This document shows positions 1 through 64,000 of a stretch of DNA of 64,000 nucleotides, piece by piece. The stretch spans positions 6,368,001 through 6,432,000 of the forward strand of contig CBDDPY010000002.1 in assembly GCA_965232515.1 (NCBI GenBank), in the 5' to 3' direction. A model generated the notes under the pieces. It was not told the DNA's origin and made no database searches. It saw nothing but the letters and a program-made list of their open reading frames with translations. Made by a program: the position numbers and the translations under genes. Origin of the DNA: Alphaproteobacteria bacterium. Lineage in GTDB: Bacteria; Pseudomonadota; Alphaproteobacteria; GCA-2731375. How positions within the stretch are numbered: position 1 is the stretch's first letter; every line of letters starts with the position of its first letter.

Positions 1-993
1 GTGGCCGAACGCATCGGCTATACGTCGTTTCATTTCGCGCAACGCCAGTTGATCTACATGGCGCCGGCGTTGGCGGCGATGTTCGCGATCTCGCTGATGA
101 CGCCGCGCGGCATTCGCCGGCTTTCGGCGATCGGCCTGGTCGTGGCGCTTATCCTGACGCTTGCGACGCTGTTCCTGGGGCCGGAAACCAAGGGCGCGAC
201 ACGCTGGCTTTCGCTCGGCCCGCTGTCCGTGCAGCCGTCGGAGTTCGTCAAGCCGTTCTTCGTCATCTTCGCGGCTTGGATGTTCGCCGAGCAGAAGCGT
301 AACGAGGGCCTGCCCGGCAACCTGATCGTTATCGCCGTCTTCGCCGTCATCATCCTGCTGCTGCTGGCGCAACCCGACGTCGGCATGGCCATCGTCGTGT
401 CCGGTGTCTGGTGCGCGCAGTTCTTCATGGCCGGCCTACCGGTGTTCTGGGTCGGCGGGCTGGCCGGCCTGGCCATTGTCGGCGTGGTCTGCGGTTATTT
501 CTTCATTCCACACGTCACCAGCCGCATTGACCGGTTCCTCGATCCGGCGAGTGGCGACAGCTTCCAGATCGACACCGCGCTCGCCGCCTTCGGCAATGGC
601 GGTTTGCTCGGCCTGGGTCCGGGCGAAGGCGTGGTCAAGCGGGTGCTGCCTGACGCGCACTCGGACTTCATCTTCGCCGTCGCCGGCGAGGAGTATGGCC
701 TGTTCGCCTGCCTTTCCATCGTCGCGCTGTTCGCGTTCGTCGTGTTGCGTGGCCTCGCCCGGCTGTTGGAGGAAGAGAATCTGTTCCATCTTCTGGCGGC
801 CGGCGGTCTGTTGATCCTGTTTGGCCTGCAGGCGGTCATCAACTTAGGCGTCAACCTTCATCTGCTGCCGACCAAGGGCATGACCCTGCCGTTCATTTCC
901 TATGGCGGGTCGTCGTTGATGGCGCTGGCCATCGCCATGGGCATGTTGCTGGCGCTGACCCGCAAGCGGCCGCGCGTCGGAGGTTTGTCATGA
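1..993 (+). CDS. ftsW: Cell division SEDS glycosyltransferase FtsW (5' end probably outside window)
   Basis: GATRW, QPSEFVKP, QPDVG, LPDAHSDFIF and PTKGMTLPFISYGGSS motifs; directly upstream of murG. Confidence 0.95.
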   Translation: MAERIGYTSFHFAQRQLIYMAPALAAMFAISLMTPRGIRRLSAIGLVVALILTLATLFLGPETKGATRWLSLGPLSVQPSEFVKPFFVIFAAWMFAEQKRNEGLPGNLIVIAVFAVIILLLLAQPDVGMAIVVSGVWCAQFFMAGLPVFWVGGLAGLAIVGVVCGYFFIPHVTSRIDRFLDPASGDSFQIDTALAAFGNGGLLGLGPGEGVVKRVLPDAHSDFIFAVAGEEYGLFACLSIVALFAFVVLRGLARLLEEENLFHLLAAGGLLILFGLQAVINLGVNLHLLPTKGMTLPFISYGGSSLMALAIAMGMLLALTRKRPRVGGLS

Positions 994-2105
994 GCGCTGG
1001 CATCGTGCTTGCGGCCGGCGGCACCGGCGGCCATCTGTTTCCGGCCCAGGCGCTGGCCCAGGCATTACGCGGCCGCGGTCACCGGCTGACGCTGGTGACG
1101 GACGCGCGCGGTGGCGGTTATGGCGAGATGTTCGACGGCATCGATATTGAGATCGTCGCCGCCGCGACACTCACCGGCCGCAGCTTGCTGGGCCGGGTCT
1201 CAGCGCTGTTCGATATCGCCCGCGGCGTCACCCAGGCCCGACGACTGCTGAAGCGGCTGCGCGCTGCCGTCGTCGTCGGTTTCGGCGGTTATCCGGCTCT
1301 GCCGACCATGCTGGCGGCAATCAGCCTGCGTCTACCGACCCTGATCCATGAACAGAATGCCGTTCTCGGCCGGGTCAATCGGCTGTTGGCGCCATTCGTC
1401 ACCGCCATCGCGGCGTCATTCGCGCGGACATCGGGCATTCCGCCGCGTCATCACGGCAAGGTCACAGTGACGGGCAATCCGGTGCGTGCCGAGGTGAAGC
1501 GAATTGGCGAACAGGACTATGCGCCGCCGGAAGCCGACGGTGCGATCCGCCTACTCGTTTTTGGCGGCAGCCAGGGCGCCAGCGTGCTGAGCGACGTGGT
1601 GCCGGCTGCGATCCTCGGCCTCGACGACGACCTCGCCGAGCGGATCAGCCTGACCCAGCAGTGCCGGCCAGACGATTGTGAGCGCGTCGCCACGCTCTAT
1701 CGTTCGGCGGGCATCGCGGCCGAGGTTGGCGCATTCTTTGACGATCTGCCGGACCGGCTGGCGAACGCGCATCTGGTCATTGCCAGGGCCGGCGCCGGCA
1801 CGGTGAGCGAGCTGGCCGTCGCCGGTCGGCCGGCCATCCTGGTGCCCTATCAGCACGCGACCGACGACCATCAGACCGCGAATGCCGAAAACCTGGTGGC
1901 GGTCGATGGTGCGATCCTCCTCGCCCAGCAGGCATTGGAACCGCTTGACCTGACGCGGCGGCTGCAGGATCTGGCGCGGCACCCGGAACGTCTGGCGGCG
2001 CTGGCGCGAAACGCCCGTCTGGCCGGCCATGCCGACGCCGGGGAGCAGCTGGCCGATCTGGTCGAGGTGACTGCCGCCGGTGGAACCGAGGGAGCGCCCG
2101 CATGA
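990..2105 (+). CDS. murG: UDP-GlcNAc:lipid I transferase MurG
   Basis: [32 protein letters not shown] motifs; ATGA overlap with ftsW. Confidence 0.97.
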
Positions 2106-3538
2106 GAGCGTTGCCCCTCGACATCGGCACGATCCATTTCGTCGGCATCGGCGGCATCGGCATGAGCGGCATCGCCGAGGTCATGCACAATCTCGGCTAC
2201 AAGGTGCAGGGCTCCGACCAGTCAGAGAGCGCCAACGTCCAGCGTCTGCGTGGTCTCGGTGTTCACGTCGATGTCGGACACGACGCCAAGAATGTCGCCA
2301 GTGTCGAGGTCGTGGTGATTTCGTCGGCCGTCCAGCCCGACAACGCCGAGGTCGTGGCGGCCCGCGAGCGCCTGGTGCCGGTCGTCCGGCGGGCCGAGAT
2401 GCTGGCCGAATTGATGCGCCTGAAATGGGCCATCGCGGTGGGCGGCACGCACGGCAAGACCACGACCACATCGATGGTCGCCTCGCTACTCGACGAAGCC
2501 GGGTTCGACCCCACCGTCATCAATGGCGGCATCATCAACGCTTACGGCACCAACGCGCGTCTCGGCGCCGGGGACTGGATGGTCGTCGAGGCCGACGAGA
2601 GCGACGGCAGCTTCGTCAAGCTGCCGGCGACCATCGCCGTTGTCACCAACATCGATCCCGAGCACCTCGACTTCTACGGCGATTTCGACGGTGTGCGCGC
2701 CGCGTTCCGCAGCTTTGTCGAGAATCTGCCCTTCTACGGCGTCGGCGTGCTCTGCCTCGATCACCCGGAAGTGCAGGCGATGCTGGGCCGGATCACCGAC
2801 CGGCGTCTGCTGACCTATGGCTTCAGTCCGCAAGCCGATGTGCGCGCCATCGACCTGACCGCGTCGCCGGCCGGCATGAAGTTCGACGTTACGCTGTCCG
2901 AACGCGTGCCGAACGGCGCGCGCACCATTGACGGCATTGAGATGCCGATGCTGGGACAGCACAACGTGCAGAACAGCCTGGCCGCGTTGGCGGTGGGGCT
3001 GGAGATGGGCATCTCCGATCAAAAGCTGGTGAAAGCATTGGCCGGCTTCCGCGGCGTGCGCCGGCGTTTCACCAAGACCGGCGAGGCCAACGGCGTCACG
3101 GTGATCGACGACTACGGCCACCATCCGGTCGAGATCACGGCCGTGCTAAAGGCGGCGCGCGTGGTCTGCGACGGCCGGCTGATCGCCGTCGTTCAGCCGC
3201 ACCGGTACTCCCGGCTGCAGGGATTGTTCGAAGAATTCTGCGCCTGCTTCAACGACGCCGACAGCGTCGTCGTCGCCGATGTGCATGCGGCCGGCGAAGA
3301 GCCGATCGAGGGCGTCGACCGCCAGGCCCTCGTCGATGGCTTGAAGAGCCATGGACATCGCCATGTCCTGTCGCTTGACGGACCCGACCACCTTGCCGAT
3401 CTGGTCGCCGGCATCGCCAAGCCAGGCGACATGGTGGTCTGCCTTGGCGCCGGCACGATCACGCAATGGGCAAATGCGTTGCCCGGGCAGCTGGAGCAGG
3501 CGTTCGGACAGAGCGGCGCGACGGAGGCGGACCGATGA
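2102..3538 (+). CDS. murC: UDP-MurNAc-L-alanine ligase
   Basis: [39 protein letters not shown] motifs. Confidence 0.97.
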
Positions 3539-4479
3539 TGGCCCCGCAGACGCGCGATACCGGACTTCTGGGGCGCCTGCCCGCCGTTCGCGGACGCTAT
3601 CGCGAGAACGTCTCGCTGGCCGGCGTCACCTGGTTCCGCGTCGGTGGCGAAGCCGAAGTGGTGTTCCGGCCGGCCGACGCCGACGATCTCGCCGAGTTCA
3701 TGGCGAACCGGCCGGCGGACGTTCCGGTCACGGTGTTGGGCGTCGGTTCCAATCTGCTGGTGCGCGACGGCGGCATCGACGGCGTCGTGATCCGGCTCGG
3801 CCGTGGGTTTGTCGAGGTGACGTCTGACGACGGTCGTGTGACCGCGGGCGCGGGCGCCCTTGACGTCAACGTTGCGCTCGCCGCCCGCGAGATGAGCCTC
3901 TCCGGCCTTGAATTTCTGCGCGGCATCCCCGGCACCATCGGCGGTGCGCTGCGCATGAATGCCGGCGCCTATGGCAGCGAAATCAAGGACGTGCTGATCG
4001 AAGCGCAAGCCGTCGATGCGGCCGGCGTGAAGCATAGGGCCGATGTCGCCGCGCTCGGCATGTCCTACCGCCACAGCAGCGCGCCGGCCGACTGGATCTT
4101 TACCGTCGCCGTCCTGCGGGCGCAGCCCGGCGACGGCGCAGCGATCGGACGGCGCATGGACGAGATCAACGCCGCGCGCGAGGCGAGCCAGCCAATCCGG
4201 TCCCGGACCGGCGGCAGCACCTTCAAGAACCCGCCGGGGCGCAAAGCCTGGCAGCTGATCGACGAGGCCGGCTGTCGTGGGCTGCGTCGCGGCGGCGCCA
4301 TGGTCTCCGAGCAGCACTGCAATTTCCTGATCAACACCGGCGACGCCACCGCGGCGGATCTCGAGGCGTTGGGCGAGGAAGTTCGCCGTCGGGTCGCCGA
4401 CGCCACCGGCATCAGCCTGGAGTGGGAGATCAAACGCGTCGGTCGGCATGCCGGCAATGCCATCGGGGAGGCCGGCTGA
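3535..4479 (+). CDS. murB: UDP-N-acetylenolpyruvoylglucosamine reductase
   Basis: [42 protein letters not shown]; start set at the ATG overlapping the murC stop. Confidence 0.96.
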
Positions 4480-5390
4480 TGGCGAAGCATGTGGCCGTGC
4501 TGATGGGCGGATGGTCGTCGGAACGCGAGGTTTCGCTGGTAACCGGCAAGGCCTGCGCCAAGGCGCTGCGTGACGTCGGCTATCGCGCCACCGAGGTCGA
4601 TGTCGGCCGTGACGTCGCGCAGGTGTTGACGAAACTCAAACCCGACGTGGCGTTCAACGCGCTGCATGGGCCCTGGGGCGAGGACGGCTGCATTCAGGGC
4701 CTGCTCGAGATTCTCGACATTCCCTATACCCATTCCGGCGTGCTGGCCTCGGCCGCGGCTATGCACAAGGCCACGGCCAAGGACATCTTCGCGCGCGCCG
4801 GCATCCGCTGTCCCGAGGGCCGGGTGATGCCGACCGCGGCGATCAACGCGGCCGATCCGTACGAGCGGCCCTACATCGTCAAGCCGATCAGCGAAGGCTC
4901 TACCTGCGGCGTGCGTATCGTCAAGGCAGGCGACAACGAACCGCCGGTCGGCGCGGACTGGACCTACGGCGACGACGCCCTGACGGAGGTCTTCATTCCC
5001 GGCCGCGAGCTGTCCTGCGCCGTGATGGACGGCCAGGCGTTGGGCGTGGTCGAAATCCGGCCGCGCAGCGGCTTCTACGACTACGAGGCCAAGTACACCG
5101 AGGGCAAGACGGACCATGTCATGCCGGCGCCGATCGACGCCTGCAGTTATGACGAGGCCATGCAGATGTCGGCGCTGGCGCATGAAGTGCTTGGCTGTCG
5201 CGGCGTCAGCCGGGCCGACCTGCGCTATGACGACACCGCGGGCGAGCCCGGTACGCTTTACCTGTTGGAGGTCAATACGCAGCCGGGCATGACGCCGCTC
5301 AGCCTGGTGCCCGAGATCGCCGCCGATCAGGGCATGGATTTCGGCGCGCTGGTCGGATGGATGGTGGAGGACGCCACATGCGGCCGCTAG
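4479..5390 (+). CDS. ddl: D-alanine-D-alanine ligase
   Basis: GGWSSEREVS, LHGPWGEDG, YDYEAKY, LEVNTQPGMT motifs; TGATG coupling to murB. Confidence 0.96.
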   Translation: MAKHVAVLMGGWSSEREVSLVTGKACAKALRDVGYRATEVDVGRDVAQVLTKLKPDVAFNALHGPWGEDGCIQGLLEILDIPYTHSGVLASAAAMHKATAKDIFARAGIRCPEGRVMPTAAINAADPYERPYIVKPISEGSTCGVRIVKAGDNEPPVGADWTYGDDALTEVFIPGRELSCAVMDGQALGVVEIRPRSGFYDYEAKYTEGKTDHVMPAPIDACSYDEAMQMSALAHEVLGCRGVSRADLRYDDTAGEPGTLYLLEVNTQPGMTPLSLVPEIAADQGMDFGALVGWMVEDATCGR

Positions 5391-6229
5391 GCAAGGGCCG
5401 TGACCAGAAGCGTCGCACGACCGGCCGGCGGCGGCCGGCGTCGCGTTGGCGCCGGGCGACCTATTTCGCCGGCGGTGCCGGCCTCGCGGTTGCGGCCTTG
5501 ATCGCGACGGGCAACTGGATGTGGCAGGCCGGCCACGTCGGCCGCGTCCAGGCATCGATCGACGCCTGGCTGGGCGATCTCGTCGCCGGGGCGGGCCTGA
5601 CGGTCCGGGAAGTCTATGTCACCGGCCGCGTGAACACGACGACTCGCGAGCTGCTGCAGGCGCTGGCCGTGGATCGGGGCGATCCGATCCTGGCCTTCGA
5701 TCCGGACGAGGCGCGCAAACGTCTGTTGCGCCTCGACTGGATCAAGTCGGTCGAAGTGTCCCGCCGACTGCCCGATCTGATCGACGTCCGGCTGCAGGAG
5801 CGCGAGCCGTTGGCGCTGTGGCAGCGCGGCAAGCGTTTCGTGCTGGTCGACCGCGAAGGCGAGCCCATCACCGGGAATGACGTCGGGCGTTTTCGCGACC
5901 TGCCGATCGTGGTTGGCAAGGACGCGCCGCAGCATGCCGCCGACATCATCGAGCTGCTGGCGGCGGACGGCGCGCTATTCCAGCAGGTCCACGCGCTGGT
6001 GCGGGTAGGAGGGCGTCGCTGGGACGTCCAGCTCGATACCGGGATCGAGGTCCACCTGCCCGAGACCGATGCGGGCGAGGCTTGGTCGCAACTGTCTGCG
6101 TTGCAGGCCGAAGAGGGCATCTTTGATCGCGATATCGCCATTATCGATCTGCGCCGGCCGGGTCACCTGGTCGTCCGCCTGACGCCCGAGGCCGCCGCCA
6201 GACGGCGCGACCCCGGCGAGAACACGTGA
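5378..6229 (+). CDS. ftsQ: Cell division protein FtsQ
   Basis: Basic N-terminus, one TM segment, POTRA region, RRWD and IDLR motifs; lies between ddl and ftsA. Confidence 0.92.
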   Translation: MRPLGKGRDQKRRTTGRRRPASRWRRATYFAGGAGLAVAALIATGNWMWQAGHVGRVQASIDAWLGDLVAGAGLTVREVYVTGRVNTTTRELLQALAVDRGDPILAFDPDEARKRLLRLDWIKSVEVSRRLPDLIDVRLQEREPLALWQRGKRFVLVDREGEPITGNDVGRFRDLPIVVGKDAPQHAADIIELLAADGALFQQVHALVRVGGRRWDVQLDTGIEVHLPETDAGEAWSQLSALQAEEGIFDRDIAIIDLRRPGHLVVRLTPEAAARRRDPGENT

Positions 6230-6270
6230 AGGGGGCCCATGCATTCTGGTTCGTATTGGGAGTCTGGACG

Positions 6271-7512
6271 GTGCCTGTAGGGCGTAACGCATTGATCGCG
6301 GCACTCGATGTCGGGTCGACTAAGGTCTGCTGCTTCGTCGCCCGGCCCGAGCCCGGCGGCGCGCGCGTCGTCGGCATCGGCCACCAGGTCTCGCGCGGCA
6401 TGCGGGCCGGCGCCGTGATCGACATGGAAACGGCCGAGACGGCCATTCGGGCGGCCGTCGACACGGCGGAACGGATGGCCGGCGAAACCGTGCATCGGGT
6501 CTACGTCAACCTGACCGGCGGCCGGCCGCACTCACAGCTGGTCGGCGTCGAGATGGCGATCGCCGGCCACCAGATCAGCGACGGCGACATCCGGCGGGTT
6601 TTGAACCAGGCCCAGGCCCGGACCGATCTCGGCGACCGTCAGGTCATCCACGCCGTGCCGACCGGCTACTCGATCGATGGCAGCCGCGGCATTCACGATC
6701 CGCGCGGCATGTATGGCTCGCGTCTCGGCGTCAACCTGCATGTCGTCGCCGCGGCCACCGGTCCGCTGCAGAATCTGAAGGTCGTGGTCGAGCGCTGCCA
6801 TCTCGAGGTGGCCGACTTCGTGGTCTCGCCCTATGCGTCGGCGCTCTCGACGCTGGTCGAGGACGAGAAGGATCTCGGCGTCACGCTGATCGACATGGGC
6901 GGCGGCACGACCAGCATCGCCGTGTTCTACGACGGCGCGCTGGTGCATGCCGATGTCGTGCCGGTCGGCGGCGCCCACGTCACCAACGACATCGCCCGCG
7001 GCCTGTCGACCCCGATGGCCGACGCCGAACGCATGAAGACGCTTTATGGCAGCGCCATCGTCGGTCCGGCCGACGAACGCGAGATGGTCTCGGTGCCGCA
7101 GATCGGCGAGGCCGGCGAGGACAGCGTTCAGCAAATTCCCCGATCGATGCTGATCGGCATCATTCAGCCCCGTATCGAAGAGACCCTGGAACTGGTGCGC
7201 GACCGCCTGAAGGAGAGCAACGCCGACCGTTTGGCCGGCCGTCGCCTCGTGTTGGCCGGTGGCGCCAGCCTGTTGACCGGCGTGCGCGAGCTCGCCGCCC
7301 GGGTCCTCGACAAACAGGTTCGTATCGGCCGGCCGTTGCGTGTTCACGGTCTCGCCGATGCAACGGGCGGGCCGGCCTTTGCCGGCTGCGCCGGTCTCCT
7401 GGCCTATGCCATGCGCAAGCCGGAGGAGGCAGAACAGGTGCCGCCGCCCGCGGTGCTTGAGGCGACCGGGCGCATGGCTCGCATCGGCGCTTGGATACGG
7501 GAGAACTTCTAA
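6271..7512 (+). CDS. ftsA: Cell division protein FtsA
   Basis: [30 protein letters not shown]-terminal amphipathic WIRENF; GTG start after GGGAG chosen (ORF track starts at 6226). Confidence 0.95.
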
Positions 7513-7591
7513 TGCTTCACCAGCACGAAGCAGTGGGACGGGCACGTTTCAGTCAGCAACAGCAATCTCAGGCTTAGCCCAGGAGGCGAAA

Positions 7592-9301
7592 ATGAGCATT
7601 ACCTTCACGCCACCGACCACCACCGAGCTGAAGCCGCGCATTGTCGTGATCGGCGTTGGCGGCGCCGGCGGCAACGCGGTCAACAACATGATCAGCTCGG
7701 GGCTCGAGGGCGTCGAGTTCCTTGTCACCAACACCGACGCCCAGGCGCTGGCGCAAAGCCAGGCCGAGCGCAAGATCCAGCTCGGCGTGACCATCACCGA
7801 GGGCCTGGGTTGCGGCGCCCGTCCCGATATCGGCCGCGCGGCGGCCGAAGAGGTGATCGAGCAGATCATCGATCACCTGTCGGGCACGCACATGGCGTTC
7901 ATCACCGCCGGCATGGGCGGCGGCACCGGCACCGGCGGTGCCCCGGTGATCGCCCAGGCCTGCCGCGATCAGGGCATCCTGACGGTCGGCGTCGTCACCA
8001 AGCCCTTCCATTTCGAGGGCACGACGCGCATGCGGATCGCCGAGGGCGGCATCGAGGAGCTGCAGAACTTCGTCGATACGCTGATCATCATTCCGAACCA
8101 GAACCTGTTCCGGGTCGCGAATGAGAAGACGACCTTCGCCGACGCCTTCGCCATGGCCGACGACGTCCTGCATTCGGGCGTGCGCGGCATCACCGACCTG
8201 ATGGTCATGCCGGGTCTGATCAATCTCGACTTCGCCGACGTGAAAACGGTGATGGGCGAGATGGGCAAGGCCATGATGGGCACCGGCGAGGCCGAGGGCG
8301 AGAAGCGGGCGCTGGACGCGGCCGAGGCGGCGATCTCGAACCCACTGCTGGACGAGGTCTCGATGAAGGGCGCCAACGGCGTGCTGATCAATATCACCGG
8401 CGGTCTGGACCTCACGCTCTACGAGGTCGACGAGGCCGCGAACCGCATCCGCGAGGAGGTCGATCCCGACGCCAACATCATCGTCGGCTCGGCGCTGGAC
8501 GAGAACCTCGCCGGCCTGATGCGGGTTTCGGTGGTGGCGACCGGCATCGATGCCGAGGCGGCGGCCGAGCCGCGACCGAAGGCGATGCCGCGTCTGTATG
8601 CGGTCGGCGGCAACACGGCGACGGAGCCGGCGGCCGAGGAAGCCTCGGAAGCACCTGCCGCGGCGATGCCGGAGGGGATTGTCGAGGACCCCGGTACCCC
8701 GGCCACGGTCGCGGTCGGCGCCACGAACGAAGCGCTCGATATCCGCACGGAGCCGTTGGCGGTCGCGGAGCCGGCCTTTGAACCGGAGCCGCAGCCGGAG
8801 CAGCCGCCGCTGCTCGAGAACACTGTGATGCCGGTCGGCAACACGGTGCCGCAGCCCAAGCCGCTGATGCCGGAGCGCGATCCGATGCTCGATGCGCAGG
8901 CCACGGCCGTGGAAGAGGTGAGCAACGAGCCGTTCATCGCGCCGCCGCCGGTCAAGCCACGTTCGGCCCGCGATCTGCTGCGGCGTCCGCACCCCATCGC
9001 GGAAGCCGATGCCGTGAATGCGGATGGTCAGCGCGAGAACAGGCGGCAGCGGGGTCTCGGTCTGTTCGCGCGTATGACCAGCGCCGCCCGGCCGACGCCC
9101 GAACCGGCCGCCGAAGCGCCGGCGCAGCCGGCTCAGCAGCCGCAGTTGCGGAGCGAGCCCGTCGAACCGGCGCCCGCGGTCGAGACGCAGCCGGCCCCGG
9201 AGACCGCCGCGTCACCGGAACCGGCGGATCAGCTTGCGCCGCCGCGGCAGGATGAGGACCTGCTCGAGATCCCGTCGTTCCTGCGGCGCCAGGCCAACTG
9301 A
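7592..9301 (+). CDS. ftsZ: Cell division protein FtsZ with long Pro/Ala/Glu-rich linker
   Basis: [27 protein letters not shown]-terminal [12 protein letters not shown]; AGGAGG SD before ATG 7592. Confidence 0.98.
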
Positions 9302-9414
9302 AGCCGGCTGGCGTTCTCTCGTCTCCGCATTTCCGCACCCGGCCGTCCCGAGGTTTCACGAACCGAGAGGCGGCCGGGTGGGGTGCGGCGAGTGCCTGTT
9401 TGTTTCGTGTTTGA

Positions 9415-9429
9415 TTAAGAGCTCATTAA
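9415..9429. promoter_or_regulatory. CtrA-box (TTAA-N7-TTAA) upstream of lpxC
   Basis: TTAA-GAGCTCA-TTAA in the AT-rich ftsZ-lpxC spacer. Confidence 0.55.
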
Positions 9430-9592
9430 ACAAAAATTGTATTTCGGCAAGAGACGAACAGGGGAAATAAAATGTAACAACTAGTGATTTGAGGCCGTTA
9501 GGCGATGTTGTTAATAACAATCGTCGGCTAATTGTACTTGCTAAGCTTTCGCGTTTTGGGAGGAACCGGGAGCCGAAGCTGGGGAAATCTGT

Positions 9593-10555
9593 ATGAATCG
9601 TTTCGAAGGTGTTGCTGCGGATGGCCGCGGTCATTTCCAGCATACACTTAAAAATCCGATCAACTGTACCGGGATCGGGTTGCACAGCGGGCAGAAGGTC
9701 AAGATGGCGTTGCATCCGGCCGAGCCCGGAACCGGCATCTGCTTCCGCCGTGTCGACCTTCCCGGCCCGGATCGCGACATTCCCGCACGCTGGGACGCTG
9801 TCAGCAACACCCTGATGTGTACGACGATCGCCAATGACGCCGGCGCGTCGGTGGCGACGATCGAGCATCTGATGGCGGCGCTTGCCGGCAGCGGCATCGA
9901 CAATGCGTTGATCGAGGTGAACGGGCCGGAAGTGCCGATCATGGACGGTTCGTCGGCCCCGTTTGTGTTCCTGATCGAATGCGCCGGACGACTGGAGCAG
10001 TCCTTGCCGCGTCAGGCGGTGCGCGTGTTGAAGCCGATCGAAGTCGGCGATGCCGACCGCAGCGCCACGCTGCTGCCGTCCGACGGTTTCTCGGTGCATT
10101 TCGAAATCGATTTCGACAGCACGGCCATCTCCCACAAGTCGGGGCGCTTCGATCTCTCCAACGGCGCCTTCAAGCGCGAGATCTGTCGCGCCCGAACCTT
10201 CGGCTTCGAGAGCGATGTACAGAAGTTGTGGGATCTGGGGCTGGCCCGCGGCGGCTCATTGGACAATGCCGTCGTGGTCGGCGATGACGATCGGATTCTG
10301 AATGACGGCGGCCTGCGCTACGACGACGAATTCGTCCGCCATAAGGTATTGGATTCGGTCGGCGATCTTTATCTGGCCGGCGGTCAGCTGCTGGCCCAGT
10401 TTCACGGCGTGCGCTCGGGCCACGCGCTCAATCACCGGCTGCTGCTGGCCCTGTTTGCCGATGATTCGGCCTGGGAAATGACGACGGATGTTCCGCGTTC
10501 GGTACCGCTCGCGCCGATCCAGCTGCCGCCAAGGGCTGTCGCGGCATCGGTATAG
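9593..10555 (+). CDS. lpxC: UDP-3-O-acyl-GlcNAc deacetylase
   Basis: [38 protein letters not shown] motifs. Confidence 0.97.
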
Positions 10556-10591
10556 CGACTGTTGTCGTTGTCTTCACAAGGCATGTGAAAA

Positions 10592-10622
10592 TGAACAGGG
10601 GCGCCGACGGCGCCCCTGTTCA
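10592..10622. terminator. 14-bp hairpin between convergent lpxC and XRE gene, probably a terminator
   Basis: TGAACAGGGGCGCC-GAC-GGCGCCCCTGTTCA. Confidence 0.6.
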
Positions 10623-10653
10623 CATCGATCGCTGTGTGACGCGATAGTCGTTG

Positions 10654-11034
10654 CTACATGCCGGTGCCGTTGCGGGCACTGAGGCTCTTGACGAGCCCAC
10701 TGACCGCGGACCGGATAGCTGGATCGCCGATATCGGAGAAATTCCGTACGAGTTCGATCGTCGACCGGTTCCGACCACCATGTTCCAAAGGATTGACATC
10801 GCTCTCTTCGTCCAATCCTTCGAAGAAGTAGGAGACGTCCACGTCGAGCTTGCGGGCCACCTCATAGAGGCGACCGGCGCTCACCCTGTTCGCGCCCGTT
10901 TCATACTTCTGAACTTGCTGGTAGGAGATATCTAGTGCACTTGCCAAGTGCTCTTGGGTCAAACCAAGTACTGTACGGCGCTCCCGAATACGCTCCCCGA
11001 CATAGGCATCAACACGCTTTGCCAGCCTTCCCAT
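10654..11034 (-). CDS. XRE/HTH_3 transcriptional regulator (PraR/PhrR-like)
   Basis: VDAYVGERIRERR..LTQEHLA..ISYQQVQKYETGANRVSAGRL, typical alphaproteobacterial Cro/C1-type HTH. Confidence 0.88.
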   Translation of the reverse strand: MGRLAKRVDAYVGERIRERRTVLGLTQEHLASALDISYQQVQKYETGANRVSAGRLYEVARKLDVDVSYFFEGLDEESDVNPLEHGGRNRSTIELVRNFSDIGDPAIRSAVSGLVKSLSARNGTGM

Positions 11035-11429
11035 ATTGCCCTCAGTGTTCTGTTGTCACAACGGTCCCGCGGGACCGTCCTGAAGGCCGATCATCACCCC
11101 ACCTTCCGGCGGATATAATTTGCTATTTCCTCGCCGCACTTGTCAACAAATCCCGAGATTTAGGAACAACATTTGCGACCCAATCTCAACGTGATGTATC
11201 CATATCTCGACGCTACTGGCCGCCTGGCGCTAAGTTGAAAGCCGGGAGTGTTGGTCGCGCGATGCGCTTCGATACCCGCGACAGGCCGGGATTCGGCGTG
11301 GAATTCAAGCTGTCGAAATCGACCGATTGGGAATGCGTTGTTGGGCTAAACATTCGATCTTCGGCACAGTATGTTAGGCGATGACAGGCTGGCCGTTCGC
11401 GCCGCGACGCAGCCGTTGATGAGATCGTC

Positions 11430-12293
11430 ATGGCGCCAGGTCTGGGATTTGGGAAGGTGAGCGTGCAGATCACAGCGAAGATCCGTCGCCGTTGGTCGGT
11501 GCCGATCGCGGCCCTGACCGTCGTCTTGCTGATGGCGGGCTGTGAAACGAACGAAGAGCCGGAGTATGTCGAGCGCTCCGTTGAAGAACTCTATAACCAG
11601 GCCATGGACCAGTTGCTGGCCGGCAATGCGGACGAGGCGGCGAAGAATTTCGACGAGGTGGAGCGTCAGCACCCCTATTCCGTCTGGGCCCGCAAGGCCC
11701 AGCTGATGGCGGCCTACGCCTACTATCAGGTCAACGAGTACGACGAGGCCATTCTGGCGGCCGAGCGCTTCCTGCAGCTGCATCCCGGCAACAAGGATGC
11801 GCCCTACGCCCACTACCTGATCGCAATCTCATACTACGAGCAGATTGCCGACGTCGGCCGGGATCAGAAAATCACCCAGCAGGCCCTCAAGGCGCTCGAC
11901 GACGTCGTCGACCGTTATCCCGAATCGGAATATGCGCGCGACGCCCGGCTGAAAATCGATCTGGCGAGCGACCACCTGGCCGGCAAGGAAATGGAAATCG
12001 GCCGCTATTATTTGAAGCGCGGCGAATATGCCGCCGCCATCAACCGGTTCCGCAACGTAATCGAATCCTACCAGACCACGACACACGTGCCGGAAGCGCT
12101 GCATCGTCTGACCGAAGCCTATCTCGCACTCGGCGTGACGACCGAGGCGCAGACCGCCGCCGCCGTGTTGGGCTACAATTATCCGGGCAGCCGCTGGTAC
12201 CAGGACAGCTATGTGCTGTTGACCGGCGAAAACCTCGAGCCGGCCGAAGACCGGGATTCTTGGATCAGCCGGCTTTGGGCCCAGGTGTTCTGA
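11430..12293 (+). CDS. bamD: Outer membrane protein assembly lipoprotein BamD (start uncertain, may be downstream)
   Basis: Lipobox MAGC, FDEVERQHPYS, TPR-like repeats, LAGKEMEIGRYY, EALHRL; upstream of recN. Confidence 0.95.
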   Translation: MAPGLGFGKVSVQITAKIRRRWSVPIAALTVVLLMAGCETNEEPEYVERSVEELYNQAMDQLLAGNADEAAKNFDEVERQHPYSVWARKAQLMAAYAYYQVNEYDEAILAAERFLQLHPGNKDAPYAHYLIAISYYEQIADVGRDQKITQQALKALDDVVDRYPESEYARDARLKIDLASDHLAGKEMEIGRYYLKRGEYAAAINRFRNVIESYQTTTHVPEALHRLTEAYLALGVTTEAQTAAAVLGYNYPGSRWYQDSYVLLTGENLEPAEDRDSWISRLWAQVF

Positions 12294-12302
12294 CGCCGCG
12301 GA

Positions 12303-17680
<5,378 letters not shown>

Positions 17681-17681
<1 letters not shown>

Positions 17682-19495
17682 CAGTCGGCCGACCGGGTCG
17701 CCTTCGCCAGCCAATCCTGGCTGGCAGCATCGATCTGCGGCGACAGGATGGCCCGGACGTCAGCGTGGTAGGCGTTTAGCCAGGCCTTTTCGTCATCGCT
17801 CAGCATGTCGGGTTCGACCAAATTCAGATCGATCGGCGCGAAGGTCAGCGTCTCGAACTTCAGCATCGGGCGTTCGGCGTCCGCCATCTCGTCGGCCGTC
17901 ACCACCGCCACCAGGTTCTCGATGCGGATACCGTAGCCGTCGGTCTTGTAGTAGCCCGGCTCGTTCGAAACGATCATCCCGGGTTTCAGCGCCACGGTAT
18001 TGCCGACCTTCGCCACGCGCTGCGGTCCCTCGTGAACGCCGAGATAGCTGCCGACGCCATGGCCGGTGCCGTGATCGAAGTCGAGGCCCGCCTGCCAAAG
18101 CGCATGCCGGGCCAGCACGTCGATCTGCGATCCGGTCGTGCCCTCGGGAAACCGGCAGGTGGCGATGGCGATGTGGCCTTTCAGCACCCGCGTAAACCGG
18201 TCGCGCATCTCGGCCGTCGGTTCGCCGACGGCGATGGTCCGCGTGATATCGGTCGTGCCGTCGAGATACTGCGCGCCGGAGTCGACGAGGTAGAGGGTGC
18301 CCGGTTCCAGCTTGCGGTTGCTCTCGGGCGTCACGCGGTAGTGCACGATCGCGCCGTTCGGACCGGCGCCCGAGATGGTATCGAAGCTGAGGTCGCGGAA
18401 CAGGTCGTTCTCGGCCCGCAGGCCGGCCAAATGGTCGGCGGCGGCGATCTCGTCAATCGCGCCGCCGGCCGCGTTTTCGTCCAGCCATTGCAGAAAACGC
18501 GTGACGGCGGCGCCGTCGCGCCGGTGGGCGGCGCGGGTGCCGTTCAGCTCGGTTTCGTTCTTGCAGGCCTTCGGCAATTGGCAGGGGTCGGCCCCGCGCA
18601 CGATCTTGGCGCCCGCCTTGTCCAGCCGATCGAATACCCAGTTTGCCGACACCGCCGGATCCGCCAGCACGGTCTTGCCGTCCTGACCCAGCTTGTCGAG
18701 CGCCGGGCCGAAGCTGTCCGGCGTCTGGATCGCCACTTCGTTGCCGAGATGGGCGTCCAGGCCCTCGCTGCGTTTGGCGCCGTCGAGGAAGAAGTCGACC
18801 TGGGCGTCAGCGTGCAACACAGCCAGCGACAGCGGCAGCGGCGTGTGCGACACGTCATCGCCACGTACGTTCAGCAGCCAGGCGATGGAATCGCTGGCGG
18901 TGACGACGGCGGCATCGATGCCGTCCTTGCGCAGCTGTTCGGCCAGTTGCGCCCGCTTCTCGGCAGATGGTTGGCCCGAATAGGCGACGTCGTGGGGTAC
19001 CACCGGCGCCATTGGGGCCGGCGGCTGGTCTGTCCAGATAACGTCGATTGGATTGCCGTCCACCGGCGTCAGCGCGCCGCCGGCCTTCTCGGCCGCCTCG
19101 GCGAACCGGCGGACGCCGTCGGCCGTGAACAGCCAGGGGTCGTAGCCCAGCTTGGCGCCGGCCGGCAGATGCTCGCCGATCCAGTCGGTTGCCGGCGCGT
19201 CGACAATGTGCCTGAGGTCGTAGAGATCGCCATCGACCTGGTCGGCGACCTGCAGCGTATAGCGCCCGTCGGTGAATACGGCCGCGCGTTCGGTTAGCAC
19301 GACGACGAGGCCGGCGGAGCCGGTGAAGCCCGTTAACCATTCGATGCGTTTCGCCCGCAGCGGCACGTATTCGTTCTGGTACTCGTCCGCCATCGGCACC
19401 AGAAAGCCGTCCAGGCCGCGGCGTTCAAGCTCGGCCCGCAAATCTCGCAGCCGGTCGGCGCTAATGGTCTGCTTGGGTACTGCCTGGGCGGTCAT
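17681..19495 (-). CDS. pepP: Xaa-Pro aminopeptidase (M24B)
   Basis: TGFTGSAG, DSGAQYLDGTTDITRT, HGTGHGVG..VHEGP, SNEPGYY, GIRIEN. Confidence 0.93.
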
Positions 19496-19700
19496 GCTGG
19501 TGGTGTCTCCGTCGTTGATAAGGCGCGGGCCGCGATTATGCCCAGGCCTGGCCGTCCGCCGCAATCGGCCCATGCATCGGCCGCAATGCTGCACTGCAAA
19601 ATAAGAAAAAGACAGTGGGGCTCTACCGACCCATATAGCGGTCTGAGAGTGGGATAACAGCCACGCGCGGCCCCATGGGCCAGTTTGACGGTACAGTAAG

Positions 19701-20201
19701 ATGACGACACAAAAGACGCTCGAAACCCGGTATCCCCAACTTAGGGACACTGATGTTCAGGCCGTGCTCGCGACCGCCCGCAAGGTCCGGGCCGAGACGG
19801 CGGAACGATATCTGCGCGACGGTGGCCGTTTCCTGATCGAGGTGATTGGCGGACTGTTCGGTGGTCTCGCCAAGCTGATCAGGCAGCGCGCCGCCATTCG
19901 TGAGCTGCAGCAGCTTGATGACCACATGCTGGCCGATATCGGCCTCAGCCGGTCGCAGATTACGGCTGCCGCCACCGGTCGCCTTCCGCATCCGCGCCTG
20001 TTGCAGGATGCCGGTCGGATCGTGAGCCGCTTCGCCCATCGGCTGGCTGATTGGGAGCGTGCGAACCACGCGAACGATTATCTCCGCCGGATGGACGATC
20101 GGTTGCTGGCCGATATCGGGCTGACCCGGGGTGATATCCGGCTTGCCGAGGGCAGCGACGGCACCGAGCCGGCCAAGCGCCGCGATCGGGACGCTGCCTA
20201 A
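19701..20201 (+). CDS. Protein with two DUF1127 (YjiS-like) domains
   Basis: ELQQLDDHMLADIGLSR and LRRMDDRLLADIGLTR repeats. Confidence 0.85.
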   Translation: MTTQKTLETRYPQLRDTDVQAVLATARKVRAETAERYLRDGGRFLIEVIGGLFGGLAKLIRQRAAIRELQQLDDHMLADIGLSRSQITAAATGRLPHPRLLQDAGRIVSRFAHRLADWERANHANDYLRRMDDRLLADIGLTRGDIRLAEGSDGTEPAKRRDRDAA

Positions 20202-21082
20202 GACAACTTACGCCGGCGCAACGCCAGGGTTGGCCAGTCGCCCAGCGTGATCCGACGCCAAAACGAGAATCCAAAGGAGCGGTAGGCCGAAAGGACCTGC
20301 CGCTCCTGGCTTTTCAGCAACCCGCTCAGGACGATGTAGGCATCCGGGTCGGCCACGGCCGAGACAGTCGGCGCCAATCGGACCAGCGGCCGCGCCAGGA
20401 TATTGGCGACGATCAGGTCGTGCGTCCGGCCGCGCCGCGGTGCGATGCCGTCCGCCGCGAACGTTCTGACCAGCCGGCCAACGCCGTTCCGGCGGGCATT
20501 CTCTTGCGCGGTTGCCACCGCAATCGGGTCGATATCGCCGGCCTCAACAGGCCGTCGCCAGCAACGGGCCATGGCGATCGCCAGAACGCCCGAGCCGCAG
20601 CCCAGATCGAGGCACTGACGATAGCGCGCGCGGCGGGCCAGCCGGTCCAGCATCAGCAGGCAACCCCGCGTGGTCTCGTGCTGGCCGGTGCCGAACGCAC
20701 GTCCGGCCTCGAGCTCGATGGCGATCGCGCCGTGCGGCGCCGTGCCGCGGTCGTGCCGGCCGTGGACGTAGAACCGGCCGGCCGCGATCGGCGGCAGCGC
20801 TTCCTGCGACCGCGAGACCCAATCGACATCCGGCACGGCCGTCAGGCGCAGTTCCGGCGGCGGCATGTCCCGCGCCGCGGCGATGGCGCAGGCGCGTGAG
20901 TTGAGCGCGACGACGTCGGGCGGCTCGACGAACCAGGCATCGATTTGCCACAGATCGCCGTCACCGGTTTCGAACGACGACAGGCCGGCCGCCGTGTCGA
21001 CGGCGGCCTCGAATGCTTCGGCCGCGGATTTCGGTACGATCAGGCTGACCTGCCAGGACGGCTGAGGCAGCAATTTGTTCAT
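20198..21082 (-). CDS. prmA: Ribosomal protein L11 methyltransferase
   Basis: AFGTGQHETT, LDLGCGSGVL, DIDP, ANILA, LSGLL. Confidence 0.92.
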   Translation of the reverse strand: MNKLLPQPSWQVSLIVPKSAAEAFEAAVDTAAGLSSFETGDGDLWQIDAWFVEPPDVVALNSRACAIAAARDMPPPELRLTAVPDVDWVSRSQEALPPIAAGRFYVHGRHDRGTAPHGAIAIELEAGRAFGTGQHETTRGCLLMLDRLARRARYRQCLDLGCGSGVLAIAMARCWRRPVEAGDIDPIAVATAQENARRNGVGRLVRTFAADGIAPRRGRTHDLIVANILARPLVRLAPTVSAVADPDAYIVLSGLLKSQERQVLSAYRSFGFSFWRRITLGDWPTLALRRRKLS

Positions 21083-22032
21083 GCCGCGCCGCCGCGCGGC
21101 GTAATCGCAGTCTCGATGAAAACCTGTTCGTCGGTCGCGCGCCCCTCGACCTGACCGCGCCAAGTCAGCCGCAGGATCGACCGCAGCACCAGGCCGGTCT
21201 CCAGATCATAAACCGCGTGGCCGGCGATCTGCAGTGTCATACGGTCAGATCCGTTCACGAACAGCATCCCACCGTCGTAGACGGCGAGCAGCGCCGCGCG
21301 GTCGGCGTAGCGCGTCGGCCCGGCGACGCGGGTGCGGATGTCGTCGCGTTCGACCTTGGCCGAGGTTCGCGCCGTCAGGCGTCGCACGGCTGACGGCGGG
21401 CCAAGATTATCGCCTGCCGCGACGGTATTCGCCGGTAACGGCGCGGCCAGATAGCGCAGGCTGTCGGCCAGTGTCTCGTATTCTGCGTCGCCGCGCGCGG
21501 GCAGGGCGGTCCCACGCGCACGCAGGGCCGGAAAATCCAGCACCACGCCACGGACGGCGCCGGTCTCTGTCGTTGTCATCCGTCCGGCCGCGAGTGGTGG
21601 CCGCAGCGCCGACAGGCGGCGTCGGCGGTCCTCGAAGGTCAGGATCGACAGGTCCCACAGCACGTCGGCGCCGACCCGAACGGCCTTTCCCAGACCCTGC
21701 AGGCTGTAGTCGTTGCGGCTGCCCGTGACCCGGACCGACATGGCGAACTCGTTCGGCGCGACGAAATGCAGCCGTACCGGCTTTGCCGCCTCGTCGACCG
21801 GACCGGCGTAACCGCCGAGCCTGTTGTCGACATCCGGCTGGTCGCCGCGGCCAAACGCCATCTCCGGCAGCAAATCACTGGCGGCATAAGCGTCGCCGTC
21901 GCCGGACGGCAGGCTCAGGTCCGGAAGCGACATGTCCTTGAATGGATTCAGGCTGTCGAGATCGGTGCTTTCGCACCCCGACAGCAGGCAGCCGCCGATG
22001 ACGACGGCCTTAAGGCCCCACCGATTGCTCAT
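21079..22032 (-). CDS. Hypothetical lipoprotein
   Basis: MSNRWGLKAVVIGGCLLSGC lipobox; 4-nt overlaps with both uvrD and prmA. Confidence 0.75.
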   Translation of the reverse strand: MSNRWGLKAVVIGGCLLSGCESTDLDSLNPFKDMSLPDLSLPSGDGDAYAASDLLPEMAFGRGDQPDVDNRLGGYAGPVDEAAKPVRLHFVAPNEFAMSVRVTGSRNDYSLQGLGKAVRVGADVLWDLSILTFEDRRRRLSALRPPLAAGRMTTTETGAVRGVVLDFPALRARGTALPARGDAEYETLADSLRYLAAPLPANTVAAGDNLGPPSAVRRLTARTSAKVERDDIRTRVAGPTRYADRAALLAVYDGGMLFVNGSDRMTLQIAGHAVYDLETGLVLRSILRLTWRGQVEGRATDEQVFIETAITPRGGAA

Positions 22033-24317
22033 ACGCGCTCGACGAAGGAATCGATGACTTTCTTGCTGCCGGCCTTGTCGAAATCGATCTGCAGCTTGTT
22101 GCCCTCGATCGTCTTGATGTGGCCGTAGCCGAACTTCATGTGAAAGACCCGGTCGCCAACGACGAAGCTGCTGGCGTCGGGGTCGCTGGTCACCAGCGTT
22201 TCCGCATGACCCTCGATATAGCCGGGACCGCCGCGGCCGGCTTGCGCCCGCATGCGGTTGCTGCGCCCGCCCCAGTAGCCGTCGGCGAACGCGCCCTGCA
22301 TGGCGACGAAGCCGCCGTCCGACAAGCCCTGGTCGGCGCTGCGCTCGACATGCTGCTCGGGGATCTCGCCGATGAACCGTGAGGGCAGGGCGTTCTGCCA
22401 GCGGTCGAACACTCGGCGGTTGGCGGCATAGGTGACGACGGCGCGTTTGCGGGCGCGGGTCAGGCCCACATAGGCAAGGCGGCGTTCTTCTTCCAGGCCG
22501 GCATTGCCGGATTCGTCGAGGGCGCGCTGGTGCGGGAAAATGCCTTCCTCCCACCCCGGCAGGAACACCGAGTCGAACTCCAGCCCCTTTGCGCCGTGCA
22601 ACGTCATCACGTTGACGGCATCGTCGGCCGCGGCCGTCTCGTTCTCGTTCACCAGACTGACATGCTCCAGGAAGCCTGCCAGGTTCTCGAACTGGCCGAG
22701 CGCGTGGATCAGTTCCTTTAAGTTCTCGAGTTTCGATGGCGCGTTCGCCGACTTGTCCTGCTGCCACATCTCCGTGTAGCCGCTCTCGTCCAGGATGGTC
22801 TCGACCAGTTCGGGGTGTGGCATGCCGTCCAGCAGGCCGCGCCAGCGGTCGAAGCTCATCATCAGATCGAGCAGGCTCTTGCGCGCCCGCGGCTTCAGGT
22901 CCTCGGTTTGGGTCAGCAGTTGCGCCGCCGCGGTCAATGGGATGCCCTGGCTGCGGGCGGCGTGGTGCAGCGCCTGCAGCGTCGCGTTGCCGAGGCCCCG
23001 CTTCGGCTTGTTGACGATGCGCTCGAAGGCGAGATCGTCGGCCGGCTGCGCGATCACCCGGCAATAGGCGATGGCGTCGCGGATCTCCTCGCGTTCGTAG
23101 AACCGGAAGCCGCCGATCAGACGATAAGGAACGCCAAGCGTGATGAAGCGTTCCTCGAACTCGCGGGTCTGAAAGCTGGCCCGCACCAAGATCGCGATGT
23201 CGTTCAGCGGATGCTCGTCGCGCTGCAGCGCCTCGATCTCGTCGCCGACGACGCGGGCTTCTTCCTCGCCGTCCCAGACGCCGCGTATCGTGATGGTCTC
23301 GCCGCCCAGCGCCTCGGTCCACAGCGTCTTGCCGAGCCGATCCTGGTTATGCGCGATCAATCCGGAGGCCGCGCCCAGAATGTGCGTCGTCGAGCGGTAG
23401 TTGCGCTCCAGCCGGATGACCTTGGCGCCCGGGAAGTCGGTCTCGAAGCGCAGGATGTTGCCGACCTCGGCCCCGCGCCAGGAATAGATCGATTGGTCGT
23501 CGTCGCCGACGCAGCAAATGTTCTTGTGCTTCTGCGCCAACAGCCGCAGCAGCAGGTACTGCAGCACGTTGGTGTCCTGATACTCGTCGACCAGGATGTA
23601 GCGGAACTGATCCTGGAACCGCTCCAGCACCTCCGGGTTTTCGGTGAAGATGGTCAGGCAGTGCAGCAGCAGGTCGCCGAAGTCGCAGGCGTTCAGCGTC
23701 CGCAGGCGTTCCTGATAGGCCTTGTAGAGCTCGGCGCCGCGGCCGTTGGCAAACGCCTCGGCGTCGTGCGGCGGCACCTTGTCGGGCGTCAGGCCCTTGT
23801 CCTTCCAGCGGTCGATGACGGCGGCCAGCATCCGCGGCGGCCAGCGCTTCTGGTCGATATCCGCCGCTTCCAGCAGCTGCTTTATCAGACGCTGCTGGTC
23901 GTCCGGGTCGAGAATCGTGAAGTTCGACTTCAGGCCGACCAGCTCGGCATGCCGCCGCAACACCCGCACCCCGATCGAATGGAACGTGCCGAGCCAGATG
24001 CCCTCGACCGCTCGGCCGACCAGGGCGGCCACCCGTTCCTGCATCTCCCGTGCCGCTTTATTGGTGAACGTTACGGCCAGGATCTGGCTGGGCCAGGCCC
24101 GCCTGAGGTGCAGGATATGCGCCAGCCGCGTCGTCAGCACCCGCGTCTTGCCGGTGCCGGCCCCGGCCAGCACCAGAACCGGACCATCGACGGCCTCGAC
24201 GGCCGCGCGCTGCTCCTCGTTCAGCGCGGTGACATAGGGCGCCGGTGCCAGCGCGACATCCTGCGATGCCGGCGCGGCCGGTTCCTCGACACTGCCAAGA
24301 TCGAATGGGTCGGACAT
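22029..24317 (-). CDS. uvrD: SF1 DNA helicase UvrD/PcrA
   Basis: AGAGTGKT, TFTNKAA, DEYQDTN, GDDDQSIY, NYRS, HGAKGLEF, EERRLAYV; C-terminal Tudor-like domain. Confidence 0.95.
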   Translation of the reverse strand: MSDPFDLGSVEEPAAPASQDVALAPAPYVTALNEEQRAAVEAVDGPVLVLAGAGTGKTRVLTTRLAHILHLRRAWPSQILAVTFTNKAAREMQERVAALVGRAVEGIWLGTFHSIGVRVLRRHAELVGLKSNFTILDPDDQQRLIKQLLEAADIDQKRWPPRMLAAVIDRWKDKGLTPDKVPPHDAEAFANGRGAELYKAYQERLRTLNACDFGDLLLHCLTIFTENPEVLERFQDQFRYILVDEYQDTNVLQYLLLRLLAQKHKNICCVGDDDQSIYSWRGAEVGNILRFETDFPGAKVIRLERNYRSTTHILGAASGLIAHNQDRLGKTLWTEALGGETITIRGVWDGEEEARVVGDEIEALQRDEHPLNDIAILVRASFQTREFEERFITLGVPYRLIGGFRFYEREEIRDAIAYCRVIAQPADDLAFERIVNKPKRGLGNATLQALHHAARSQGIPLTAAAQLLTQTEDLKPRARKSLLDLMMSFDRWRGLLDGMPHPELVETILDESGYTEMWQQDKSANAPSKLENLKELIHALGQFENLAGFLEHVSLVNENETAAADDAVNVMTLHGAKGLEFDSVFLPGWEEGIFPHQRALDESGNAGLEEERRLAYVGLTRARKRAVVTYAANRRVFDRWQNALPSRFIGEIPEQHVERSADQGLSDGGFVAMQGAFADGYWGGRSNRMRAQAGRGGPGYIEGHAETLVTSDPDASSFVVGDRVFHMKFGYGHIKTIEGNKLQIDFDKAGSKKVIDSFVERV

Positions 24318-24357
24318 GACTAAGACGCTATATAGCACGGCCGGCGCGGCGTGCGAC

Positions 24358-24372
24358 GTTCGGTTTTCGTTC
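24358..24372. promoter_or_regulatory. Alphaproteobacterial LexA (SOS) box GTTC-N7-GTTC upstream of uvrD
   Basis: GTTC-GGTTTTC-GTTC, 40 nt upstream of the uvrD ATG. Confidence 0.7.
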
Positions 24373-25267
24373 AATCATTTCGCCGGCCCAGAAGGCGCGG
24401 TTCGCAGGCCCGAAATTCGCGTTTGATCCAGTCGGCCACCTGTCGCACCCAGGGCAAACGCGCCAGATCCCGGTGCACGATCAGCCAGTAGTCGGCGAGC
24501 AGATCGTCGATCGGTGCGCTCACCCGCATCATCCGGCGATCCGCGTCGCCGAAATAGCAGGGCAGGATGCCGAGGCCGGCGCCGGCCGCGACCGCGTCGC
24601 GAATCAGGTTGGTTTGCGACAGCCGCACGGCGACAGGTTTGCCGCCGAGGCGCTCGGCCAGCCAGCGTTCCGAATAGTAGTGCGCCTGCGCCTCGCTGAA
24701 TGCGATCCAGTCGCAGGTTTCGTATCGGGCTTCGGTCGCCGACGCCGGGTGCCGCTCGACATAGTCGCGGCCGCCATAGATGGCGCTCGCCATGTAGCCG
24801 ATTTTCGCGGTGACAAAATCGCCCGTGACCGGCAAGCCGTGGCGCACGGCGATGTCGGCGTCATAGCGCGCGAGGCTGCTGGTGCGCTCGGAGACCGTGA
24901 TCTCCACGTCGATGCCCGGCAGGTCCCGGCGCAGAACGGCGAGCCGATCGGCCAGGAACAGGGAGGTCCATTCGCTGACGGACAGTCGGACGTTTCCCGT
25001 CGCCTCATCGGCCAAGCCGTGGCGTTTGCGGTTCAGGTCGCCGGCGGCCGTTGCCATCGCTTCCGCCGCCGGCAGCAGTTCGGCCCCAGCGCTGGTCAAC
25101 CTGTGGCCGTCGCGCCTGCGTTCGAACAGCGGCAGCCCCAGGGAAGCTTCGAGCGCCTGCAGGCGTCGGCCGACGGTTGGCTGACTGACGCCAAGCTCGC
25201 GCGCCGCCGACCGCAGGCTGCCGCTGCGGGCCACCGTCAGAAAAGTCCGGACATCGCTCCATTCCAT
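24371..25267 (-). CDS. LysR-family transcriptional regulator
   Basis: WSDVRTFLTVARSGSLRSAARELGVSQPTVGRR HTH; divergent from DMT transporter. Confidence 0.92.
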   Translation of the reverse strand: MEWSDVRTFLTVARSGSLRSAARELGVSQPTVGRRLQALEASLGLPLFERRRDGHRLTSAGAELLPAAEAMATAAGDLNRKRHGLADEATGNVRLSVSEWTSLFLADRLAVLRRDLPGIDVEITVSERTSSLARYDADIAVRHGLPVTGDFVTAKIGYMASAIYGGRDYVERHPASATEARYETCDWIAFSEAQAHYYSERWLAERLGGKPVAVRLSQTNLIRDAVAAGAGLGILPCYFGDADRRMMRVSAPIDDLLADYWLIVHRDLARLPWVRQVADWIKREFRACEPRLLGRRND

Positions 25268-25384
25268 GACGATGCCTCCACGTGAAACAAATTTGTATCG
25301 TAACGTACCAAATTAGGCGATATCGACACGAATTTTTGCCATCTAGATTGCGCTGACGCGAGGACGACGACAGCGGAGGCTTGG

Positions 25385-26311
25385 ATGATGAACGTCACGA
25401 AAGGCGGAATGGTGACGCTGGCGGCAGTGGGTTCCTGGGCCCTGCTGCTGGTGGTCAGCCGGGCGCTGCTGCTGGCTTGGGACCTCGATCCCTGGGCGTT
25501 CAGCTTCATCCAGCTCATCAGCGGCGGTCTGTTCCTGCTGTTGCTGTCCTCCGGCGGCTCGGCGCCGGTGTCGGCCCTGCGTCGCCTGGACACCTGGATC
25601 TTCGGCGGATTGCGGGTGTTGACCGCGTCCGCCTTCACCGCCGCGCTTGTGCATGTCAGCGTCCTGCAGGTGGGCCTGCTCGGCGTCATGAACGTGCCGA
25701 TGGCGGCGTTGGCGGTCTGGTTCGTCTTCGGCCGCGTGCCCGGGCGTCGCGAGTTGCCGGGCCATCTTGCGATCCTGACCGGCATCGCCCTGTTGATCGC
25801 CCGGCTGGACGGCGGTCTCGCCAATCCGGCGGTCTGGCTGATCGTGATTTCCGAGATCGCCGTGGTCGCCTCCAGCCTGATCGCCGAGGCGCACCCCAAC
25901 AATCAGGGGGACGGCCTGCGGGCGCGCCTGCGCTTTACCGGCCTGACACTGGTCGTAACGGCGCTGATCTTCCTTGTCGTCCGCGCCGGCCAATCGGTGT
26001 TGACCGGCGACGGCGGCGCGCTCGGCCTGGACGGGCTGACGTCACCGTCGCTGTGGCTCGCCGGCCTCGTCGTCGGCGTCGCCTTGCGGGGACCGTCGAT
26101 GTACCTGACCTTCTGGTCGATCAACGCCGTCGGCACGCACAACTATCTCGCCGCCGTGGCGTTCCTGCCGTTGGTGGGCCAGGCCTTCGAATATCTGCTG
26201 GCGCTCGGCGGCTGGCTGCCGATGCCGGCCGTCGACGTCTATGACGTCGGCCTGATCGCTGCCATCATCGGCGGCGCCTGTCTGATCCTGCGGTTAAGAA
26301 GGGCCGGCTAG
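25385..26311 (+). CDS. EamA/DMT-like multi-pass membrane transporter
   Basis: About 10 hydrophobic segments in two halves; divergent from LysR. Confidence 0.7.
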   Translation: MMNVTKGGMVTLAAVGSWALLLVVSRALLLAWDLDPWAFSFIQLISGGLFLLLLSSGGSAPVSALRRLDTWIFGGLRVLTASAFTAALVHVSVLQVGLLGVMNVPMAALAVWFVFGRVPGRRELPGHLAILTGIALLIARLDGGLANPAVWLIVISEIAVVASSLIAEAHPNNQGDGLRARLRFTGLTLVVTALIFLVVRAGQSVLTGDGGALGLDGLTSPSLWLAGLVVGVALRGPSMYLTFWSINAVGTHNYLAAVAFLPLVGQAFEYLLALGGWLPMPAVDVYDVGLIAAIIGGACLILRLRRAG

Positions 26312-26314
26312 CGC

Positions 26315-27703
26315 TTAGTTGGCCGGCAGCATCTTGCCGGGATTCATGATGTTCTGCGGGTCAATCGCCGTTTTCAGCGCCCGCATGACGCTGATCGCCG
26401 GCCCGTGCTCCTCGGTCATGTATTTGATCTTGCCCAGGCCGACCCCGTGCTCGCCGGTGCAGGTGCCGTCCATCGACAGCGCCCGGGCGACCAGCCGCTC
26501 GTTGATGCGCTCGGCTTCCTTGACCTCGTTCTCGTCGTTCATGTCCAGAACGAAGGCGATGTGGAAGTTGCCGTCGCCGACATGGCCGACGATGGGCGCG
26601 ATCAGGAACGACTCCTCAAGATCCTGTTTGGTCTCGAGAATGCATTCTGCGAGGCGCGAAATCGGCACGCAAACATCAGTGGCCCAGACCTCGCAACCGG
26701 TCCGGAGCGCTTTTGCCGCATAGGCCGCGTCGTGCCGGGCCTGCCAGAGCTTGTTGCGCTGTTCCGGATTGGTCGTCCATTGGAAGTCCGAGCCGCCGAG
26801 ATCGTCGGCGAGCGCTTTCACCATCTCGGCCTGTTCGGCGACGCCGGCGTCGGTGCCGTGGAACTCCAGGAACAGCGTCGGCTTCACCGGATAGTCCAGG
26901 CCGGAAAACTTGTTGACGGCGTCGAGCTGCACCTCGTCCAGCAGCTCGATGCGGGCGATCGGGATGCCGGACTGGATGGTCAGGATCACCGTGTTGACCG
27001 CGCCTTCCAGGTCGTCAAAGGCGACCACGGCGGACGAGATTGCTTCCGGAATCCCGTAGAGCCTGAGCGTGATCTCGGTGATGATGCCGAGTGTGCCCTC
27101 CGAGCCGACGAACAGCCGGGTCAGGTCGTAGCCGGCCGAGGATTTCTTCGCCCGCCGGGCGGTCTTGATGATGCGGCCGTCGGCCATGACCACGGTCAGG
27201 CCCAGCACGTTCTCGCGCATGGTGCCGTAGCGCACGGCGTTGGTGCCGGACGCCCGCGTCGCCGTCATGCCCCCCAGGCTGGCGTCGGCGCCGGGATCGA
27301 TCGGGAAGAACAGGCCGGTGTCGCGCAGGTATTCGTTCAGCTGCTTGCGGGTGACGCCCGGCTGCACCCGGCAGTCCAGGTCCTCGGCGTTCACCTCCAG
27401 CACCTCGTTCATGTTCATGAGGTCGATGGAGATGCCACCTTTTGGCGCGTGCACATGGCCTTCCAGCGACGTGCCGGTGCCGTAGGGGATCACCGGCGTG
27501 TCGTGGGCGGCGCAGATCTTGACGATCTCGGCCACTTCCTCGGTCGAGTTGGCGAAGGCCACCCCGTCGGGCGCCATGGTGGCGTAATAGGCCTCGTCCG
27601 TGCCGTGCCGGTCGCGCACCGCCTGCGACGTGCTCAGGCGGTCGCCCAGCAGCGCCTTCAGCTCGGTGATTACGCTGTCGATTTCCAGCGGCGCAACGCT
27701 CAT
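26315..27703 (-). CDS. FAD-linked oxidase (D-lactate dehydrogenase/GlcD family)
   Basis: GTGTSLEGH, DPGADASLGGM, GSEGTLG, HVGDGNFH, TGEHGVG, NPGK. Confidence 0.92.
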   Translation of the reverse strand: MSVAPLEIDSVITELKALLGDRLSTSQAVRDRHGTDEAYYATMAPDGVAFANSTEEVAEIVKICAAHDTPVIPYGTGTSLEGHVHAPKGGISIDLMNMNEVLEVNAEDLDCRVQPGVTRKQLNEYLRDTGLFFPIDPGADASLGGMTATRASGTNAVRYGTMRENVLGLTVVMADGRIIKTARRAKKSSAGYDLTRLFVGSEGTLGIITEITLRLYGIPEAISSAVVAFDDLEGAVNTVILTIQSGIPIARIELLDEVQLDAVNKFSGLDYPVKPTLFLEFHGTDAGVAEQAEMVKALADDLGGSDFQWTTNPEQRNKLWQARHDAAYAAKALRTGCEVWATDVCVPISRLAECILETKQDLEESFLIAPIVGHVGDGNFHIAFVLDMNDENEVKEAERINERLVARALSMDGTCTGEHGVGLGKIKYMTEEHGPAISVMRALKTAIDPQNIMNPGKMLPAN

Positions 27704-27860
27704 CGTTTCCCACTCCTGTCAGGCGACCCCAGATGTCCTTGCCGACAATGTACGTTCCGGTCTGCCTCCCGGCAACTCCGGCACCCCCGAACCGGCTTGA
27801 GTGAATTGGTTAATCCTGCTTCGATGACGGCATAGGTTAACCAGTCATCAGGAGAGCGCC

Positions 27861-28640
27861 ATGGCCGCGACCGGCAACGTCACCCCGATCCCCAAGGGCA
27901 TGACCCCGGAAGAATGGCAGACCCGCTGCGAGCTCGCGGCCTGCTATCGGCTGACCGCGCTCTACGGCTGGACCGACCTCACCGGCACCCATATCTCGGC
28001 CCGGATCCCCGGCACGGACGAGTTCCTGCTCAATCCCTTCGGCATGCTGTTCGACGAGATCACGGCCTCGGCGCTGATCAAGGTCGATCACGAGGGCAAG
28101 CTGCTGAGCGAGAGCGACTTCCCCATCAACCCGGCCGGCTTCACCATTCATTCGGCCGTGCACATGGCGTCTGCCGACATGAACTGCGTGATGCACACCC
28201 ATACGCGCGCCGGCAACGCGGTCGCCATGCTGAAGGAAGGCCTGCTGCCGCTGAACCAGAAGGCCCTGCTGATCCTCGGCTTCGTCGCCTATCACGACTA
28301 CGAGGGCGCGGCGCTGGATCTCGACGAGCGCGAGCGCATCGTCCGCAATCTCGGCGACAACCGGATCCTGTTCCTGCGCAACCACGGCCTGCTGACGGTG
28401 GGCAAAACCATCGGCGAGGCCTTCGTCTGGATGTACCGGGCCGAGACCGCCTGCCAGTTCCAGGTCGACGCGCTGTCCTGCAGTCGCGAGCTCAACGCGC
28501 TCAGCCAGGAAACCATCGACCACGTCATCGCCCAGGGCCGGGAGATCTTCGCCGAAGGCGGCTTCGCCGCCGCCGGCCACGAATGGCCGGCCCTTATCCG
28601 CCAGCTCGAACGCGAAATCGGCACCGACTACCGGACCTGA
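27861..28640 (+). CDS. Class II aldolase/adducin family protein
   Basis: THISAR, NPAGFTIHSAVH, HTH, LRNHG. Confidence 0.9.
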   Translation: MAATGNVTPIPKGMTPEEWQTRCELAACYRLTALYGWTDLTGTHISARIPGTDEFLLNPFGMLFDEITASALIKVDHEGKLLSESDFPINPAGFTIHSAVHMASADMNCVMHTHTRAGNAVAMLKEGLLPLNQKALLILGFVAYHDYEGAALDLDERERIVRNLGDNRILFLRNHGLLTVGKTIGEAFVWMYRAETACQFQVDALSCSRELNALSQETIDHVIAQGREIFAEGGFAAAGHEWPALIRQLEREIGTDYRT

Positions 28641-28760
28641 CGGCCAGTCGTTGGCCGTTTGCTGGCTGGGCGCAGGGCACACTGCAGAAGCAAGGGTAGA
28701 AAAAACCTGAGATTGTGCTATTTTAACGAATAACGATCCGATTGCTTGAGGAAGCAAGCG

Positions 28761-28877
28761 TTGAGATTTTGCGGATACTTTACGACGACCTGCGGCCCGG
28801 CCCGATTAACGTCGGTCGGGCGTCGCGCCCCGAGCCTTCCGCGCATCATGCCGGGTGGTTCTGACGACGGGCTTTGA
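28761..28877 (+). other. Candidate leader ORF (TTG start, 38 aa; internal ATG at 28848 gives MPGGSDDGL)
   Basis: GAGGA at 28748-28752 before TTG 28761; frame open to TGA 28875-28877; overlaps the candidate antiterminator strand. Confidence 0.3.
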
Positions 28878-28905
28878 TCCGAACGAGATCGACCGCCGTC
28901 GAAGG

Positions 28906-28939
28906 ACCCTCCCACACAGACGTGCTGGGAGGGTTTTTT
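28906..28939 (+). terminator. Intrinsic terminator in the leader of the RNA-repair operon
   Basis: ACCCTCCCA-CAC-agac-GTG-c-TGGGAGGGT running into a T6 tract, ending 16 nt before the first ATG. Confidence 0.75.
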
Positions 28940-28955
28940 GATCGTGGCGTCGTTG

Positions 28956-29777
28956 ATGGAAAAACAGATGGCCAACACGAACGACAGTCAAATTGAGCCT
29001 GATGTGCGTGCGGAGATCGAACGTCGCCTCGCCGAGATCGAGGCGTCAGAGAATGTGCGTGTGCTGTTGGCGGTCGAGTCTGGCAGCAGGGCCTGGGGGT
29101 TTCCGTCGCCGGACAGCGATTACGATGTCCGCTTCGTCTATGCCCGTCCGGTCGATTGGTACCTGTCGATCGACCGCCGCCGCGACGTCATTGAACGGCC
29201 GATCGATGGCGACCTGGATATCAATGGCTGGGATCTCAAGAAGGCGTTGCAGCTTCTGATCAAGCCAAATGCGGTAATGCACGAATGGCTGGAATCGCCG
29301 ATCAAGTATCGAGAGGAGGCGGCTGCCACGGCACGGCTGCGTGCGCTCGCGGACGAAACGCTGCATCGGATACCGGCGACCTATCACTATCTGCATCTGG
29401 GCGAGGGGCAGTGGCGGCGCTTTATCGACGGCCGTGATCGTGTCGCCGTCAAGAAGTACTTCTATGTGCTGCGACCGGCGTTGGCTTTGTGCTGGTTGCG
29501 CCAGAATGATGACGATCGGGTGCCGATGAATATCGCGGAACTGCGGGCCGGCTGTGATTTGCCGGCCGATGTTGATGCCTTCCTCGACGACCTGATCGAA
29601 CGTAAGCGCAGCACCAAGGAGCTCGGGCAAGGACCGCGGATTCCGGCTCTCGACCGATTTGTTACGGCCGCGTTCGCGGCAGCGCGAGAGCGCGCGTACT
29701 CGCCGCGGCGGCCGGTGAAGGGCCTATTCGAGCAGGCAAACCAGTTGTTCCGCGATCTCGTGCTCGATCAAAGGTGA
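28956..29777 (+). CDS. Pol-beta superfamily nucleotidyltransferase (RlaP/YcgL, Nuc-transf family)
   Basis: AVESGSRAWGFPSPDSDYDVRFVY (GS..DxD), DINGWDLKKAL, EWLESP, KKYFYVLRP; start 28956 or 28968. Confidence 0.88.
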   Translation: MEKQMANTNDSQIEPDVRAEIERRLAEIEASENVRVLLAVESGSRAWGFPSPDSDYDVRFVYARPVDWYLSIDRRRDVIERPIDGDLDINGWDLKKALQLLIKPNAVMHEWLESPIKYREEAAATARLRALADETLHRIPATYHYLHLGEGQWRRFIDGRDRVAVKKYFYVLRPALALCWLRQNDDDRVPMNIAELRAGCDLPADVDAFLDDLIERKRSTKELGQGPRIPALDRFVTAAFAAARERAYSPRRPVKGLFEQANQLFRDLVLDQR

Positions 29778-29788
29778 GGTAGGCTCAA

Positions 29789-31183
29789 GTGCTGCTGACC
29801 ATTTCCACCGATCATCGGCCGGCGACGGATCTCGGCTTCCTGCTGATGAAGCATCCGGATCGTGTGCACGCGCGCGAGCTGGCGTTCGGCACGGCGACGA
29901 TCTTCTATCCCGAAGCGGCGGCCGAGCGCTGCACGGCGGCACTTACGCTGGATATCGATCCCGTCCGTCTCGTGCGTGGCGGCGGCGCGCGGGTGGGAGG
30001 GCTGTTCGACCAATACGTGACCGATCGCCCGTATGCCGTATCGTCATTTCTGTCGGTCGCCATCTCCCGGCTGCTCGGCACGGCGATGGGTGGGCGCAGC
30101 CGGGAGCGGCAGGAGCTGGCCGATACGCCGATACCGCTGACGGCGATGCTGACACCGCTGCCCTGCCGGGGCGGTCCGGAGATCCTGGAACGTCTGTTTA
30201 CACCGCTCGGCTACGAGGTCACAACGCGGCGGCACGCGCTCGATCTGCATCATCCCGATTGGGGCGACAGCGTCTATGTGACCGCGACCCTGTCGGGCCG
30301 TGTCCGGCTGGCCGATCTGCTGACGCACCTCTTCGTGCTGGTGCCGGTGCTCGACAATCAAAAGCACTACTATGTCGGCACGGACGAGGTCGAAAAGCTG
30401 TTGGCGAAAGGGCAGGGCTGGCTCGAACACCACCCAGCCAAGCAGTTGATTGCGCGGCGTTACCTCAAGCACCGGGCCGGCTTGACGCGTGCCGCGCTCG
30501 AGCAGTTGGCCGAACAAGTTGAGCCGCAGACCCCGGAACTCCACGAAGCCCAGGAGGCCGAAGAGGAGGCGTTGGAGGTGCCGATGCGCCTTAACGACCT
30601 TCGCCTGGAGGCGGTGACCGAAGCACTGCTGGCGACGGGCGCCGCGCGCGTGCTCGATCTCGGCTGCGGCGAGGGCAAGCTGTTGCGGCGACTGCTGCGT
30701 GAAAAGCAGTTCGTACGTCTCGTCGGCGTCGATACGGCGCCGAAGGTGCTGGAGCGGGCTGCCCAGCGACTGAAGCTGGAACAGATGCGCCCGCGGCAGC
30801 GCGAACGTATCGAGCTGCTGCAGGGCTCCCTGGTCTATCGTGATGAACGCCTCAATGGCTTCGATGCCGCCGCCGTCATTGAAGTCATCGAGCACATGGA
30901 TGTCGAGCGCCTGCCGGCGTTCGAGCGGGCGCTGTTCGGCGACGCGCGGCCGCAATCCGTCATCGTGACCACGCCGAACCGCGAGTTCAACGCGACGTTC
31001 GAACGCTTGACGTCGGACCGACTGCGCCATCCGGACCATCGTTTCGAATGGACGCGGGCCGAGTTTGCGGCCTGGGCGACGGCGGTGGCCGACCGCTATC
31101 AATACGCCGCCCACTTCGACGGGATCGGAGAGCCGCATCCCGACCATGGCGCGCCGACACAAATGGCGGTCTTCTCGCGATGA
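29789..31183 (+). CDS. hen1: Bacterial Hen1 3'-terminal RNA 2'-O-methyltransferase with ligase-activating N-domain
   Basis: MLLTIST..PATDLGFLL.KHP N-domain, DQYVTDRPY, VLDLGCGEG, EVIEH, TTPN, RHPDHRFEWTRAEF. Confidence 0.95.
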   Translation: MLLTISTDHRPATDLGFLLMKHPDRVHARELAFGTATIFYPEAAAERCTAALTLDIDPVRLVRGGGARVGGLFDQYVTDRPYAVSSFLSVAISRLLGTAMGGRSRERQELADTPIPLTAMLTPLPCRGGPEILERLFTPLGYEVTTRRHALDLHHPDWGDSVYVTATLSGRVRLADLLTHLFVLVPVLDNQKHYYVGTDEVEKLLAKGQGWLEHHPAKQLIARRYLKHRAGLTRAALEQLAEQVEPQTPELHEAQEAEEEALEVPMRLNDLRLEAVTEALLATGAARVLDLGCGEGKLLRRLLREKQFVRLVGVDTAPKVLERAAQRLKLEQMRPRQRERIELLQGSLVYRDERLNGFDAAAVIEVIEHMDVERLPAFERALFGDARPQSVIVTTPNREFNATFERLTSDRLRHPDHRFEWTRAEFAAWATAVADRYQYAAHFDGIGEPHPDHGAPTQMAVFSR

Positions 31184-33741
31184 CAAGCCACACGATCTCC
31201 ATCCCGGAATACTGCCTGGTGCTGCTGGTCGGGGCGTCAGGATCGGGCAAGTCGACGTTCGCGGCGCGGCATTTCAAGCCGACCGAGATCATTTCCTCGG
31301 ACCGCTGCCGCGCCGTTGTCGCCGATGACGAGTCGGACCAATCGGCCACGGCGGACGCGTTCGAGCTTGTCCATTTCATTGCCGAGAAGCGACTGAACGC
31401 GCGACGGCTGGCGGTCATCGACGCCACGAACGTTCGGCCCGAGGACCGGCGCTCATTCGTCGATCTGGCGAAGCGCTACCACGCGTTGGTCGTGGCCTTC
31501 GTCTTCGATATGCCGGAAGCGCTGTGTCACGAGCGGAACGCCGGACGGCCCGAGCGCGACTTCGGCCGTCACGTCGTCAGCAACCATCTGCGCGCGCTGA
31601 AACGCGGCATCAGGCGCATGGACCGGGAAGGCATTCGCTTCGTCTACCGTTTCTCGGAGCCAGCCCGGGTCGACGAGGCAATCGTCGAACGCCAAAAACT
31701 CTGGGTCGACAAGCGCGATGAAGGCGGGCCGTTCGACATCATCGGCGACGTGCACGGCTGTGCCGATGAGCTCGAGAAGCTTCTGACAAACCTTGGATAT
31801 CGCATTGATATCGAAGGAACATCGTCCGGATCGAAATACTCGGTCATACCGCCGGTAGGGCGCAAAGTCGTCTTTCTCGGCGATCTTGTCGACCGTGGCC
31901 CGCGCGTCCCGGACACCTTGCGGCTGGCGAAGACCATGGTCGATGCGGGCCAGGCGCTCTGCGTCCTCGGCAATCATGAAGCCAAGCTGGTCCGGAAGCT
32001 GAAGGGCCGGAACGTGAAGCTGACGCACGGTCTTGCCGAAAGCGTTGCCCAAATCGAGGCGCAGCACGACGGCTTCGTCGACGAGATGCTGCCGTTCATG
32101 GACGGGCTGATCAGCCATTACGTTCTCGATGGCGGCAAGCTTATCGTCGCCCATGCGGGCCTGCGCGAGGAAATGCAGAACCGGTCGTCGGGCAAGGTCC
32201 GGTCGTTTGCGCTCTACGGCGATACGACGGGCGAGACCGACGAGTTCGGCTTGCCGGTGCGGCACAATTGGGCGGCCGAGTATGGCGGCCGGGCGAAGGT
32301 GGTTTACGGTCACACGCCGGTGCCGGATGCCGAGTGGCTGAATGGCACGATCTGCATCGATACTGGTTGCGTCTTCGGCGGCAAGCTGACGGCCCTGCGC
32401 TATCCGGAAATGGAGCTGGTCGAGGTGCCGGCGGCCCAAGTCTATTGCGAGCCGGTGCGTCCGATCGCGGCGCCGAAAAGCAGTGCCGCGACCGACGATA
32501 CGCAGCTGCAGTTGTCGGACGTGATCGGGAAACGTGTCATCGGCACGCGGCTGAGCCGGTCGGTGACCATCCGCGAAGAACAGGCCGCGGCAGCCCTCGA
32601 GGTAATGAGCCGCTTTGCCATCGATCCGCGCTGGTTGATCCACCTGCCGCCGACCATGTCGCCGTCGGAGACATCCACGCGTGACGGCTATCTCGAGCAT
32701 CCGGACGAGGCATTGGACTATTTCCGCCGTCATGGCGTCGGCACCGTGATTTGCGAGGAAAAGCATATGGGCTCGCGCGCCGTCATGGTCGTTTGCCGGG
32801 ATGATTCGACGCCCAGGAAACGTTTCGGCGTCGACGGTTCACGGCGCGGCGTCGTCTACAGCCGGACCGGCCGGGCCTTCTTCCCGGACCGGGAGGCCGA
32901 GGCGGCCGTGATCGATCGTGTTGCATCGGCCGCGAGCCAAGCGGGCTGGTGGGACGAGTTCGCGACGGACTGGTTCTGCCTGGATGCGGAAGTCATGCCC
33001 TGGTCCGTAAAGGCGCAGTCCTTGATCGATCAGCAATACGCCCCGGTCGCCGCCGCCGCCGAGGCCGGCCTGCAGGCGGCGGTCGATGCGCTGGCGCTGG
33101 CCCTGGACCGCGGCGTCGATGTGGCCGGGCTGGCAGAGCGCTTCCGGCAACGTCAGACGCGTGCACGAGCCTATCGGGATGCCTACAACAACTATGTCTG
33201 GCCGGTCTCGGACCTGGACGACCTGCGCATCGCGCCCTTCCATCTGCTGGCCAGCGAGGGTGCGGTGCACGCCGACAAGGATCACCAGTGGCACATGAAG
33301 GTACTGACGCGCTTGTGTAATGGCGATCCGGCGTTGTTGTTCGCGACAACCCATCGTGTCGTCGACCTGTCCGACGAGGCTGGCGTCACCGCCGCGATGG
33401 CGTGGTGGGAAGAACTGACGGCGGCCGGCGGCGAGGGCATGGTCGTCAAGCCACTCGACTTCGTGGCGCGCGGCAAGCGTGGCCTTGTGCAGCCCGCGTT
33501 GAAATGCCGGGGCCGGGAATACCTGCGGATTATCTATGGGCCCGACTACGATGCGCCGGAAAACCTGAACCGCCTGCGCCAACGCGGCCTGTCATTGAAG
33601 CGATCGATGGCGTTGCGTGAGTTCGCGCTAGGCCTGGAATCGCTGCAGCGGTTCGTGGACCGGGAACCGTTGAGCCGCGTCCACGAATGCGTCTTCGGTG
33701 TGCTGGCCATGGAGACCGAGCCCGTCGATCCGCGGCTTTGA
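31180..33741 (+). CDS. pnkp: Bacterial Pnkp: polynucleotide kinase, metallophosphatase and adenylyltransferase/ligase
   Basis: GASGSGKST/ISSD kinase; GDVHG, GDLVDRG, GNHE phosphatase; EEKHMGSR, EGMVVKP, LKCRG ligase motifs; ATGA overlap with hen1. Confidence 0.96.
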   Translation: MTSHTISIPEYCLVLLVGASGSGKSTFAARHFKPTEIISSDRCRAVVADDESDQSATADAFELVHFIAEKRLNARRLAVIDATNVRPEDRRSFVDLAKRYHALVVAFVFDMPEALCHERNAGRPERDFGRHVVSNHLRALKRGIRRMDREGIRFVYRFSEPARVDEAIVERQKLWVDKRDEGGPFDIIGDVHGCADELEKLLTNLGYRIDIEGTSSGSKYSVIPPVGRKVVFLGDLVDRGPRVPDTLRLAKTMVDAGQALCVLGNHEAKLVRKLKGRNVKLTHGLAESVAQIEAQHDGFVDEMLPFMDGLISHYVLDGGKLIVAHAGLREEMQNRSSGKVRSFALYGDTTGETDEFGLPVRHNWAAEYGGRAKVVYGHTPVPDAEWLNGTICIDTGCVFGGKLTALRYPEMELVEVPAAQVYCEPVRPIAAPKSSAATDDTQLQLSDVIGKRVIGTRLSRSVTIREEQAAAALEVMSRFAIDPRWLIHLPPTMSPSETSTRDGYLEHPDEALDYFRRHGVGTVICEEKHMGSRAVMVVCRDDSTPRKRFGVDGSRRGVVYSRTGRAFFPDREAEAAVIDRVASAASQAGWWDEFATDWFCLDAEVMPWSVKAQSLIDQQYAPVAAAAEAGLQAAVDALALALDRGVDVAGLAERFRQRQTRARAYRDAYNNYVWPVSDLDDLRIAPFHLLASEGAVHADKDHQWHMKVLTRLCNGDPALLFATTHRVVDLSDEAGVTAAMAWWEELTAAGGEGMVVKPLDFVARGKRGLVQPALKCRGREYLRIIYGPDYDAPENLNRLRQRGLSLKRSMALREFALGLESLQRFVDREPLSRVHECVFGVLAMETEPVDPRL

Positions 33742-33788
33742 CAAACGCCGCGCTGGACGCTGTGCCGCGCGACGCTAAGATCGCCGGC

Positions 33789-34319
33789 ATGAGCTACAGC
33801 ATTCCCATCCGGCCCGGCGTCGATCGATTGCCGGCGGCGCCGATCGAGATCCATCGCGAGGCCGTGCAGGCCGAGTGGATCGACTACAACGGGCATATGA
33901 ACGTCGCCTATTACGTGCTGGCGTTCGATCATGCGACGGACCGGCTGTACGACCTGATCGATCTGGGGGTCGACTATGTCGGGCGGACGAACAACTCGGC
34001 CTTCGTGCTGGAGACGCATGTCACCTACGCCCAGGAGGTGAAGCTCGACGATCCGCTGCGGTTCACCCTGCAACTGATCGACGCCGACGCCAAGCGGCTG
34101 CATTATTATTTCGAGATGTTTCACGCCGACGACGGCTTTCTCGCCGCCACAAGCGAGCAGATCTGCATGCATGTGAATCTCGACACCCGTCGTTCGGAGG
34201 CGTTTCCGGACCCAATCCGCGAGCGCGTCGCGGCGATCATCGAGGCGCAGCGCGACCTGCCGCGGCCGGACAAGGTCGGCCGGGTCATCGGCATTCCGCG
34301 GAAGGCGGTGGCGGAGTAG
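33789..34319 (+). CDS. Hotdog-fold thioesterase (4HBT-like)
   Basis: WIDYNGHMNVAYY motif. Confidence 0.88.
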   Translation: MSYSIPIRPGVDRLPAAPIEIHREAVQAEWIDYNGHMNVAYYVLAFDHATDRLYDLIDLGVDYVGRTNNSAFVLETHVTYAQEVKLDDPLRFTLQLIDADAKRLHYYFEMFHADDGFLAATSEQICMHVNLDTRRSEAFPDPIRERVAAIIEAQRDLPRPDKVGRVIGIPRKAVAE

Positions 34320-34453
34320 CGACCCCTTTTTCGCCAAAGCCACAGCCGAAACAACGCGTTAACGGTCGTTCGTTCTTTCCTTCGTAAGGAAATCGGCGTT
34401 TAATTCCCGTTCAATCCTAGTTTTTCCGCGTTCCTGGAGGTGCCGCGCGGGCA

Positions 34454-36226
34454 ATGCGGCTGGGTTCGCTTACCGACCGCCTGGAGCGGATTACCCATCA
34501 CGAACAGGTCGTCCTGTCGGTCCTGGCCCTGGTGGCCGGCGTCGCCGTCGCCTACGCCGCGATCGGCTTCCGACTCGCCATCGGCGGCGTGCAGTGGCTC
34601 GGCTTCGGCTTTTCCACCGAGGACGTGTTCAGCCGCGCCATGCTGCTGCCCTGGTGGCAGATCATGGCTGTGCCCGTCGCCGGCGGCCTGATCGTTGGCC
34701 TGCTGCTGCAGTTCCTGATGCCGAACCAGCGGCCGCAGGGCGTCGCCGACGTGATCGAGGCGACGGCCCTGAACAATGGCCGCATGCGGTTGCGCACGGC
34801 GATGACCGCGGCGGTGATCAGCGTGACCTCGCTTGGCGCCGGCGCGTCGACCGGCCGCGAGGGGCCGATGGTGCATCTCGGCGCGGCGATCGCGTCGGGC
34901 TTCTCGCGCTATCTGCATTTGAGTCCCGCGCACGCCCGCACGCTGCTCGGCTGCGGCGTGGCTTCGGCCGTGGCCGCCTCGTTCAACGCGCCGATTGCCG
35001 GGGTATTCTTCGCGCTCGAAGTGGTGATCGGCCACTATGCCCTTTCGACCTTCGCGCCGGTGGTCATCGCGTCCGTCGCCGGCACCGTGGTCAGCCGCAT
35101 CCATCTCGGCGCCCTGCCGGCCTTCATCATCCCGGAATACGCCATCGTCAGTCTGTGGGAGTTTCCGGCTTTCCTTCTGCTGGGCATGGTCTGCGCCCTG
35201 ATCGCGGTCATCTTCATGTGGTCGATCAACTTCGCGACCGACGTGGTCGACCGGGTCGATGTGCCGGTCTGGTTGAAGCCGGTTGCTGGTGGGCTGGCAG
35301 TGGGCGCGGTGGCCGTCTACTTCCCGCACATCCTGGGCGTCGGCTACGAGGCGACGGATGCGGCGCTGAAGGAACAGCTGCCGCTCTGGCTGCTGATCGC
35401 GCTCATCATCACCAAGACGGCGGCAACGGCGACATCGCTCGGCTGCCGCTTCGGCGGCGGTGTGTTCTCGCCGTCACTGTTCCTGGGCGCCATGACCGGC
35501 GGCGCCTTCGGCATCATCGCGGCCGCCGTGTTTCCCGACCTGGCGGCGGGTCATGGGGCCTATGCCATGGTCGGCATGAGCGCGCTTGCCGCCGCGGTGC
35601 TCGGCGCCCCGATCTCGACGATCCTCATCGTCTTCGAGCTGACCAGCGACTACCGCATGACCATCGGCGTTATGGTGGCGACCTCGGTCGCTTCGGTGCT
35701 GGTTCAGCAGGTCATGGGCGGCAGCTTTTTTCACCTGCAGTTGCGTCGACGCGGCCTGGACTTGCGCGGCGGCCGGGCCCGGCACCTGCTGCAGTCGCTC
35801 CGGGTGCGGGAAGTGATCGCCAACGACTTCGAGACCATCGACGAAGCCGTGCCCGTCGGTCACATCAAGCGCAAGCTGCAGGCCATGCCGCAGGCGACGT
35901 TCCTGGTCGTGAACGGCGACGCGCGCCTCGTCGGCCAGCTCTCGTTCGCCGACCTCAAGGAGGTGGCGTTCGACGCCAGTATCGATCATCTGGTGAACGC
36001 CCGCGACGTCGTGCGCGGCAGTCCCGTCGTGCTGACGCCGGACGATCCGCTGGAGGACGCGCTGGCACTGATGGACGTGCGCGGCGAGGACCATCTCGCC
36101 GTCGTCGACAGCCCGGCGCATATGCACGTCGTCGGCATCGTCCACCACAAGGACGTGCTGCGCGCCCTTAACCGCGCCCTGTTGCAAGCCCAGGCCGAAG
36201 AGCACGACGAACAGCGCCCAGGATAA
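34454..36226 (+). CDS. ClC chloride channel/antiporter with C-terminal CBS pair
   Basis: GREGP, FNAPIAG, GGVFSPSLFLG, FELT; CBS domains. Confidence 0.93.
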   Translation: MRLGSLTDRLERITHHEQVVLSVLALVAGVAVAYAAIGFRLAIGGVQWLGFGFSTEDVFSRAMLLPWWQIMAVPVAGGLIVGLLLQFLMPNQRPQGVADVIEATALNNGRMRLRTAMTAAVISVTSLGAGASTGREGPMVHLGAAIASGFSRYLHLSPAHARTLLGCGVASAVAASFNAPIAGVFFALEVVIGHYALSTFAPVVIASVAGTVVSRIHLGALPAFIIPEYAIVSLWEFPAFLLLGMVCALIAVIFMWSINFATDVVDRVDVPVWLKPVAGGLAVGAVAVYFPHILGVGYEATDAALKEQLPLWLLIALIITKTAATATSLGCRFGGGVFSPSLFLGAMTGGAFGIIAAAVFPDLAAGHGAYAMVGMSALAAAVLGAPISTILIVFELTSDYRMTIGVMVATSVASVLVQQVMGGSFFHLQLRRRGLDLRGGRARHLLQSLRVREVIANDFETIDEAVPVGHIKRKLQAMPQATFLVVNGDARLVGQLSFADLKEVAFDASIDHLVNARDVVRGSPVVLTPDDPLEDALALMDVRGEDHLAVVDSPAHMHVVGIVHHKDVLRALNRALLQAQAEEHDEQRPG

Positions 36227-36228
36227 TG

Positions 36229-36286
36229 AGTTCCGGGGACAGTAACTTTAATTCGCGTATGAATTAACGTTACTGTCCCCGGAACT
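36229..36286. repeat. 58-bp imperfect inverted repeat (REP/REPIN-like or bidirectional terminator)
   Basis: AGTTCCGGGGACAGTAAC-t-TTAATTC-gcgtat-GAATTAA-c-GTTACTGTCCCCGGAACT. Confidence 0.8.
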
Positions 36287-36297
36287 AGACGCTTGCG

Positions 36298-37161
36298 TCA
36301 ATAAACCGCGGTGTCGGCGGGCTCGTCGATGATGCGGTTCTCGATGGCGCCGATATTCTCGATCTCGACCTTCACGACATCGCCGGGCTTGAGGTAGCGC
36401 TTCGGCGTGAAGCCCTCGCCGACGCCGGGCGGGGTGCCGGTGGTCAGCACGTCGCCGGGTTCCAGCGTGACCGCGCGCGATAAAATCTCGATCAGGTCGT
36501 AGCAGTCGAAGGTCATGTCGGACGTTTTGCCGTCCTGGCGCAGCTCGCCATTGACCCAGGTGCGCAGGCTCAAACGGTTCGGGTCGCCGACCTCGTCCGA
36601 CGTCACCAGCCAGGGGCCGAACGGTCCGTGCGTGTCGAAGCTCTTCGGGATCACCACCTGCGGCGTCTTTTCGACCCATTCGCGCGTCGTGAAGTCATTG
36701 ACCACGACATAGCCGGCGATCACGTCGGGCGCGCGGTCCTTCGGTACGTGACGGCAGTGCCGGCCGATCACCAGGCCGAGCTCGCCCTCGTAGTCCAGCG
36801 AATCGCTGACCCGCGGCCGGTGCACATCGCCGAAGGGCCGGTTGATGCAGGTCCGCATCTTGGCGAAGCAGCTCGGGAACTCGGGCGTCGCCGCGCCCAT
36901 TTCGCGGATATGCTCGGCATAGTTCAGGCCGACAGCCAGAAATTTGCCGGGCCGCGGCACCGGCGCTTCCAGGGTGACCGCATCGAGCGGCAGCCGTGCA
37001 CCGGTCTCGGCCGCCGCCCGCGCCGCCGCCATGCCAGCTTCGCCCATGGCGAGGAACTCGGTCATGTCGGCCGGCGCCGCCGCGGCGAGGTCGATAACGT
37101 GATCGCCCTCGACCACGCCGATGCGGCTGACGCCGGCTTCGGTAAAGGTGGCGAGTTTCAT
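36298..37161 (-). CDS. Fumarylacetoacetate hydrolase family protein
   Basis: VGLNYAEH, DYEGEL, ND..R, KSFDT, GDVLTTGTP. Confidence 0.92.
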   Translation of the reverse strand: MKLATFTEAGVSRIGVVEGDHVIDLAAAAPADMTEFLAMGEAGMAAARAAAETGARLPLDAVTLEAPVPRPGKFLAVGLNYAEHIREMGAATPEFPSCFAKMRTCINRPFGDVHRPRVSDSLDYEGELGLVIGRHCRHVPKDRAPDVIAGYVVVNDFTTREWVEKTPQVVIPKSFDTHGPFGPWLVTSDEVGDPNRLSLRTWVNGELRQDGKTSDMTFDCYDLIEILSRAVTLEPGDVLTTGTPPGVGEGFTPKRYLKPGDVVKVEIENIGAIENRIIDEPADTAVY

Positions 37162-37183
37162 ATGACCCCCGGCGCGCCTGCCG

Positions 37184-38848
37184 TCAGATCACCAGCTCGA
37201 TCTTGCCGAGGCGTTTGGTGAGCTTCAGGTTCTCGCGGTAGTCGACCGGCACGGCGATCAGCGCCGGGCCCTTCTGCCGGAAGGCCTGTTTCAATGCCGG
37301 CACCAGCTCGTCCGCCTTCTTGATCTCCTTGCCCCAGATGCCGAAGGCCTTGGCCAGCGCACCGAAGTCTGGGTTGTTGAAGGCGAGCTCGGAATGCTTG
37401 CCGTTGAACTGGTTCTGCTGCTTCCACTTGATCAGGCCGTATTCGCCGTCCAGCCAGACCATGGCGACGATGTTCAGCTTCAGGCGCGCCGCCGTCTCCA
37501 GGTCCTGCAGGTTCATGAGGAAGCCGGCATCGCCGCTGATCGACATCACCTTCCTGTCGGGATAGGCGATCTTGGCGCCGATCGAGCCCGGCATGGCGAA
37601 GCCCATGGTGCAGAAGCCGTTCGAGATCAGGCACGTATTTGGATCGTCACACTGGTAATAGCGCGAGATCCACATTTTGTGCGCGCCCACATCGCTCAGC
37701 AGGATGTCGTCGGCGCCAAGGATGTTGCGCACCTCCCAGAGGATCTTCTGCGGCTTCATGGGGAAGCCCTTGGCGTTCTTCTCCATGGCGAAGTCGTCGA
37801 GGATGGTCTTGCGCAGCTTGCCGCGCTTCTTGATGTCGAACAGCGGCAGCTTGCCCTCGAAGCGCGCGTTCAGCTCCTCGTTCAGCTGCCACAGCGCGTC
37901 GGCCACGTCCGAAACGATCTCGCAATCGACGGGATAGGCGTTGTCAACCTCGGCCGGCCAGAAATCGATATGGATGACCTTCTTGTTGCCGGGCGTCTTG
38001 TTCCAGTGCTCGGGGCTGTACTCGACCAGGTCATAGCCGATCGAGATCACCAGGTCGGCGCTGTTCATCGCCGGCATGATGTGGTCCTTGCCCTGCAGGC
38101 CCATGGTGAACAGGCAATGCGGATCGGTGCGCGGCACAGCGCCCTTGCCCATGAAGGTGTTGACGACCCCGATGCCGGTCTTTCGGGCGAATCGCGCCAG
38201 CTGCTTGGCGGCGCGTTTGCGCACGGCGCCGTTGCCGGCCAGCACGATCGGGTTCTTCGCCTTGGCGATCATGTCGACGGCGTGGGCGATGACCTTGTAG
38301 TCGGCGGCGGCGCGCCGGGTCTTGCGCGCGGCCATCGGCTTCAAGCCCTTGACCTGATGCTTCATCAGGTCCTCCGGCAGCTCGATCACCGTGGCGCCGG
38401 GCTTCTCCTGCTCGGCGATCTTGAACGCCTTGCGGGTCACCTCGGGGATGTTCTCAGGATTGGTCACCGAGTGCGCCCACTTGCTGATCGGGTCGTACAT
38501 GGCGATCGAATCCATGTTCTGGTGGCTTTCCTTGTGCAGGCGGTCGGTGCCGGCCTGCCCGAGGATCACCACCAAGGGCGCCCGGTCCATGTTGGCGTCG
38601 GCAACGCCGGTCACCAGGTTGGTCGCGCCGGGACCGAGCGTGCCGAGGCAGACGCCGGCCTTGCCTGTCAGCCGGCCATAGGCGTCGGCCATGAAGGCGG
38701 CCGCCTGTTCGTGGCGGCAAAGAACAAATTCGATCTTGCTGTCGATCAACGAAATCATGACGTCGGCGTTTTCTTCGCCGGGCACGCCGAATATGTGGGT
38801 AACCCCCTCCGCTTCGAGGCACTTAACGAACAGGTCTGACGCCTTCAT
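37184..38848 (-). CDS. Acetolactate synthase large subunit-like TPP enzyme
   Basis: FGVPGEEN, RHEQ, LGPGATN, DVGAHKMW, GDAGF TPP motif; no small subunit adjacent. Confidence 0.9.
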   Translation of the reverse strand: MKASDLFVKCLEAEGVTHIFGVPGEENADVMISLIDSKIEFVLCRHEQAAAFMADAYGRLTGKAGVCLGTLGPGATNLVTGVADANMDRAPLVVILGQAGTDRLHKESHQNMDSIAMYDPISKWAHSVTNPENIPEVTRKAFKIAEQEKPGATVIELPEDLMKHQVKGLKPMAARKTRRAAADYKVIAHAVDMIAKAKNPIVLAGNGAVRKRAAKQLARFARKTGIGVVNTFMGKGAVPRTDPHCLFTMGLQGKDHIMPAMNSADLVISIGYDLVEYSPEHWNKTPGNKKVIHIDFWPAEVDNAYPVDCEIVSDVADALWQLNEELNARFEGKLPLFDIKKRGKLRKTILDDFAMEKNAKGFPMKPQKILWEVRNILGADDILLSDVGAHKMWISRYYQCDDPNTCLISNGFCTMGFAMPGSIGAKIAYPDRKVMSISGDAGFLMNLQDLETAARLKLNIVAMVWLDGEYGLIKWKQQNQFNGKHSELAFNNPDFGALAKAFGIWGKEIKKADELVPALKQAFRQKGPALIAVPVDYRENLKLTKRLGKIELVI

Positions 38849-39021
38849 ATCCCCCTCCTTGAACGTGACGCGAAATTTCCCCGGCGCATCATAGGCGGTG
38901 TGATGCGCGCGGCATAGGCAGCATTTGTCGAGCTGTGGGATTTGCTCATGTGGCGGCGCGACGAGCCCGCTGGAGTCCCGACGGGGACGAATCGGTTATC
39001 GCTGTCTGTGCGGGTCGCGCG

Positions 39022-39228
39022 TCAACTGGCGTTGGGTTCGTCGGTCGGTGACCGCCCGTCCAGCCGGTTGCCGTCATGCTCGCCGCGTCGGCGCTCGCGT
39101 TCGGACGTAATCTGACGCCGCTTGCGTTTGTCGAGACCGTGTTTGGCGCGGTTCACCTTCGCCCGCTCTTTTGCATTCTCGCGTTCGCGTTGCTTGCGAA
39201 ACTGGTTGAGATTAACGATGTCTCCCAT
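39022..39228 (-). CDS. DUF4169 family small basic protein
   Basis: DIVNLNQFRK..NRAKHG motif. Confidence 0.8.
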   Translation of the reverse strand: MGDIVNLNQFRKQRERENAKERAKVNRAKHGLDKRKRRQITSERERRRGEHDGNRLDGRSPTDEPNAS

Positions 39229-39370
39229 AGCGCTCGCCTGTCTTGTTTAGCGGCACCGGCTTCGTGTCCGGCTCTTTCGCCCCATGATCGAAGCTTAGCC
39301 CATACAGCATCGCTTGCAACCGGTGGGATGCGCGTCCACCCTGTAAGCGGCAGGCATTCTGGAGGTATTT

Positions 39371-42300
39371 GTGAAGAAGTTCGCCATCGGTCTTGCCGTC
39401 ATCGTCGTGCTGCTGGTGGGCGCGGTCCTGGTGGTTCCAAGTTTCATCAACTGGAACCAGTACAAGCCTGAGATCGTTGCCGCCGCCCGCGATGCCGCCG
39501 GCAGGGACCTTGTCGTCGACGGCGACATCAGCTTGAGCCTGCTGCCGGCGCCCGCGCTGTCGGTCGATGGCGTGCGTTTGGCGAATATCGAGGGTGGCTC
39601 GGCGCCCGACATGGTACGGCTCGGCGCGCTGCAGGTGCGCGTTGCATTCGGCCCGTTGCTCTCTGGACAGATCCAGGTCCAGAGCGTGCGTTTGGTCGAG
39701 CCGGTGATCCTGCTTGAAGTCCTGCCGGACGGCCGTACGAATTGGACATTTGGTCAGACCGAGGCCGCCGGCACATCCTCTGCCAACGACGGCGGGGCGG
39801 ACGGGGCGCCGCCGCTGTCGCTCGACGCCTTTGTGATCAGCGATGGCGTTCTCGTCTACCGTGATCAAGCCGCGGGCGTCGAGGAACGGATCGAGGGCTT
39901 GAACGTCGAAGGTGCCGCCCGCTCATTGAACGGTCCGTTCAACGCGGCTGGTGACATGACGATTCGTGGATTGCCAACGACCTTCGATGTCCGCGTCGGC
40001 GCGCTCGAGCCGGCACGGCCGGTTTCGGTGAGTGCGACCCTCGGACTGGCAGACACGAGCGCGACGGCGAACGTTAACGGCACGCTGACGGAGCCGACCG
40101 CCGACGGCAGGTTCTCCGGCAACCTGAAATTGTCGGCTGACAGTGCGGCCGAGCTTGCCAAGCTGGCGACGTCGGCGGGCGGCGGCCCATCGCAAATGCT
40201 GGCGCAACCCCTTTCGCTGACCGGCCGTGTCGATGCATCCGTTGCCGGCGTGGCGTTGAACGATATCCTGCTGCGCCTTGGCGACCTGCAGGGCGGTGGC
40301 GCCGTCAGCGCGACGTTCGGACCCGAGCCGGCTTTCGACGCGGCGCTTTCGGTCAATCGCATCGATCTCGATACGCTGCTGGCGGTCAACGGCGGAGATG
40401 GCGATGCCGGAACAGGCGCCGCCGCGCCTGCCGAAGACGACGCGCAGGCGCCGGCCTACCCGACGATCCCGGCGAACCTGCGCGGCAGTCTGAGCCTCGC
40501 CGTCGACGGCGTCGCGTTCAACGGCGGCGTCATCCGCCAGTTTCAGGCGAACGCGGCGGTGGCGGACGGCCGTCTGACGCTGTCGCGCCTGTCGGCGCTG
40601 CTGCCGGGCAGCTCCGATGTCAGCGTGTCGGGCGCGTTGACCACGGCCGGCGGCGCGCCGCAGTTCGATGGCAAGCTGGAAACCGCGTCAAGCAACCTGC
40701 GTGGGCTGGCCAACTGGCTGCGTCTCGATCTTAGCCGGGTGTCCGCCGACCGACTTGGCAGCCTCACCTTCACCGGCAATATCCGGGCGACGCCCGACCT
40801 GTTGCAGCTTTACGGCGTCAACCTGCGTCTGGATGCGACCACTGTCACCGGTGGACTTGCCTATCGCATTCAGGACAGGCCGTCGTTCGGCTTGGAACTG
40901 TCGGTCGACCGGTTCAACCTCGACGGCTATCTGGTGTCGGCCCCGCCGGAAAAGGCGACGGCCGAACCGGCGGCGACGGCAACGAACGCGACAGAATCGG
41001 CCGCGCCGCTGGCGGCGTTGGACAGCTTCGATACAAATTTCAAGCTCAACATCGGCCAGCTCACCTACAACAAGACCCGGATCCAGGGTGTCGACGTCGA
41101 CATGCGGCTGATCGGCGGTGTCCTGACAGTCAATAGCGCGACCGTGAAGAACCTCGCCGGCGCCAGTTTGGGCATGAGCGCCACCGGCGCCAACTTCAGC
41201 GACAAGGCCGCGTTCAAGGCCAACCTGTCGATGGCGTCGAACGATTTGAGCGGGCTCGCCCGTCTGACTCAAATCGAGCTGCCGGTGCCGGCTCAGCGTC
41301 TCGGTCGGGCGGACCTGACGGCGCGTCTCGACGGCAATGTCGATGAGCTCAAGTTCGACGTCAAAAGCAATCTCGCAGGCGGCGCGGTGACGTTGGTGGG
41401 CGGCCTGTCGCAGTTGATGACGACGCCGGCCTTCGACCTCACGTTGGACGCAAGCCATGCCAGCCTTGCCGGCCTGTCGCAGACGCTCGATCTTGGCGTC
41501 GTGCCGGCGCAAGGCGCCGACGGCAAGGTGACGGTCGGCGGCACGGTGCGCGGCGACCTCGACGCGGTCAATGTGAACCTGTTGGCCTCGGCGGCCGGCG
41601 CCGATCTCCAGGCCGGCGGCCGTATTACGCAACTGGCCGAAACACCGACGCTGGCGCTGACGGTCAATGCCGGCCATAAGGATTTGGTGGCCTTCCTGAA
41701 CGGTCTGGGCATCCGTTACGACCCGGCGCTCACCAACCTCGGCGGCTTCGGCCTGTCGGCTTCGCTCAACGGCACACCGGCGAACGTCCAGGTGCCCGAT
41801 CTCAAGGCTTTTGCCGGGCCGGCCGTGTTGGAGGGAACGCTCGCTTGGCGGAGCGATGGACCGCGGCCGTTCGTCGAGGCCAATCTGAACGCGAACGAGA
41901 TTATCGTCGATTTGTTCCTTCCGCCGGACCGACCCGTGGCTGCGACGCGCGGCGCGGCGCCAGCAGGGCAGGGCGGCGGCGCGGTGGCGGCCGGCAACCA
42001 GCGCTGGTCGCAGGAGCCGATCGATTTGGCGGCCCTCGGCATGGTCGACGCCGACATCGATCTGGCCGCGCGCGGGCTGGTGTTCCGGCAATATCCGTTC
42101 GTCGAGCCGCGCCTGAAGCTGGCCCTGAAGGACGGGCGGCTCGATATCAGCCAGCTGACCGGTCAGCTGTTCCGAGGCACGGTCGATCTGACGGCGCGCC
42201 TCGACAGCCGGCCGGGCCCGGCGTTGGCGCTCGACGTGCGGCTCGACGGCGCCGACATTCAGGAGGCCATGCGCACCGCCGTGGGATTGGACCAAGTCAC

Positions 42301-42967
42301 CGGCACGCTTGCTTTTGACGGCAGCTTCAGCACCGCCGGCACCAGCCAGTGGGATCTGGTGAACGCGTTGAATGGCCAGGCCACGGTGAACGCCGTCAAC
42401 GGGGTGGTGCGCGGGATCGACATGCGCCGCCTGAGCGATCGCCTCGCGAAGCTCAACGAGGTGCCCGATTATCTCGATCTGATCGCGGGCAGCTTCTCCG
42501 GCGGCGAGACGGCCTACTCGGCCATGACCGGCACCTGGCAGATCGAAAATGGCGTCGCCTCGACGCGGGACACGCAGGCCGATCTCGAAGCCGCGAAGGC
42601 GACGCTGAACGGGCGGGCCATGCTGCCGGCCTGGCAGATGGACATGCTGGCTGAGCTGCGGCTTACGGAGCATCCGAAAGCGCCGCCGGTCGGCGTCCGC
42701 TTGTTCGGGCCGCTGGACCAGCCGCAGCGCGATCTGAAAACGCAGCCGCTGGAGGGCTATCTGGCCCAGCGCGTCGGTCAGGAGGTGCTGCGCAAGGCGA
42801 TCGGCAAGGACGCGCCGCCGGCCCTGCAGCAACTGCTTGGCGGGGGATCGCGGCAGCGGCAACAGGCGCCGCAGCAACAGCCGGATCAGCAGGGGCAGCC
42901 GCAACAGCAGCAACCGACACCGGATCAGCTCCTGGATGGATTGCTCAGAGGTCTCCTCAAGCAGTAG
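39371..42967 (+). CDS. AsmA-family (bridge-like lipid transfer) protein
   Basis: N-terminal TM then P.FINWNQYK..GRDLVVDGDISL; long beta-taco-like repeats; AsmA C-terminus. Confidence 0.88.
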   Translation: MKKFAIGLAVIVVLLVGAVLVVPSFINWNQYKPEIVAAARDAAGRDLVVDGDISLSLLPAPALSVDGVRLANIEGGSAPDMVRLGALQVRVAFGPLLSGQIQVQSVRLVEPVILLEVLPDGRTNWTFGQTEAAGTSSANDGGADGAPPLSLDAFVISDGVLVYRDQAAGVEERIEGLNVEGAARSLNGPFNAAGDMTIRGLPTTFDVRVGALEPARPVSVSATLGLADTSATANVNGTLTEPTADGRFSGNLKLSADSAAELAKLATSAGGGPSQMLAQPLSLTGRVDASVAGVALNDILLRLGDLQGGGAVSATFGPEPAFDAALSVNRIDLDTLLAVNGGDGDAGTGAAAPAEDDAQAPAYPTIPANLRGSLSLAVDGVAFNGGVIRQFQANAAVADGRLTLSRLSALLPGSSDVSVSGALTTAGGAPQFDGKLETASSNLRGLANWLRLDLSRVSADRLGSLTFTGNIRATPDLLQLYGVNLRLDATTVTGGLAYRIQDRPSFGLELSVDRFNLDGYLVSAPPEKATAEPAATATNATESAAPLAALDSFDTNFKLNIGQLTYNKTRIQGVDVDMRLIGGVLTVNSATVKNLAGASLGMSATGANFSDKAAFKANLSMASNDLSGLARLTQIELPVPAQRLGRADLTARLDGNVDELKFDVKSNLAGGAVTLVGGLSQLMTTPAFDLTLDASHASLAGLSQTLDLGVVPAQGADGKVTVGGTVRGDLDAVNVNLLASAAGADLQAGGRITQLAETPTLALTVNAGHKDLVAFLNGLGIRYDPALTNLGGFGLSASLNGTPANVQVPDLKAFAGPAVLEGTLAWRSDGPRPFVEANLNANEIIVDLFLPPDRPVAATRGAAPAGQGGGAVAAGNQRWSQEPIDLAALGMVDADIDLAARGLVFRQYPFVEPRLKLALKDGRLDISQLTGQLFRGTVDLTARLDSRPGPALALDVRLDGADIQEAMRTAVGLDQVTGTLAFDGSFSTAGTSQWDLVNALNGQATVNAVNGVVRGIDMRRLSDRLAKLNEVPDYLDLIAGSFSGGETAYSAMTGTWQIENGVASTRDTQADLEAAKATLNGRAMLPAWQMDMLAELRLTEHPKAPPVGVRLFGPLDQPQRDLKTQPLEGYLAQRVGQEVLRKAIGKDAPPALQQLLGGGSRQRQQAPQQQPDQQGQPQQQQPTPDQLLDGLLRGLLKQ

Positions 42968-43187
42968 GCGGCCGCAGACAGCGCAGCACATAGACCCGGA
43001 GCGCGCTCGACAGGTTGCCGGCGCGATCCCGGTCGACCTCTTCGATCAATGCGCCCAGGCTGCGTCCTTCGCTGGCGGCGATCTGTTTCAGGGCGTCCCA
43101 GAACGCCTGCTCCATCGATACGCTGGTGCGGTGTCCGGCGATTACGACCGAGCGTTTGCGGACCAGGCTGGCATCTGCGTCAGTCAC
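42957..43187 (-). CDS. Ribbon-helix-helix (RHH_4) protein
   Basis: [27 protein letters not shown]; coupled to fumC. Confidence 0.88.
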
Positions 43188-44587
43188 GCGCCGGGCCTGG
43201 TCATGTGCGCCGGACGGATCCAGCGGTCGAAATCGCTTGCCGACACGAGATCCAGCTCCATTGCGGCCTGACGCAGGGTCAGGCCGTTCGAATGCGCATG
43301 CTTGGCGATCTTTGCAGCATTGTCATAGCCGATATGGGCGTTCAACGCGGTCACCAGCATCAGTGAATTCTCCATCAGTTCGGCGATGCGCGCTTCGTTT
43401 GGTTGGATGCCGATGATGCAATTGTCGGTGAAGCTGACGGTGGCCTCGGCCAGCAGCCGGATGGACTGCAGCAGATTGTAGATCATCACCGGCTTGAAGA
43501 CATTGAGCTCCAGATGGCCGTTCGCGCCCGCGACCGTGATCGCCATGTGGTTGCCGATCACCTGGGCGCAGACCATGGTCATGGCCTCGCACTGGGTCGG
43601 GTTCACCTTGCCGGGCATGATCGACGAGCCCGGCTCGTTCTCGGGCAGCAGCAGCTCGCCCAGACCCGACCGCGGCCCCGATCCGAGCAGCCGGATATCG
43701 TTGGCGATCTTCATCAGCCCGGCCGCCAGCACGTTCAGCGCGCCGGAGGCTTCGATAATCGCGTCGTGCGCCGCCAGCGCCTCGAACTTGTTCGCCGCCG
43801 GCTTGAACGGCAGGCCGGTTATACGGGCGATCTCCTGCGCCACGCGCTTATCGAATCCTATCGGTGTATTCAGACCGGTGCCGACCGCCGTGCCTCCCTG
43901 GGCCAGCCGGTAGAGCCGGGGCAGGCTGTCGTTGACGCGCGCGATGCCAAGGCCGATCTGCGTCGCGTAGCCGGAAAACTCCTGACCGAGCGTCAGCGGC
44001 GTCGCGTCCTGCATATGCGTGCGGCCGATCTTGATGATCCGGCGCCAGTCCTTCGCCTTGTCGTCGAGCGCAGCCTGCAGGTGCGACAACGCCGGCAGCA
44101 GTTGGCCTGTGATCTGCCGCACGGCCGCGACATGCATGGCGGTCGGAAAGGTATCGTTCGATGACTGGCCGCGATTGACATGGTCGTTCGGATGCACCGG
44201 CGACTTCGAGCCGATCTTGCCGCCCAGCAGCTCAATGGCGCGGTTGGCGATCACCTCGTTGGCGTTCATGTTGCTCTGCGTGCCCGATCCGGTCTGCCAG
44301 ACCACCAGCGGAAAGTGCTCGTCGAGCTTGCCGGCTGCGACTTCCTTGGCCGCCCCGACGATGGCGCGGCCCGTTTTCTTGTCGAGCGTGCCCAGCGCCA
44401 TGTTGGCTTCGGCGGCGGCATGCTTGACGATGCCAAGCGCATGCACGACCGGCGCCGGCATGCGCTCACCGCCGATCCTGAAGTTCTGTAGCGATCGCTG
44501 CGTCTGCGCGCCCCAATAGCGCTTGGCCGGTACGTCGATGGGTCCGAAGGAGTCGGTCTCGGTGCGGGTGGTCGCGGATCTCGGCAT
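43184..44587 (-). CDS. fumC: Class II fumarate hydratase
   Basis: [39 protein letters not shown]. Confidence 0.97.
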
Positions 44588-44651
44588 GGTCGGGTTATCC
44601 TCTGGATCTTGTCTGCGCGCCTGGTCGCCCAGCCTAAAGGGATCCGTCGAT

Positions 44652-45629
44652 ATGAACATCCTGCTCTATGGCCCCGTCGCCCGCCGTGGTGTCGATCTGC
44701 TGCGCGATCATTTCGGCGACCGCATCGGCCTGATCGAGGTCGAAGATGGCGACGGACCGGAGCTGGTGGCCAGGAAGTTCGCGACCGCCGATGTGATCGT
44801 CAGTGTCGGCTACGACAAGAGCCTGCCGCCGGCGCCGAAAGCGCGTTTACTGCAGTTGCCGAATTCCGGTCTCGACGACCTGGATCTCGCCGCCGTACCG
44901 GACGGCTGCATCGTCTGCAACTGCTTCGAGCACGAGATCGGCATCGGCGAGTATGTGATGGCCGGTCTCCTGCATTGGTCGGTCGGCCTTGCCGCGGCCA
45001 ATAACAGGTTCAAGTCGGGCGACTGGTCGGAGAGCCCGAGGCTCTTCGCGGCGTTTCGGCCGGAGCTCGCGGGCAAGACCGTGGCCACCGTGGGTTACGG
45101 CAATATCGGTCGGGCGGTGGCCGTGCGCGCCCGTGCCTTCGGCATGGCGGTACATGCGGTCACTCGGCGGCCACGCGATTTTGAGCCGGCGCCGGACTGG
45201 CTCGGCGGCATCGACCAGCTGGACGAAATGCTGCCGAACGCCGATTTCGTCGTGGTCTGCTGCCCGCTGACCGAGGCCACGACTGGCATCATCGACACCC
45301 GTAGGCTTAGTCTGATGAAACGGTCGGCGGTGCTGATTAACGTCGGCCGTGGGCCGCTGGTCGACGAGGACGCGCTGTTCGCCGCGTGCCGCGATCGCAC
45401 CATCGCCGGCGCCGTGATCGACGTCTGGTACAGCTATGCCACGGTCGGCAACGAGGATGTCCCGCCCTCGCAGCATCCATTCCAGACCCTGGACAACGTC
45501 GTGATGACGCCGCACTTGTCGGGCTGGACCGAAGGCCTGATGCCCCGCCGCTTCGCCGTCATCATCGACAATATCGAGCGCCTGGCGGACGGGCGGCCGC
45601 TTCGCCATCAGGTTCATCCGGCTACTTGA
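44652..45629 (+). CDS. D-isomer-specific 2-hydroxyacid dehydrogenase
   Basis: GYGNIG, INVGRG, IDVW, TPHLSG. Confidence 0.9.
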
Positions 45630-45665
45630 CCGCGCCGGGATGACAAGCCCGGCCTTGCGCCCTAC

Positions 45666-45974
45666 ATGTCGATAGCGATACTGAACAATCGGATCGAGGG
45701 AAGAGGCAGTCCGATGCCGCTGTTGCGAAGCCTGCTGTTGCGCGCCGCCAAGGAGATCGCCACCAACCCCGAGTTGCGGGCGAGGGCGGTCGAGGTGATC
45801 GATCGCGAGGTCAAGCCGCGCGCGCAGGCGGCCTGGACGCGGACGAAGCCCACGCTCGACGCTGCAAAGGCGGAGTTGCAGGACATCGCCGCCGAAACCG
45901 ATCCCCGCGACGATCCCGCCGGTTTTGCCCGCAAGGTGAAAGAGCGCTTCGTCGACGGCAAGAAACGCCACTGA
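45666..45974 (+). CDS. Small hypothetical helical protein (start possibly ~45714)
   Basis: Host-like codon usage; fills the gap between dehydrogenase and nitroreductase. Confidence 0.6.
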   Translation: MSIAILNNRIEGRGSPMPLLRSLLLRAAKEIATNPELRARAVEVIDREVKPRAQAAWTRTKPTLDAAKAELQDIAAETDPRDDPAGFARKVKERFVDGKKRH

Positions 45975-46006
45975 CGCCGCACCGTTTCGGTCAAGGAGTT
46001 AACCAT

Positions 46007-46600
46007 ATGGACGCGCTCACCTGCCTGACCTCGCGCCAGTCGATGCCGCCGCGCCTGCTGTCCGAGCCGGTGCCGGATGCGGCAGATCTGGACGAGATCT
46101 TCCGGTCGGCGATGAGCGCGCCGGACCATGGCGCCGTCAGGCCATGGCGGTTCCTGATCATCCAGGGCGATGCCCGGCAGCGGCTTGGTGATGTTTTCGC
46201 TGACGCCATGGCGCGACGCGAACCCGATGCAGACGCCGAGGCCTTGGAGAAGGCGCGCGCGAAGCCGCTCAGGGCGCCCATGCTGATCGCGGTCCTGGCC
46301 GAGATCGTCGAGGATCACCCGAAGGCGCCGGTCGTCGAGCAGGTTCTGGCCGCCGGCGCGGCCTCGCAAAACATGCTGAACGCTATCCACGCCAAGGGCT
46401 ATGGCGGCATCCTGCTGTCGGGCGCCAACTGTTACGACGACCACGTCAAGGCGGCGCTCGGCCTGGCGCCGAAAGACGCGATCATCGGCTTCATCTATGT
46501 CGGCACGCCCAGCGGCGAGGGACCGGTGAAGCAACGCCCTGACCCGGCGCCGTTCGTGCGCGACTGGCTTGGCCCCGACGTGCAGGCCGCCGCCGAATAG
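46007..46600 (+). CDS. Nitroreductase (YdjA-like)
   Basis: R.S, APDHG..RPWRF, RAP, IGFIYVGT; AAGGAG SD. Confidence 0.9.
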   Translation: MDALTCLTSRQSMPPRLLSEPVPDAADLDEIFRSAMSAPDHGAVRPWRFLIIQGDARQRLGDVFADAMARREPDADAEALEKARAKPLRAPMLIAVLAEIVEDHPKAPVVEQVLAAGAASQNMLNAIHAKGYGGILLSGANCYDDHVKAALGLAPKDAIIGFIYVGTPSGEGPVKQRPDPAPFVRDWLGPDVQAAAE

Positions 46601-46609
46601 ATACGCGGC

Positions 46610-47038
46610 ATGCCGGGCGATGACAGGCGCGCCGGCTTCCGCGGCAACGGTCAGATCCGCGTTGCCCATTCCGGCCGACGCGTCGTCGTCCGCTTCCTCG
46701 ATCTCACCACCAGCGCCGGCGCGCTGAAGCGGCGCGCCGGCGACTATTTTCGCAAGCACGAACGCAACCTGCGCCCGCGCTACGGTCCCTTCGCCGTGCG
46801 CGTCTGGGTCGAACGCGCCGGCAACCGCGGCGGCTTCGATGTCGACAACGTCGCCAAGGCCTGTCTCGATGTGCTGACCGGCATTATCTGGCACGACGAC
46901 CGCCAGGTCGCCCACCTGACCGTCGACAAGATCGCCGCCGACAGCAACGCCATCACCCTGCTTGCCGAACCGCAGGCCGGCCGGGATGGTGATCGCGCCG
47001 CCCTCGATCTGGCCGATCTGCTGAAGGACGTGGGTTAA
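46610..47038 (+). CDS. RusA-like Holliday junction resolvase
   Basis: FDVDNVAKACLDVL..WHDDRQV matches the RusA catalytic DxDNxxK...DD motif. Confidence 0.75.
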   Translation: MPGDDRRAGFRGNGQIRVAHSGRRVVVRFLDLTTSAGALKRRAGDYFRKHERNLRPRYGPFAVRVWVERAGNRGGFDVDNVAKACLDVLTGIIWHDDRQVAHLTVDKIAADSNAITLLAEPQAGRDGDRAALDLADLLKDVG

Positions 47039-47051
47039 CGCTCGACGGTGA

Positions 47052-47561
47052 CTAACCGATCGGCCGTTCCAGCATGGCGACGCGTTTACTGCCGCCGGCG
47101 CTGGCGCGGCTTTCGATCTTTCGGAATCCGTGCTTTTCGTGAAATCGCATAGAACCGGGATTCGGCGGTTCCTCGTTCACCTCGCAGGTGACGCGGGACA
47201 CGGCGAGGCGCGTGGCGATGTTGGCGATGTCGTCGTAGAGCGCGGCGCCGAGGCCGCTGCCGCGCGCCGTCTCGCTCACCATGACCCGGTCCACGTAGAG
47301 AAAGTCGTCGAACCGGTCGCAGAACCAGCGGTAATTGTCGCTGCCATAAGATGTGGCCGGGCGGAAGGCGATCAACGCACCGGACGGCGCTTGGCCGATC
47401 CGGGCGATACGCGCCACGGCCGCTTCCGCCAACAGGGCATCGAGCGCCGCCATATCCAGGCTGCTTACCGCCGGCAGACAGGCTTGATTGAGCGCTAGCA
47501 GCCATGCGCGGTCGGCCTCAGCGACATCGGTAATATCAATCGTGCCATTCCCGGTCATCAA
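47052..47561 (-). CDS. GNAT-family acetyltransferase
   Basis: Y.SDNYRWF, LYVDRV.V, ARGSGLG, CEVN..PPN..S..FH. Confidence 0.88.
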   Translation of the reverse strand: MMTGNGTIDITDVAEADRAWLLALNQACLPAVSSLDMAALDALLAEAAVARIARIGQAPSGALIAFRPATSYGSDNYRWFCDRFDDFLYVDRVMVSETARGSGLGAALYDDIANIATRLAVSRVTCEVNEEPPNPGSMRFHEKHGFRKIESRASAGGSKRVAMLERPIG

Positions 47562-47632
47562 GCTCCTCCACGCGCGTGGTTGATCGACGTTCGCCGATAG
47601 CCTATATCAGCGGCGTCTGAACCGGAGTGTTT

Positions 47633-47659
47633 ATGTCCATCACCTCTGAGGCCCGATAG
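47633..47659 (+). other. Candidate 8-codon regulatory uORF (MSITSEAR), toiL-like
   Basis: GGAG SD at 47624-47627, ATG 47633, TAG 47657-47659; complementary to the yjhX initiation region. Confidence 0.6.
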
Positions 47660-47748
47660 ACCCTGCCCACGTCGGCAGGGTGACAATCGGTTGAAGTCCC
47701 GGCGCGGGCCGCGTCGGGACCGTTCTATCGTGTTCTCAGAGTTTTCCC

Positions 47749-48006
47749 ATGAACGTGTCGAAACGGGAGCAGCGCGTCCTGCACGCGCTGGCCCAGGGCG
47801 GTGCTGTCCTGCTTGAGCGGGACGGCGACCGCCGCATCATCGAAGTGTCGTGCGTCACGCGCGACGGCTGGAGCCTGGTCGACGTCGATGTCGGACTGTT
47901 CAAGCGCCTGAAGGGGCGGCGTCTGATTGCCTCGCGGAACGGCGGGCCCTACCGGATCACCCGGCTAGGGCTCGGCGTGGTGCGGGCGCAGTTGGACAAT
48001 CGCTGA
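47749..48006 (+). CDS. yjhX: YjhX/TopAI-family protein (UPF0386)
   Basis: [52 protein letters not shown]. Confidence 0.9.
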
Positions 48007-48892
48007 CCGCGTCCGCCAAACGCCGTCCGCTACGGCAATACTCGTCGATCCAGGGCGTGCGATAGCCGTCTTCCCCCGCCGTGATGGGGAAGAAGCTCTC
48101 GCTCAGCTCTGGATCGCTGGTTAGCTGATAGCGCCGGTAGATATAGCCGCCGGGCCGGTCGCTGAACCGTGCTTCGAGCGGCAGCAGATGGATGCCGATC
48201 GAACGCCGCATCCGGTCCGTCGTCCGGTTCGGCCCGGAGCCGTGCCACATCTCGCCGGCATGGAACACGGCCGAGCCCGCCGGCACCTCGATGAAGATCG
48301 AGTCTGCCGGCTCGATGCCGGCGGCCTTGGCTGAGGCGACCATGTTGGCGCGATAGTCGTCGGGCGAATGAAAGGTCTCGGGGATCTTGGTCAGCGGCCA
48401 GCGGTGCGAGCCCGGCACGTATTCGAGCGTGCCGGCGTCGCGATGCGTGTCGTCCAGCGTCACCCAGCAAGTCACCGTCTTCTGCGGATCCAAAAAGTCC
48501 AGGAATGACGTATCCTGGTGCAACGTGATCGGCTTGGTGCCGGGCGGCTTCCACCACAGCGTATCCTGGCCGAGGCGGGCGCCGGACCAGCCGGCGATCT
48601 CAGCCGCCGTGCGGGCGACGGCCTCCGACAGCACCAGGCGCGCCACGTCCAGATTGGACTTCCAGGCGTTCGCCATGTGGCGGGTGACGTCCGGCAAGCT
48701 CATGCCCGTGCGCCAGTACCATTCGTCGGGATAGACCCCGGTGTCGAAATCGCCGTCGAACAGCCGGGGAAAGGCGGCGCGCAGCTTTTCGACATCAGCT
48801 GCGTCGAGCACGTTCGGCACCACGAGAAAGCCGTCGCGGCGGAAGGTTTCGATCTGGTCATCGGTCAATTCGATGGCCGGTTTCTCCAGCAT
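47957..48892 (-). CDS. Phytanoyl-CoA dioxygenase (PhyH) family Fe/2OG oxygenase
   Basis: [27 protein letters not shown]. Confidence 0.9.
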
Positions 48893-48975
48893 TAGACGCC
48901 CCATATTCGTTCTATTCAGAATTCGATCAAATTAGTATCGTTGAAAGTCGAAATCGAACGAATTAACTTCGGCAC

Positions 48976-49464
48976 ATGGCTGAATTCGGAGACCTCGACC
49001 GAACGGATCTCGCCCTACTGCGTTGCCTGCAGAAGGATGCTCGGATCTCCAACAAGGAACTGGCTGCGGCCGTCGGCCTGGCACCATCCAGTTGCCACGA
49101 GCGGCTGAAGCGCCTGAAGGCGACCGGCGTGCTGAAGGGCGCGCACGCCGAAATCGATTTTTCGGCGCTGGGCTTTCAGCTCGAGGCCCTGTTGTTCCTG
49201 GCGCTCGCCAAGCACACCCGCGACGTGGTCGACGATTTCCTGCGCGAGGTGGTGAAGATCCCCGAGGTCCGTTCAGCGTTTCTCGTCACCGGCCGGCACG
49301 ACATCGTGGTGCACGTCGTCGTCCGCGACATGCGTCACTTGAAGGACCTGGCCCTCGACCAATTCACCAACCGCCCCGGCGTTACCCAGATCGAAACCTC
49401 GGTCGTCTACGACACCGCCCACCGCCACGACTTGGTGATCGACGAGGCTGCAATCAGCAGCTAA
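48976..49464 (+). CDS. Lrp/AsnC transcriptional regulator
   Basis: LDRTD..LL..LQ.DARISNKELA..VGL.PS.C.ERLKRL HTH; TG..D. Confidence 0.92.
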   Translation: MAEFGDLDRTDLALLRCLQKDARISNKELAAAVGLAPSSCHERLKRLKATGVLKGAHAEIDFSALGFQLEALLFLALAKHTRDVVDDFLREVVKIPEVRSAFLVTGRHDIVVHVVVRDMRHLKDLALDQFTNRPGVTQIETSVVYDTAHRHDLVIDEAAISS

Positions 49465-50102
49465 GCCGGCTTCGCGTTGGGATAGTCCGGTTGTTCGGAT
49501 GGATGCGCGCGTTTGAAGGCATCCAGTTCGACGCAGCGGGCATTGATGGCCTTCAGAAGTGGGTAGGGCGCGAGATCACACTCGAACCGACGAGCGTTGC
49601 GCATCTGTGGGACAAGATGCAGATCGGCCCAGCCCGGCGTCTCACCGAAGCAGAACGGCCAGTCCGTTGTCCGGCGGCGCAACATCTCCTCCAGAGCCGT
49701 GAACGCTTCAACGATCCAGTGTTCGTACCACTTCTGCAGATCCGGCGCTGACAGATGCAATTCGTCGGTTAGATATCGCCGGACCCGGTTGACGTTGATC
49801 GGATGCAGATCGCAAGCGATAAGCTGTCCAAACGACCGCGCCTCCGCCCGCGTTACCGGCTCCGCCGGCAGAAGCGGCGGATCGGGATAGGTCTCTTCGA
49901 GATACTCCAGTATCGCTGTCGACTGGGCTACGACACGGCCACCGATCTCGACCGCCGGCATCAGGCGTTGCGGATTGATCGCCCGATAGCCGTCATCGCC
50001 AAGCGTTGGAACCGAAACGTACTCGTAGTCGATGCCTTTGAGGCATAGCGCGATTCGAACTCGCTCACCGGCAGAATTGCGGTGATAGGTGAACAGCTTC
50101 AT
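49461..50102 (-). CDS. maiA: Maleylacetoacetate isomerase / GST-zeta family
   Basis: MKLFTYHRNSAGERVRIAL, INPQ..MP, QSTAILEYL, CDLHP.N, LVPQ..NARRF; real start well downstream of the ORF-track start. Confidence 0.85.
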   Translation of the reverse strand: MKLFTYHRNSAGERVRIALCLKGIDYEYVSVPTLGDDGYRAINPQRLMPAVEIGGRVVAQSTAILEYLEETYPDPPLLPAEPVTRAEARSFGQLIACDLHPINVNRVRRYLTDELHLSAPDLQKWYEHWIVEAFTALEEMLRRRTTDWPFCFGETPGWADLHLVPQMRNARRFECDLAPYPLLKAINARCVELDAFKRAHPSEQPDYPNAKPA

Positions 50103-50131
50103 CGGCACCGCCTCATCGGGACGGCGCCGTC

Positions 50132-51742
<1,611 letters not shown>

Positions 51743-51787
51743 GGCAGTAGCCTCCCCTGCGCGGCGCTGCGAAAATCGAGACCGAGA

Positions 51788-52312
51788 TTATTTCTTACGG
51801 AACTGGTCCAGCGCCACCACTTTGCTGCCGTCCTCGGCCGTATCTTCGGCATCCGGCTTGTCGGCAGCGTCGTCGGCCGGCGTTTCCGGGCTGGCCACCG
51901 GCAGGCCGGGTTGCGGCACCACCGCCGGCGGTTTCGCGACACTGCCTTCCGCGCCGGCGGCCGGCTGGAACTGCAGTCCGAACTGAACCGAGGGGTCGAA
52001 AAAGCCGGTTAGCGCCCGGAACGGCACGCGCAGCCGTTCATGCACCTTGTTGAAGCTGAGCGTGATCTCGAAGACGTCGTCCTCGACCTCCAGGCCCCAG
52101 AACTGGTGCTGAATGACGATCGTCATCTCGTCGGGGTACTTGGCCCGCAGATGGTCGGCCAGGACGACATCCGGATCTTCGGTCTGGAACGACAGATAGA
52201 AATGATGCGCGCCGGGCAGGCCGTCGTCGCGCGCGCGCTCCAGCGCCTGGCGTACGACATTCCGAAGCGCGGTCTCGACCATCCGGTTGTAGTCCATCAG
52301 GTCCTTCGGCAT
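51788..52312 (-). CDS. sspB: Alphaproteobacterial SspB (ClpXP adaptor)
   Basis: GLPGAHHFY, YPDEMTIVIQHQFW, F.DPSV.FGLQF, C-terminal VVALDQFRKK; directly downstream of ssrA. Confidence 0.93.
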   Translation of the reverse strand: MPKDLMDYNRMVETALRNVVRQALERARDDGLPGAHHFYLSFQTEDPDVVLADHLRAKYPDEMTIVIQHQFWGLEVEDDVFEITLSFNKVHERLRVPFRALTGFFDPSVQFGLQFQPAAGAEGSVAKPPAVVPQPGLPVASPETPADDAADKPDAEDTAEDGSKVVALDQFRKK

Positions 52313-52361
52313 TCCGCACTCCATCCCCTGCCAGCCGCGTGTCCACACGCGGGTAGAACTA

Positions 52362-52695
52362 AGTGGGGGGCTTCTGTTGCCCGGTGCCCCCCGAAACCGC
52401 GCTTACCTGTCTAATTAGGCAGCGAGCGCCATTTCGTTATCATTGGCACTTGTAGAAACGGCCCGATAACGGCGGAACCATGCCGGGCACAAACCGTACC
52501 TTTATTACGCGCGTCGATCCTGTTTCGCCCCCATCAGCAACGCACTCGTCAACGCCCTGTTAACCCTGTCTGCAGGAACTCCTGCGGGTGCTGCGATTCG
52601 GGCGAATGCGCTGATGGTGGAGGCGCCGGGTACCGCCCCCGGGTCCGCTACGTCTATTCCGTACGGCGTTTAGCGCCATAGCCGGATATCTCCGG
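52362..52695 (-). ncRNA. ssrA: Circularly permuted two-piece tmRNA; tag (A)ANDNEMALAA
   Basis: Acceptor piece ends GGCGCCTCCACCA at 52615; coding piece starts GGGGGCGAAACAGGATCGAC at 52532; tag frame 52447-52415; outer ends approximate. Confidence 0.95.
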
Positions 52696-52867
52696 CACCC
52701 TAAATATAGGCGTTTTCAAGCCAAATCGGAAGGGGCAGGGGCGGCGCGCAATGGCGGCCTTCGGGGGCGGTTGGCAGGCCGGCGATCGAAGGAGTAGGTT
52801 GCCGAAAGCCGTCCAGCCCGGTCGCTCGATGCCGGCACGGTGGCGGAATGGCTCGCCGGAGTAGCAC

Positions 52868-53806
52868 ATGCCCATCACCACGGAACAGCAGAACGAGATC
52901 GCCAGTCAGCAGGCCGAAACGCAGCCCACGAGGCGCGCGACGGTGCCGGCGCTGGAAGAGATCCTCTATCAGGCGCTACCCGTGCTGGACCACGGGTTCG
53001 TGCGCGTCGTCGACTATATGGGCGACGATTCCGCGATCGTGCAGGCGGCGCGCGTCTCTTACGGCCGGGGCACCAAAAAGCTGCGCCAGGATGCGGGTCT
53101 GATCCGTTATCTCGTGCGCCACCGGCACACAACGCCGCTGGAAATGTGCGAGATCAAGTATCACGTGAAGCTGCCGGTTTTCGTCGCTCGTCAGTGGATC
53201 CGTCACCGGACCGCCAACGTGAACGAGTATTCGGCGCGCTACTCCGTGCTCGATCGGGAATTCTACATCCCCGACCCCGAGGCGCTCGCGGTGCAATCGA
53301 CCTCGAACCGGCAGGGCCGCGGCGACGTGCTGTCCGGCGAGCAGGCCGCGCGCGTGCTCGACATCCTGCGCGAGGACGCCGCGCGCAACTACGCCAACTA
53401 CCAGGAAATGCTGAACGAGGACGACGAGGGCAACGTCATCGATCCGTCCCGCGACGGTTTGGCGCGCGAGCTGGCGCGCATGAACCTGCCGCTCAATATC
53501 TATACGCAGTGGTACTGGAAGTGCGATCTGCACAATCTGATGCACTTCCTCGGCCTGCGCGCCGACAGTCATGCCCAGTACGAGATCCGGGTCTATGCCG
53601 AGGCGATGCTGGAATCCGTCAAGCGCTGGGTGCCGCTCGCCTACGAGGCCTATCTCGAATACCAGCTCGGTGGCACGCACGTCTCCAAGACCGGTCTCGA
53701 GGTGATCAAGCGCCTGATTGCCGGCGAGCAGGTGGAACAGGAATCGAGCGGTCTCTCAGCCCGCGAGTGGCGCGAGTTGATGACGGCGCTTGGCAGAGAC
53801 GCGTGA
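52868..53806 (+). CDS. thyX: Flavin-dependent thymidylate synthase
   Basis: [36 protein letters not shown]. Confidence 0.96.
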
Positions 53807-53867
53807 ACGGCGGCCCACGAATTGGGGTCCGCTGGCGTTGAGCCCGACGGGTCTAAGGCAGCAACGA

Positions 53868-54419
53868 TTATTGGGGCGAGAAGCCTGCGTCTGATCGGCC
53901 GAGGCGCTCGACGGTCAGCGTGAAGTCTTCCTTGGCCGCGGACAGAATGATGTCGACGTTCTCCCCGTCGCTGGCGCAGGGCAGCTTCACGACTGAGAAC
54001 TCGATCGGGCGTTGATAGCTCCAGACCCGGCCGACGCTCAGGCCGATGCGCCGCTCGACGACGATCGAACGGTAGAAGTCGATCAGGCCGGGTTCCTCGA
54101 CGGCTGGCGACTCGCTCAACAGCTTGCCGGTCTCGTCGATGCCGAGGAGTTCCGTGAGCTGGCTGCCCCAGAGCCGGCAGCGCATCTCGAACGGCGCTGT
54201 CGATACCAGTTCGTCGACAAGGATCATCCCGTGCCAACCCTTGAAATCCGGGAAGTCGAAATCGCGCCAGGCCGGCAACCGGCCGGCCCGCCACCTGTCG
54301 CGCCACAATTCGACAAAGGCCGCGAACGGGCCGAAGGCGGCCGGCGGCGTTTCAAGGGAGTAGGTGGTGAATTCTCTGTTTTCGAACAGACGTGCGCGAT
54401 GGCCTGATGCCGCACTCAT
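53868..54419 (-). CDS. Stand-alone PAS-like (PAS_5/DUF1457-like) protein
   Basis: W...R.GRLP.W.DFD, R.RLWG..L....G.D.TG, LP...DG pattern. Confidence 0.65.
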   Translation of the reverse strand: MSAASGHRARLFENREFTTYSLETPPAAFGPFAAFVELWRDRWRAGRLPAWRDFDFPDFKGWHGMILVDELVSTAPFEMRCRLWGSQLTELLGIDETGKLLSESPAVEEPGLIDFYRSIVVERRIGLSVGRVWSYQRPIEFSVVKLPCASDGENVDIILSAAKEDFTLTVERLGRSDAGFSPQ

Positions 54420-54621
54420 GTTTGAACGCCCTCGTCGGCTCGCCGTTAGTTCTGGTGCCATTGGCACGGGCGTCGCCGATTCTTTTATTGACCTTTAAGT
54501 GATATGAAGCTTGCTATTTAGATCTCCAGCGTCGGAAGGCAAGTCGCCGGCGCGGAATCTATTTGCCCTGTTCGGGACAGGCCGCCGGTCGGCGGCGAAA
54601 TTCGGAAACAACGTTATCGAC

Positions 54622-55818
54622 ATGAGCCAAGTAAAGCGCGGCCGAGAGTTCCTGCACACACCCGGCCCGACCAACATTCCCGACCGGCTGCTGCGGGCCA
54701 TGCACCGGCCGGCGGTCGACTTCTCCGGCCCGGTCTTCACCGCGCTGGCCCGCGGCTGCTTCGAGGACCTGAAGCCGATCTTCCGCTGCGCCGGTCCGGT
54801 CTTCATCTATGCCGCGTCCGGTCACGGCGCCTGGGAGGCGGCGCTGGCCAACACGCTGTCGCCGGGTGATCGGGTCATCGTGCCGGAGACGGGCAACTTC
54901 TCGGCCAGTTGGTCGCGCATGGCGGAGGCCCTCGGCATCGTCGTCGACTATCTGCCGGGCGACTGGCGCCACGGCATCGATCCATCCGCGGTCGAGGCGC
55001 GTCTGGTCGAGGACAAGGCGCGAACGGTGAAAGCCGTGCTGATGGTGCATACCGATACCGCTACGGGCGTCACCAGCGATGTAACGGCGGTGCGGCGCGC
55101 CATCGATAACGCCGGCCACCCGGCGCTGTTCATGGTCGATACCATCGCCTCCCTCGGCACCGTCGAATTTCGTATGGACGACTGGCAGGTCGACGTCGCC
55201 GTCGGCGCCTCGCAGAAGGGCCTGATGCTGCCGCCCGGCCTCAGCTTCACGGCCGTCAGCGAGAAGGCCATTCGGGTCGGCCGCGAGACCACCATGCCGC
55301 GAAACTATTGGGATTGGCGCGAGCGCCTGACCGAGGAGCAGTACATCCGGTTTTGCGGCACCGCACCCGAGCATTTGATCTATGGCCTGCGCGAAGCCAT
55401 CGACATGGTCATGGAGGAGGGGCTGGAGGCAATCTTTGCGCGTCATCAACGCCTGGCCGATGCCGTGCGGCGGGCGGTCAGCGTCTGGGGTGAAGAGGGT
55501 GGCGTGGCATTCAACGCGCAGGTGTCGGTCGAGCGCGCGAACTCGGTGACGACAGTGCTGGTGCCGGACGGATTCGACGGCGAACAGGTGCGCAGGGTCT
55601 GTCGCGAACGTTTCGGCGTATCGCTTGGCGGTGGCCTGGCGCGGCTACAGGGGCGCGCCTTTCGCATCGGCCATATGGGCGATTTGAACGAGCCGATGAT
55701 CCTGGGCGCATTGGCCGGCGTCGAAGCCGGCCTGCAGATCTGCGGTATTCCCTATCGGCCCGGCGGCGTCACTGGCGCGATCGAATTTCTCGCGCAGACG
55801 ACGTCGCCGCTGGATTAG
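54622..55818 (+). CDS. Class V PLP aminotransferase (serine/alanine-glyoxylate aminotransferase-like)
   Basis: TPGPTN, SGHGAWEAA, VDTIASL, SQKGLMLPPG, FRIGHMG. Confidence 0.92.
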   Translation: MSQVKRGREFLHTPGPTNIPDRLLRAMHRPAVDFSGPVFTALARGCFEDLKPIFRCAGPVFIYAASGHGAWEAALANTLSPGDRVIVPETGNFSASWSRMAEALGIVVDYLPGDWRHGIDPSAVEARLVEDKARTVKAVLMVHTDTATGVTSDVTAVRRAIDNAGHPALFMVDTIASLGTVEFRMDDWQVDVAVGASQKGLMLPPGLSFTAVSEKAIRVGRETTMPRNYWDWRERLTEEQYIRFCGTAPEHLIYGLREAIDMVMEEGLEAIFARHQRLADAVRRAVSVWGEEGGVAFNAQVSVERANSVTTVLVPDGFDGEQVRRVCRERFGVSLGGGLARLQGRAFRIGHMGDLNEPMILGALAGVEAGLQICGIPYRPGGVTGAIEFLAQTTSPLD

Positions 55819-55828
55819 GCGTCACCGG

Positions 55829-56530
55829 TCAGGACGTGACCGTCTCGACTTCCGGGTCTTCGGTCGCGGTGTCCATCTCCACCGGCTCCCGCTCGTCGGC
55901 GCCGATGGCGATCGCTTCGTCGAGCACCTGCAACGTCAGCGACCAGACCTCGTCGCTGCCCGAGAGCCGCACCGCGGCGATGGCGGCGTCGGCGGCGTCC
56001 GATGCATCGATCGCGCGCGACAGGTGCGCCGCCCGGCCGGCGCTCGCGGCGTGCGCGCCGTGCGCGGCATGGGCCGCCTGCACGACAGCCGCGCGGCATG
56101 CCGCCGGTATCTGCGGGCCGGGATAGGCCGCATAGGCCGCGTCGGCGGCATCGGCCAGATCGCCCTTGACGTTGCGTAAGCGCGCGGCGCTGTCACGCAG
56201 GCCACAGGCCTCGAGCGCAATCGGCGCGAACTCACGGATCGCCCGCCAGGCTAGCAGTTCCGCGCGGGTGACCGAATGGTCGTCGCGGGTGCCGATCAGC
56301 AACGGCAAATATGGCTTCAGCCGCTGCCGCCATTCAGTGGGCATGGAATCGTTCAGTCGGATCGTATAGGCGGTCAGCACCGGACAGGCGCACTCCGGGT
56401 GGTAACTGTGGCCCTCGCCGGCGAGATAGGCGACCATCTCCATGGCGCACATGCCGTCGGCCGGTTTCTTGTGTCCGCCATATTGCAGCTTGATGCGGTC
56501 CAGCAAACGCTGGCGTGTGAGGTCGAACAT
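55829..56530 (-). CDS. Hypothetical protein with Cys/His-rich N-terminal domain and Ala-rich helical C-terminus
   Basis: GGH..PADGMCAMEMVAYLAGEGHSYHPECACPVL..Y.IRLND; GGAGGT SD. Confidence 0.8.
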   Translation of the reverse strand: MFDLTRQRLLDRIKLQYGGHKKPADGMCAMEMVAYLAGEGHSYHPECACPVLTAYTIRLNDSMPTEWRQRLKPYLPLLIGTRDDHSVTRAELLAWRAIREFAPIALEACGLRDSAARLRNVKGDLADAADAAYAAYPGPQIPAACRAAVVQAAHAAHGAHAASAGRAAHLSRAIDASDAADAAIAAVRLSGSDEVWSLTLQVLDEAIAIGADEREPVEMDTATEDPEVETVTS

Positions 56531-56536
56531 GCGTTG

Positions 56537-56785
56537 CTACCTCCTGTGGCCGCTTCGGCTTGGCGCCGCGGAAATGCGTCGTTCGGGAAAAAGCTTGGTC
56601 AGCGCGACGACGATCAGACAGGCCCCGACGCCGACGGACAGGGCCAGGTAATAGACCGTCGTCGACCACGAGAGCCACAGTGTCAAAGGCGTGAGGATCG
56701 CGATAAAGCCGAGCACGGAAATGGCGAAATCGACCCTATCGCCCTTCGCCGGATCATACGCGGGATCTGTCACGTCACCCTCCAT
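56537..56785 (-). CDS. Small two-TM membrane protein
   Basis: Two hydrophobic segments; stop 6 nt before the next gene. Confidence 0.6.
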   Translation of the reverse strand: MEGDVTDPAYDPAKGDRVDFAISVLGFIAILTPLTLWLSWSTTVYYLALSVGVGACLIVVALTKLFPERRISAAPSRSGHRR

Positions 56786-56920
56786 CGCGCCGTGTTGCGC
56801 TCCACCGGTTAGTATCCGACCGGGGCCGCTGTTTGTCTAGCGCGCCCGTCCCACCGAAACGTTAAGATTATTAATTAGATTTGGCGCAAATTCGGCTGTG
56901 GACAACCGGTCTGCGCCCGA

Positions 56921-57562
56921 TCAGGTCTTCTGTTGCGCCAGATTCCCGTCCGCAAGACGCAGTTCGTCCAATGCCTGGCGCACGATCTGTGTCGCCGACC
57001 AGAGGAACAGACTCGCCATGATTGCGGCGACGACAAGGTCGGGCCAGTGGCTGCCGGTCAGCAGCACGCCGCCGGCGGCGCCGATCACCGCGACATTGCC
57101 GAAGGCGTCATTGCGGCTGCAGAGCCAGACCGAACGCACGTTGGCGTCACCGTTGCGGAAACGGAACAGGATCAGCGCGCTGGCGATGTTTGCCGCCAGC
57201 GCCAGGACACCGACCACGCTCATGGTGACGGCCTCCGGCGTGCCATTGACGAAGACCTGATAGATCGTCGCGCCTAGTACCCAGAGACCGAAGACGGCCA
57301 GCGACAGCCCCTTCAGCAGCGCGGCCCTGGCGCGCCAGTGCGCCGCGTGGCCGATGACGTAAAGGCTGAGCGCGTAGGTCGCGGTGTCGCCCAGGAAATC
57401 AAGGGCGTCGGCTTGCAACGCCATGGAGCCGGCGGTGATGCCGGCCGTGGCTTCGACAACGAACATTGAGGCGTTCAGCGCGATCACGATCCACAAGGCG
57501 CGCCGATAGGCCGTCGACGCGCCGTCGAAGACGGGCTGATTGCTGCAACATCCGGCGGCCAC
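56921..57562 (-). CDS. Cation diffusion facilitator (short form lacking C-terminal domain)
   Basis: N-terminal CC, LQADALDFLGD, SVWLCSRND, WPDL. Confidence 0.9.
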   Translation of the reverse strand: MAAGCCSNQPVFDGASTAYRRALWIVIALNASMFVVEATAGITAGSMALQADALDFLGDTATYALSLYVIGHAAHWRARAALLKGLSLAVFGLWVLGATIYQVFVNGTPEAVTMSVVGVLALAANIASALILFRFRNGDANVRSVWLCSRNDAFGNVAVIGAAGGVLLTGSHWPDLVVAAIMASLFLWSATQIVRQALDELRLADGNLAQQKT

Positions 57563-57625
57563 TTCGTCAGTCCCGTCCCGACGGCTCGACGGCCTGATCG
57601 TCGTACAGCGTCATCATGGTTACAA

Positions 57626-57660
57626 AATATTAACAATTGAATAATTGTTTATATATTAAT
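57626..57660. promoter_or_regulatory. AT-rich dyad upstream of CDF gene, possibly a metalloregulator operator
   Basis: AACAATT-GAAT-AATTGTT dyad; TGAATA-AT-TGTTTA resembles the ArsR/SmtB core. Confidence 0.45.
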
Positions 57661-57706
57661 TTGACACCACGGCGATGTCAACATCCTTGGATGGTCCGGC
57701 GTAATG

Positions 57707-58918
57707 TCAGGACACGGCCGGATTCGGTGAGCGGAACAGCACCGATACGGCGGCGGTGATCAGCAATGCCAGGCAGGCGATCAGCGCCGCGTCGTAGCCG
57801 CCGGACAAGTCGCGCAGCCAACCAAGCAGGCCGGGCCCGAACGCGAACGTGTACTGATTGATGGCGAGGATAAGGCTGACGATGCGCCCGAAATGCGCGG
57901 TTGGAAACTCGGCCTGAACGATCAGCGGCGGGAAGGTGATCATATTGCCAACGCCAAGGCCGAAGAGCGCGCAGTAGACGTAGAGCAGCGTCGGGTCGGG
58001 GTAGAGCAGCATCAGCCCGATGGCGAACGTCTGCAGGACGAAGTTGCCGCAGGCGGCCAGGCGTTTGTCGACGGAATCGACGAACATGCCCATGGCCAGC
58101 CGGCCGACGACGGCGGCGGCGGTGGTGATGCTGATCGCGAGCGCGGCCCCGCCGGCGCCAAGCGTCGGGCCAAGATAGGCTGCCTGGTGCGTCAGAAAGC
58201 CGACCTGGGCCATCAGCCCGAGGGCGAACGGCACCGAGATGGACCAGAAATTCAACCGTCCGAACAGGCTCGCCCGCCGTAGCGGCGTCGCCGGCGGCAA
58301 TGTGCCGCTTGGCGAGGCGGCGGCCGGTTGTCCATCTGGTCGCAGACCGAGATCGTCCGGTCGCCTGTACACCCATAGCCAGACCGGCGGCAGCAGCAGG
58401 ATCAGCATGCCGGCCGCCGCAATCTGCATACCGCCGGTAAAGCCGACCTCTGCGATCAGGAAAATCAGAACCGGCGCGATCACGACGCCGCCGCAACTGG
58501 CGCCGTTCAAGGCCAGGCTGATGGCAAGACCCCGTTTTCGCTCGAACCACGGCGCGACAATCAGATTGATTGCCGCGCCGCCCAGGCAGGCCCAACCGAG
58601 GCCCATGACCAGAAAGGCGGCGAACACCATCCAGGGCGCGCTAACAGCGGCCAGGCCGGTGACGCCGACGGCCATGGCTACGGCGCCGGCCGTCACCATA
58701 GCGCGCGGTCCGAATCGCTCAAACAGGTCGCCGGCGTAGATCGTGATCGTCGCGCCGACCAGATAGTAAAAGGTAATCGCCGACGCGATGGCGGCGATAT
58801 CCCAGCCGCGCGTCTCGGTCAGCGCGGCGAGATAGATGCCCGGCCCATAGAAGCCAAGACCCCAGCCGCAAAGCGCGACGATGAATGCGGCGGCAACGAC
58901 TTTCCAGCCGTGAAACAT
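57707..58918 (-). CDS. MFS transporter
   Basis: About 12 TM segments, GDLFERFGPR motif A, WFERKRGLA. Confidence 0.9.
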   Translation of the reverse strand: MFHGWKVVAAAFIVALCGWGLGFYGPGIYLAALTETRGWDIAAIASAITFYYLVGATITIYAGDLFERFGPRAMVTAGAVAMAVGVTGLAAVSAPWMVFAAFLVMGLGWACLGGAAINLIVAPWFERKRGLAISLALNGASCGGVVIAPVLIFLIAEVGFTGGMQIAAAGMLILLLPPVWLWVYRRPDDLGLRPDGQPAAASPSGTLPPATPLRRASLFGRLNFWSISVPFALGLMAQVGFLTHQAAYLGPTLGAGGAALAISITTAAAVVGRLAMGMFVDSVDKRLAACGNFVLQTFAIGLMLLYPDPTLLYVYCALFGLGVGNMITFPPLIVQAEFPTAHFGRIVSLILAINQYTFAFGPGLLGWLRDLSGGYDAALIACLALLITAAVSVLFRSPNPAVS

Positions 58919-59045
58919 GCGAGACCGTTCAGGCAGGACGGCAATACCGCCGTCGGATTTCCGTGCCGGCAGTATCGAACGCGCCGCCGCGGCTGTCTCG
59001 CCGCATGCGGACACGGTCGTCGGTGGTGGGGACGATAGGGGCGGG

Positions 59046-59930
59046 CTAGACCTGGAAGCGGCAGCGGTCGCCGCTGGCGACGATGCGGCCCGCGGTCGGC
59101 GCGGCGAAATGCGCCGCCAGCACGGTCACGTCGCGTTCGGCATGGTGATCGACGAATTGCCGGCGCGTCGCGCGCGACATTTCGGGGTCGTGACAGAAGC
59201 GGCTGTTCCACTCCGGATACATGGCCTGGATCGGATGGTGCATCAGGTCGCCGCTGAACACCGCCTCGCGGCCGCCGGCGGCCATCCGGATGGCGACGTG
59301 ACCCGGCGAATGGCCGCGCGTGTCGTCCAGCCAGAAGGTATCGTCGAGACTATGGCCGTTGTCGACCAGGACGGCCTGACCGGCTTCCATCACCGGCAGC
59401 ACGCTGTCGGTGAAGCAGCCGTCGCTGCCACCGCTGCCTTGGCCGTCCTGCGGCGCTTCCTCCACGGCCTGCCAGTGCGCGTACTCGTCCTTGTGAAAAA
59501 GGTACTTGGCGTTCGGGAAGGTCGGGACCCAGCGGCCGTCGAGCAGCCGGGTGTTCCAGCCGACGTGATCCACATGCAGATGCGTGCACATCACGTAGTC
59601 GACCTCTTCCGGCGCCACGCCCATGGCGCCCAGATTGTCCAGCCAGGGCGTCTGCAACTGATGCCACGGTTTCGTCGACGGCCGGTTCTTGTCGTTACCG
59701 ACACAGGTGTCGATCAGAATCGTGTGCTTCGGCGTGCGCACGACATAGCTGTGCACGCTCATGATCAGCCGGCCGGTCTCGGGGTGGTGAAAGTGCGGCA
59801 ACAACCAGTCGCGCTCGGCCGCCAGGATCTCTTCGTCGGAATCCGGTATCAGAAAGCCGGGGAAAAAGCCGGGGCCTTCCGCCTCGACCAGGCGCTGGAC
59901 GGTGACGTCGCCGAATCGCAGTTCTTTCAT
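59046..59930 (-). CDS. MBL-fold metallo-hydrolase
   Basis: THLHVDHVG (HxHxDH), GHSPGH, SGDLMHH. Confidence 0.9.
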   Translation of the reverse strand: MKELRFGDVTVQRLVEAEGPGFFPGFLIPDSDEEILAAERDWLLPHFHHPETGRLIMSVHSYVVRTPKHTILIDTCVGNDKNRPSTKPWHQLQTPWLDNLGAMGVAPEEVDYVMCTHLHVDHVGWNTRLLDGRWVPTFPNAKYLFHKDEYAHWQAVEEAPQDGQGSGGSDGCFTDSVLPVMEAGQAVLVDNGHSLDDTFWLDDTRGHSPGHVAIRMAAGGREAVFSGDLMHHPIQAMYPEWNSRFCHDPEMSRATRRQFVDHHAERDVTVLAAHFAAPTAGRIVASGDRCRFQV

Positions 59931-59948
59931 GGCGCCAACTCTAGAACA

Positions 59949-61085
59949 CTACATGACCACGATGCGCGGCGGTTTCCGGGCGCCCCCGGCATTCCGAGCG
60001 TCGATTCTTTCGGCGACCATGGCGGCAACCTCGAGATAGGCCTTAGCCTGCGGCGAATCGGGCTGCGTGGCGACGATTGGCGCGCCGGCGTCCGAGGTCT
60101 CGCGAATCGCCATGTGCAGCGGCACCTCGCCGAGGAAGTCCATGCCGAGCTCGGCCGCCGTCTGGCGGGCGCCGCCATGGCCGAAGATTTCCGACCGCTC
60201 GCCACAGTTCGGGCAGAGGAAATAGCTCATGTTCTCGACCAGGCCGAGGACGGGGATTTCGACCCGGCGGAACATGTTCAGGCCCTTCCGGGCGTCGATC
60301 AGCGCCACGTCCTGCGGCGTCGAGACGATGATGGCGCCGGTCACGGCGATGCGCTGCGAGATCGTCAGCTGGGCGTCGCCGGTGCCGGGCGGCATGTCCA
60401 GGACAAGCACGTCGAGCGCGCCCCAGCGGACGTCGCGCAGCATCTGTTCGAGCGCGCTCATCACCATGGGGCCGCGCCAGATCATCGGCGTATCTTCCTC
60501 GACCAGGAAGCCGATCGACATGCAGACCAAGCCGTAGTTGCGCATCGGATCCAGCTTGTCGCCATCGCTCTGCGGCTTGCCGGAAATGCCCAGCATGCGG
60601 GGGATCGACGGCCCGTAGATATCGGCGTCGAGGATGCCGACCCGCAGGCCGAGCTGCGACAGGCCGAGCGCGATATTGACCGCCGTCGTCGATTTGCCGA
60701 CGCCGCCCTTGCCGGAAGCGACGGCGATGATTGCGCCGACCTCCTCCATCTCCAGCCGGCCGCCGCCGACCGCCGGCCGCTGGCCGGATTGCTGCTGCTG
60801 TTGCTGCGGCGGTGGGGGGGCCGCTGCAGCGCTCGCGCTGTGCGCCGTCATCACGGCGCTGACGGAAAGAACGCCCGGCAACGCGTTTACGGCATCCTCG
60901 CAGGCCTTGCGCAGCGGCTCGAGCTCGGGCCCGCGGCTTGGGTCCACCTCGACCATGAATCCGACATTGCCGTCCTTCACCGTCAGCCCGCCGATCATGC
61001 CGAGCGCGACCACGTCTTCGCCCCGATCCGGGTCTCGCACGGCCTTCAGGGCCTCCAGAACCTGGCTTTCACTCACCCGGGCCAT
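59949..61085 (-). CDS. mrp: Mrp/ApbC Fe-S cluster carrier ATPase
   Basis: SGKGGVGKST, DADIYGPS, WRGPM, DMPPGTGD, CPNC. Confidence 0.95.
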   Translation of the reverse strand: MARVSESQVLEALKAVRDPDRGEDVVALGMIGGLTVKDGNVGFMVEVDPSRGPELEPLRKACEDAVNALPGVLSVSAVMTAHSASAAAAPPPPQQQQQQSGQRPAVGGGRLEMEEVGAIIAVASGKGGVGKSTTAVNIALGLSQLGLRVGILDADIYGPSIPRMLGISGKPQSDGDKLDPMRNYGLVCMSIGFLVEEDTPMIWRGPMVMSALEQMLRDVRWGALDVLVLDMPPGTGDAQLTISQRIAVTGAIIVSTPQDVALIDARKGLNMFRRVEIPVLGLVENMSYFLCPNCGERSEIFGHGGARQTAAELGMDFLGEVPLHMAIRETSDAGAPIVATQPDSPQAKAYLEVAAMVAERIDARNAGGARKPPRIVVM

Positions 61086-61305
61086 GTCATATTTCCCCAA
61101 AAAAGATCGTTTTCCCCAATCGCCGACAGGTCCCGGACCCCGGAAATCCGCGCTTGCGCGCATTGCGCGGACGGAGCAGGTGTCATATAAACCGCGCGAG
61201 CAAGATCGGGCATCCGATGTATTTGCCTAATCAACGACGTATATAGCCTATATATAGCCTGGACAGTCAGGCACGACAGCCGAGAAGAACAGGAACGGAT
61301 AACGG

Positions 61306-62439
61306 ATGCCTTGGAGCAATCAGGGCGGTGGATGGCAGGGCGGCGGCGGTAACCGCGGACCGTGGGGCCAGGGACCGTCCGGCGGCGGTCAGCCGCCAAA
61401 TCTCGAAGAAATTCTGCGCAAAGGCCAGGACCGCTTCAAAGGCATGGTGCCTGGCGGAAAATGGGGCTCCAAAGGTTTGTTGCTGGGCCTTCTGGTCATT
61501 CTCGCAGCCTGGATGTTCAGCGGATTCTACCGGGTGCAGCCGGACGAGCAGGGCGTGGTCCTGCGATTCGGCGAGTTCGTGCAGACGACCCAGCCCGGTT
61601 TGAACTATCACCTGCCGTCCCCGATCGAGTCGGTGCTGACCCCCAAGGTCACGCGCGTCAACCGCATCGATGTCGGGTTCCGCAGCGCCGGCGAGTTCGG
61701 TCGGCCGGGCTCGGCGCGGGACGTGCCGGAAGAGAGCCTTATGCTGACCGGCGACGAAAATATCGTCGATATCGACTTCGCCGTGTTCTGGCAGATCAAC
61801 AATGCCCGCAATTATCTGTTCAATATCCAGCAGCCCGAACGCACGGTGAAGGCGGTGGCCGAGAGCATGATGCGCGAGGTCGTCGGTCGCAGCCAGATCG
61901 ACGACGTGCTGACTGAGGGTCGCGAGCAGGTCGAGGTCGAAACCCAGGAAGCTATGCAGACCACGCTCGACGAGTATGGCGCCGGCATCCTGATCACGCA
62001 GGTGAAGCTGCAGAAATCGGACCCGCCGGCGCAAGTCATCGATGCCTTCCGCGACGTCCAGGCGGCGAACGCCGACCAGGAGCGGATGCGCAACGAAGCC
62101 CAGGCCTACGCCAACGACATCATCCCGCGGGCCCGCGGCGAGGCCGAGCAGATCCGTCAGGATGCCGAGGGCTACCGCGAGCAGGTCGTCGCCGACGCCG
62201 AGGGTGAGGTGGCGCGCTTCCTGTCGATCTACGACGAATACCGCCAGTCGAAGGATGTCATCCGCGAGCGGATCTATCTCGAGACCATGGAGAATGTGCT
62301 CGGCGGTATGAACAAGATCGTTATCGACAGCAACCAGGGCGGCTCGGGCGTGGTGCCCTATCTGCCGCTCAACGAGCTGCAGCGGAACAGCGGGCCGCGG
62401 GAAGGCGGTACGCAGAGCAACACCGGGACGCGACAATGA
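61306..62439 (+). CDS. hflK: FtsH modulator HflK
   Basis: MPWSNQGG..PWG, SPFH domain, MLTGDENIV, AFRDVQAA, VVPYLPL. Confidence 0.96.
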   Translation: MPWSNQGGGWQGGGGNRGPWGQGPSGGGQPPNLEEILRKGQDRFKGMVPGGKWGSKGLLLGLLVILAAWMFSGFYRVQPDEQGVVLRFGEFVQTTQPGLNYHLPSPIESVLTPKVTRVNRIDVGFRSAGEFGRPGSARDVPEESLMLTGDENIVDIDFAVFWQINNARNYLFNIQQPERTVKAVAESMMREVVGRSQIDDVLTEGREQVEVETQEAMQTTLDEYGAGILITQVKLQKSDPPAQVIDAFRDVQAANADQERMRNEAQAYANDIIPRARGEAEQIRQDAEGYREQVVADAEGEVARFLSIYDEYRQSKDVIRERIYLETMENVLGGMNKIVIDSNQGGSGVVPYLPLNELQRNSGPREGGTQSNTGTRQ

Positions 62440-63311
62440 CCCAGAACAAACTTGCCATTCTCGGCGCCATCCTCGGCGTTTTGGGGATCGTCGCCTACAC
62501 ATCGATCTACACCGTCCACGAAACCCAGCAATCGCTGCTGCTGCAGTTCGGTGAGCCGATCAAGATCGTTCAGGAGCCGGGCCTGCAGTTCAAGCTGCCC
62601 TGGCAGAACGTCGTGCTGCTGGAAAAGCGCATTCTCGATCTCGACGCGCCGGCGGAAGAGGTTATCGCCTCGGACAAGAAGCGTATCGTCGTGGATTCCT
62701 ATGCGCGGTTCCGGATCGAGGACCCGCTGCGCTATTTCCAGACCGTGAACAACGAGGACGTCGCCCGCTCGCGCCTGTCGAATATCATCAACTCGAACCT
62801 GCGGAAGGCGCTTGGTACCGTCGAGTTGCAATTCGTGCTGTCGGGTGAACGCGGCGATCTGATGCGCCGGATCAGCGACGACGTCAATATCGAGGCCGGC
62901 AAGCTCGGTATCCGTATCATCGACGTCCGCATCAAGCGCGCCGATCTGCCGGAGGCGAACAGCCAGGCCGTATTCCGGCGCATGCAGGCGGAACGCGAGC
63001 GTGATGCGCGTGAAGCCCGCGCCCGCGGCGCCGAGCAGGCGCAGAAGATCCGCGCCGAGGCGGACCGGCAGCGCACGGTGCTGTTGGCCGAGGCCCGCAA
63101 GCAATCCGAGATCCTGCGTGGCGAGGGCGATGGCCGGCGTAATCGCATCTTCGCCGATGCCTTTTCGCGCGATCCGGAGTTCTTCAGCTTCTACCGCACC
63201 ATGCAGGCCTATGGACGGTCATTGAATGCCGATGACACATCGCTCGTCCTGTCGCCGGACAGCGACTTCTTCCGGTATTTCAACAATATCGGCGGGAGCG
63301 GCAGCCCCTAG
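62436..63311 (+). CDS. hflC: FtsH modulator HflC
   Basis: SPFH domain, DKKRIVVD, DVRIKRADLP, RMQAER, DPEFFSFYR. Confidence 0.96.
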   Translation: MTQNKLAILGAILGVLGIVAYTSIYTVHETQQSLLLQFGEPIKIVQEPGLQFKLPWQNVVLLEKRILDLDAPAEEVIASDKKRIVVDSYARFRIEDPLRYFQTVNNEDVARSRLSNIINSNLRKALGTVELQFVLSGERGDLMRRISDDVNIEAGKLGIRIIDVRIKRADLPEANSQAVFRRMQAERERDAREARARGAEQAQKIRAEADRQRTVLLAEARKQSEILRGEGDGRRNRIFADAFSRDPEFFSFYRTMQAYGRSLNADDTSLVLSPDSDFFRYFNNIGGSGSP

Positions 63312-63413
63312 GGTGCCCGCCTTCCGCTGGCGGCCCGTGGCTGTGTCCGATGCGACCGAGCGGCGGGCCGGTCTGCCGGCGCGGGATAGGCCTGGCGGTC
63401 AGGCGAGGCCGGG

Positions 63414-63608
63414 ATGAATGCGTTTGTGCTGGCGATCGCACTCGTGTTGGTTATCGAAGGCGCGGTTTATGCGCTGGCGCCGGCGTTCATGAAGCAAATG
63501 ATGGCCGAGCTCATCAAGCGGCCCGACGAACAGCTGCGCATGGTCGGGTTTGGCATGGCGACGGCCGGCGTCGGGATCATATGGGCTGTCGACCACTGGT
63601 CGCGCTGA
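63414..63608 (+). CDS. DUF2065 small membrane protein
   Basis: ALVLVIEG..YAL.P, LR..G; usual position after hflC. Confidence 0.85.
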   Translation: MNAFVLAIALVLVIEGAVYALAPAFMKQMMAELIKRPDEQLRMVGFGMATAGVGIIWAVDHWSR

Positions 63609-63790
63609 CGAAGGTCGCACGGCTTCTCCATGAGGCAATTTTTCGTTATTGCCATAATTCGCGCACATTTTTCGGCCACATCACGACGACTGGAGCTATG
63701 CTTGAAAGGCTCCGGTCTTGGGACTAATTGTGTTGGCGAACGGCGGCGTCCGATGAGACGCGCCGGTCATCGTCGTCAAGGAGAAATCTC

Positions 63791-64000
63791 GTGAGAGAGA
63801 TAAGCACGAAGCAACGGGGTTTTAACCGGGCCGCCGCCCGGCAGCGGGTGGTCGATTGGCGCTGGCATTCGACGCTGGTCCTCGTCGCGGCGTGTATCTT
63901 CGCGATGTTGACCGCGTCGGCATTCGCGCGTTCGGCGCCGGAAAGTTTCGCCGATCTCGCGGCCGAGCTGTCGCCGGCGGTGGTGAATATCTCGACCACG
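63791..64000 (+). CDS. DegP/DegQ (Do) serine protease, 5' part only
   Basis: GTG-started frame with signal peptide then APESFADLAAELSPAVVNISTT; usual position after hflKC-DUF2065. Confidence 0.85.
   Translation, partial: MREISTKQRGFNRAAARQRVVDWRWHSTLVLVAACIFAMLTASAFARSAPESFADLAAELSPAVVNISTT

Follow-up and report, generated by a model that had tools for sequence, protein, structure and literature searches.

A candidate ribosome-dependent transcription attenuator preceding RNA-repair genes in Alphaproteobacteria

To our knowledge, the signals that induce bacterial Pnkp/Hen1 systems, and many RtcB systems as well, and with them the damage that these systems counter, are described chiefly for the cases controlled by RtcR. 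The locus considered here, in which such genes follow a structured stretch of DNA, lies in a window of 64,000 nucleotides (the whole stretch of DNA analysed) from an alphaproteobacterial genome of 7.39 Mb, where a class II aldolase gene is followed by a gap of 315 nt and then by the genes for RlaP, Hen1 and Pnkp, all on the forward strand (Table 1). According to the accessible part of one source, RlaP enzymes extend damaged RNA at its 3' ends by one or two nucleotides (10.64898/2025.12.29.696909), so that all three products belong to RNA repair. The listed Pnkp reading frame opens at 31048 and overlaps Hen1, with similarity starting near 31159 (tblastn, from query residue 38). For RlaP, ATG 28968 is perhaps a likelier start than 28956, because contigs from RNA libraries of a near relative carry a one-nucleotide insertion after 28959 that shifts the frame begun at 28956. 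Two antisense reading frames, 28718-28978 and 28806-28991, gave no match in a Pfam search. The window also holds an alpha-type tmRNA at 52362-52735.

Table 1. Genes and predicted leader features at the RNA-repair locus (positions in the window).
Feature	Start	End	Strand	Evidence or score
Class II aldolase gene, upstream neighbour of the leader		28640
Candidate sigma-70-type promoter, CTGAGA (28707-28712)-N16-AATAAC (28729-28734)	28707	28734	+	Best-scoring hexamer pair
5' hairpin, TTGCTT-GAGG-AAGCAA	28742	28757	+	-5.9 kcal/mol, z -2.35
uORF, TTG 28761 to TGA 28875-28877, 38 codons	28761	28877	+	Reading-frame inspection
Central GC-rich hairpin within the uORF	28791	28827	+	-21.2 kcal/mol, z -1.4
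Predicted local hairpin, regions 1:2 (anti-antiterminator)	28832	28861	+	Minimum-energy folds
Predicted antiterminator hairpin, regions 2:3	28853	28911	+	-27.7 kcal/mol, z -2.2
Predicted intrinsic terminator, regions 3:4; stem 28905-28935, U-tract 28934-28939	28905	28939	+	-22.1 kcal/mol, z -5.4
RlaP nucleotidyltransferase gene, first of the operon	28956	29777	+	Pfam PF10127, E 1.8e-83
Hen1 RNA 2'-O-methyltransferase gene	29789	31183	+	Pfam Hen1_L, E 1.8e-106, and methyltransferase domains
Pnkp gene (kinase, phosphatase, ligase)	31159	33741	+	PNKP_ligase, E 1.2e-182; AAA_33; Metallophos

An earlier note on this DNA had described the gap as a structured leader with a small upstream reading frame (uORF), a candidate antiterminator and a terminator, and all six of the elements that it listed are indeed present at the coordinates given. 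The terminator that it placed at 28906-28939, ending 16 nt before the first gene, consists of ACCCTCCC (28906-28913), a loop, GGGAGGG (28927-28933) and a run of six T residues (28934-28939), and none of 200 shuffled sequences folds as well; the 16 nt are those between the U-tract and ATG 28956 of the RlaP frame. Two pairings reported separately, 28853-28866 with 28897-28909 and CGACGG with CCGTCG, prove to be parts of one imperfect helix with a 5' strand at 28853-28870 and a 3' strand at 28896-28911, which encloses a small hairpin (five of 200 shuffles fold as well as this predicted antiterminator hairpin). The antiterminator shares bases 28906-28911 with the terminator, these being the bottom of the terminator 5' arm, and the uORF stop codon lies within its apical part. 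The uORF itself is as described; it would encode MRFCGYFTTTCGPARLTSVGRRAPSLPRIMPGGSDDGL, a peptide that gave no match in a Pfam search, and it also has an in-frame ATG at 28848. The 5' dyad is likewise present, with an SD-like GAGG (28748-28751) forming its loop, and the TTG start of the window, with its GAGG inside a hairpin loop, counts against the attenuator reading given below. A further hairpin claimed at 28800-28821 can be found too, as part of the central GC-rich hairpin, but taken alone it is not beyond chance; it may serve as a pause or timing hairpin. The local hairpin at 28832-28861 appears in the minimum-energy folds of both the stop-codon-length transcript and the full leader, and in these models it can sequester the antiterminator 5' strand. 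Folded as a whole, 28740-28945 gives -91.2 kcal/mol (z -3.5), and it is the conservation of the layout across genomes, described below, that lifts the features of the window above chance.

A BLAST search with the 315 nt of intergenic DNA against 40 relatives returned only the self-match, and at that level the leader is a single copy in its own genome. The leader is too diverged for a DNA search, and this null result says little; given the lack of a BLAST match in the 40 relatives, the search was anchored on RlaP instead. The resulting genome collection holds 80 loci (L003-L082) at no more than 60% identity at the protein level, with the gene orders RlaP-Hen1-Pnkp, Hen1-RlaP-Pnkp, RtcB-RlaP (with or without Hen1-Pnkp following) and RlaP alone. 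Reading of the upstream regions revealed a like element in L003, L004, L005, L011, L012, L016, L017 and L024, and a covariance model built on these and the window (R1) scores its nine seeds at 63.6-84.6 bits, whereas nothing else in 98 sources exceeds 28.6 bits. Applied to 80 new RlaP-anchored metagenome loci, R1 adds L115, L104 and, weakly, L109. A second model (R2), comprising 12 members with the stand-alone RtcB leaders left out, gives four matches beyond the window leader over 31 related genomes, and three of the four stand directly before RtcB: one belongs to the window's own genome, as a second copy of the leader (G000:C2:4298138-4298248, minus strand), and the other two come from a genome of the same genus and from another genome within the family. 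The RtcB gene behind the second copy appears to stand alone, the next large downstream ORF being on the opposite strand. The sixteenth member, also before RtcB, is G181, which was drawn from 150 evenly sampled genomes of the class with a wider model (R3); 12 of the 14 non-self matches of R3 in those genomes are ordinary terminators, and the models are unspecific at 23-32 bits.

The same layout thus stands before RNA-repair genes at 15 loci besides the window, 16 in all, in several alphaproteobacterial lineages: a candidate promoter with a 5' hairpin, a uORF, a G-rich strand within the uORF, and a terminator with its U-tract. The first gene after it is RlaP (the window, L003 and L004, and also L024, where one extra ORF lies between), Hen1 (L011, L016, L017 and L115) or RtcB (L005, L012, L104 and L109, for example), and the gap between U-tract and first gene, 16 nt in the window, is roughly 18-100 nt in the other members. 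The earlier note had named the lack of a conserved structure or uORF in homologues as a result that would count against its proposal; the opposite was found in the homologous leaders, and the recurrence at 15 other loci of the uORF, of the overlap between the two helices and of their position lends support to its proposal of a uORF-dependent switch between terminator and antiterminator.

A recognisable copy stands before only part of the repair clusters, which counts against the attenuator reading given below. The element is recognisable in eight of the 25 Hen1/Pnkp clusters that have at least 250 nt of upstream DNA, and two further Hen1/Pnkp clusters with shorter upstream DNA also carry it; it was recognised in one of 18 RtcB+RlaP clusters and in none of the 93 RlaP-only loci. 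An alignment-free screen, which asked for a terminator within 170 nt and an ORF ending 46-80 nt before the terminator, flagged six of those 93; we rejected it as a leader detector, as it does not tell real leaders apart from the ordinary terminators of upstream genes. The screen also pointed to L053, a possible diverged member. The stem sequence was dropped as a mark of the family, the same stem forming ordinary terminators elsewhere: the pattern ACCCTCCC-N6-22-GGGAGGGTTTT occurs in 16 of 401 genomes of the class, the window's own included, and in the 15 others it marks ordinary terminators with no RtcB, RlaP, Hen1 or Pnkp gene within 1.5 kb.

Comparison of the uORFs shows what has been kept and what has not. 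Their length is usually 30-46 codons: 39 codons in each of L003, L104, L005 and L012, 38 in the window and L024, 37 in both L188 and L186 and also in L011, and 35 in L017 and G181; in the contig-cut sphingomonad copies L016 and L115 there is a 23-codon frame from the only in-frame ATG. The equal lengths (39 codons in the first four, 37 in L188 and L186) are kept despite about 40% nucleotide divergence. At all 16 loci the distance from the stop codon to the U-tract is 58-65 nt (58-63 nt in 12 members and 63-65 nt in three later RtcB leaders), and in every member the stop codon occupies the apical portion of the hairpin enclosed by the antiterminator. Among the GC-rich members, chance alone would quite often leave 38 codons open (P 0.2-1.0 each); in the AT-rich L017 the uORF frame alone is open, with four stops in each of the off-frames over 38 codons, the chance of an open frame there being about 0.015. 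The peptide, on the other hand, is not under selection, since substitutions between related uORFs are spread evenly over codon positions 1/2/3 (12/17/14, 16/19/18 and 6/9/5, with no third-position excess) and mostly change the residue (11-26 non-synonymous as against 2-4 synonymous codon changes). We had considered codon-position bias as support for coding and rejected it, there being no such bias. No conservation of peptide sequence between clades was found in this comparison, nor are there tandem control codons or a single-residue run common to the member peptides. Sphingomonad peptides do share a fair degree of similarity at their C-terminal part. Short ORFs of two to three codons after the G-rich strand, also considered, turned out to be the ends of the longer conserved frame. 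We infer coding from frame, length and stop position only, and the retention of frame, length and end point rather than of the product is the pattern expected of a frame whose role would be purely regulatory.

The competing helices can be followed across the members in the same way. Across 12 members, pairing in the terminator helix amounts to 95.2%, with compensatory changes in two of its seven pairs. Measured against 500 shuffles, the antiterminator stands out in stability at p<=0.04 in six of 12 members and does no better than shuffles in L104 (0.50), L004 (0.20), the window (0.18) and L024 (0.14); the significance of these shuffles, and of the permutations below, is overstated, as the member sequences are related. 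The antiterminator strands are clade-specific and change in a matching manner, for example GGGAGGGU:ACCCUCCC in L003, GGGUGAAA:UUUCACCC in L011, GGGCGAA:UUCGCCC in L016 and GAAGGGUUUC:GAAACCCUUC in L109. In staged folds the 1:2 pairing forms, then 2:3, then 3:4, with antiterminator-like pairings in most members and the central GC-rich hairpin at the same place in members other than the window. For most of these other members, the staged folds give the first ~20 nt of the uORF as the upstream partner of the G-rich strand, and the mean energy of the 1:2 pairing is -19.6 kcal/mol for cognate as against -15.4 kcal/mol for non-cognate partners, a cognate mean reached in 0 of 20000 permutations. Region 1 is clear in L003, L104, L005, L012, L109, L011, L188 and L185; comparison of cognate and non-cognate pairing energies gave no support for a long-range 1:2 pairing in the window, L004 or L017, and in the window the only counterpart is the local hairpin at 28832-28861. 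Taken together, the predicted 1:2, 2:3 and 3:4 pairings would in most members make up a trp-like four-region attenuator layout. A different idea, that GGGAGGG is an SD sequence and CCCUCCC an anti-SD mimic sensing the 30S subunit, was dropped because different sequences take these positions in the sphingomonad and L109 variants.

Boxes resembling TTGAC(A/T/C)-N17-(C/T)ATAAC stand 45-86 nt before the uORF in nine members, as judged by score and by eye. The candidate promoter of the window is weak, with four of six consensus bases in each hexamer, and predicts a putative transcription start near 28741. Small 5' hairpins can be seen by eye after the candidate promoters of several other members. 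A scan of 27500-30000 for consensus promoters and terminators called nothing, using a strict -10 rule that leaves out CATAAC-type boxes and a loop limit of 8 nt that leaves out the terminator of the window. RNA libraries were available as Logan contigs from four runs of one study (X1, X2, X4 and X5), the strain being 95-99% alike. X1, X2 and X5 each yield one contig that runs from 28916 to 29152-29173, across the U-tract and into RlaP, at depths of 2-6.7 in this one study and with DNA carry-over possible; 28480-28915 is covered by no contig in the four runs, a gap that allows no conclusion. If the contigs are RNA, they weakly indicate that the operon transcript begins upstream of 28939, and to that extent they argue, weakly, against a start downstream of the terminator, which the earlier note had named among the observations that would count against its proposal.

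We consider that 28742-28939 is probably the leader of the RlaP-Hen1-Pnkp operon, working as a transcription attenuator that depends on the ribosome and follows the classical four-region plan. The sequence features, their conservation and co-variation, and their association with RNA-repair genes are observed; the parts of this reading that we infer are the translation of the uORF, the point where transcription starts, and which way and by what signal the switch works. Transcription would begin near 28741, and the 38-codon uORF would be translated as RNA polymerase advances. The G-rich region 2 (about 28853-28870) could take as its partner either the upstream region 1 or region 3 (28896-28911), the latter pairing being the antiterminator. 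A ribosome keeping pace with the polymerase would, on arriving at the stop codon, cover region 2, upon which region 3 would pair with region 4 (28927-28933) and transcription would terminate 16 nt before the RlaP frame. If, however, an initiated ribosome lags or stalls earlier in the uORF, owing to damaged tRNA or rRNA or to some other block of elongation, region 2 would be left free to form the antiterminator, the base of the terminator stem would be lost, and the polymerase would enter the repair genes. With no ribosome on the leader, region 1 would keep region 2 and termination would again result. A long frame without control codons would act as a gauge of general elongation speed, which would fit genes that mend tRNA and rRNA.

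Other explanations must be weighed against this one. The terminator and antiterminator might form a switch that is flipped not by a ribosome but by a bound protein, by a small ligand or by some RNA (a tRNA fragment, for instance), with the open frame incidental; the alternative helices are the best-supported part of the evidence, the peptide lacks conservation, GC-rich DNA is rich in open frames, and RNA-repair operons elsewhere are known to respond to tRNA fragments via RtcR, all of which count in favour of such a switch. We nevertheless think it unlikely, as the antiterminator encloses a variable hairpin with no conserved aptamer-like core, the stop codon is always apical in that hairpin, and the frame, its length and its stop are kept over deep divergence, in AT-rich members too, where a chance frame is improbable. 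Nor did Rfam 15 match the leader at gathering score, whether in the window or among 11 loci of other members; with 28000-29600 searched up to E 10, the best hit was Cis90_sRNA at 13.3 bits, compared with a gathering score of 50, and the alternatives offered in the earlier note, a riboswitch or a small RNA, thus find no backing in Rfam. A stand-alone gene for a small RNA or micro-protein, with the repair genes expressed solely by unregulated leakage, would account for the promoter-like boxes and strong terminator of the element's own, some 200 nt of terminated leader RNA would arise whichever reading holds and could have a role in trans, and the likeness of the sphingomonad peptides at their C-terminal part may be counted on the same side. 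But a plain terminator has no need of a conserved and co-varying pairing that is exclusive with its base, the peptide differs between clades and belongs to no Pfam family, and the element always lies directly before RNA-repair genes, whichever of them comes first, at distances between U-tract and first gene that are too short for a promoter, so that the operon must be transcribed through the terminator. The chance that this explanation is right seems to us slimmer still.

The remaining alternative, that the hairpin at 28906-28939 simply terminates the upstream aldolase transcript, with the other structures arising by chance in GC-rich intergenic DNA, is in our view very improbable. The aldolase stop lies 265 nt before the hairpin, and an upstream aldolase is found in none of the 80 RlaP-anchored related loci, the leader travelling instead with the repair genes; within the same genome RtcB too is preceded by a copy of the leader, and the element has candidate promoters of its own. 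It is true that the same stem is an ordinary, often two-way, terminator in other alphaproteobacteria and that some single structures are not beyond shuffles (28790-28830, z -1.4). The comparative data already contradict this reading.

The attenuator reading can be set beside several known systems. Our literature searches found no leader or attenuator for Pnkp/Hen1 or for alphaproteobacterial RtcB, which agrees with the statement in the earlier note that none had been described for Pnkp-Hen1 operons, though a leader peptide is known for armZ. The armZ gene of P. aeruginosa (PA5471) encodes an RtcB-like ligase and is controlled by the leader peptide PA5471.1 via attenuation on ribosome stalling, a mechanism that still needs confirmation according to the accessible part of a review (PMC12057347). 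As described there, the arrangement resembles the present one in having a small leader frame and predicted terminators before an RtcB-family gene, and in its proposed trigger, ribosome stalling that restructures the leader RNA and prevents termination; the comparison is with this description, and the two systems are from different bacterial classes. They differ in that RlaP-Hen1-Pnkp would also be controlled here, besides RtcB, and in that the present leaders combine a uORF of mostly 30-46 codons with a four-region layout whose helices co-vary across lineages.

As in the trp, his and leu attenuators, of which trpL of E. coli is an example, the leader would have a leader peptide and mutually exclusive 1:2, 2:3 and 3:4 pairings; as in trpL, the terminator lies just before the first structural gene and the stop codon is placed so that a terminating ribosome would mask region 2. 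The principle of leader-peptide attenuation is summarised in PMC4007540, and the leader peptides listed in the accessible part of that source belong to amino-acid and tRNA-synthetase genes only; the uORF here is about three times the length of the 14-residue trp leader given there. We have not filed the element under the trp/his/leu subtype, which it departs from in lacking runs of codons for one amino acid. Its targets, moreover, repair RNA, and its signal is likely to be a general slowing of elongation and not the shortage of one charged tRNA. With the ermC and cat leader peptides, ribosome stalling on a short frame remodels the RNA and switches on a translation-stress gene, and many leaders of that type act on translation and need specific arrest peptides and a drug; here, by contrast, the peptide is not conserved and the output would be transcriptional read-through.

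RtcR governs RNA-repair genes too, acting on rtcBA as a protein activator at a sigma-54 promoter. No member of the RtcR family was found in the window's genome (96% complete), while an E. coli control gave a match, and the leader appears to be a cis-acting alternative to RtcR in this genome. A same-family relative (G010) has a sigma-54 box, TGGCAC-N5-TTGC, before RtcB, and in another (G009:C6) tRNA-like pieces can be read in the sequence between an rsr-like gene and RtcB; counting the leader, the sigma-54 promoter and the tRNA-like pieces after the rsr-like gene, there would be at least three ways of controlling RtcB in that family. The Y RNA YrlA, which occurs with Rsr in rsr-rtcB operons, is likewise encoded beside RNA-repair genes and is non-coding; the present element differs from it in having no Rfam match, no Rsr gene nearby and no tRNA-like domain, in placing its terminator directly before the genes, and in its neighbours, which are the aldolase and RlaP genes. 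What is new here, on this evidence, is a putative leader-peptide-type attenuator for Pnkp/Hen1/RlaP and for the alphaproteobacteria; the kind of mechanism is itself known.

Neither the element of roughly 200 nt nor its uORF is represented in Rfam or Pfam, and they make up a candidate new family. If the attenuator reading is true, armZ would be joined by a second and independent example in which a leader peptide couples RNA-repair-type genes to the performance of the ribosome, which would suggest that the logic is general. We propose more tentatively, as a possibility that we think somewhat less likely to be right than wrong, that the leader family is an RtcR-independent damage sensor, through which ribotoxin cleavage or ribosome slowing would turn on Pnkp/Hen1/RlaP and RtcB together; were this so, the two separate copies in the window's genome would amount to a small cis-wired regulon. 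A cis-acting leader of this sort would provide a direct handle on which kinds of damage the Pnkp/Hen1/RtcB systems serve against.

The near-relative strain's RNA-library contigs differ from the window by TG>AA at 28954-28955 and by a 1-nt insertion after 28959, and these differences make ATG 28968 a more likely start for RlaP than ATG 28956. The Pnkp ORF as listed shares 136 nt with the 3' end of Hen1, and because similarity to other Pnkp proteins starts near 31159, we place its true start, probably, close to that position. The window also carries an alphaproteobacterial two-piece tmRNA gene.

Coordinates of features in the window and at the compared loci
Feature	Position	Strand	Details
Pnkp ORF as listed, overlap with Hen1	window 31048-31183		ORF from 31048
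tmRNA gene	window 52362-52735	-	Rfam RF01849, 258 bits
Second leader, window's genome (L188)	G000:C2:4298138-4298248	-	uORF, 37 codons; G-rich strand, GGAGGG; terminator, CCCCUCC..GGAGGGG-U6
Possible diverged leader member	L053:1930-2035		terminator, CCCCUG..CAGGGG-U7
Additional ORF between leader and RlaP	L024:3608-3976		122 aa
Additional ORF between RtcB and RlaP	L012:3234-4004		256 aa

Two of the compared RNA-repair operons include an additional ORF, neither of which has a Pfam family. The terminator stem sequence ACCCTCCC...GGGAGGGTTTT is also present at loci L083-L103 (15 genomes of the class) as an ordinary terminator, often two-way, and genome G395 has three identical copies of it within a longer repeat. 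The region preceding the RtcB-RlaP pair at L053 is possibly a diverged leader member; an ORF ending ..GQERG* stops 69 nt upstream of the terminator, which lies 47 nt upstream of RtcB, and the candidate is not detected by the covariance models built from leader members.

Outside the window, the same genome repeats the leader layout in a second copy, which lies approximately 55 nt upstream of an RtcB gene that is apparently monocistronic. Elsewhere in this bacterial family, RtcB is preceded by a sigma-54 box, TGGCACGAGGCTTGC, at L191 (G010:C11), and at L192 (G009:C6) it lies downstream of tRNA-like, Y-RNA-like pieces that themselves follow an rsr-like gene. With the leader, the sigma-54 box and the Y-RNA-like pieces, a single bacterial family thus has three kinds of RtcB control.

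Follow-up and report, generated by a model that had tools for sequence, protein, structure and literature searches.

An RlaP-family nucleotidyltransferase gene joined to hen1 and pnkp in an alphaproteobacterial chromosome

Described systems containing RlaP, Hen1 or Pnkp

The name RlaP reportedly goes back to Burroughs and Aravind in 2016. It denotes the RNA-ligase-associating Pol-beta family, for which the refilling of a lost nucleotide has already been predicted as a role, according to the available passages of two papers (PMC7824862, PMC6514570). RlaP enzymes of P. fluorescens and P. aeruginosa are the subject of a preprint of December 2025 by Carruthers, Fatma and Huang (bioRxiv 10.64898/2025.12.29.696909), the accessible parts of which describe two Pseudomonas RlaPs from RtcB operons that add 1-2 NMP to an RNA 3'-OH, are inactive on 3'-phosphate ends, favour the 5' half when given a mimic of nicked tRNA and are also active on lone single-stranded RNAs. 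When E. coli macromolecules were offered to RlaP, RNA alone was labelled. When a tRNA short of one anticodon-loop nucleotide was repaired without RlaP, its aminoacylation stayed at <10% of the control, and treatment with RlaP and GTP led to a significant rise. The addition is untemplated; in most products the nucleotide added is a wrong one, and the extension of ends of undamaged length is harmful. The authors regard the products of RlaP as suited to 5'-phosphate ligases and raise a mismatch themselves, as RtcB is a 3'-phosphate ligase and does not directly accept the 3'-OH product.

The Pnkp-Hen1 mechanism comprises healing, 2'-O-methylation and sealing, as presented in the available text of PMC4411300. 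In the related Pnkp1-Rnl-Hen1 heterohexamer of the same source, the phosphatase presumably yields the 3' end to the methyltransferase, and this in turn to the ligase, within one assembly. The locus considered here lies in the window, the whole 64-kb stretch of DNA analysed, and encodes the same two full-length proteins, with the same domain order, as the canonical Pnkp-Hen1 heterotetramer of Anabaena variabilis and Clostridium thermocellum. The canonical system, however, consists of two genes, whereas the coupled unit of the window begins with a PF10127 gene, followed by hen1. With the RtcB-RlaP-RtcA operons of Pseudomonas, which stand under RtcR, the locus has in common the RlaP family, its catalytic motifs and the proposed role of refilling an RNA 3'-OH before ligation; the partner of RlaP in those operons is the 3'-phosphate ligase RtcB, whereas in the window it is a 3'-OH-using 5'-phosphate ligase together with a methyltransferase. 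Pnkp1-Rnl-Hen1 likewise includes three proteins, Hen1 among them, and produces a methylated junction, but its third protein is a separate ligase and its Pnkp1 has no ligase domain, whereas the window Pnkp keeps PF16542 and is accompanied, besides Hen1, by a nucleotidyltransferase. Plasmid operons of Deinococcus, Asticcacaulis and Hymenobacter also have RlaP-family genes embedded in or appended to Hen1-Pnkp, although as a PF10127 pair (304-364 aa and 259-269 aa) and not as the single gene of the window.

The association of RlaP with Hen1-Pnkp and the proposed refilling role are already in print, and the locus therefore brings no new principle. It offers a clean, intact case in which RlaP is linked to the only bacterial RNA-repair system able by its chemistry to take up the product of RlaP directly. 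Because the 3'-OH is made by a phosphatase and used by a 5'-phosphate ligase, the locus suits tests of refilling before sealing better than the RtcB operons do, and it would let the position of the protective 2'-O-methyl after refilling be examined.

The rlaP-hen1-pnkp locus and its products

The earlier note had described three tightly linked genes with recognisable catalytic motifs, lying between unrelated metabolic genes and after an AT-rich segment. Full-length profile matches, the 11-nt gap and the ATGA overlap bear out the linkage, catalytic motifs were found in RlaP, Hen1 and Pnkp alike, and the flanks are indeed occupied by core metabolic genes (Table 1).

Table 1. Coordinates of the cassette, its products and the adjoining features (window positions; protein domains in aa)
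Feature	Position	Strand	Basis or remark
Class II aldolase gene, upstream flank	27861-28640	+	Unrelated to the cassette
AT-rich intergenic segment, 3' of the aldolase gene	28680-28790	.	GC
Intrinsic-terminator-like hairpin and T6	28906-28941	+	15 nt from its end to the rlaP ATG
rlaP-hen1-pnkp cassette	28956-33741	+	Three full-length genes, alphaproteobacterial chromosome
rlaP, PF10127 Pol-beta-fold nucleotidyltransferase, 273 aa	28956-29777	+	Pfam profile
RlaP catalytic core: G43-S44, D55-x-D57, D88	29082-29231	+	Motif and alignment
rlaP stop, 11-nt spacer, hen1 GTG start	29775-29791	+	Read from sequence; TGA 29775-29777, gap 29778-29788, GTG at 29789
hen1, 3'-terminal RNA ribose 2'-O-methyltransferase, 464 aa	29789-31183	+	TIGR04074, Hen1_L
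Hen1, Pnkp-ligase-activating N-domain	aa 1-241
Hen1, methyltransferase	aa 258-463
ATGA, hen1 stop overlapping pnkp start	31180-31183
pnkp, polynucleotide kinase, 2',3'-phosphatase and ligase	31180-33741	+	TIGR04075
Pnkp, kinase	aa 5-172
Pnkp, 2',3'-phosphatase	aa 174-426
Pnkp, ligase	aa 443-853
4HBT_2 thioesterase gene, downstream flank	from ~33789	+	Unrelated; CLC channel gene next

The genes rlaP, hen1 and pnkp are translationally coupled; the sequence AGGTGAGGTAGG, which covers the rlaP stop and the first part of the gap, is Shine-Dalgarno-like. One mRNA probably serves the translation of all three. A 6-kb scan found two weak terminator-like sites inside the operon, below the shuffled mean of 4.7. 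The rlaP gene also has alternative starts, a TTG at 28938 (used in the database model of 279 aa) and an ATG at 28968.

RlaP matches PF10127 over profile positions 2-249 of 249 (E 1.8e-83, 280.5 bits, cut-off 23), and 7997 of the 8000 sequences scored were homologues. The residues of its catalytic core are invariant among 40 homologues (alignment A1); their assignment rests on the general Pol-beta nucleotidyltransferase motif and on the three strictly conserved aspartate residues of the family named in the available part of the preprint (bioRxiv 10.64898/2025.12.29.696909). The same GS, DxD and third-carboxylate block is visible in the alignment of PfRlaP and PaRlaP in its supplement.

Hen1 reaches 688.5 bits against the TIGR04074 equivalog (cut-off 340) over positions 1-462 of 462, with Pfam matches to Hen1_L (E 1.8e-106) and a methyltransferase domain, and contains the motifs LDLGCGEG and EVIEH. 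Its PDB relatives are 4dqz, 4drf and 4e6n for the N-domain (E 1.1e-79) and 3jwg-3jwj for the methyltransferase (E ~1e-65). Pnkp scores 1404 bits against TIGR04075 (cut-off 750) over positions 2-851 of 851; it combines the Pfam domains AAA_33 (kinase), Metallophos and PNKP_ligase (PF16542, E 1e-182) and is related to 4drf (ligase, E 1.3e-159), 4j6o (phosphatase) and 4gp6 (kinase). The N-domain of Hen1 and the ligase of Pnkp thus match proteins that were co-crystallised (4drf, 4e6n). The Pnkp motifs are the P-loop GASGSGKST, GDVHG, GDLVDRG, GNHE and KHMGS; the last (aa 528-532) aligns with the same motif in 4drf, and its lysine is presumably the adenylylation site. The position next to an RNA ligase, after which the family is named, is found here in the coupling of rlaP with a pnkp bearing PF16542.

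No separate RNA ligase gene was found in 20-43 kb of the window, and no RtcR-type regulator adjoins the operon. RtcB, RtcA and RtcR families had no match among the window ORFs scanned, namely those with a Pfam family other than 61306-62439 and 62436-63311. The PADLOC search for anti-phage defence families gave generic methyltransferase and P-loop matches only. An Rfam search of 27500-35000 by E-value returned only a sub-threshold Bcj14 on the minus strand (33653-33824, 29 bits vs 59), and at gathering thresholds the whole window yielded tmRNA only.

Recurrence of the linkage and the proposed role

The survey suggested by the earlier note, which asked whether the linkage was confined to this genome, found it elsewhere. 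Among the 80 loci of the nearest RlaP relatives in species-representative genomes, Hen1 and Pnkp immediately adjoin RlaP in five (L002, L003, L006, L007 and L008), in the orders RlaP-Hen1-Pnkp and Hen1-RlaP-Pnkp. On plasmids, 5 of 15 annotated loci (Asticcacaulis, Hymenobacter and three Deinococcus) have PF10127 genes between or adjoining hen1 and pnkp, in the orders Hen1-Pnkp-NT-NT and Hen1-NT-NT-Pnkp; these 15 of the 19 Hen1-bearing records, all but H8, H16, H18 and H19, were evaluated by annotation. Altogether there are four gene orders, spread over Alphaproteobacteria, Bacteroidota and Deinococcota. As the linkage recurs, it is not unique to this genome, and since the same three families come together again in other genomes, their co-occurrence is more than chance. 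For each of the three window proteins, the closest relative or one nearly as close lies in locus L003 (Afifella; 60%, 59% and 64% identity), which by sequence comparison speaks for a cassette inherited as a unit.

It is likely, by analogy with characterised relatives, that the window cassette serves an RNA repair in which Pnkp heals, RlaP optionally refills, Hen1 methylates and Pnkp seals. As established for their families, Pnkp would phosphorylate the 5'-OH of ribotoxin-cut RNA and remove the 2',3'-cyclic phosphate, Hen1 would bind and activate the Pnkp ligase domain and 2'-O-methylate the 3'-terminal nucleoside, and sealing by Pnkp would make the junction resistant to re-cleavage. To judge by its characterised homologues, RlaP would extend the dephosphorylated 3'-OH by one or two untemplated nucleotides before the methylation and ligation, and might rescue RNAs that lose nucleotides after the first cut, as by RloC-type anticodon nucleases. 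This chemistry fits the context, because the Pnkp phosphatase supplies a 3'-OH and the Pnkp ligase consumes one. The earlier note had proposed such a refill, which is predicted in print and partly demonstrated in vitro for the two Pseudomonas RlaPs, and which may be extended to the window cassette by analogy; its other suggestion, modification of a partner protein, found no support, RNA being the only labelled macromolecule in the available part of the preprint.

Probably RlaP acts as an accessory enzyme that stands by itself, and not as an obligate subunit. Hen1-Pnkp stands without RlaP in 10 of the 15 plasmid loci, so RlaP is dispensable for the core system. The characterised RlaPs stem from RtcB operons. 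In Pnkp1-Rnl-Hen1 the 3' end is presumably channelled, which speaks against easy access of a separate enzyme such as RlaP.

Of the 80 nearest RlaP loci, 63 have no RNA ligase gene nearby (51 of the 63 being checked over two ORFs on each side), so RlaP may have a ligase-independent role. It could be a general RNA 3'-end enzyme, active in tailing or repair, that merely stands in a loose RNA-damage cluster outside the hen1-pnkp pathway. Stand-alone contexts are also conserved (recF-RlaP-gyrB in five loci, LysR/MFS-RlaP in seven Nocardia loci), and RtcB is near RlaP in 14 of the 80 loci, typically arranged as RtcR / Ro60-RtcB-RlaP-RtcA. In the RlaP tree the rows linked to Hen1/Pnkp are scattered among unlinked ones, with six label changes, no fewer than for shuffled labels, and the activity of purified RlaPs on single-stranded RNA alone, as given in the preprint, agrees with this reading. 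However, direct adjacency to Hen1 and Pnkp recurs in several gene orders and three phyla, the window genes are coupled in translation, and the characterised enzymes, as far as the preprint is available, favour, in a mimic of cleaved tRNA, the 3' end at the nick. Such independence from the ligase is accordingly considered unlikely for the window protein.

A closer integration, in which RlaP would be a built-in step of Pnkp-Hen1, is more doubtful still. After the Pnkp phosphatase, RlaP and next Hen1 would receive the healed 3' end, the 2'-O-methyl would come to lie on the added nucleotide, and the operon might stand behind a conditional terminator (the hairpin of Table 1) opened by RNA damage. 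If this were true, the methyl group on the added nucleotide would protect against the first and the second cut by an anticodon nuclease that excises a nucleotide. A prediction of the RlaP-Hen1 complex from alignments A1 and A2, made with these two proteins, gave no answer (score 0.00) and speaks neither for nor against binding.

Upstream region and the fold of RlaP

The AT-rich segment has a GC content of 0.43 vs 0.654 for the window, which ranks it among the bottom 0.4% of 111-nt windows, and is possibly a promoter region. A consensus scan of 28500-34500 with one consensus type found no sigma-70-like promoter, and when the 315-nt intergenic region was compared by blastn with the window and with all loci, only short matches at chance level resulted. 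The hairpin that follows consists of an 8-bp GC-rich outer stem and three inner pairs before T6, with an energy of -18 to -21 kcal/mol; it is the only run of at least six T preceded by a hairpin on either strand of the window, and the 187-nt leader of rlaP folds with z = -3.4. Because this terminator-like hairpin lies directly upstream, expression is uncertain. The idea was also weighed that hairpin and T-run form an attenuator conserved in Hen1/Pnkp operons. When the 150 nt preceding the first gene were scanned by script, terminator-like sites appeared in 3 of 19 operons (the window, L007 and L081) vs 5 of 45 controls, which were gene starts from the same loci; in view of this lack of enrichment the attenuator was rejected as a general feature of the operons.

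The cassette could also be a horizontally acquired passenger, poorly expressed or silent, with upstream transcription stopped at the hairpin. The GC3 of rlaP, 0.719, is the lowest of the 45 genes compared (z = -3.2), hen1 and pnkp have 0.791 and 0.801, and the other 42 genes average 0.837; the AT-rich border, the hairpin, the failure of the promoter scan and the core metabolic genes on both flanks point the same way. Nevertheless, none of the three reading frames is broken or shortened and their catalytic motifs are conserved, which argues for selection on the cassette, the promoter scan was limited to a single consensus, and read-through or an internal start may provide for transcription. Such a poorly expressed or silent passenger is considered very improbable.

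The AlphaFold2 model of RlaP (pLDDT 90.2) consists of an N-terminal nucleotidyltransferase domain, with a beta-strand core at residues 35-120, and a C-terminal helical domain extending up to residue 270. A PDB sequence search with the window RlaP returned no relative, and the best solved-structure neighbour found by Foldseek is the kanamycin/neomycin nucleotidyltransferase ANT(4') (E 5e-4, TM 0.44-0.49). A non-RNA target, either a small molecule, as in the aminoglycoside nucleotidyltransferases, or a partner protein, is nonetheless the least probable reading and hardly credible, since the match is weak (12-14% identity, rmsd ~8 A) and reflects a common two-domain Pol-beta architecture, the neighbours of the RlaP family are RNA repair genes and not resistance genes, and RNA alone was labelled in the preprint experiment cited above. 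The architecture of the model agrees with the PfRlaP crystal structure, compared by its description in the available part of the preprint, including the terminal helix packing back. Over the N-terminal 91-residue block of PfRlaP the window protein has ~60% identity, as counted by eye from the block in the preprint supplement.

Gene content of the rlaP-hen1-pnkp cassette

The cassette consists of three co-directional open reading frames encoding a Pol-beta nucleotidyltransferase of the PF10127 family (RlaP), a bacterial Hen1 and Pnkp. Hen1 matches the equivalog TIGR04074 with 688.5 bits (cut-off 340) and Pnkp matches TIGR04075 with 1404 bits (cut-off 750). The rlaP stop codon is separated by 11 nt from the GTG start of hen1, with a Shine-Dalgarno-like AGGTGAGGTAGG lying across the stop and the early part of the gap, and the hen1 stop and pnkp start share an ATGA overlap. 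The catalytic motifs are intact in RlaP (G43-S44, D55-x-D57 and D88, invariant in an alignment of 40 homologues), Hen1 (LDLGCGEG and EVIEH) and Pnkp (P-loop, GDVHG, GDLVDRG, GNHE and KHMGS, the last aligned with the same motif of PDB 4drf). The domain matches, motifs and junctions confirm the three linked RNA-repair genes that the earlier note had read from the sequence.

Features of the window (window coordinates) and of the surveyed loci (L-numbers; L081 upward are plasmid Hen1 loci); NT, PF10127 gene
Feature or locus	Position	Strand	Description
Cell-division and murein cluster	1-9300		followed by lpxC, bamD, recN, ligA
NAD-dependent DNA ligase	13970-16071	+	ORF 13970-15736, adenylation, OB and zinc-finger domains; ORF 15649-16071, BRCT domain
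Class II aldolase	27861-28640	+	upstream neighbour of cassette
AT-rich segment	28680-28790		GC 0.43
Hairpin and T6	28906-28941	+	8-bp GC-rich stem, three inner pairs; ends 15 nt before rlaP ATG
Cassette	28956-33741	+	rlaP-hen1-pnkp
RlaP	28956-29777	+	273 aa; Pfam PF10127 over entire profile, E 1.8e-83, 280.5 bits, cut-off 23
Hen1 (bacterial)	29789-31183	+	464 aa; Hen1_L, E 1.8e-106; SAM methyltransferase domain
Pnkp	31180-33741	+	853 aa; kinase, metallophosphoesterase and PNKP_ligase (E 1e-182) domains
Bcj14 match	33653-33824	-	29 bits, gathering 59, E 0.038
4HBT_2 thioesterase	33789 (probable ATG start)		downstream neighbour of cassette; start 48 nt past pnkp stop
SspB gene and tmRNA	51788-52735	-	directly adjoining
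Two-piece tmRNA	52362-52735		alpha type, 258 bits
L003 (Afifella)			RlaP-Hen1-Pnkp, order as in window; contig end inside pnkp
L002 (Aquisalinus)			Hen1-RlaP-Pnkp
L006 (Pseudomonadota MAG)			Hen1-RlaP-Pnkp
L007 (Rhodobacteraceae)			Hen1-RlaP-Pnkp
L008 (Sulfitobacter sp. DFL-14)	1866-11947		Ro60-RtcB-Hen1-X-RlaP-Y-Pnkp; X 7304-7987, 227 aa; Y 8814-9389, 191 aa
L013	8001-9577		RlaP and metallophosphoesterase
Asticcacaulis, Hymenobacter plasmids			Hen1-Pnkp-NT-NT
Deinococcus gobiensis, D. ficus, D. taeanensis plasmids			Hen1-NT-NT(-x)-Pnkp
Paired PF10127 genes, L086	4862-6567
Paired PF10127 genes, L087	5874-7606
Paired PF10127 genes, L089	5865-7570
Paired PF10127 genes, L081	6009-7798
Paired PF10127 genes, L082	1645-3556
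L089 (D. taeanensis plasmid)	2311-7570		AAA_33, Thg1-family and DUF705 genes, Hen1, two RlaP

The strong hairpin in front of rlaP is separated by 265 nt from the stop codon of the co-directional aldolase and is the only hairpin preceding a run of six or more T on either strand of the window; it matched no Rfam family. Either an unannotated transcript or a long 3′ UTR of the aldolase gene ends here, or transcription of the operon passes through the hairpin; it could be the terminator of an unannotated small transcript, or an attenuator. In the Asticcacaulis plasmid locus a similar hairpin with T5 precedes hen1 by about 20 nt, the gene upstream being divergent. A hairpin as a general feature of these operons was rejected, since terminator-like hairpins precede 3 of 19 operons versus 5 of 45 control starts; with no such enrichment, the window hairpin is therefore treated as a local feature.

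Recurrence of the RlaP association with Hen1 and Pnkp

RlaP belongs to a large family: of 8000 scored candidates, 7997 match at E ≤ 1e-3. The closest relative of the window RlaP, its own record aside, shares 77% identity, and all others 66% or less. One genome per species was surveyed with the alignment of 40 RlaP sequences as the query, and the best 80 of 574 relatives (42-60% identity) were kept. In five of these 80 best loci, Hen1 and Pnkp, as found by tblastn with the window proteins, immediately adjoin RlaP. RtcB was located within 4.5 kb of RlaP in 14 of the 80, including L007 and L008, the usual arrangement being RtcR / Ro60-RtcB-RlaP-RtcA. The L008 array is tightly packed and merges both bacterial RNA repair systems; its X and Y proteins matched no Pfam family.

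No RNA ligase was found near RlaP in the remaining 63 of the 80 best loci, which include five with the order dnaA-dnaN-recF-RlaP-gyrB and seven of Nocardia with LysR/MFS-RlaP. In the other 51, a scan of 194 ORFs, two on either side of RlaP, showed no ligase family; some of these loci have restriction-modification, TIR/SEFIR, nSTAND, SMODS or Fic genes around them. The alphaproteobacterial loci L021, L035, L038, L040 and L041, four of the five from Rhodobacterales families, carry RlaP between recF and gyrB of the conserved dnaA-dnaN-recF-gyrB region, and no RNA repair partner was found there. At L013, RlaP is directly followed by a stand-alone metallophosphoesterase with 55% identity to Pnkp's phosphatase domain, and neither Hen1 nor a ligase was found nearby; this pair may be a minimal dephosphorylate-then-extend system.

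The RlaP tree comprised 79 sequences, one from the window and 78 from the surveyed loci; of the 80, L004 and L044 were omitted, since their ORF calls fell outside the cluster. RtcB-linked sequences form a well-supported group. The six Hen1/Pnkp-linked sequences fall into two neighbouring groups with unlinked ones interleaved; this label changes six times, at least two of the changes being forced by supported branches, and clusters on the 79-sequence tree no more than shuffled labels do.

A tblastn search of 72,556 plasmid records with Hen1 returned 19 records, and the annotation around 15 was examined. PF10127 genes lie within or beside Hen1-Pnkp in five of the 15 loci, each time with one longer (304-364 aa) paralogue accompanied by one shorter (259-269 aa), whereas the window cassette has one such gene. 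For the longer paralogue of Asticcacaulis and Hymenobacter, the match is confined to the N-terminal half of the PF10127 profile. These gene pairs suggest that RlaP also comes as a paired or heteromeric enzyme. RlaP is absent from the other ten loci, where the gene table lists Hen1-Pnkp or just Hen1. With the window RlaP as the tblastn query (E ≤ 1e-10), just two of the five RlaP-bearing plasmid loci were recovered, and the similarity-based linkage counts are therefore lower bounds. The linkage is not unique to this genome, a point on which the earlier note had made its reading depend: the association is seen in four gene orders and in at least three phyla, with RlaP as an optional extra beside Hen1-Pnkp.

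In the D. taeanensis plasmid, genes for a small AAA_33 kinase-like protein, a Thg1-family 3′-5′ polymerase and a DUF705 protein are located just upstream of Hen1 and the two RlaP genes; pnkp is not listed in the gene table of this plasmid, which omits pseudogenes. Type II toxin-antitoxin genes, of the RelE/ParE family or with a MazE-like antitoxin, lie within a few kb of Hen1-Pnkp at L081, L083, L084 and L095, four of the 15 plasmid loci examined. This proximity may be meaningless, such modules being common on plasmids.

Structure and proposed role of RlaP

PDB relatives were found for every domain of Hen1 and Pnkp, including the co-crystallised Hen1-N/Pnkp-C pair 4drf/4e6n, and a sequence search of the PDB found no solved relative of RlaP. 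The AlphaFold2 model of the window RlaP (pLDDT 90.2) shows a nucleotidyltransferase plus a helical domain, the layout described for the crystal structure of Pseudomonas fluorescens RlaP in the available text of a preprint by Carruthers, Fatma and Huang (bioRxiv 10.64898/2025.12.29.696909). The nearest solved folds are aminoglycoside nucleotidyltransferases, with low similarity (TM about 0.45). Compared with the N-terminal block of P. fluorescens RlaP in the preprint supplement, as far as it is available, the window RlaP has about 60% identity, counted by eye, over 91 residues covering the G-S and D-x-D motifs.

According to the available text of the preprint, the name RlaP, for RNA ligase-associating Pol-beta, was given to the PF10127 enzymes by Burroughs and Aravind (Nucleic Acids Res 2016) because their genes occur in shared operons with various RNA ligases, and the gene lies between rtcB and rtcA in P. 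fluorescens and P. aeruginosa. The Pseudomonas enzymes add one or two NMPs onto an RNA 3′-OH and none onto a 3′-phosphate, preferring a 3′ end at a nick that mimics cleaved tRNA. When one anticodon-loop nucleotide is missing from a tRNA, aminoacylation, below 10% of the control if RlaP is left out, increases significantly on RlaP treatment ahead of ligation. RlaP was proposed there as an antidote against nucleases that first cut and then excise nucleotides (RloC, PaOrf2); operons with 5′-phosphate RNA ligases also contain RlaP, and its 3′-OH product fits these ligases, not RtcB. The same prediction appears in the available parts of two Aravind-group reviews (PMC7824862, PMC6514570). The earlier suggestion that a nucleotide is replaced before methylation and ligation is supported; both this function, as a proposal, and the association of the genes have been published before.

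As given in the accessible text of PMC4411300 and PMC3675462, Pnkp phosphorylates the 5′-OH and removes the 2′,3′-cyclic phosphate, Hen1 methylates the 2′-OH of the 3′-terminal nucleoside, the N-terminal domain of Hen1 unlocks ligation by Pnkp, and the sealed junction resists the same ribotoxin; the RNA end is thought to travel inside the related Pnkp1-Rnl-Hen1 repair complex (PMC4411300). In the cassette, Pnkp would heal the cut RNA as established for its family, RlaP would act between dephosphorylation and methylation on ends missing nucleotides, adding one or two of them untemplated, and the established steps of methylation by Hen1 and sealing by Pnkp would follow. The main use of the cassette would be as a chemically coherent system for testing this refill-then-methylate-then-seal order.

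Composition and surroundings of the cassette

The window is core chromosome, and the alpha-type two-piece tmRNA, directly adjoined by the SspB gene, marks the source as an alphaproteobacterium. No ribotoxin-like gene was found among the window ORFs scanned. The AT-rich segment noticed earlier upstream of the cassette is real, its GC content falling in the lowest 0.4% of 111-nt windows. The third-position GC of RlaP, 0.719, is the lowest among 45 genes compared (z = -3.2 relative to the other 42 genes, mean 0.837, sd 0.037), and Hen1 (0.791) and Pnkp (0.801) are both in the low tail. These values are compatible with an old horizontal acquisition, which they do not prove.

A sub-threshold Rfam match to the Burkholderia sRNA Bcj14 extends over the pnkp stop codon and the thioesterase start and is probably due to chance. 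The NAD-dependent DNA ligase is split into two overlapping ORFs in different frames, which could stem from a frameshift, from a sequencing error or artificially from the ORF calling.
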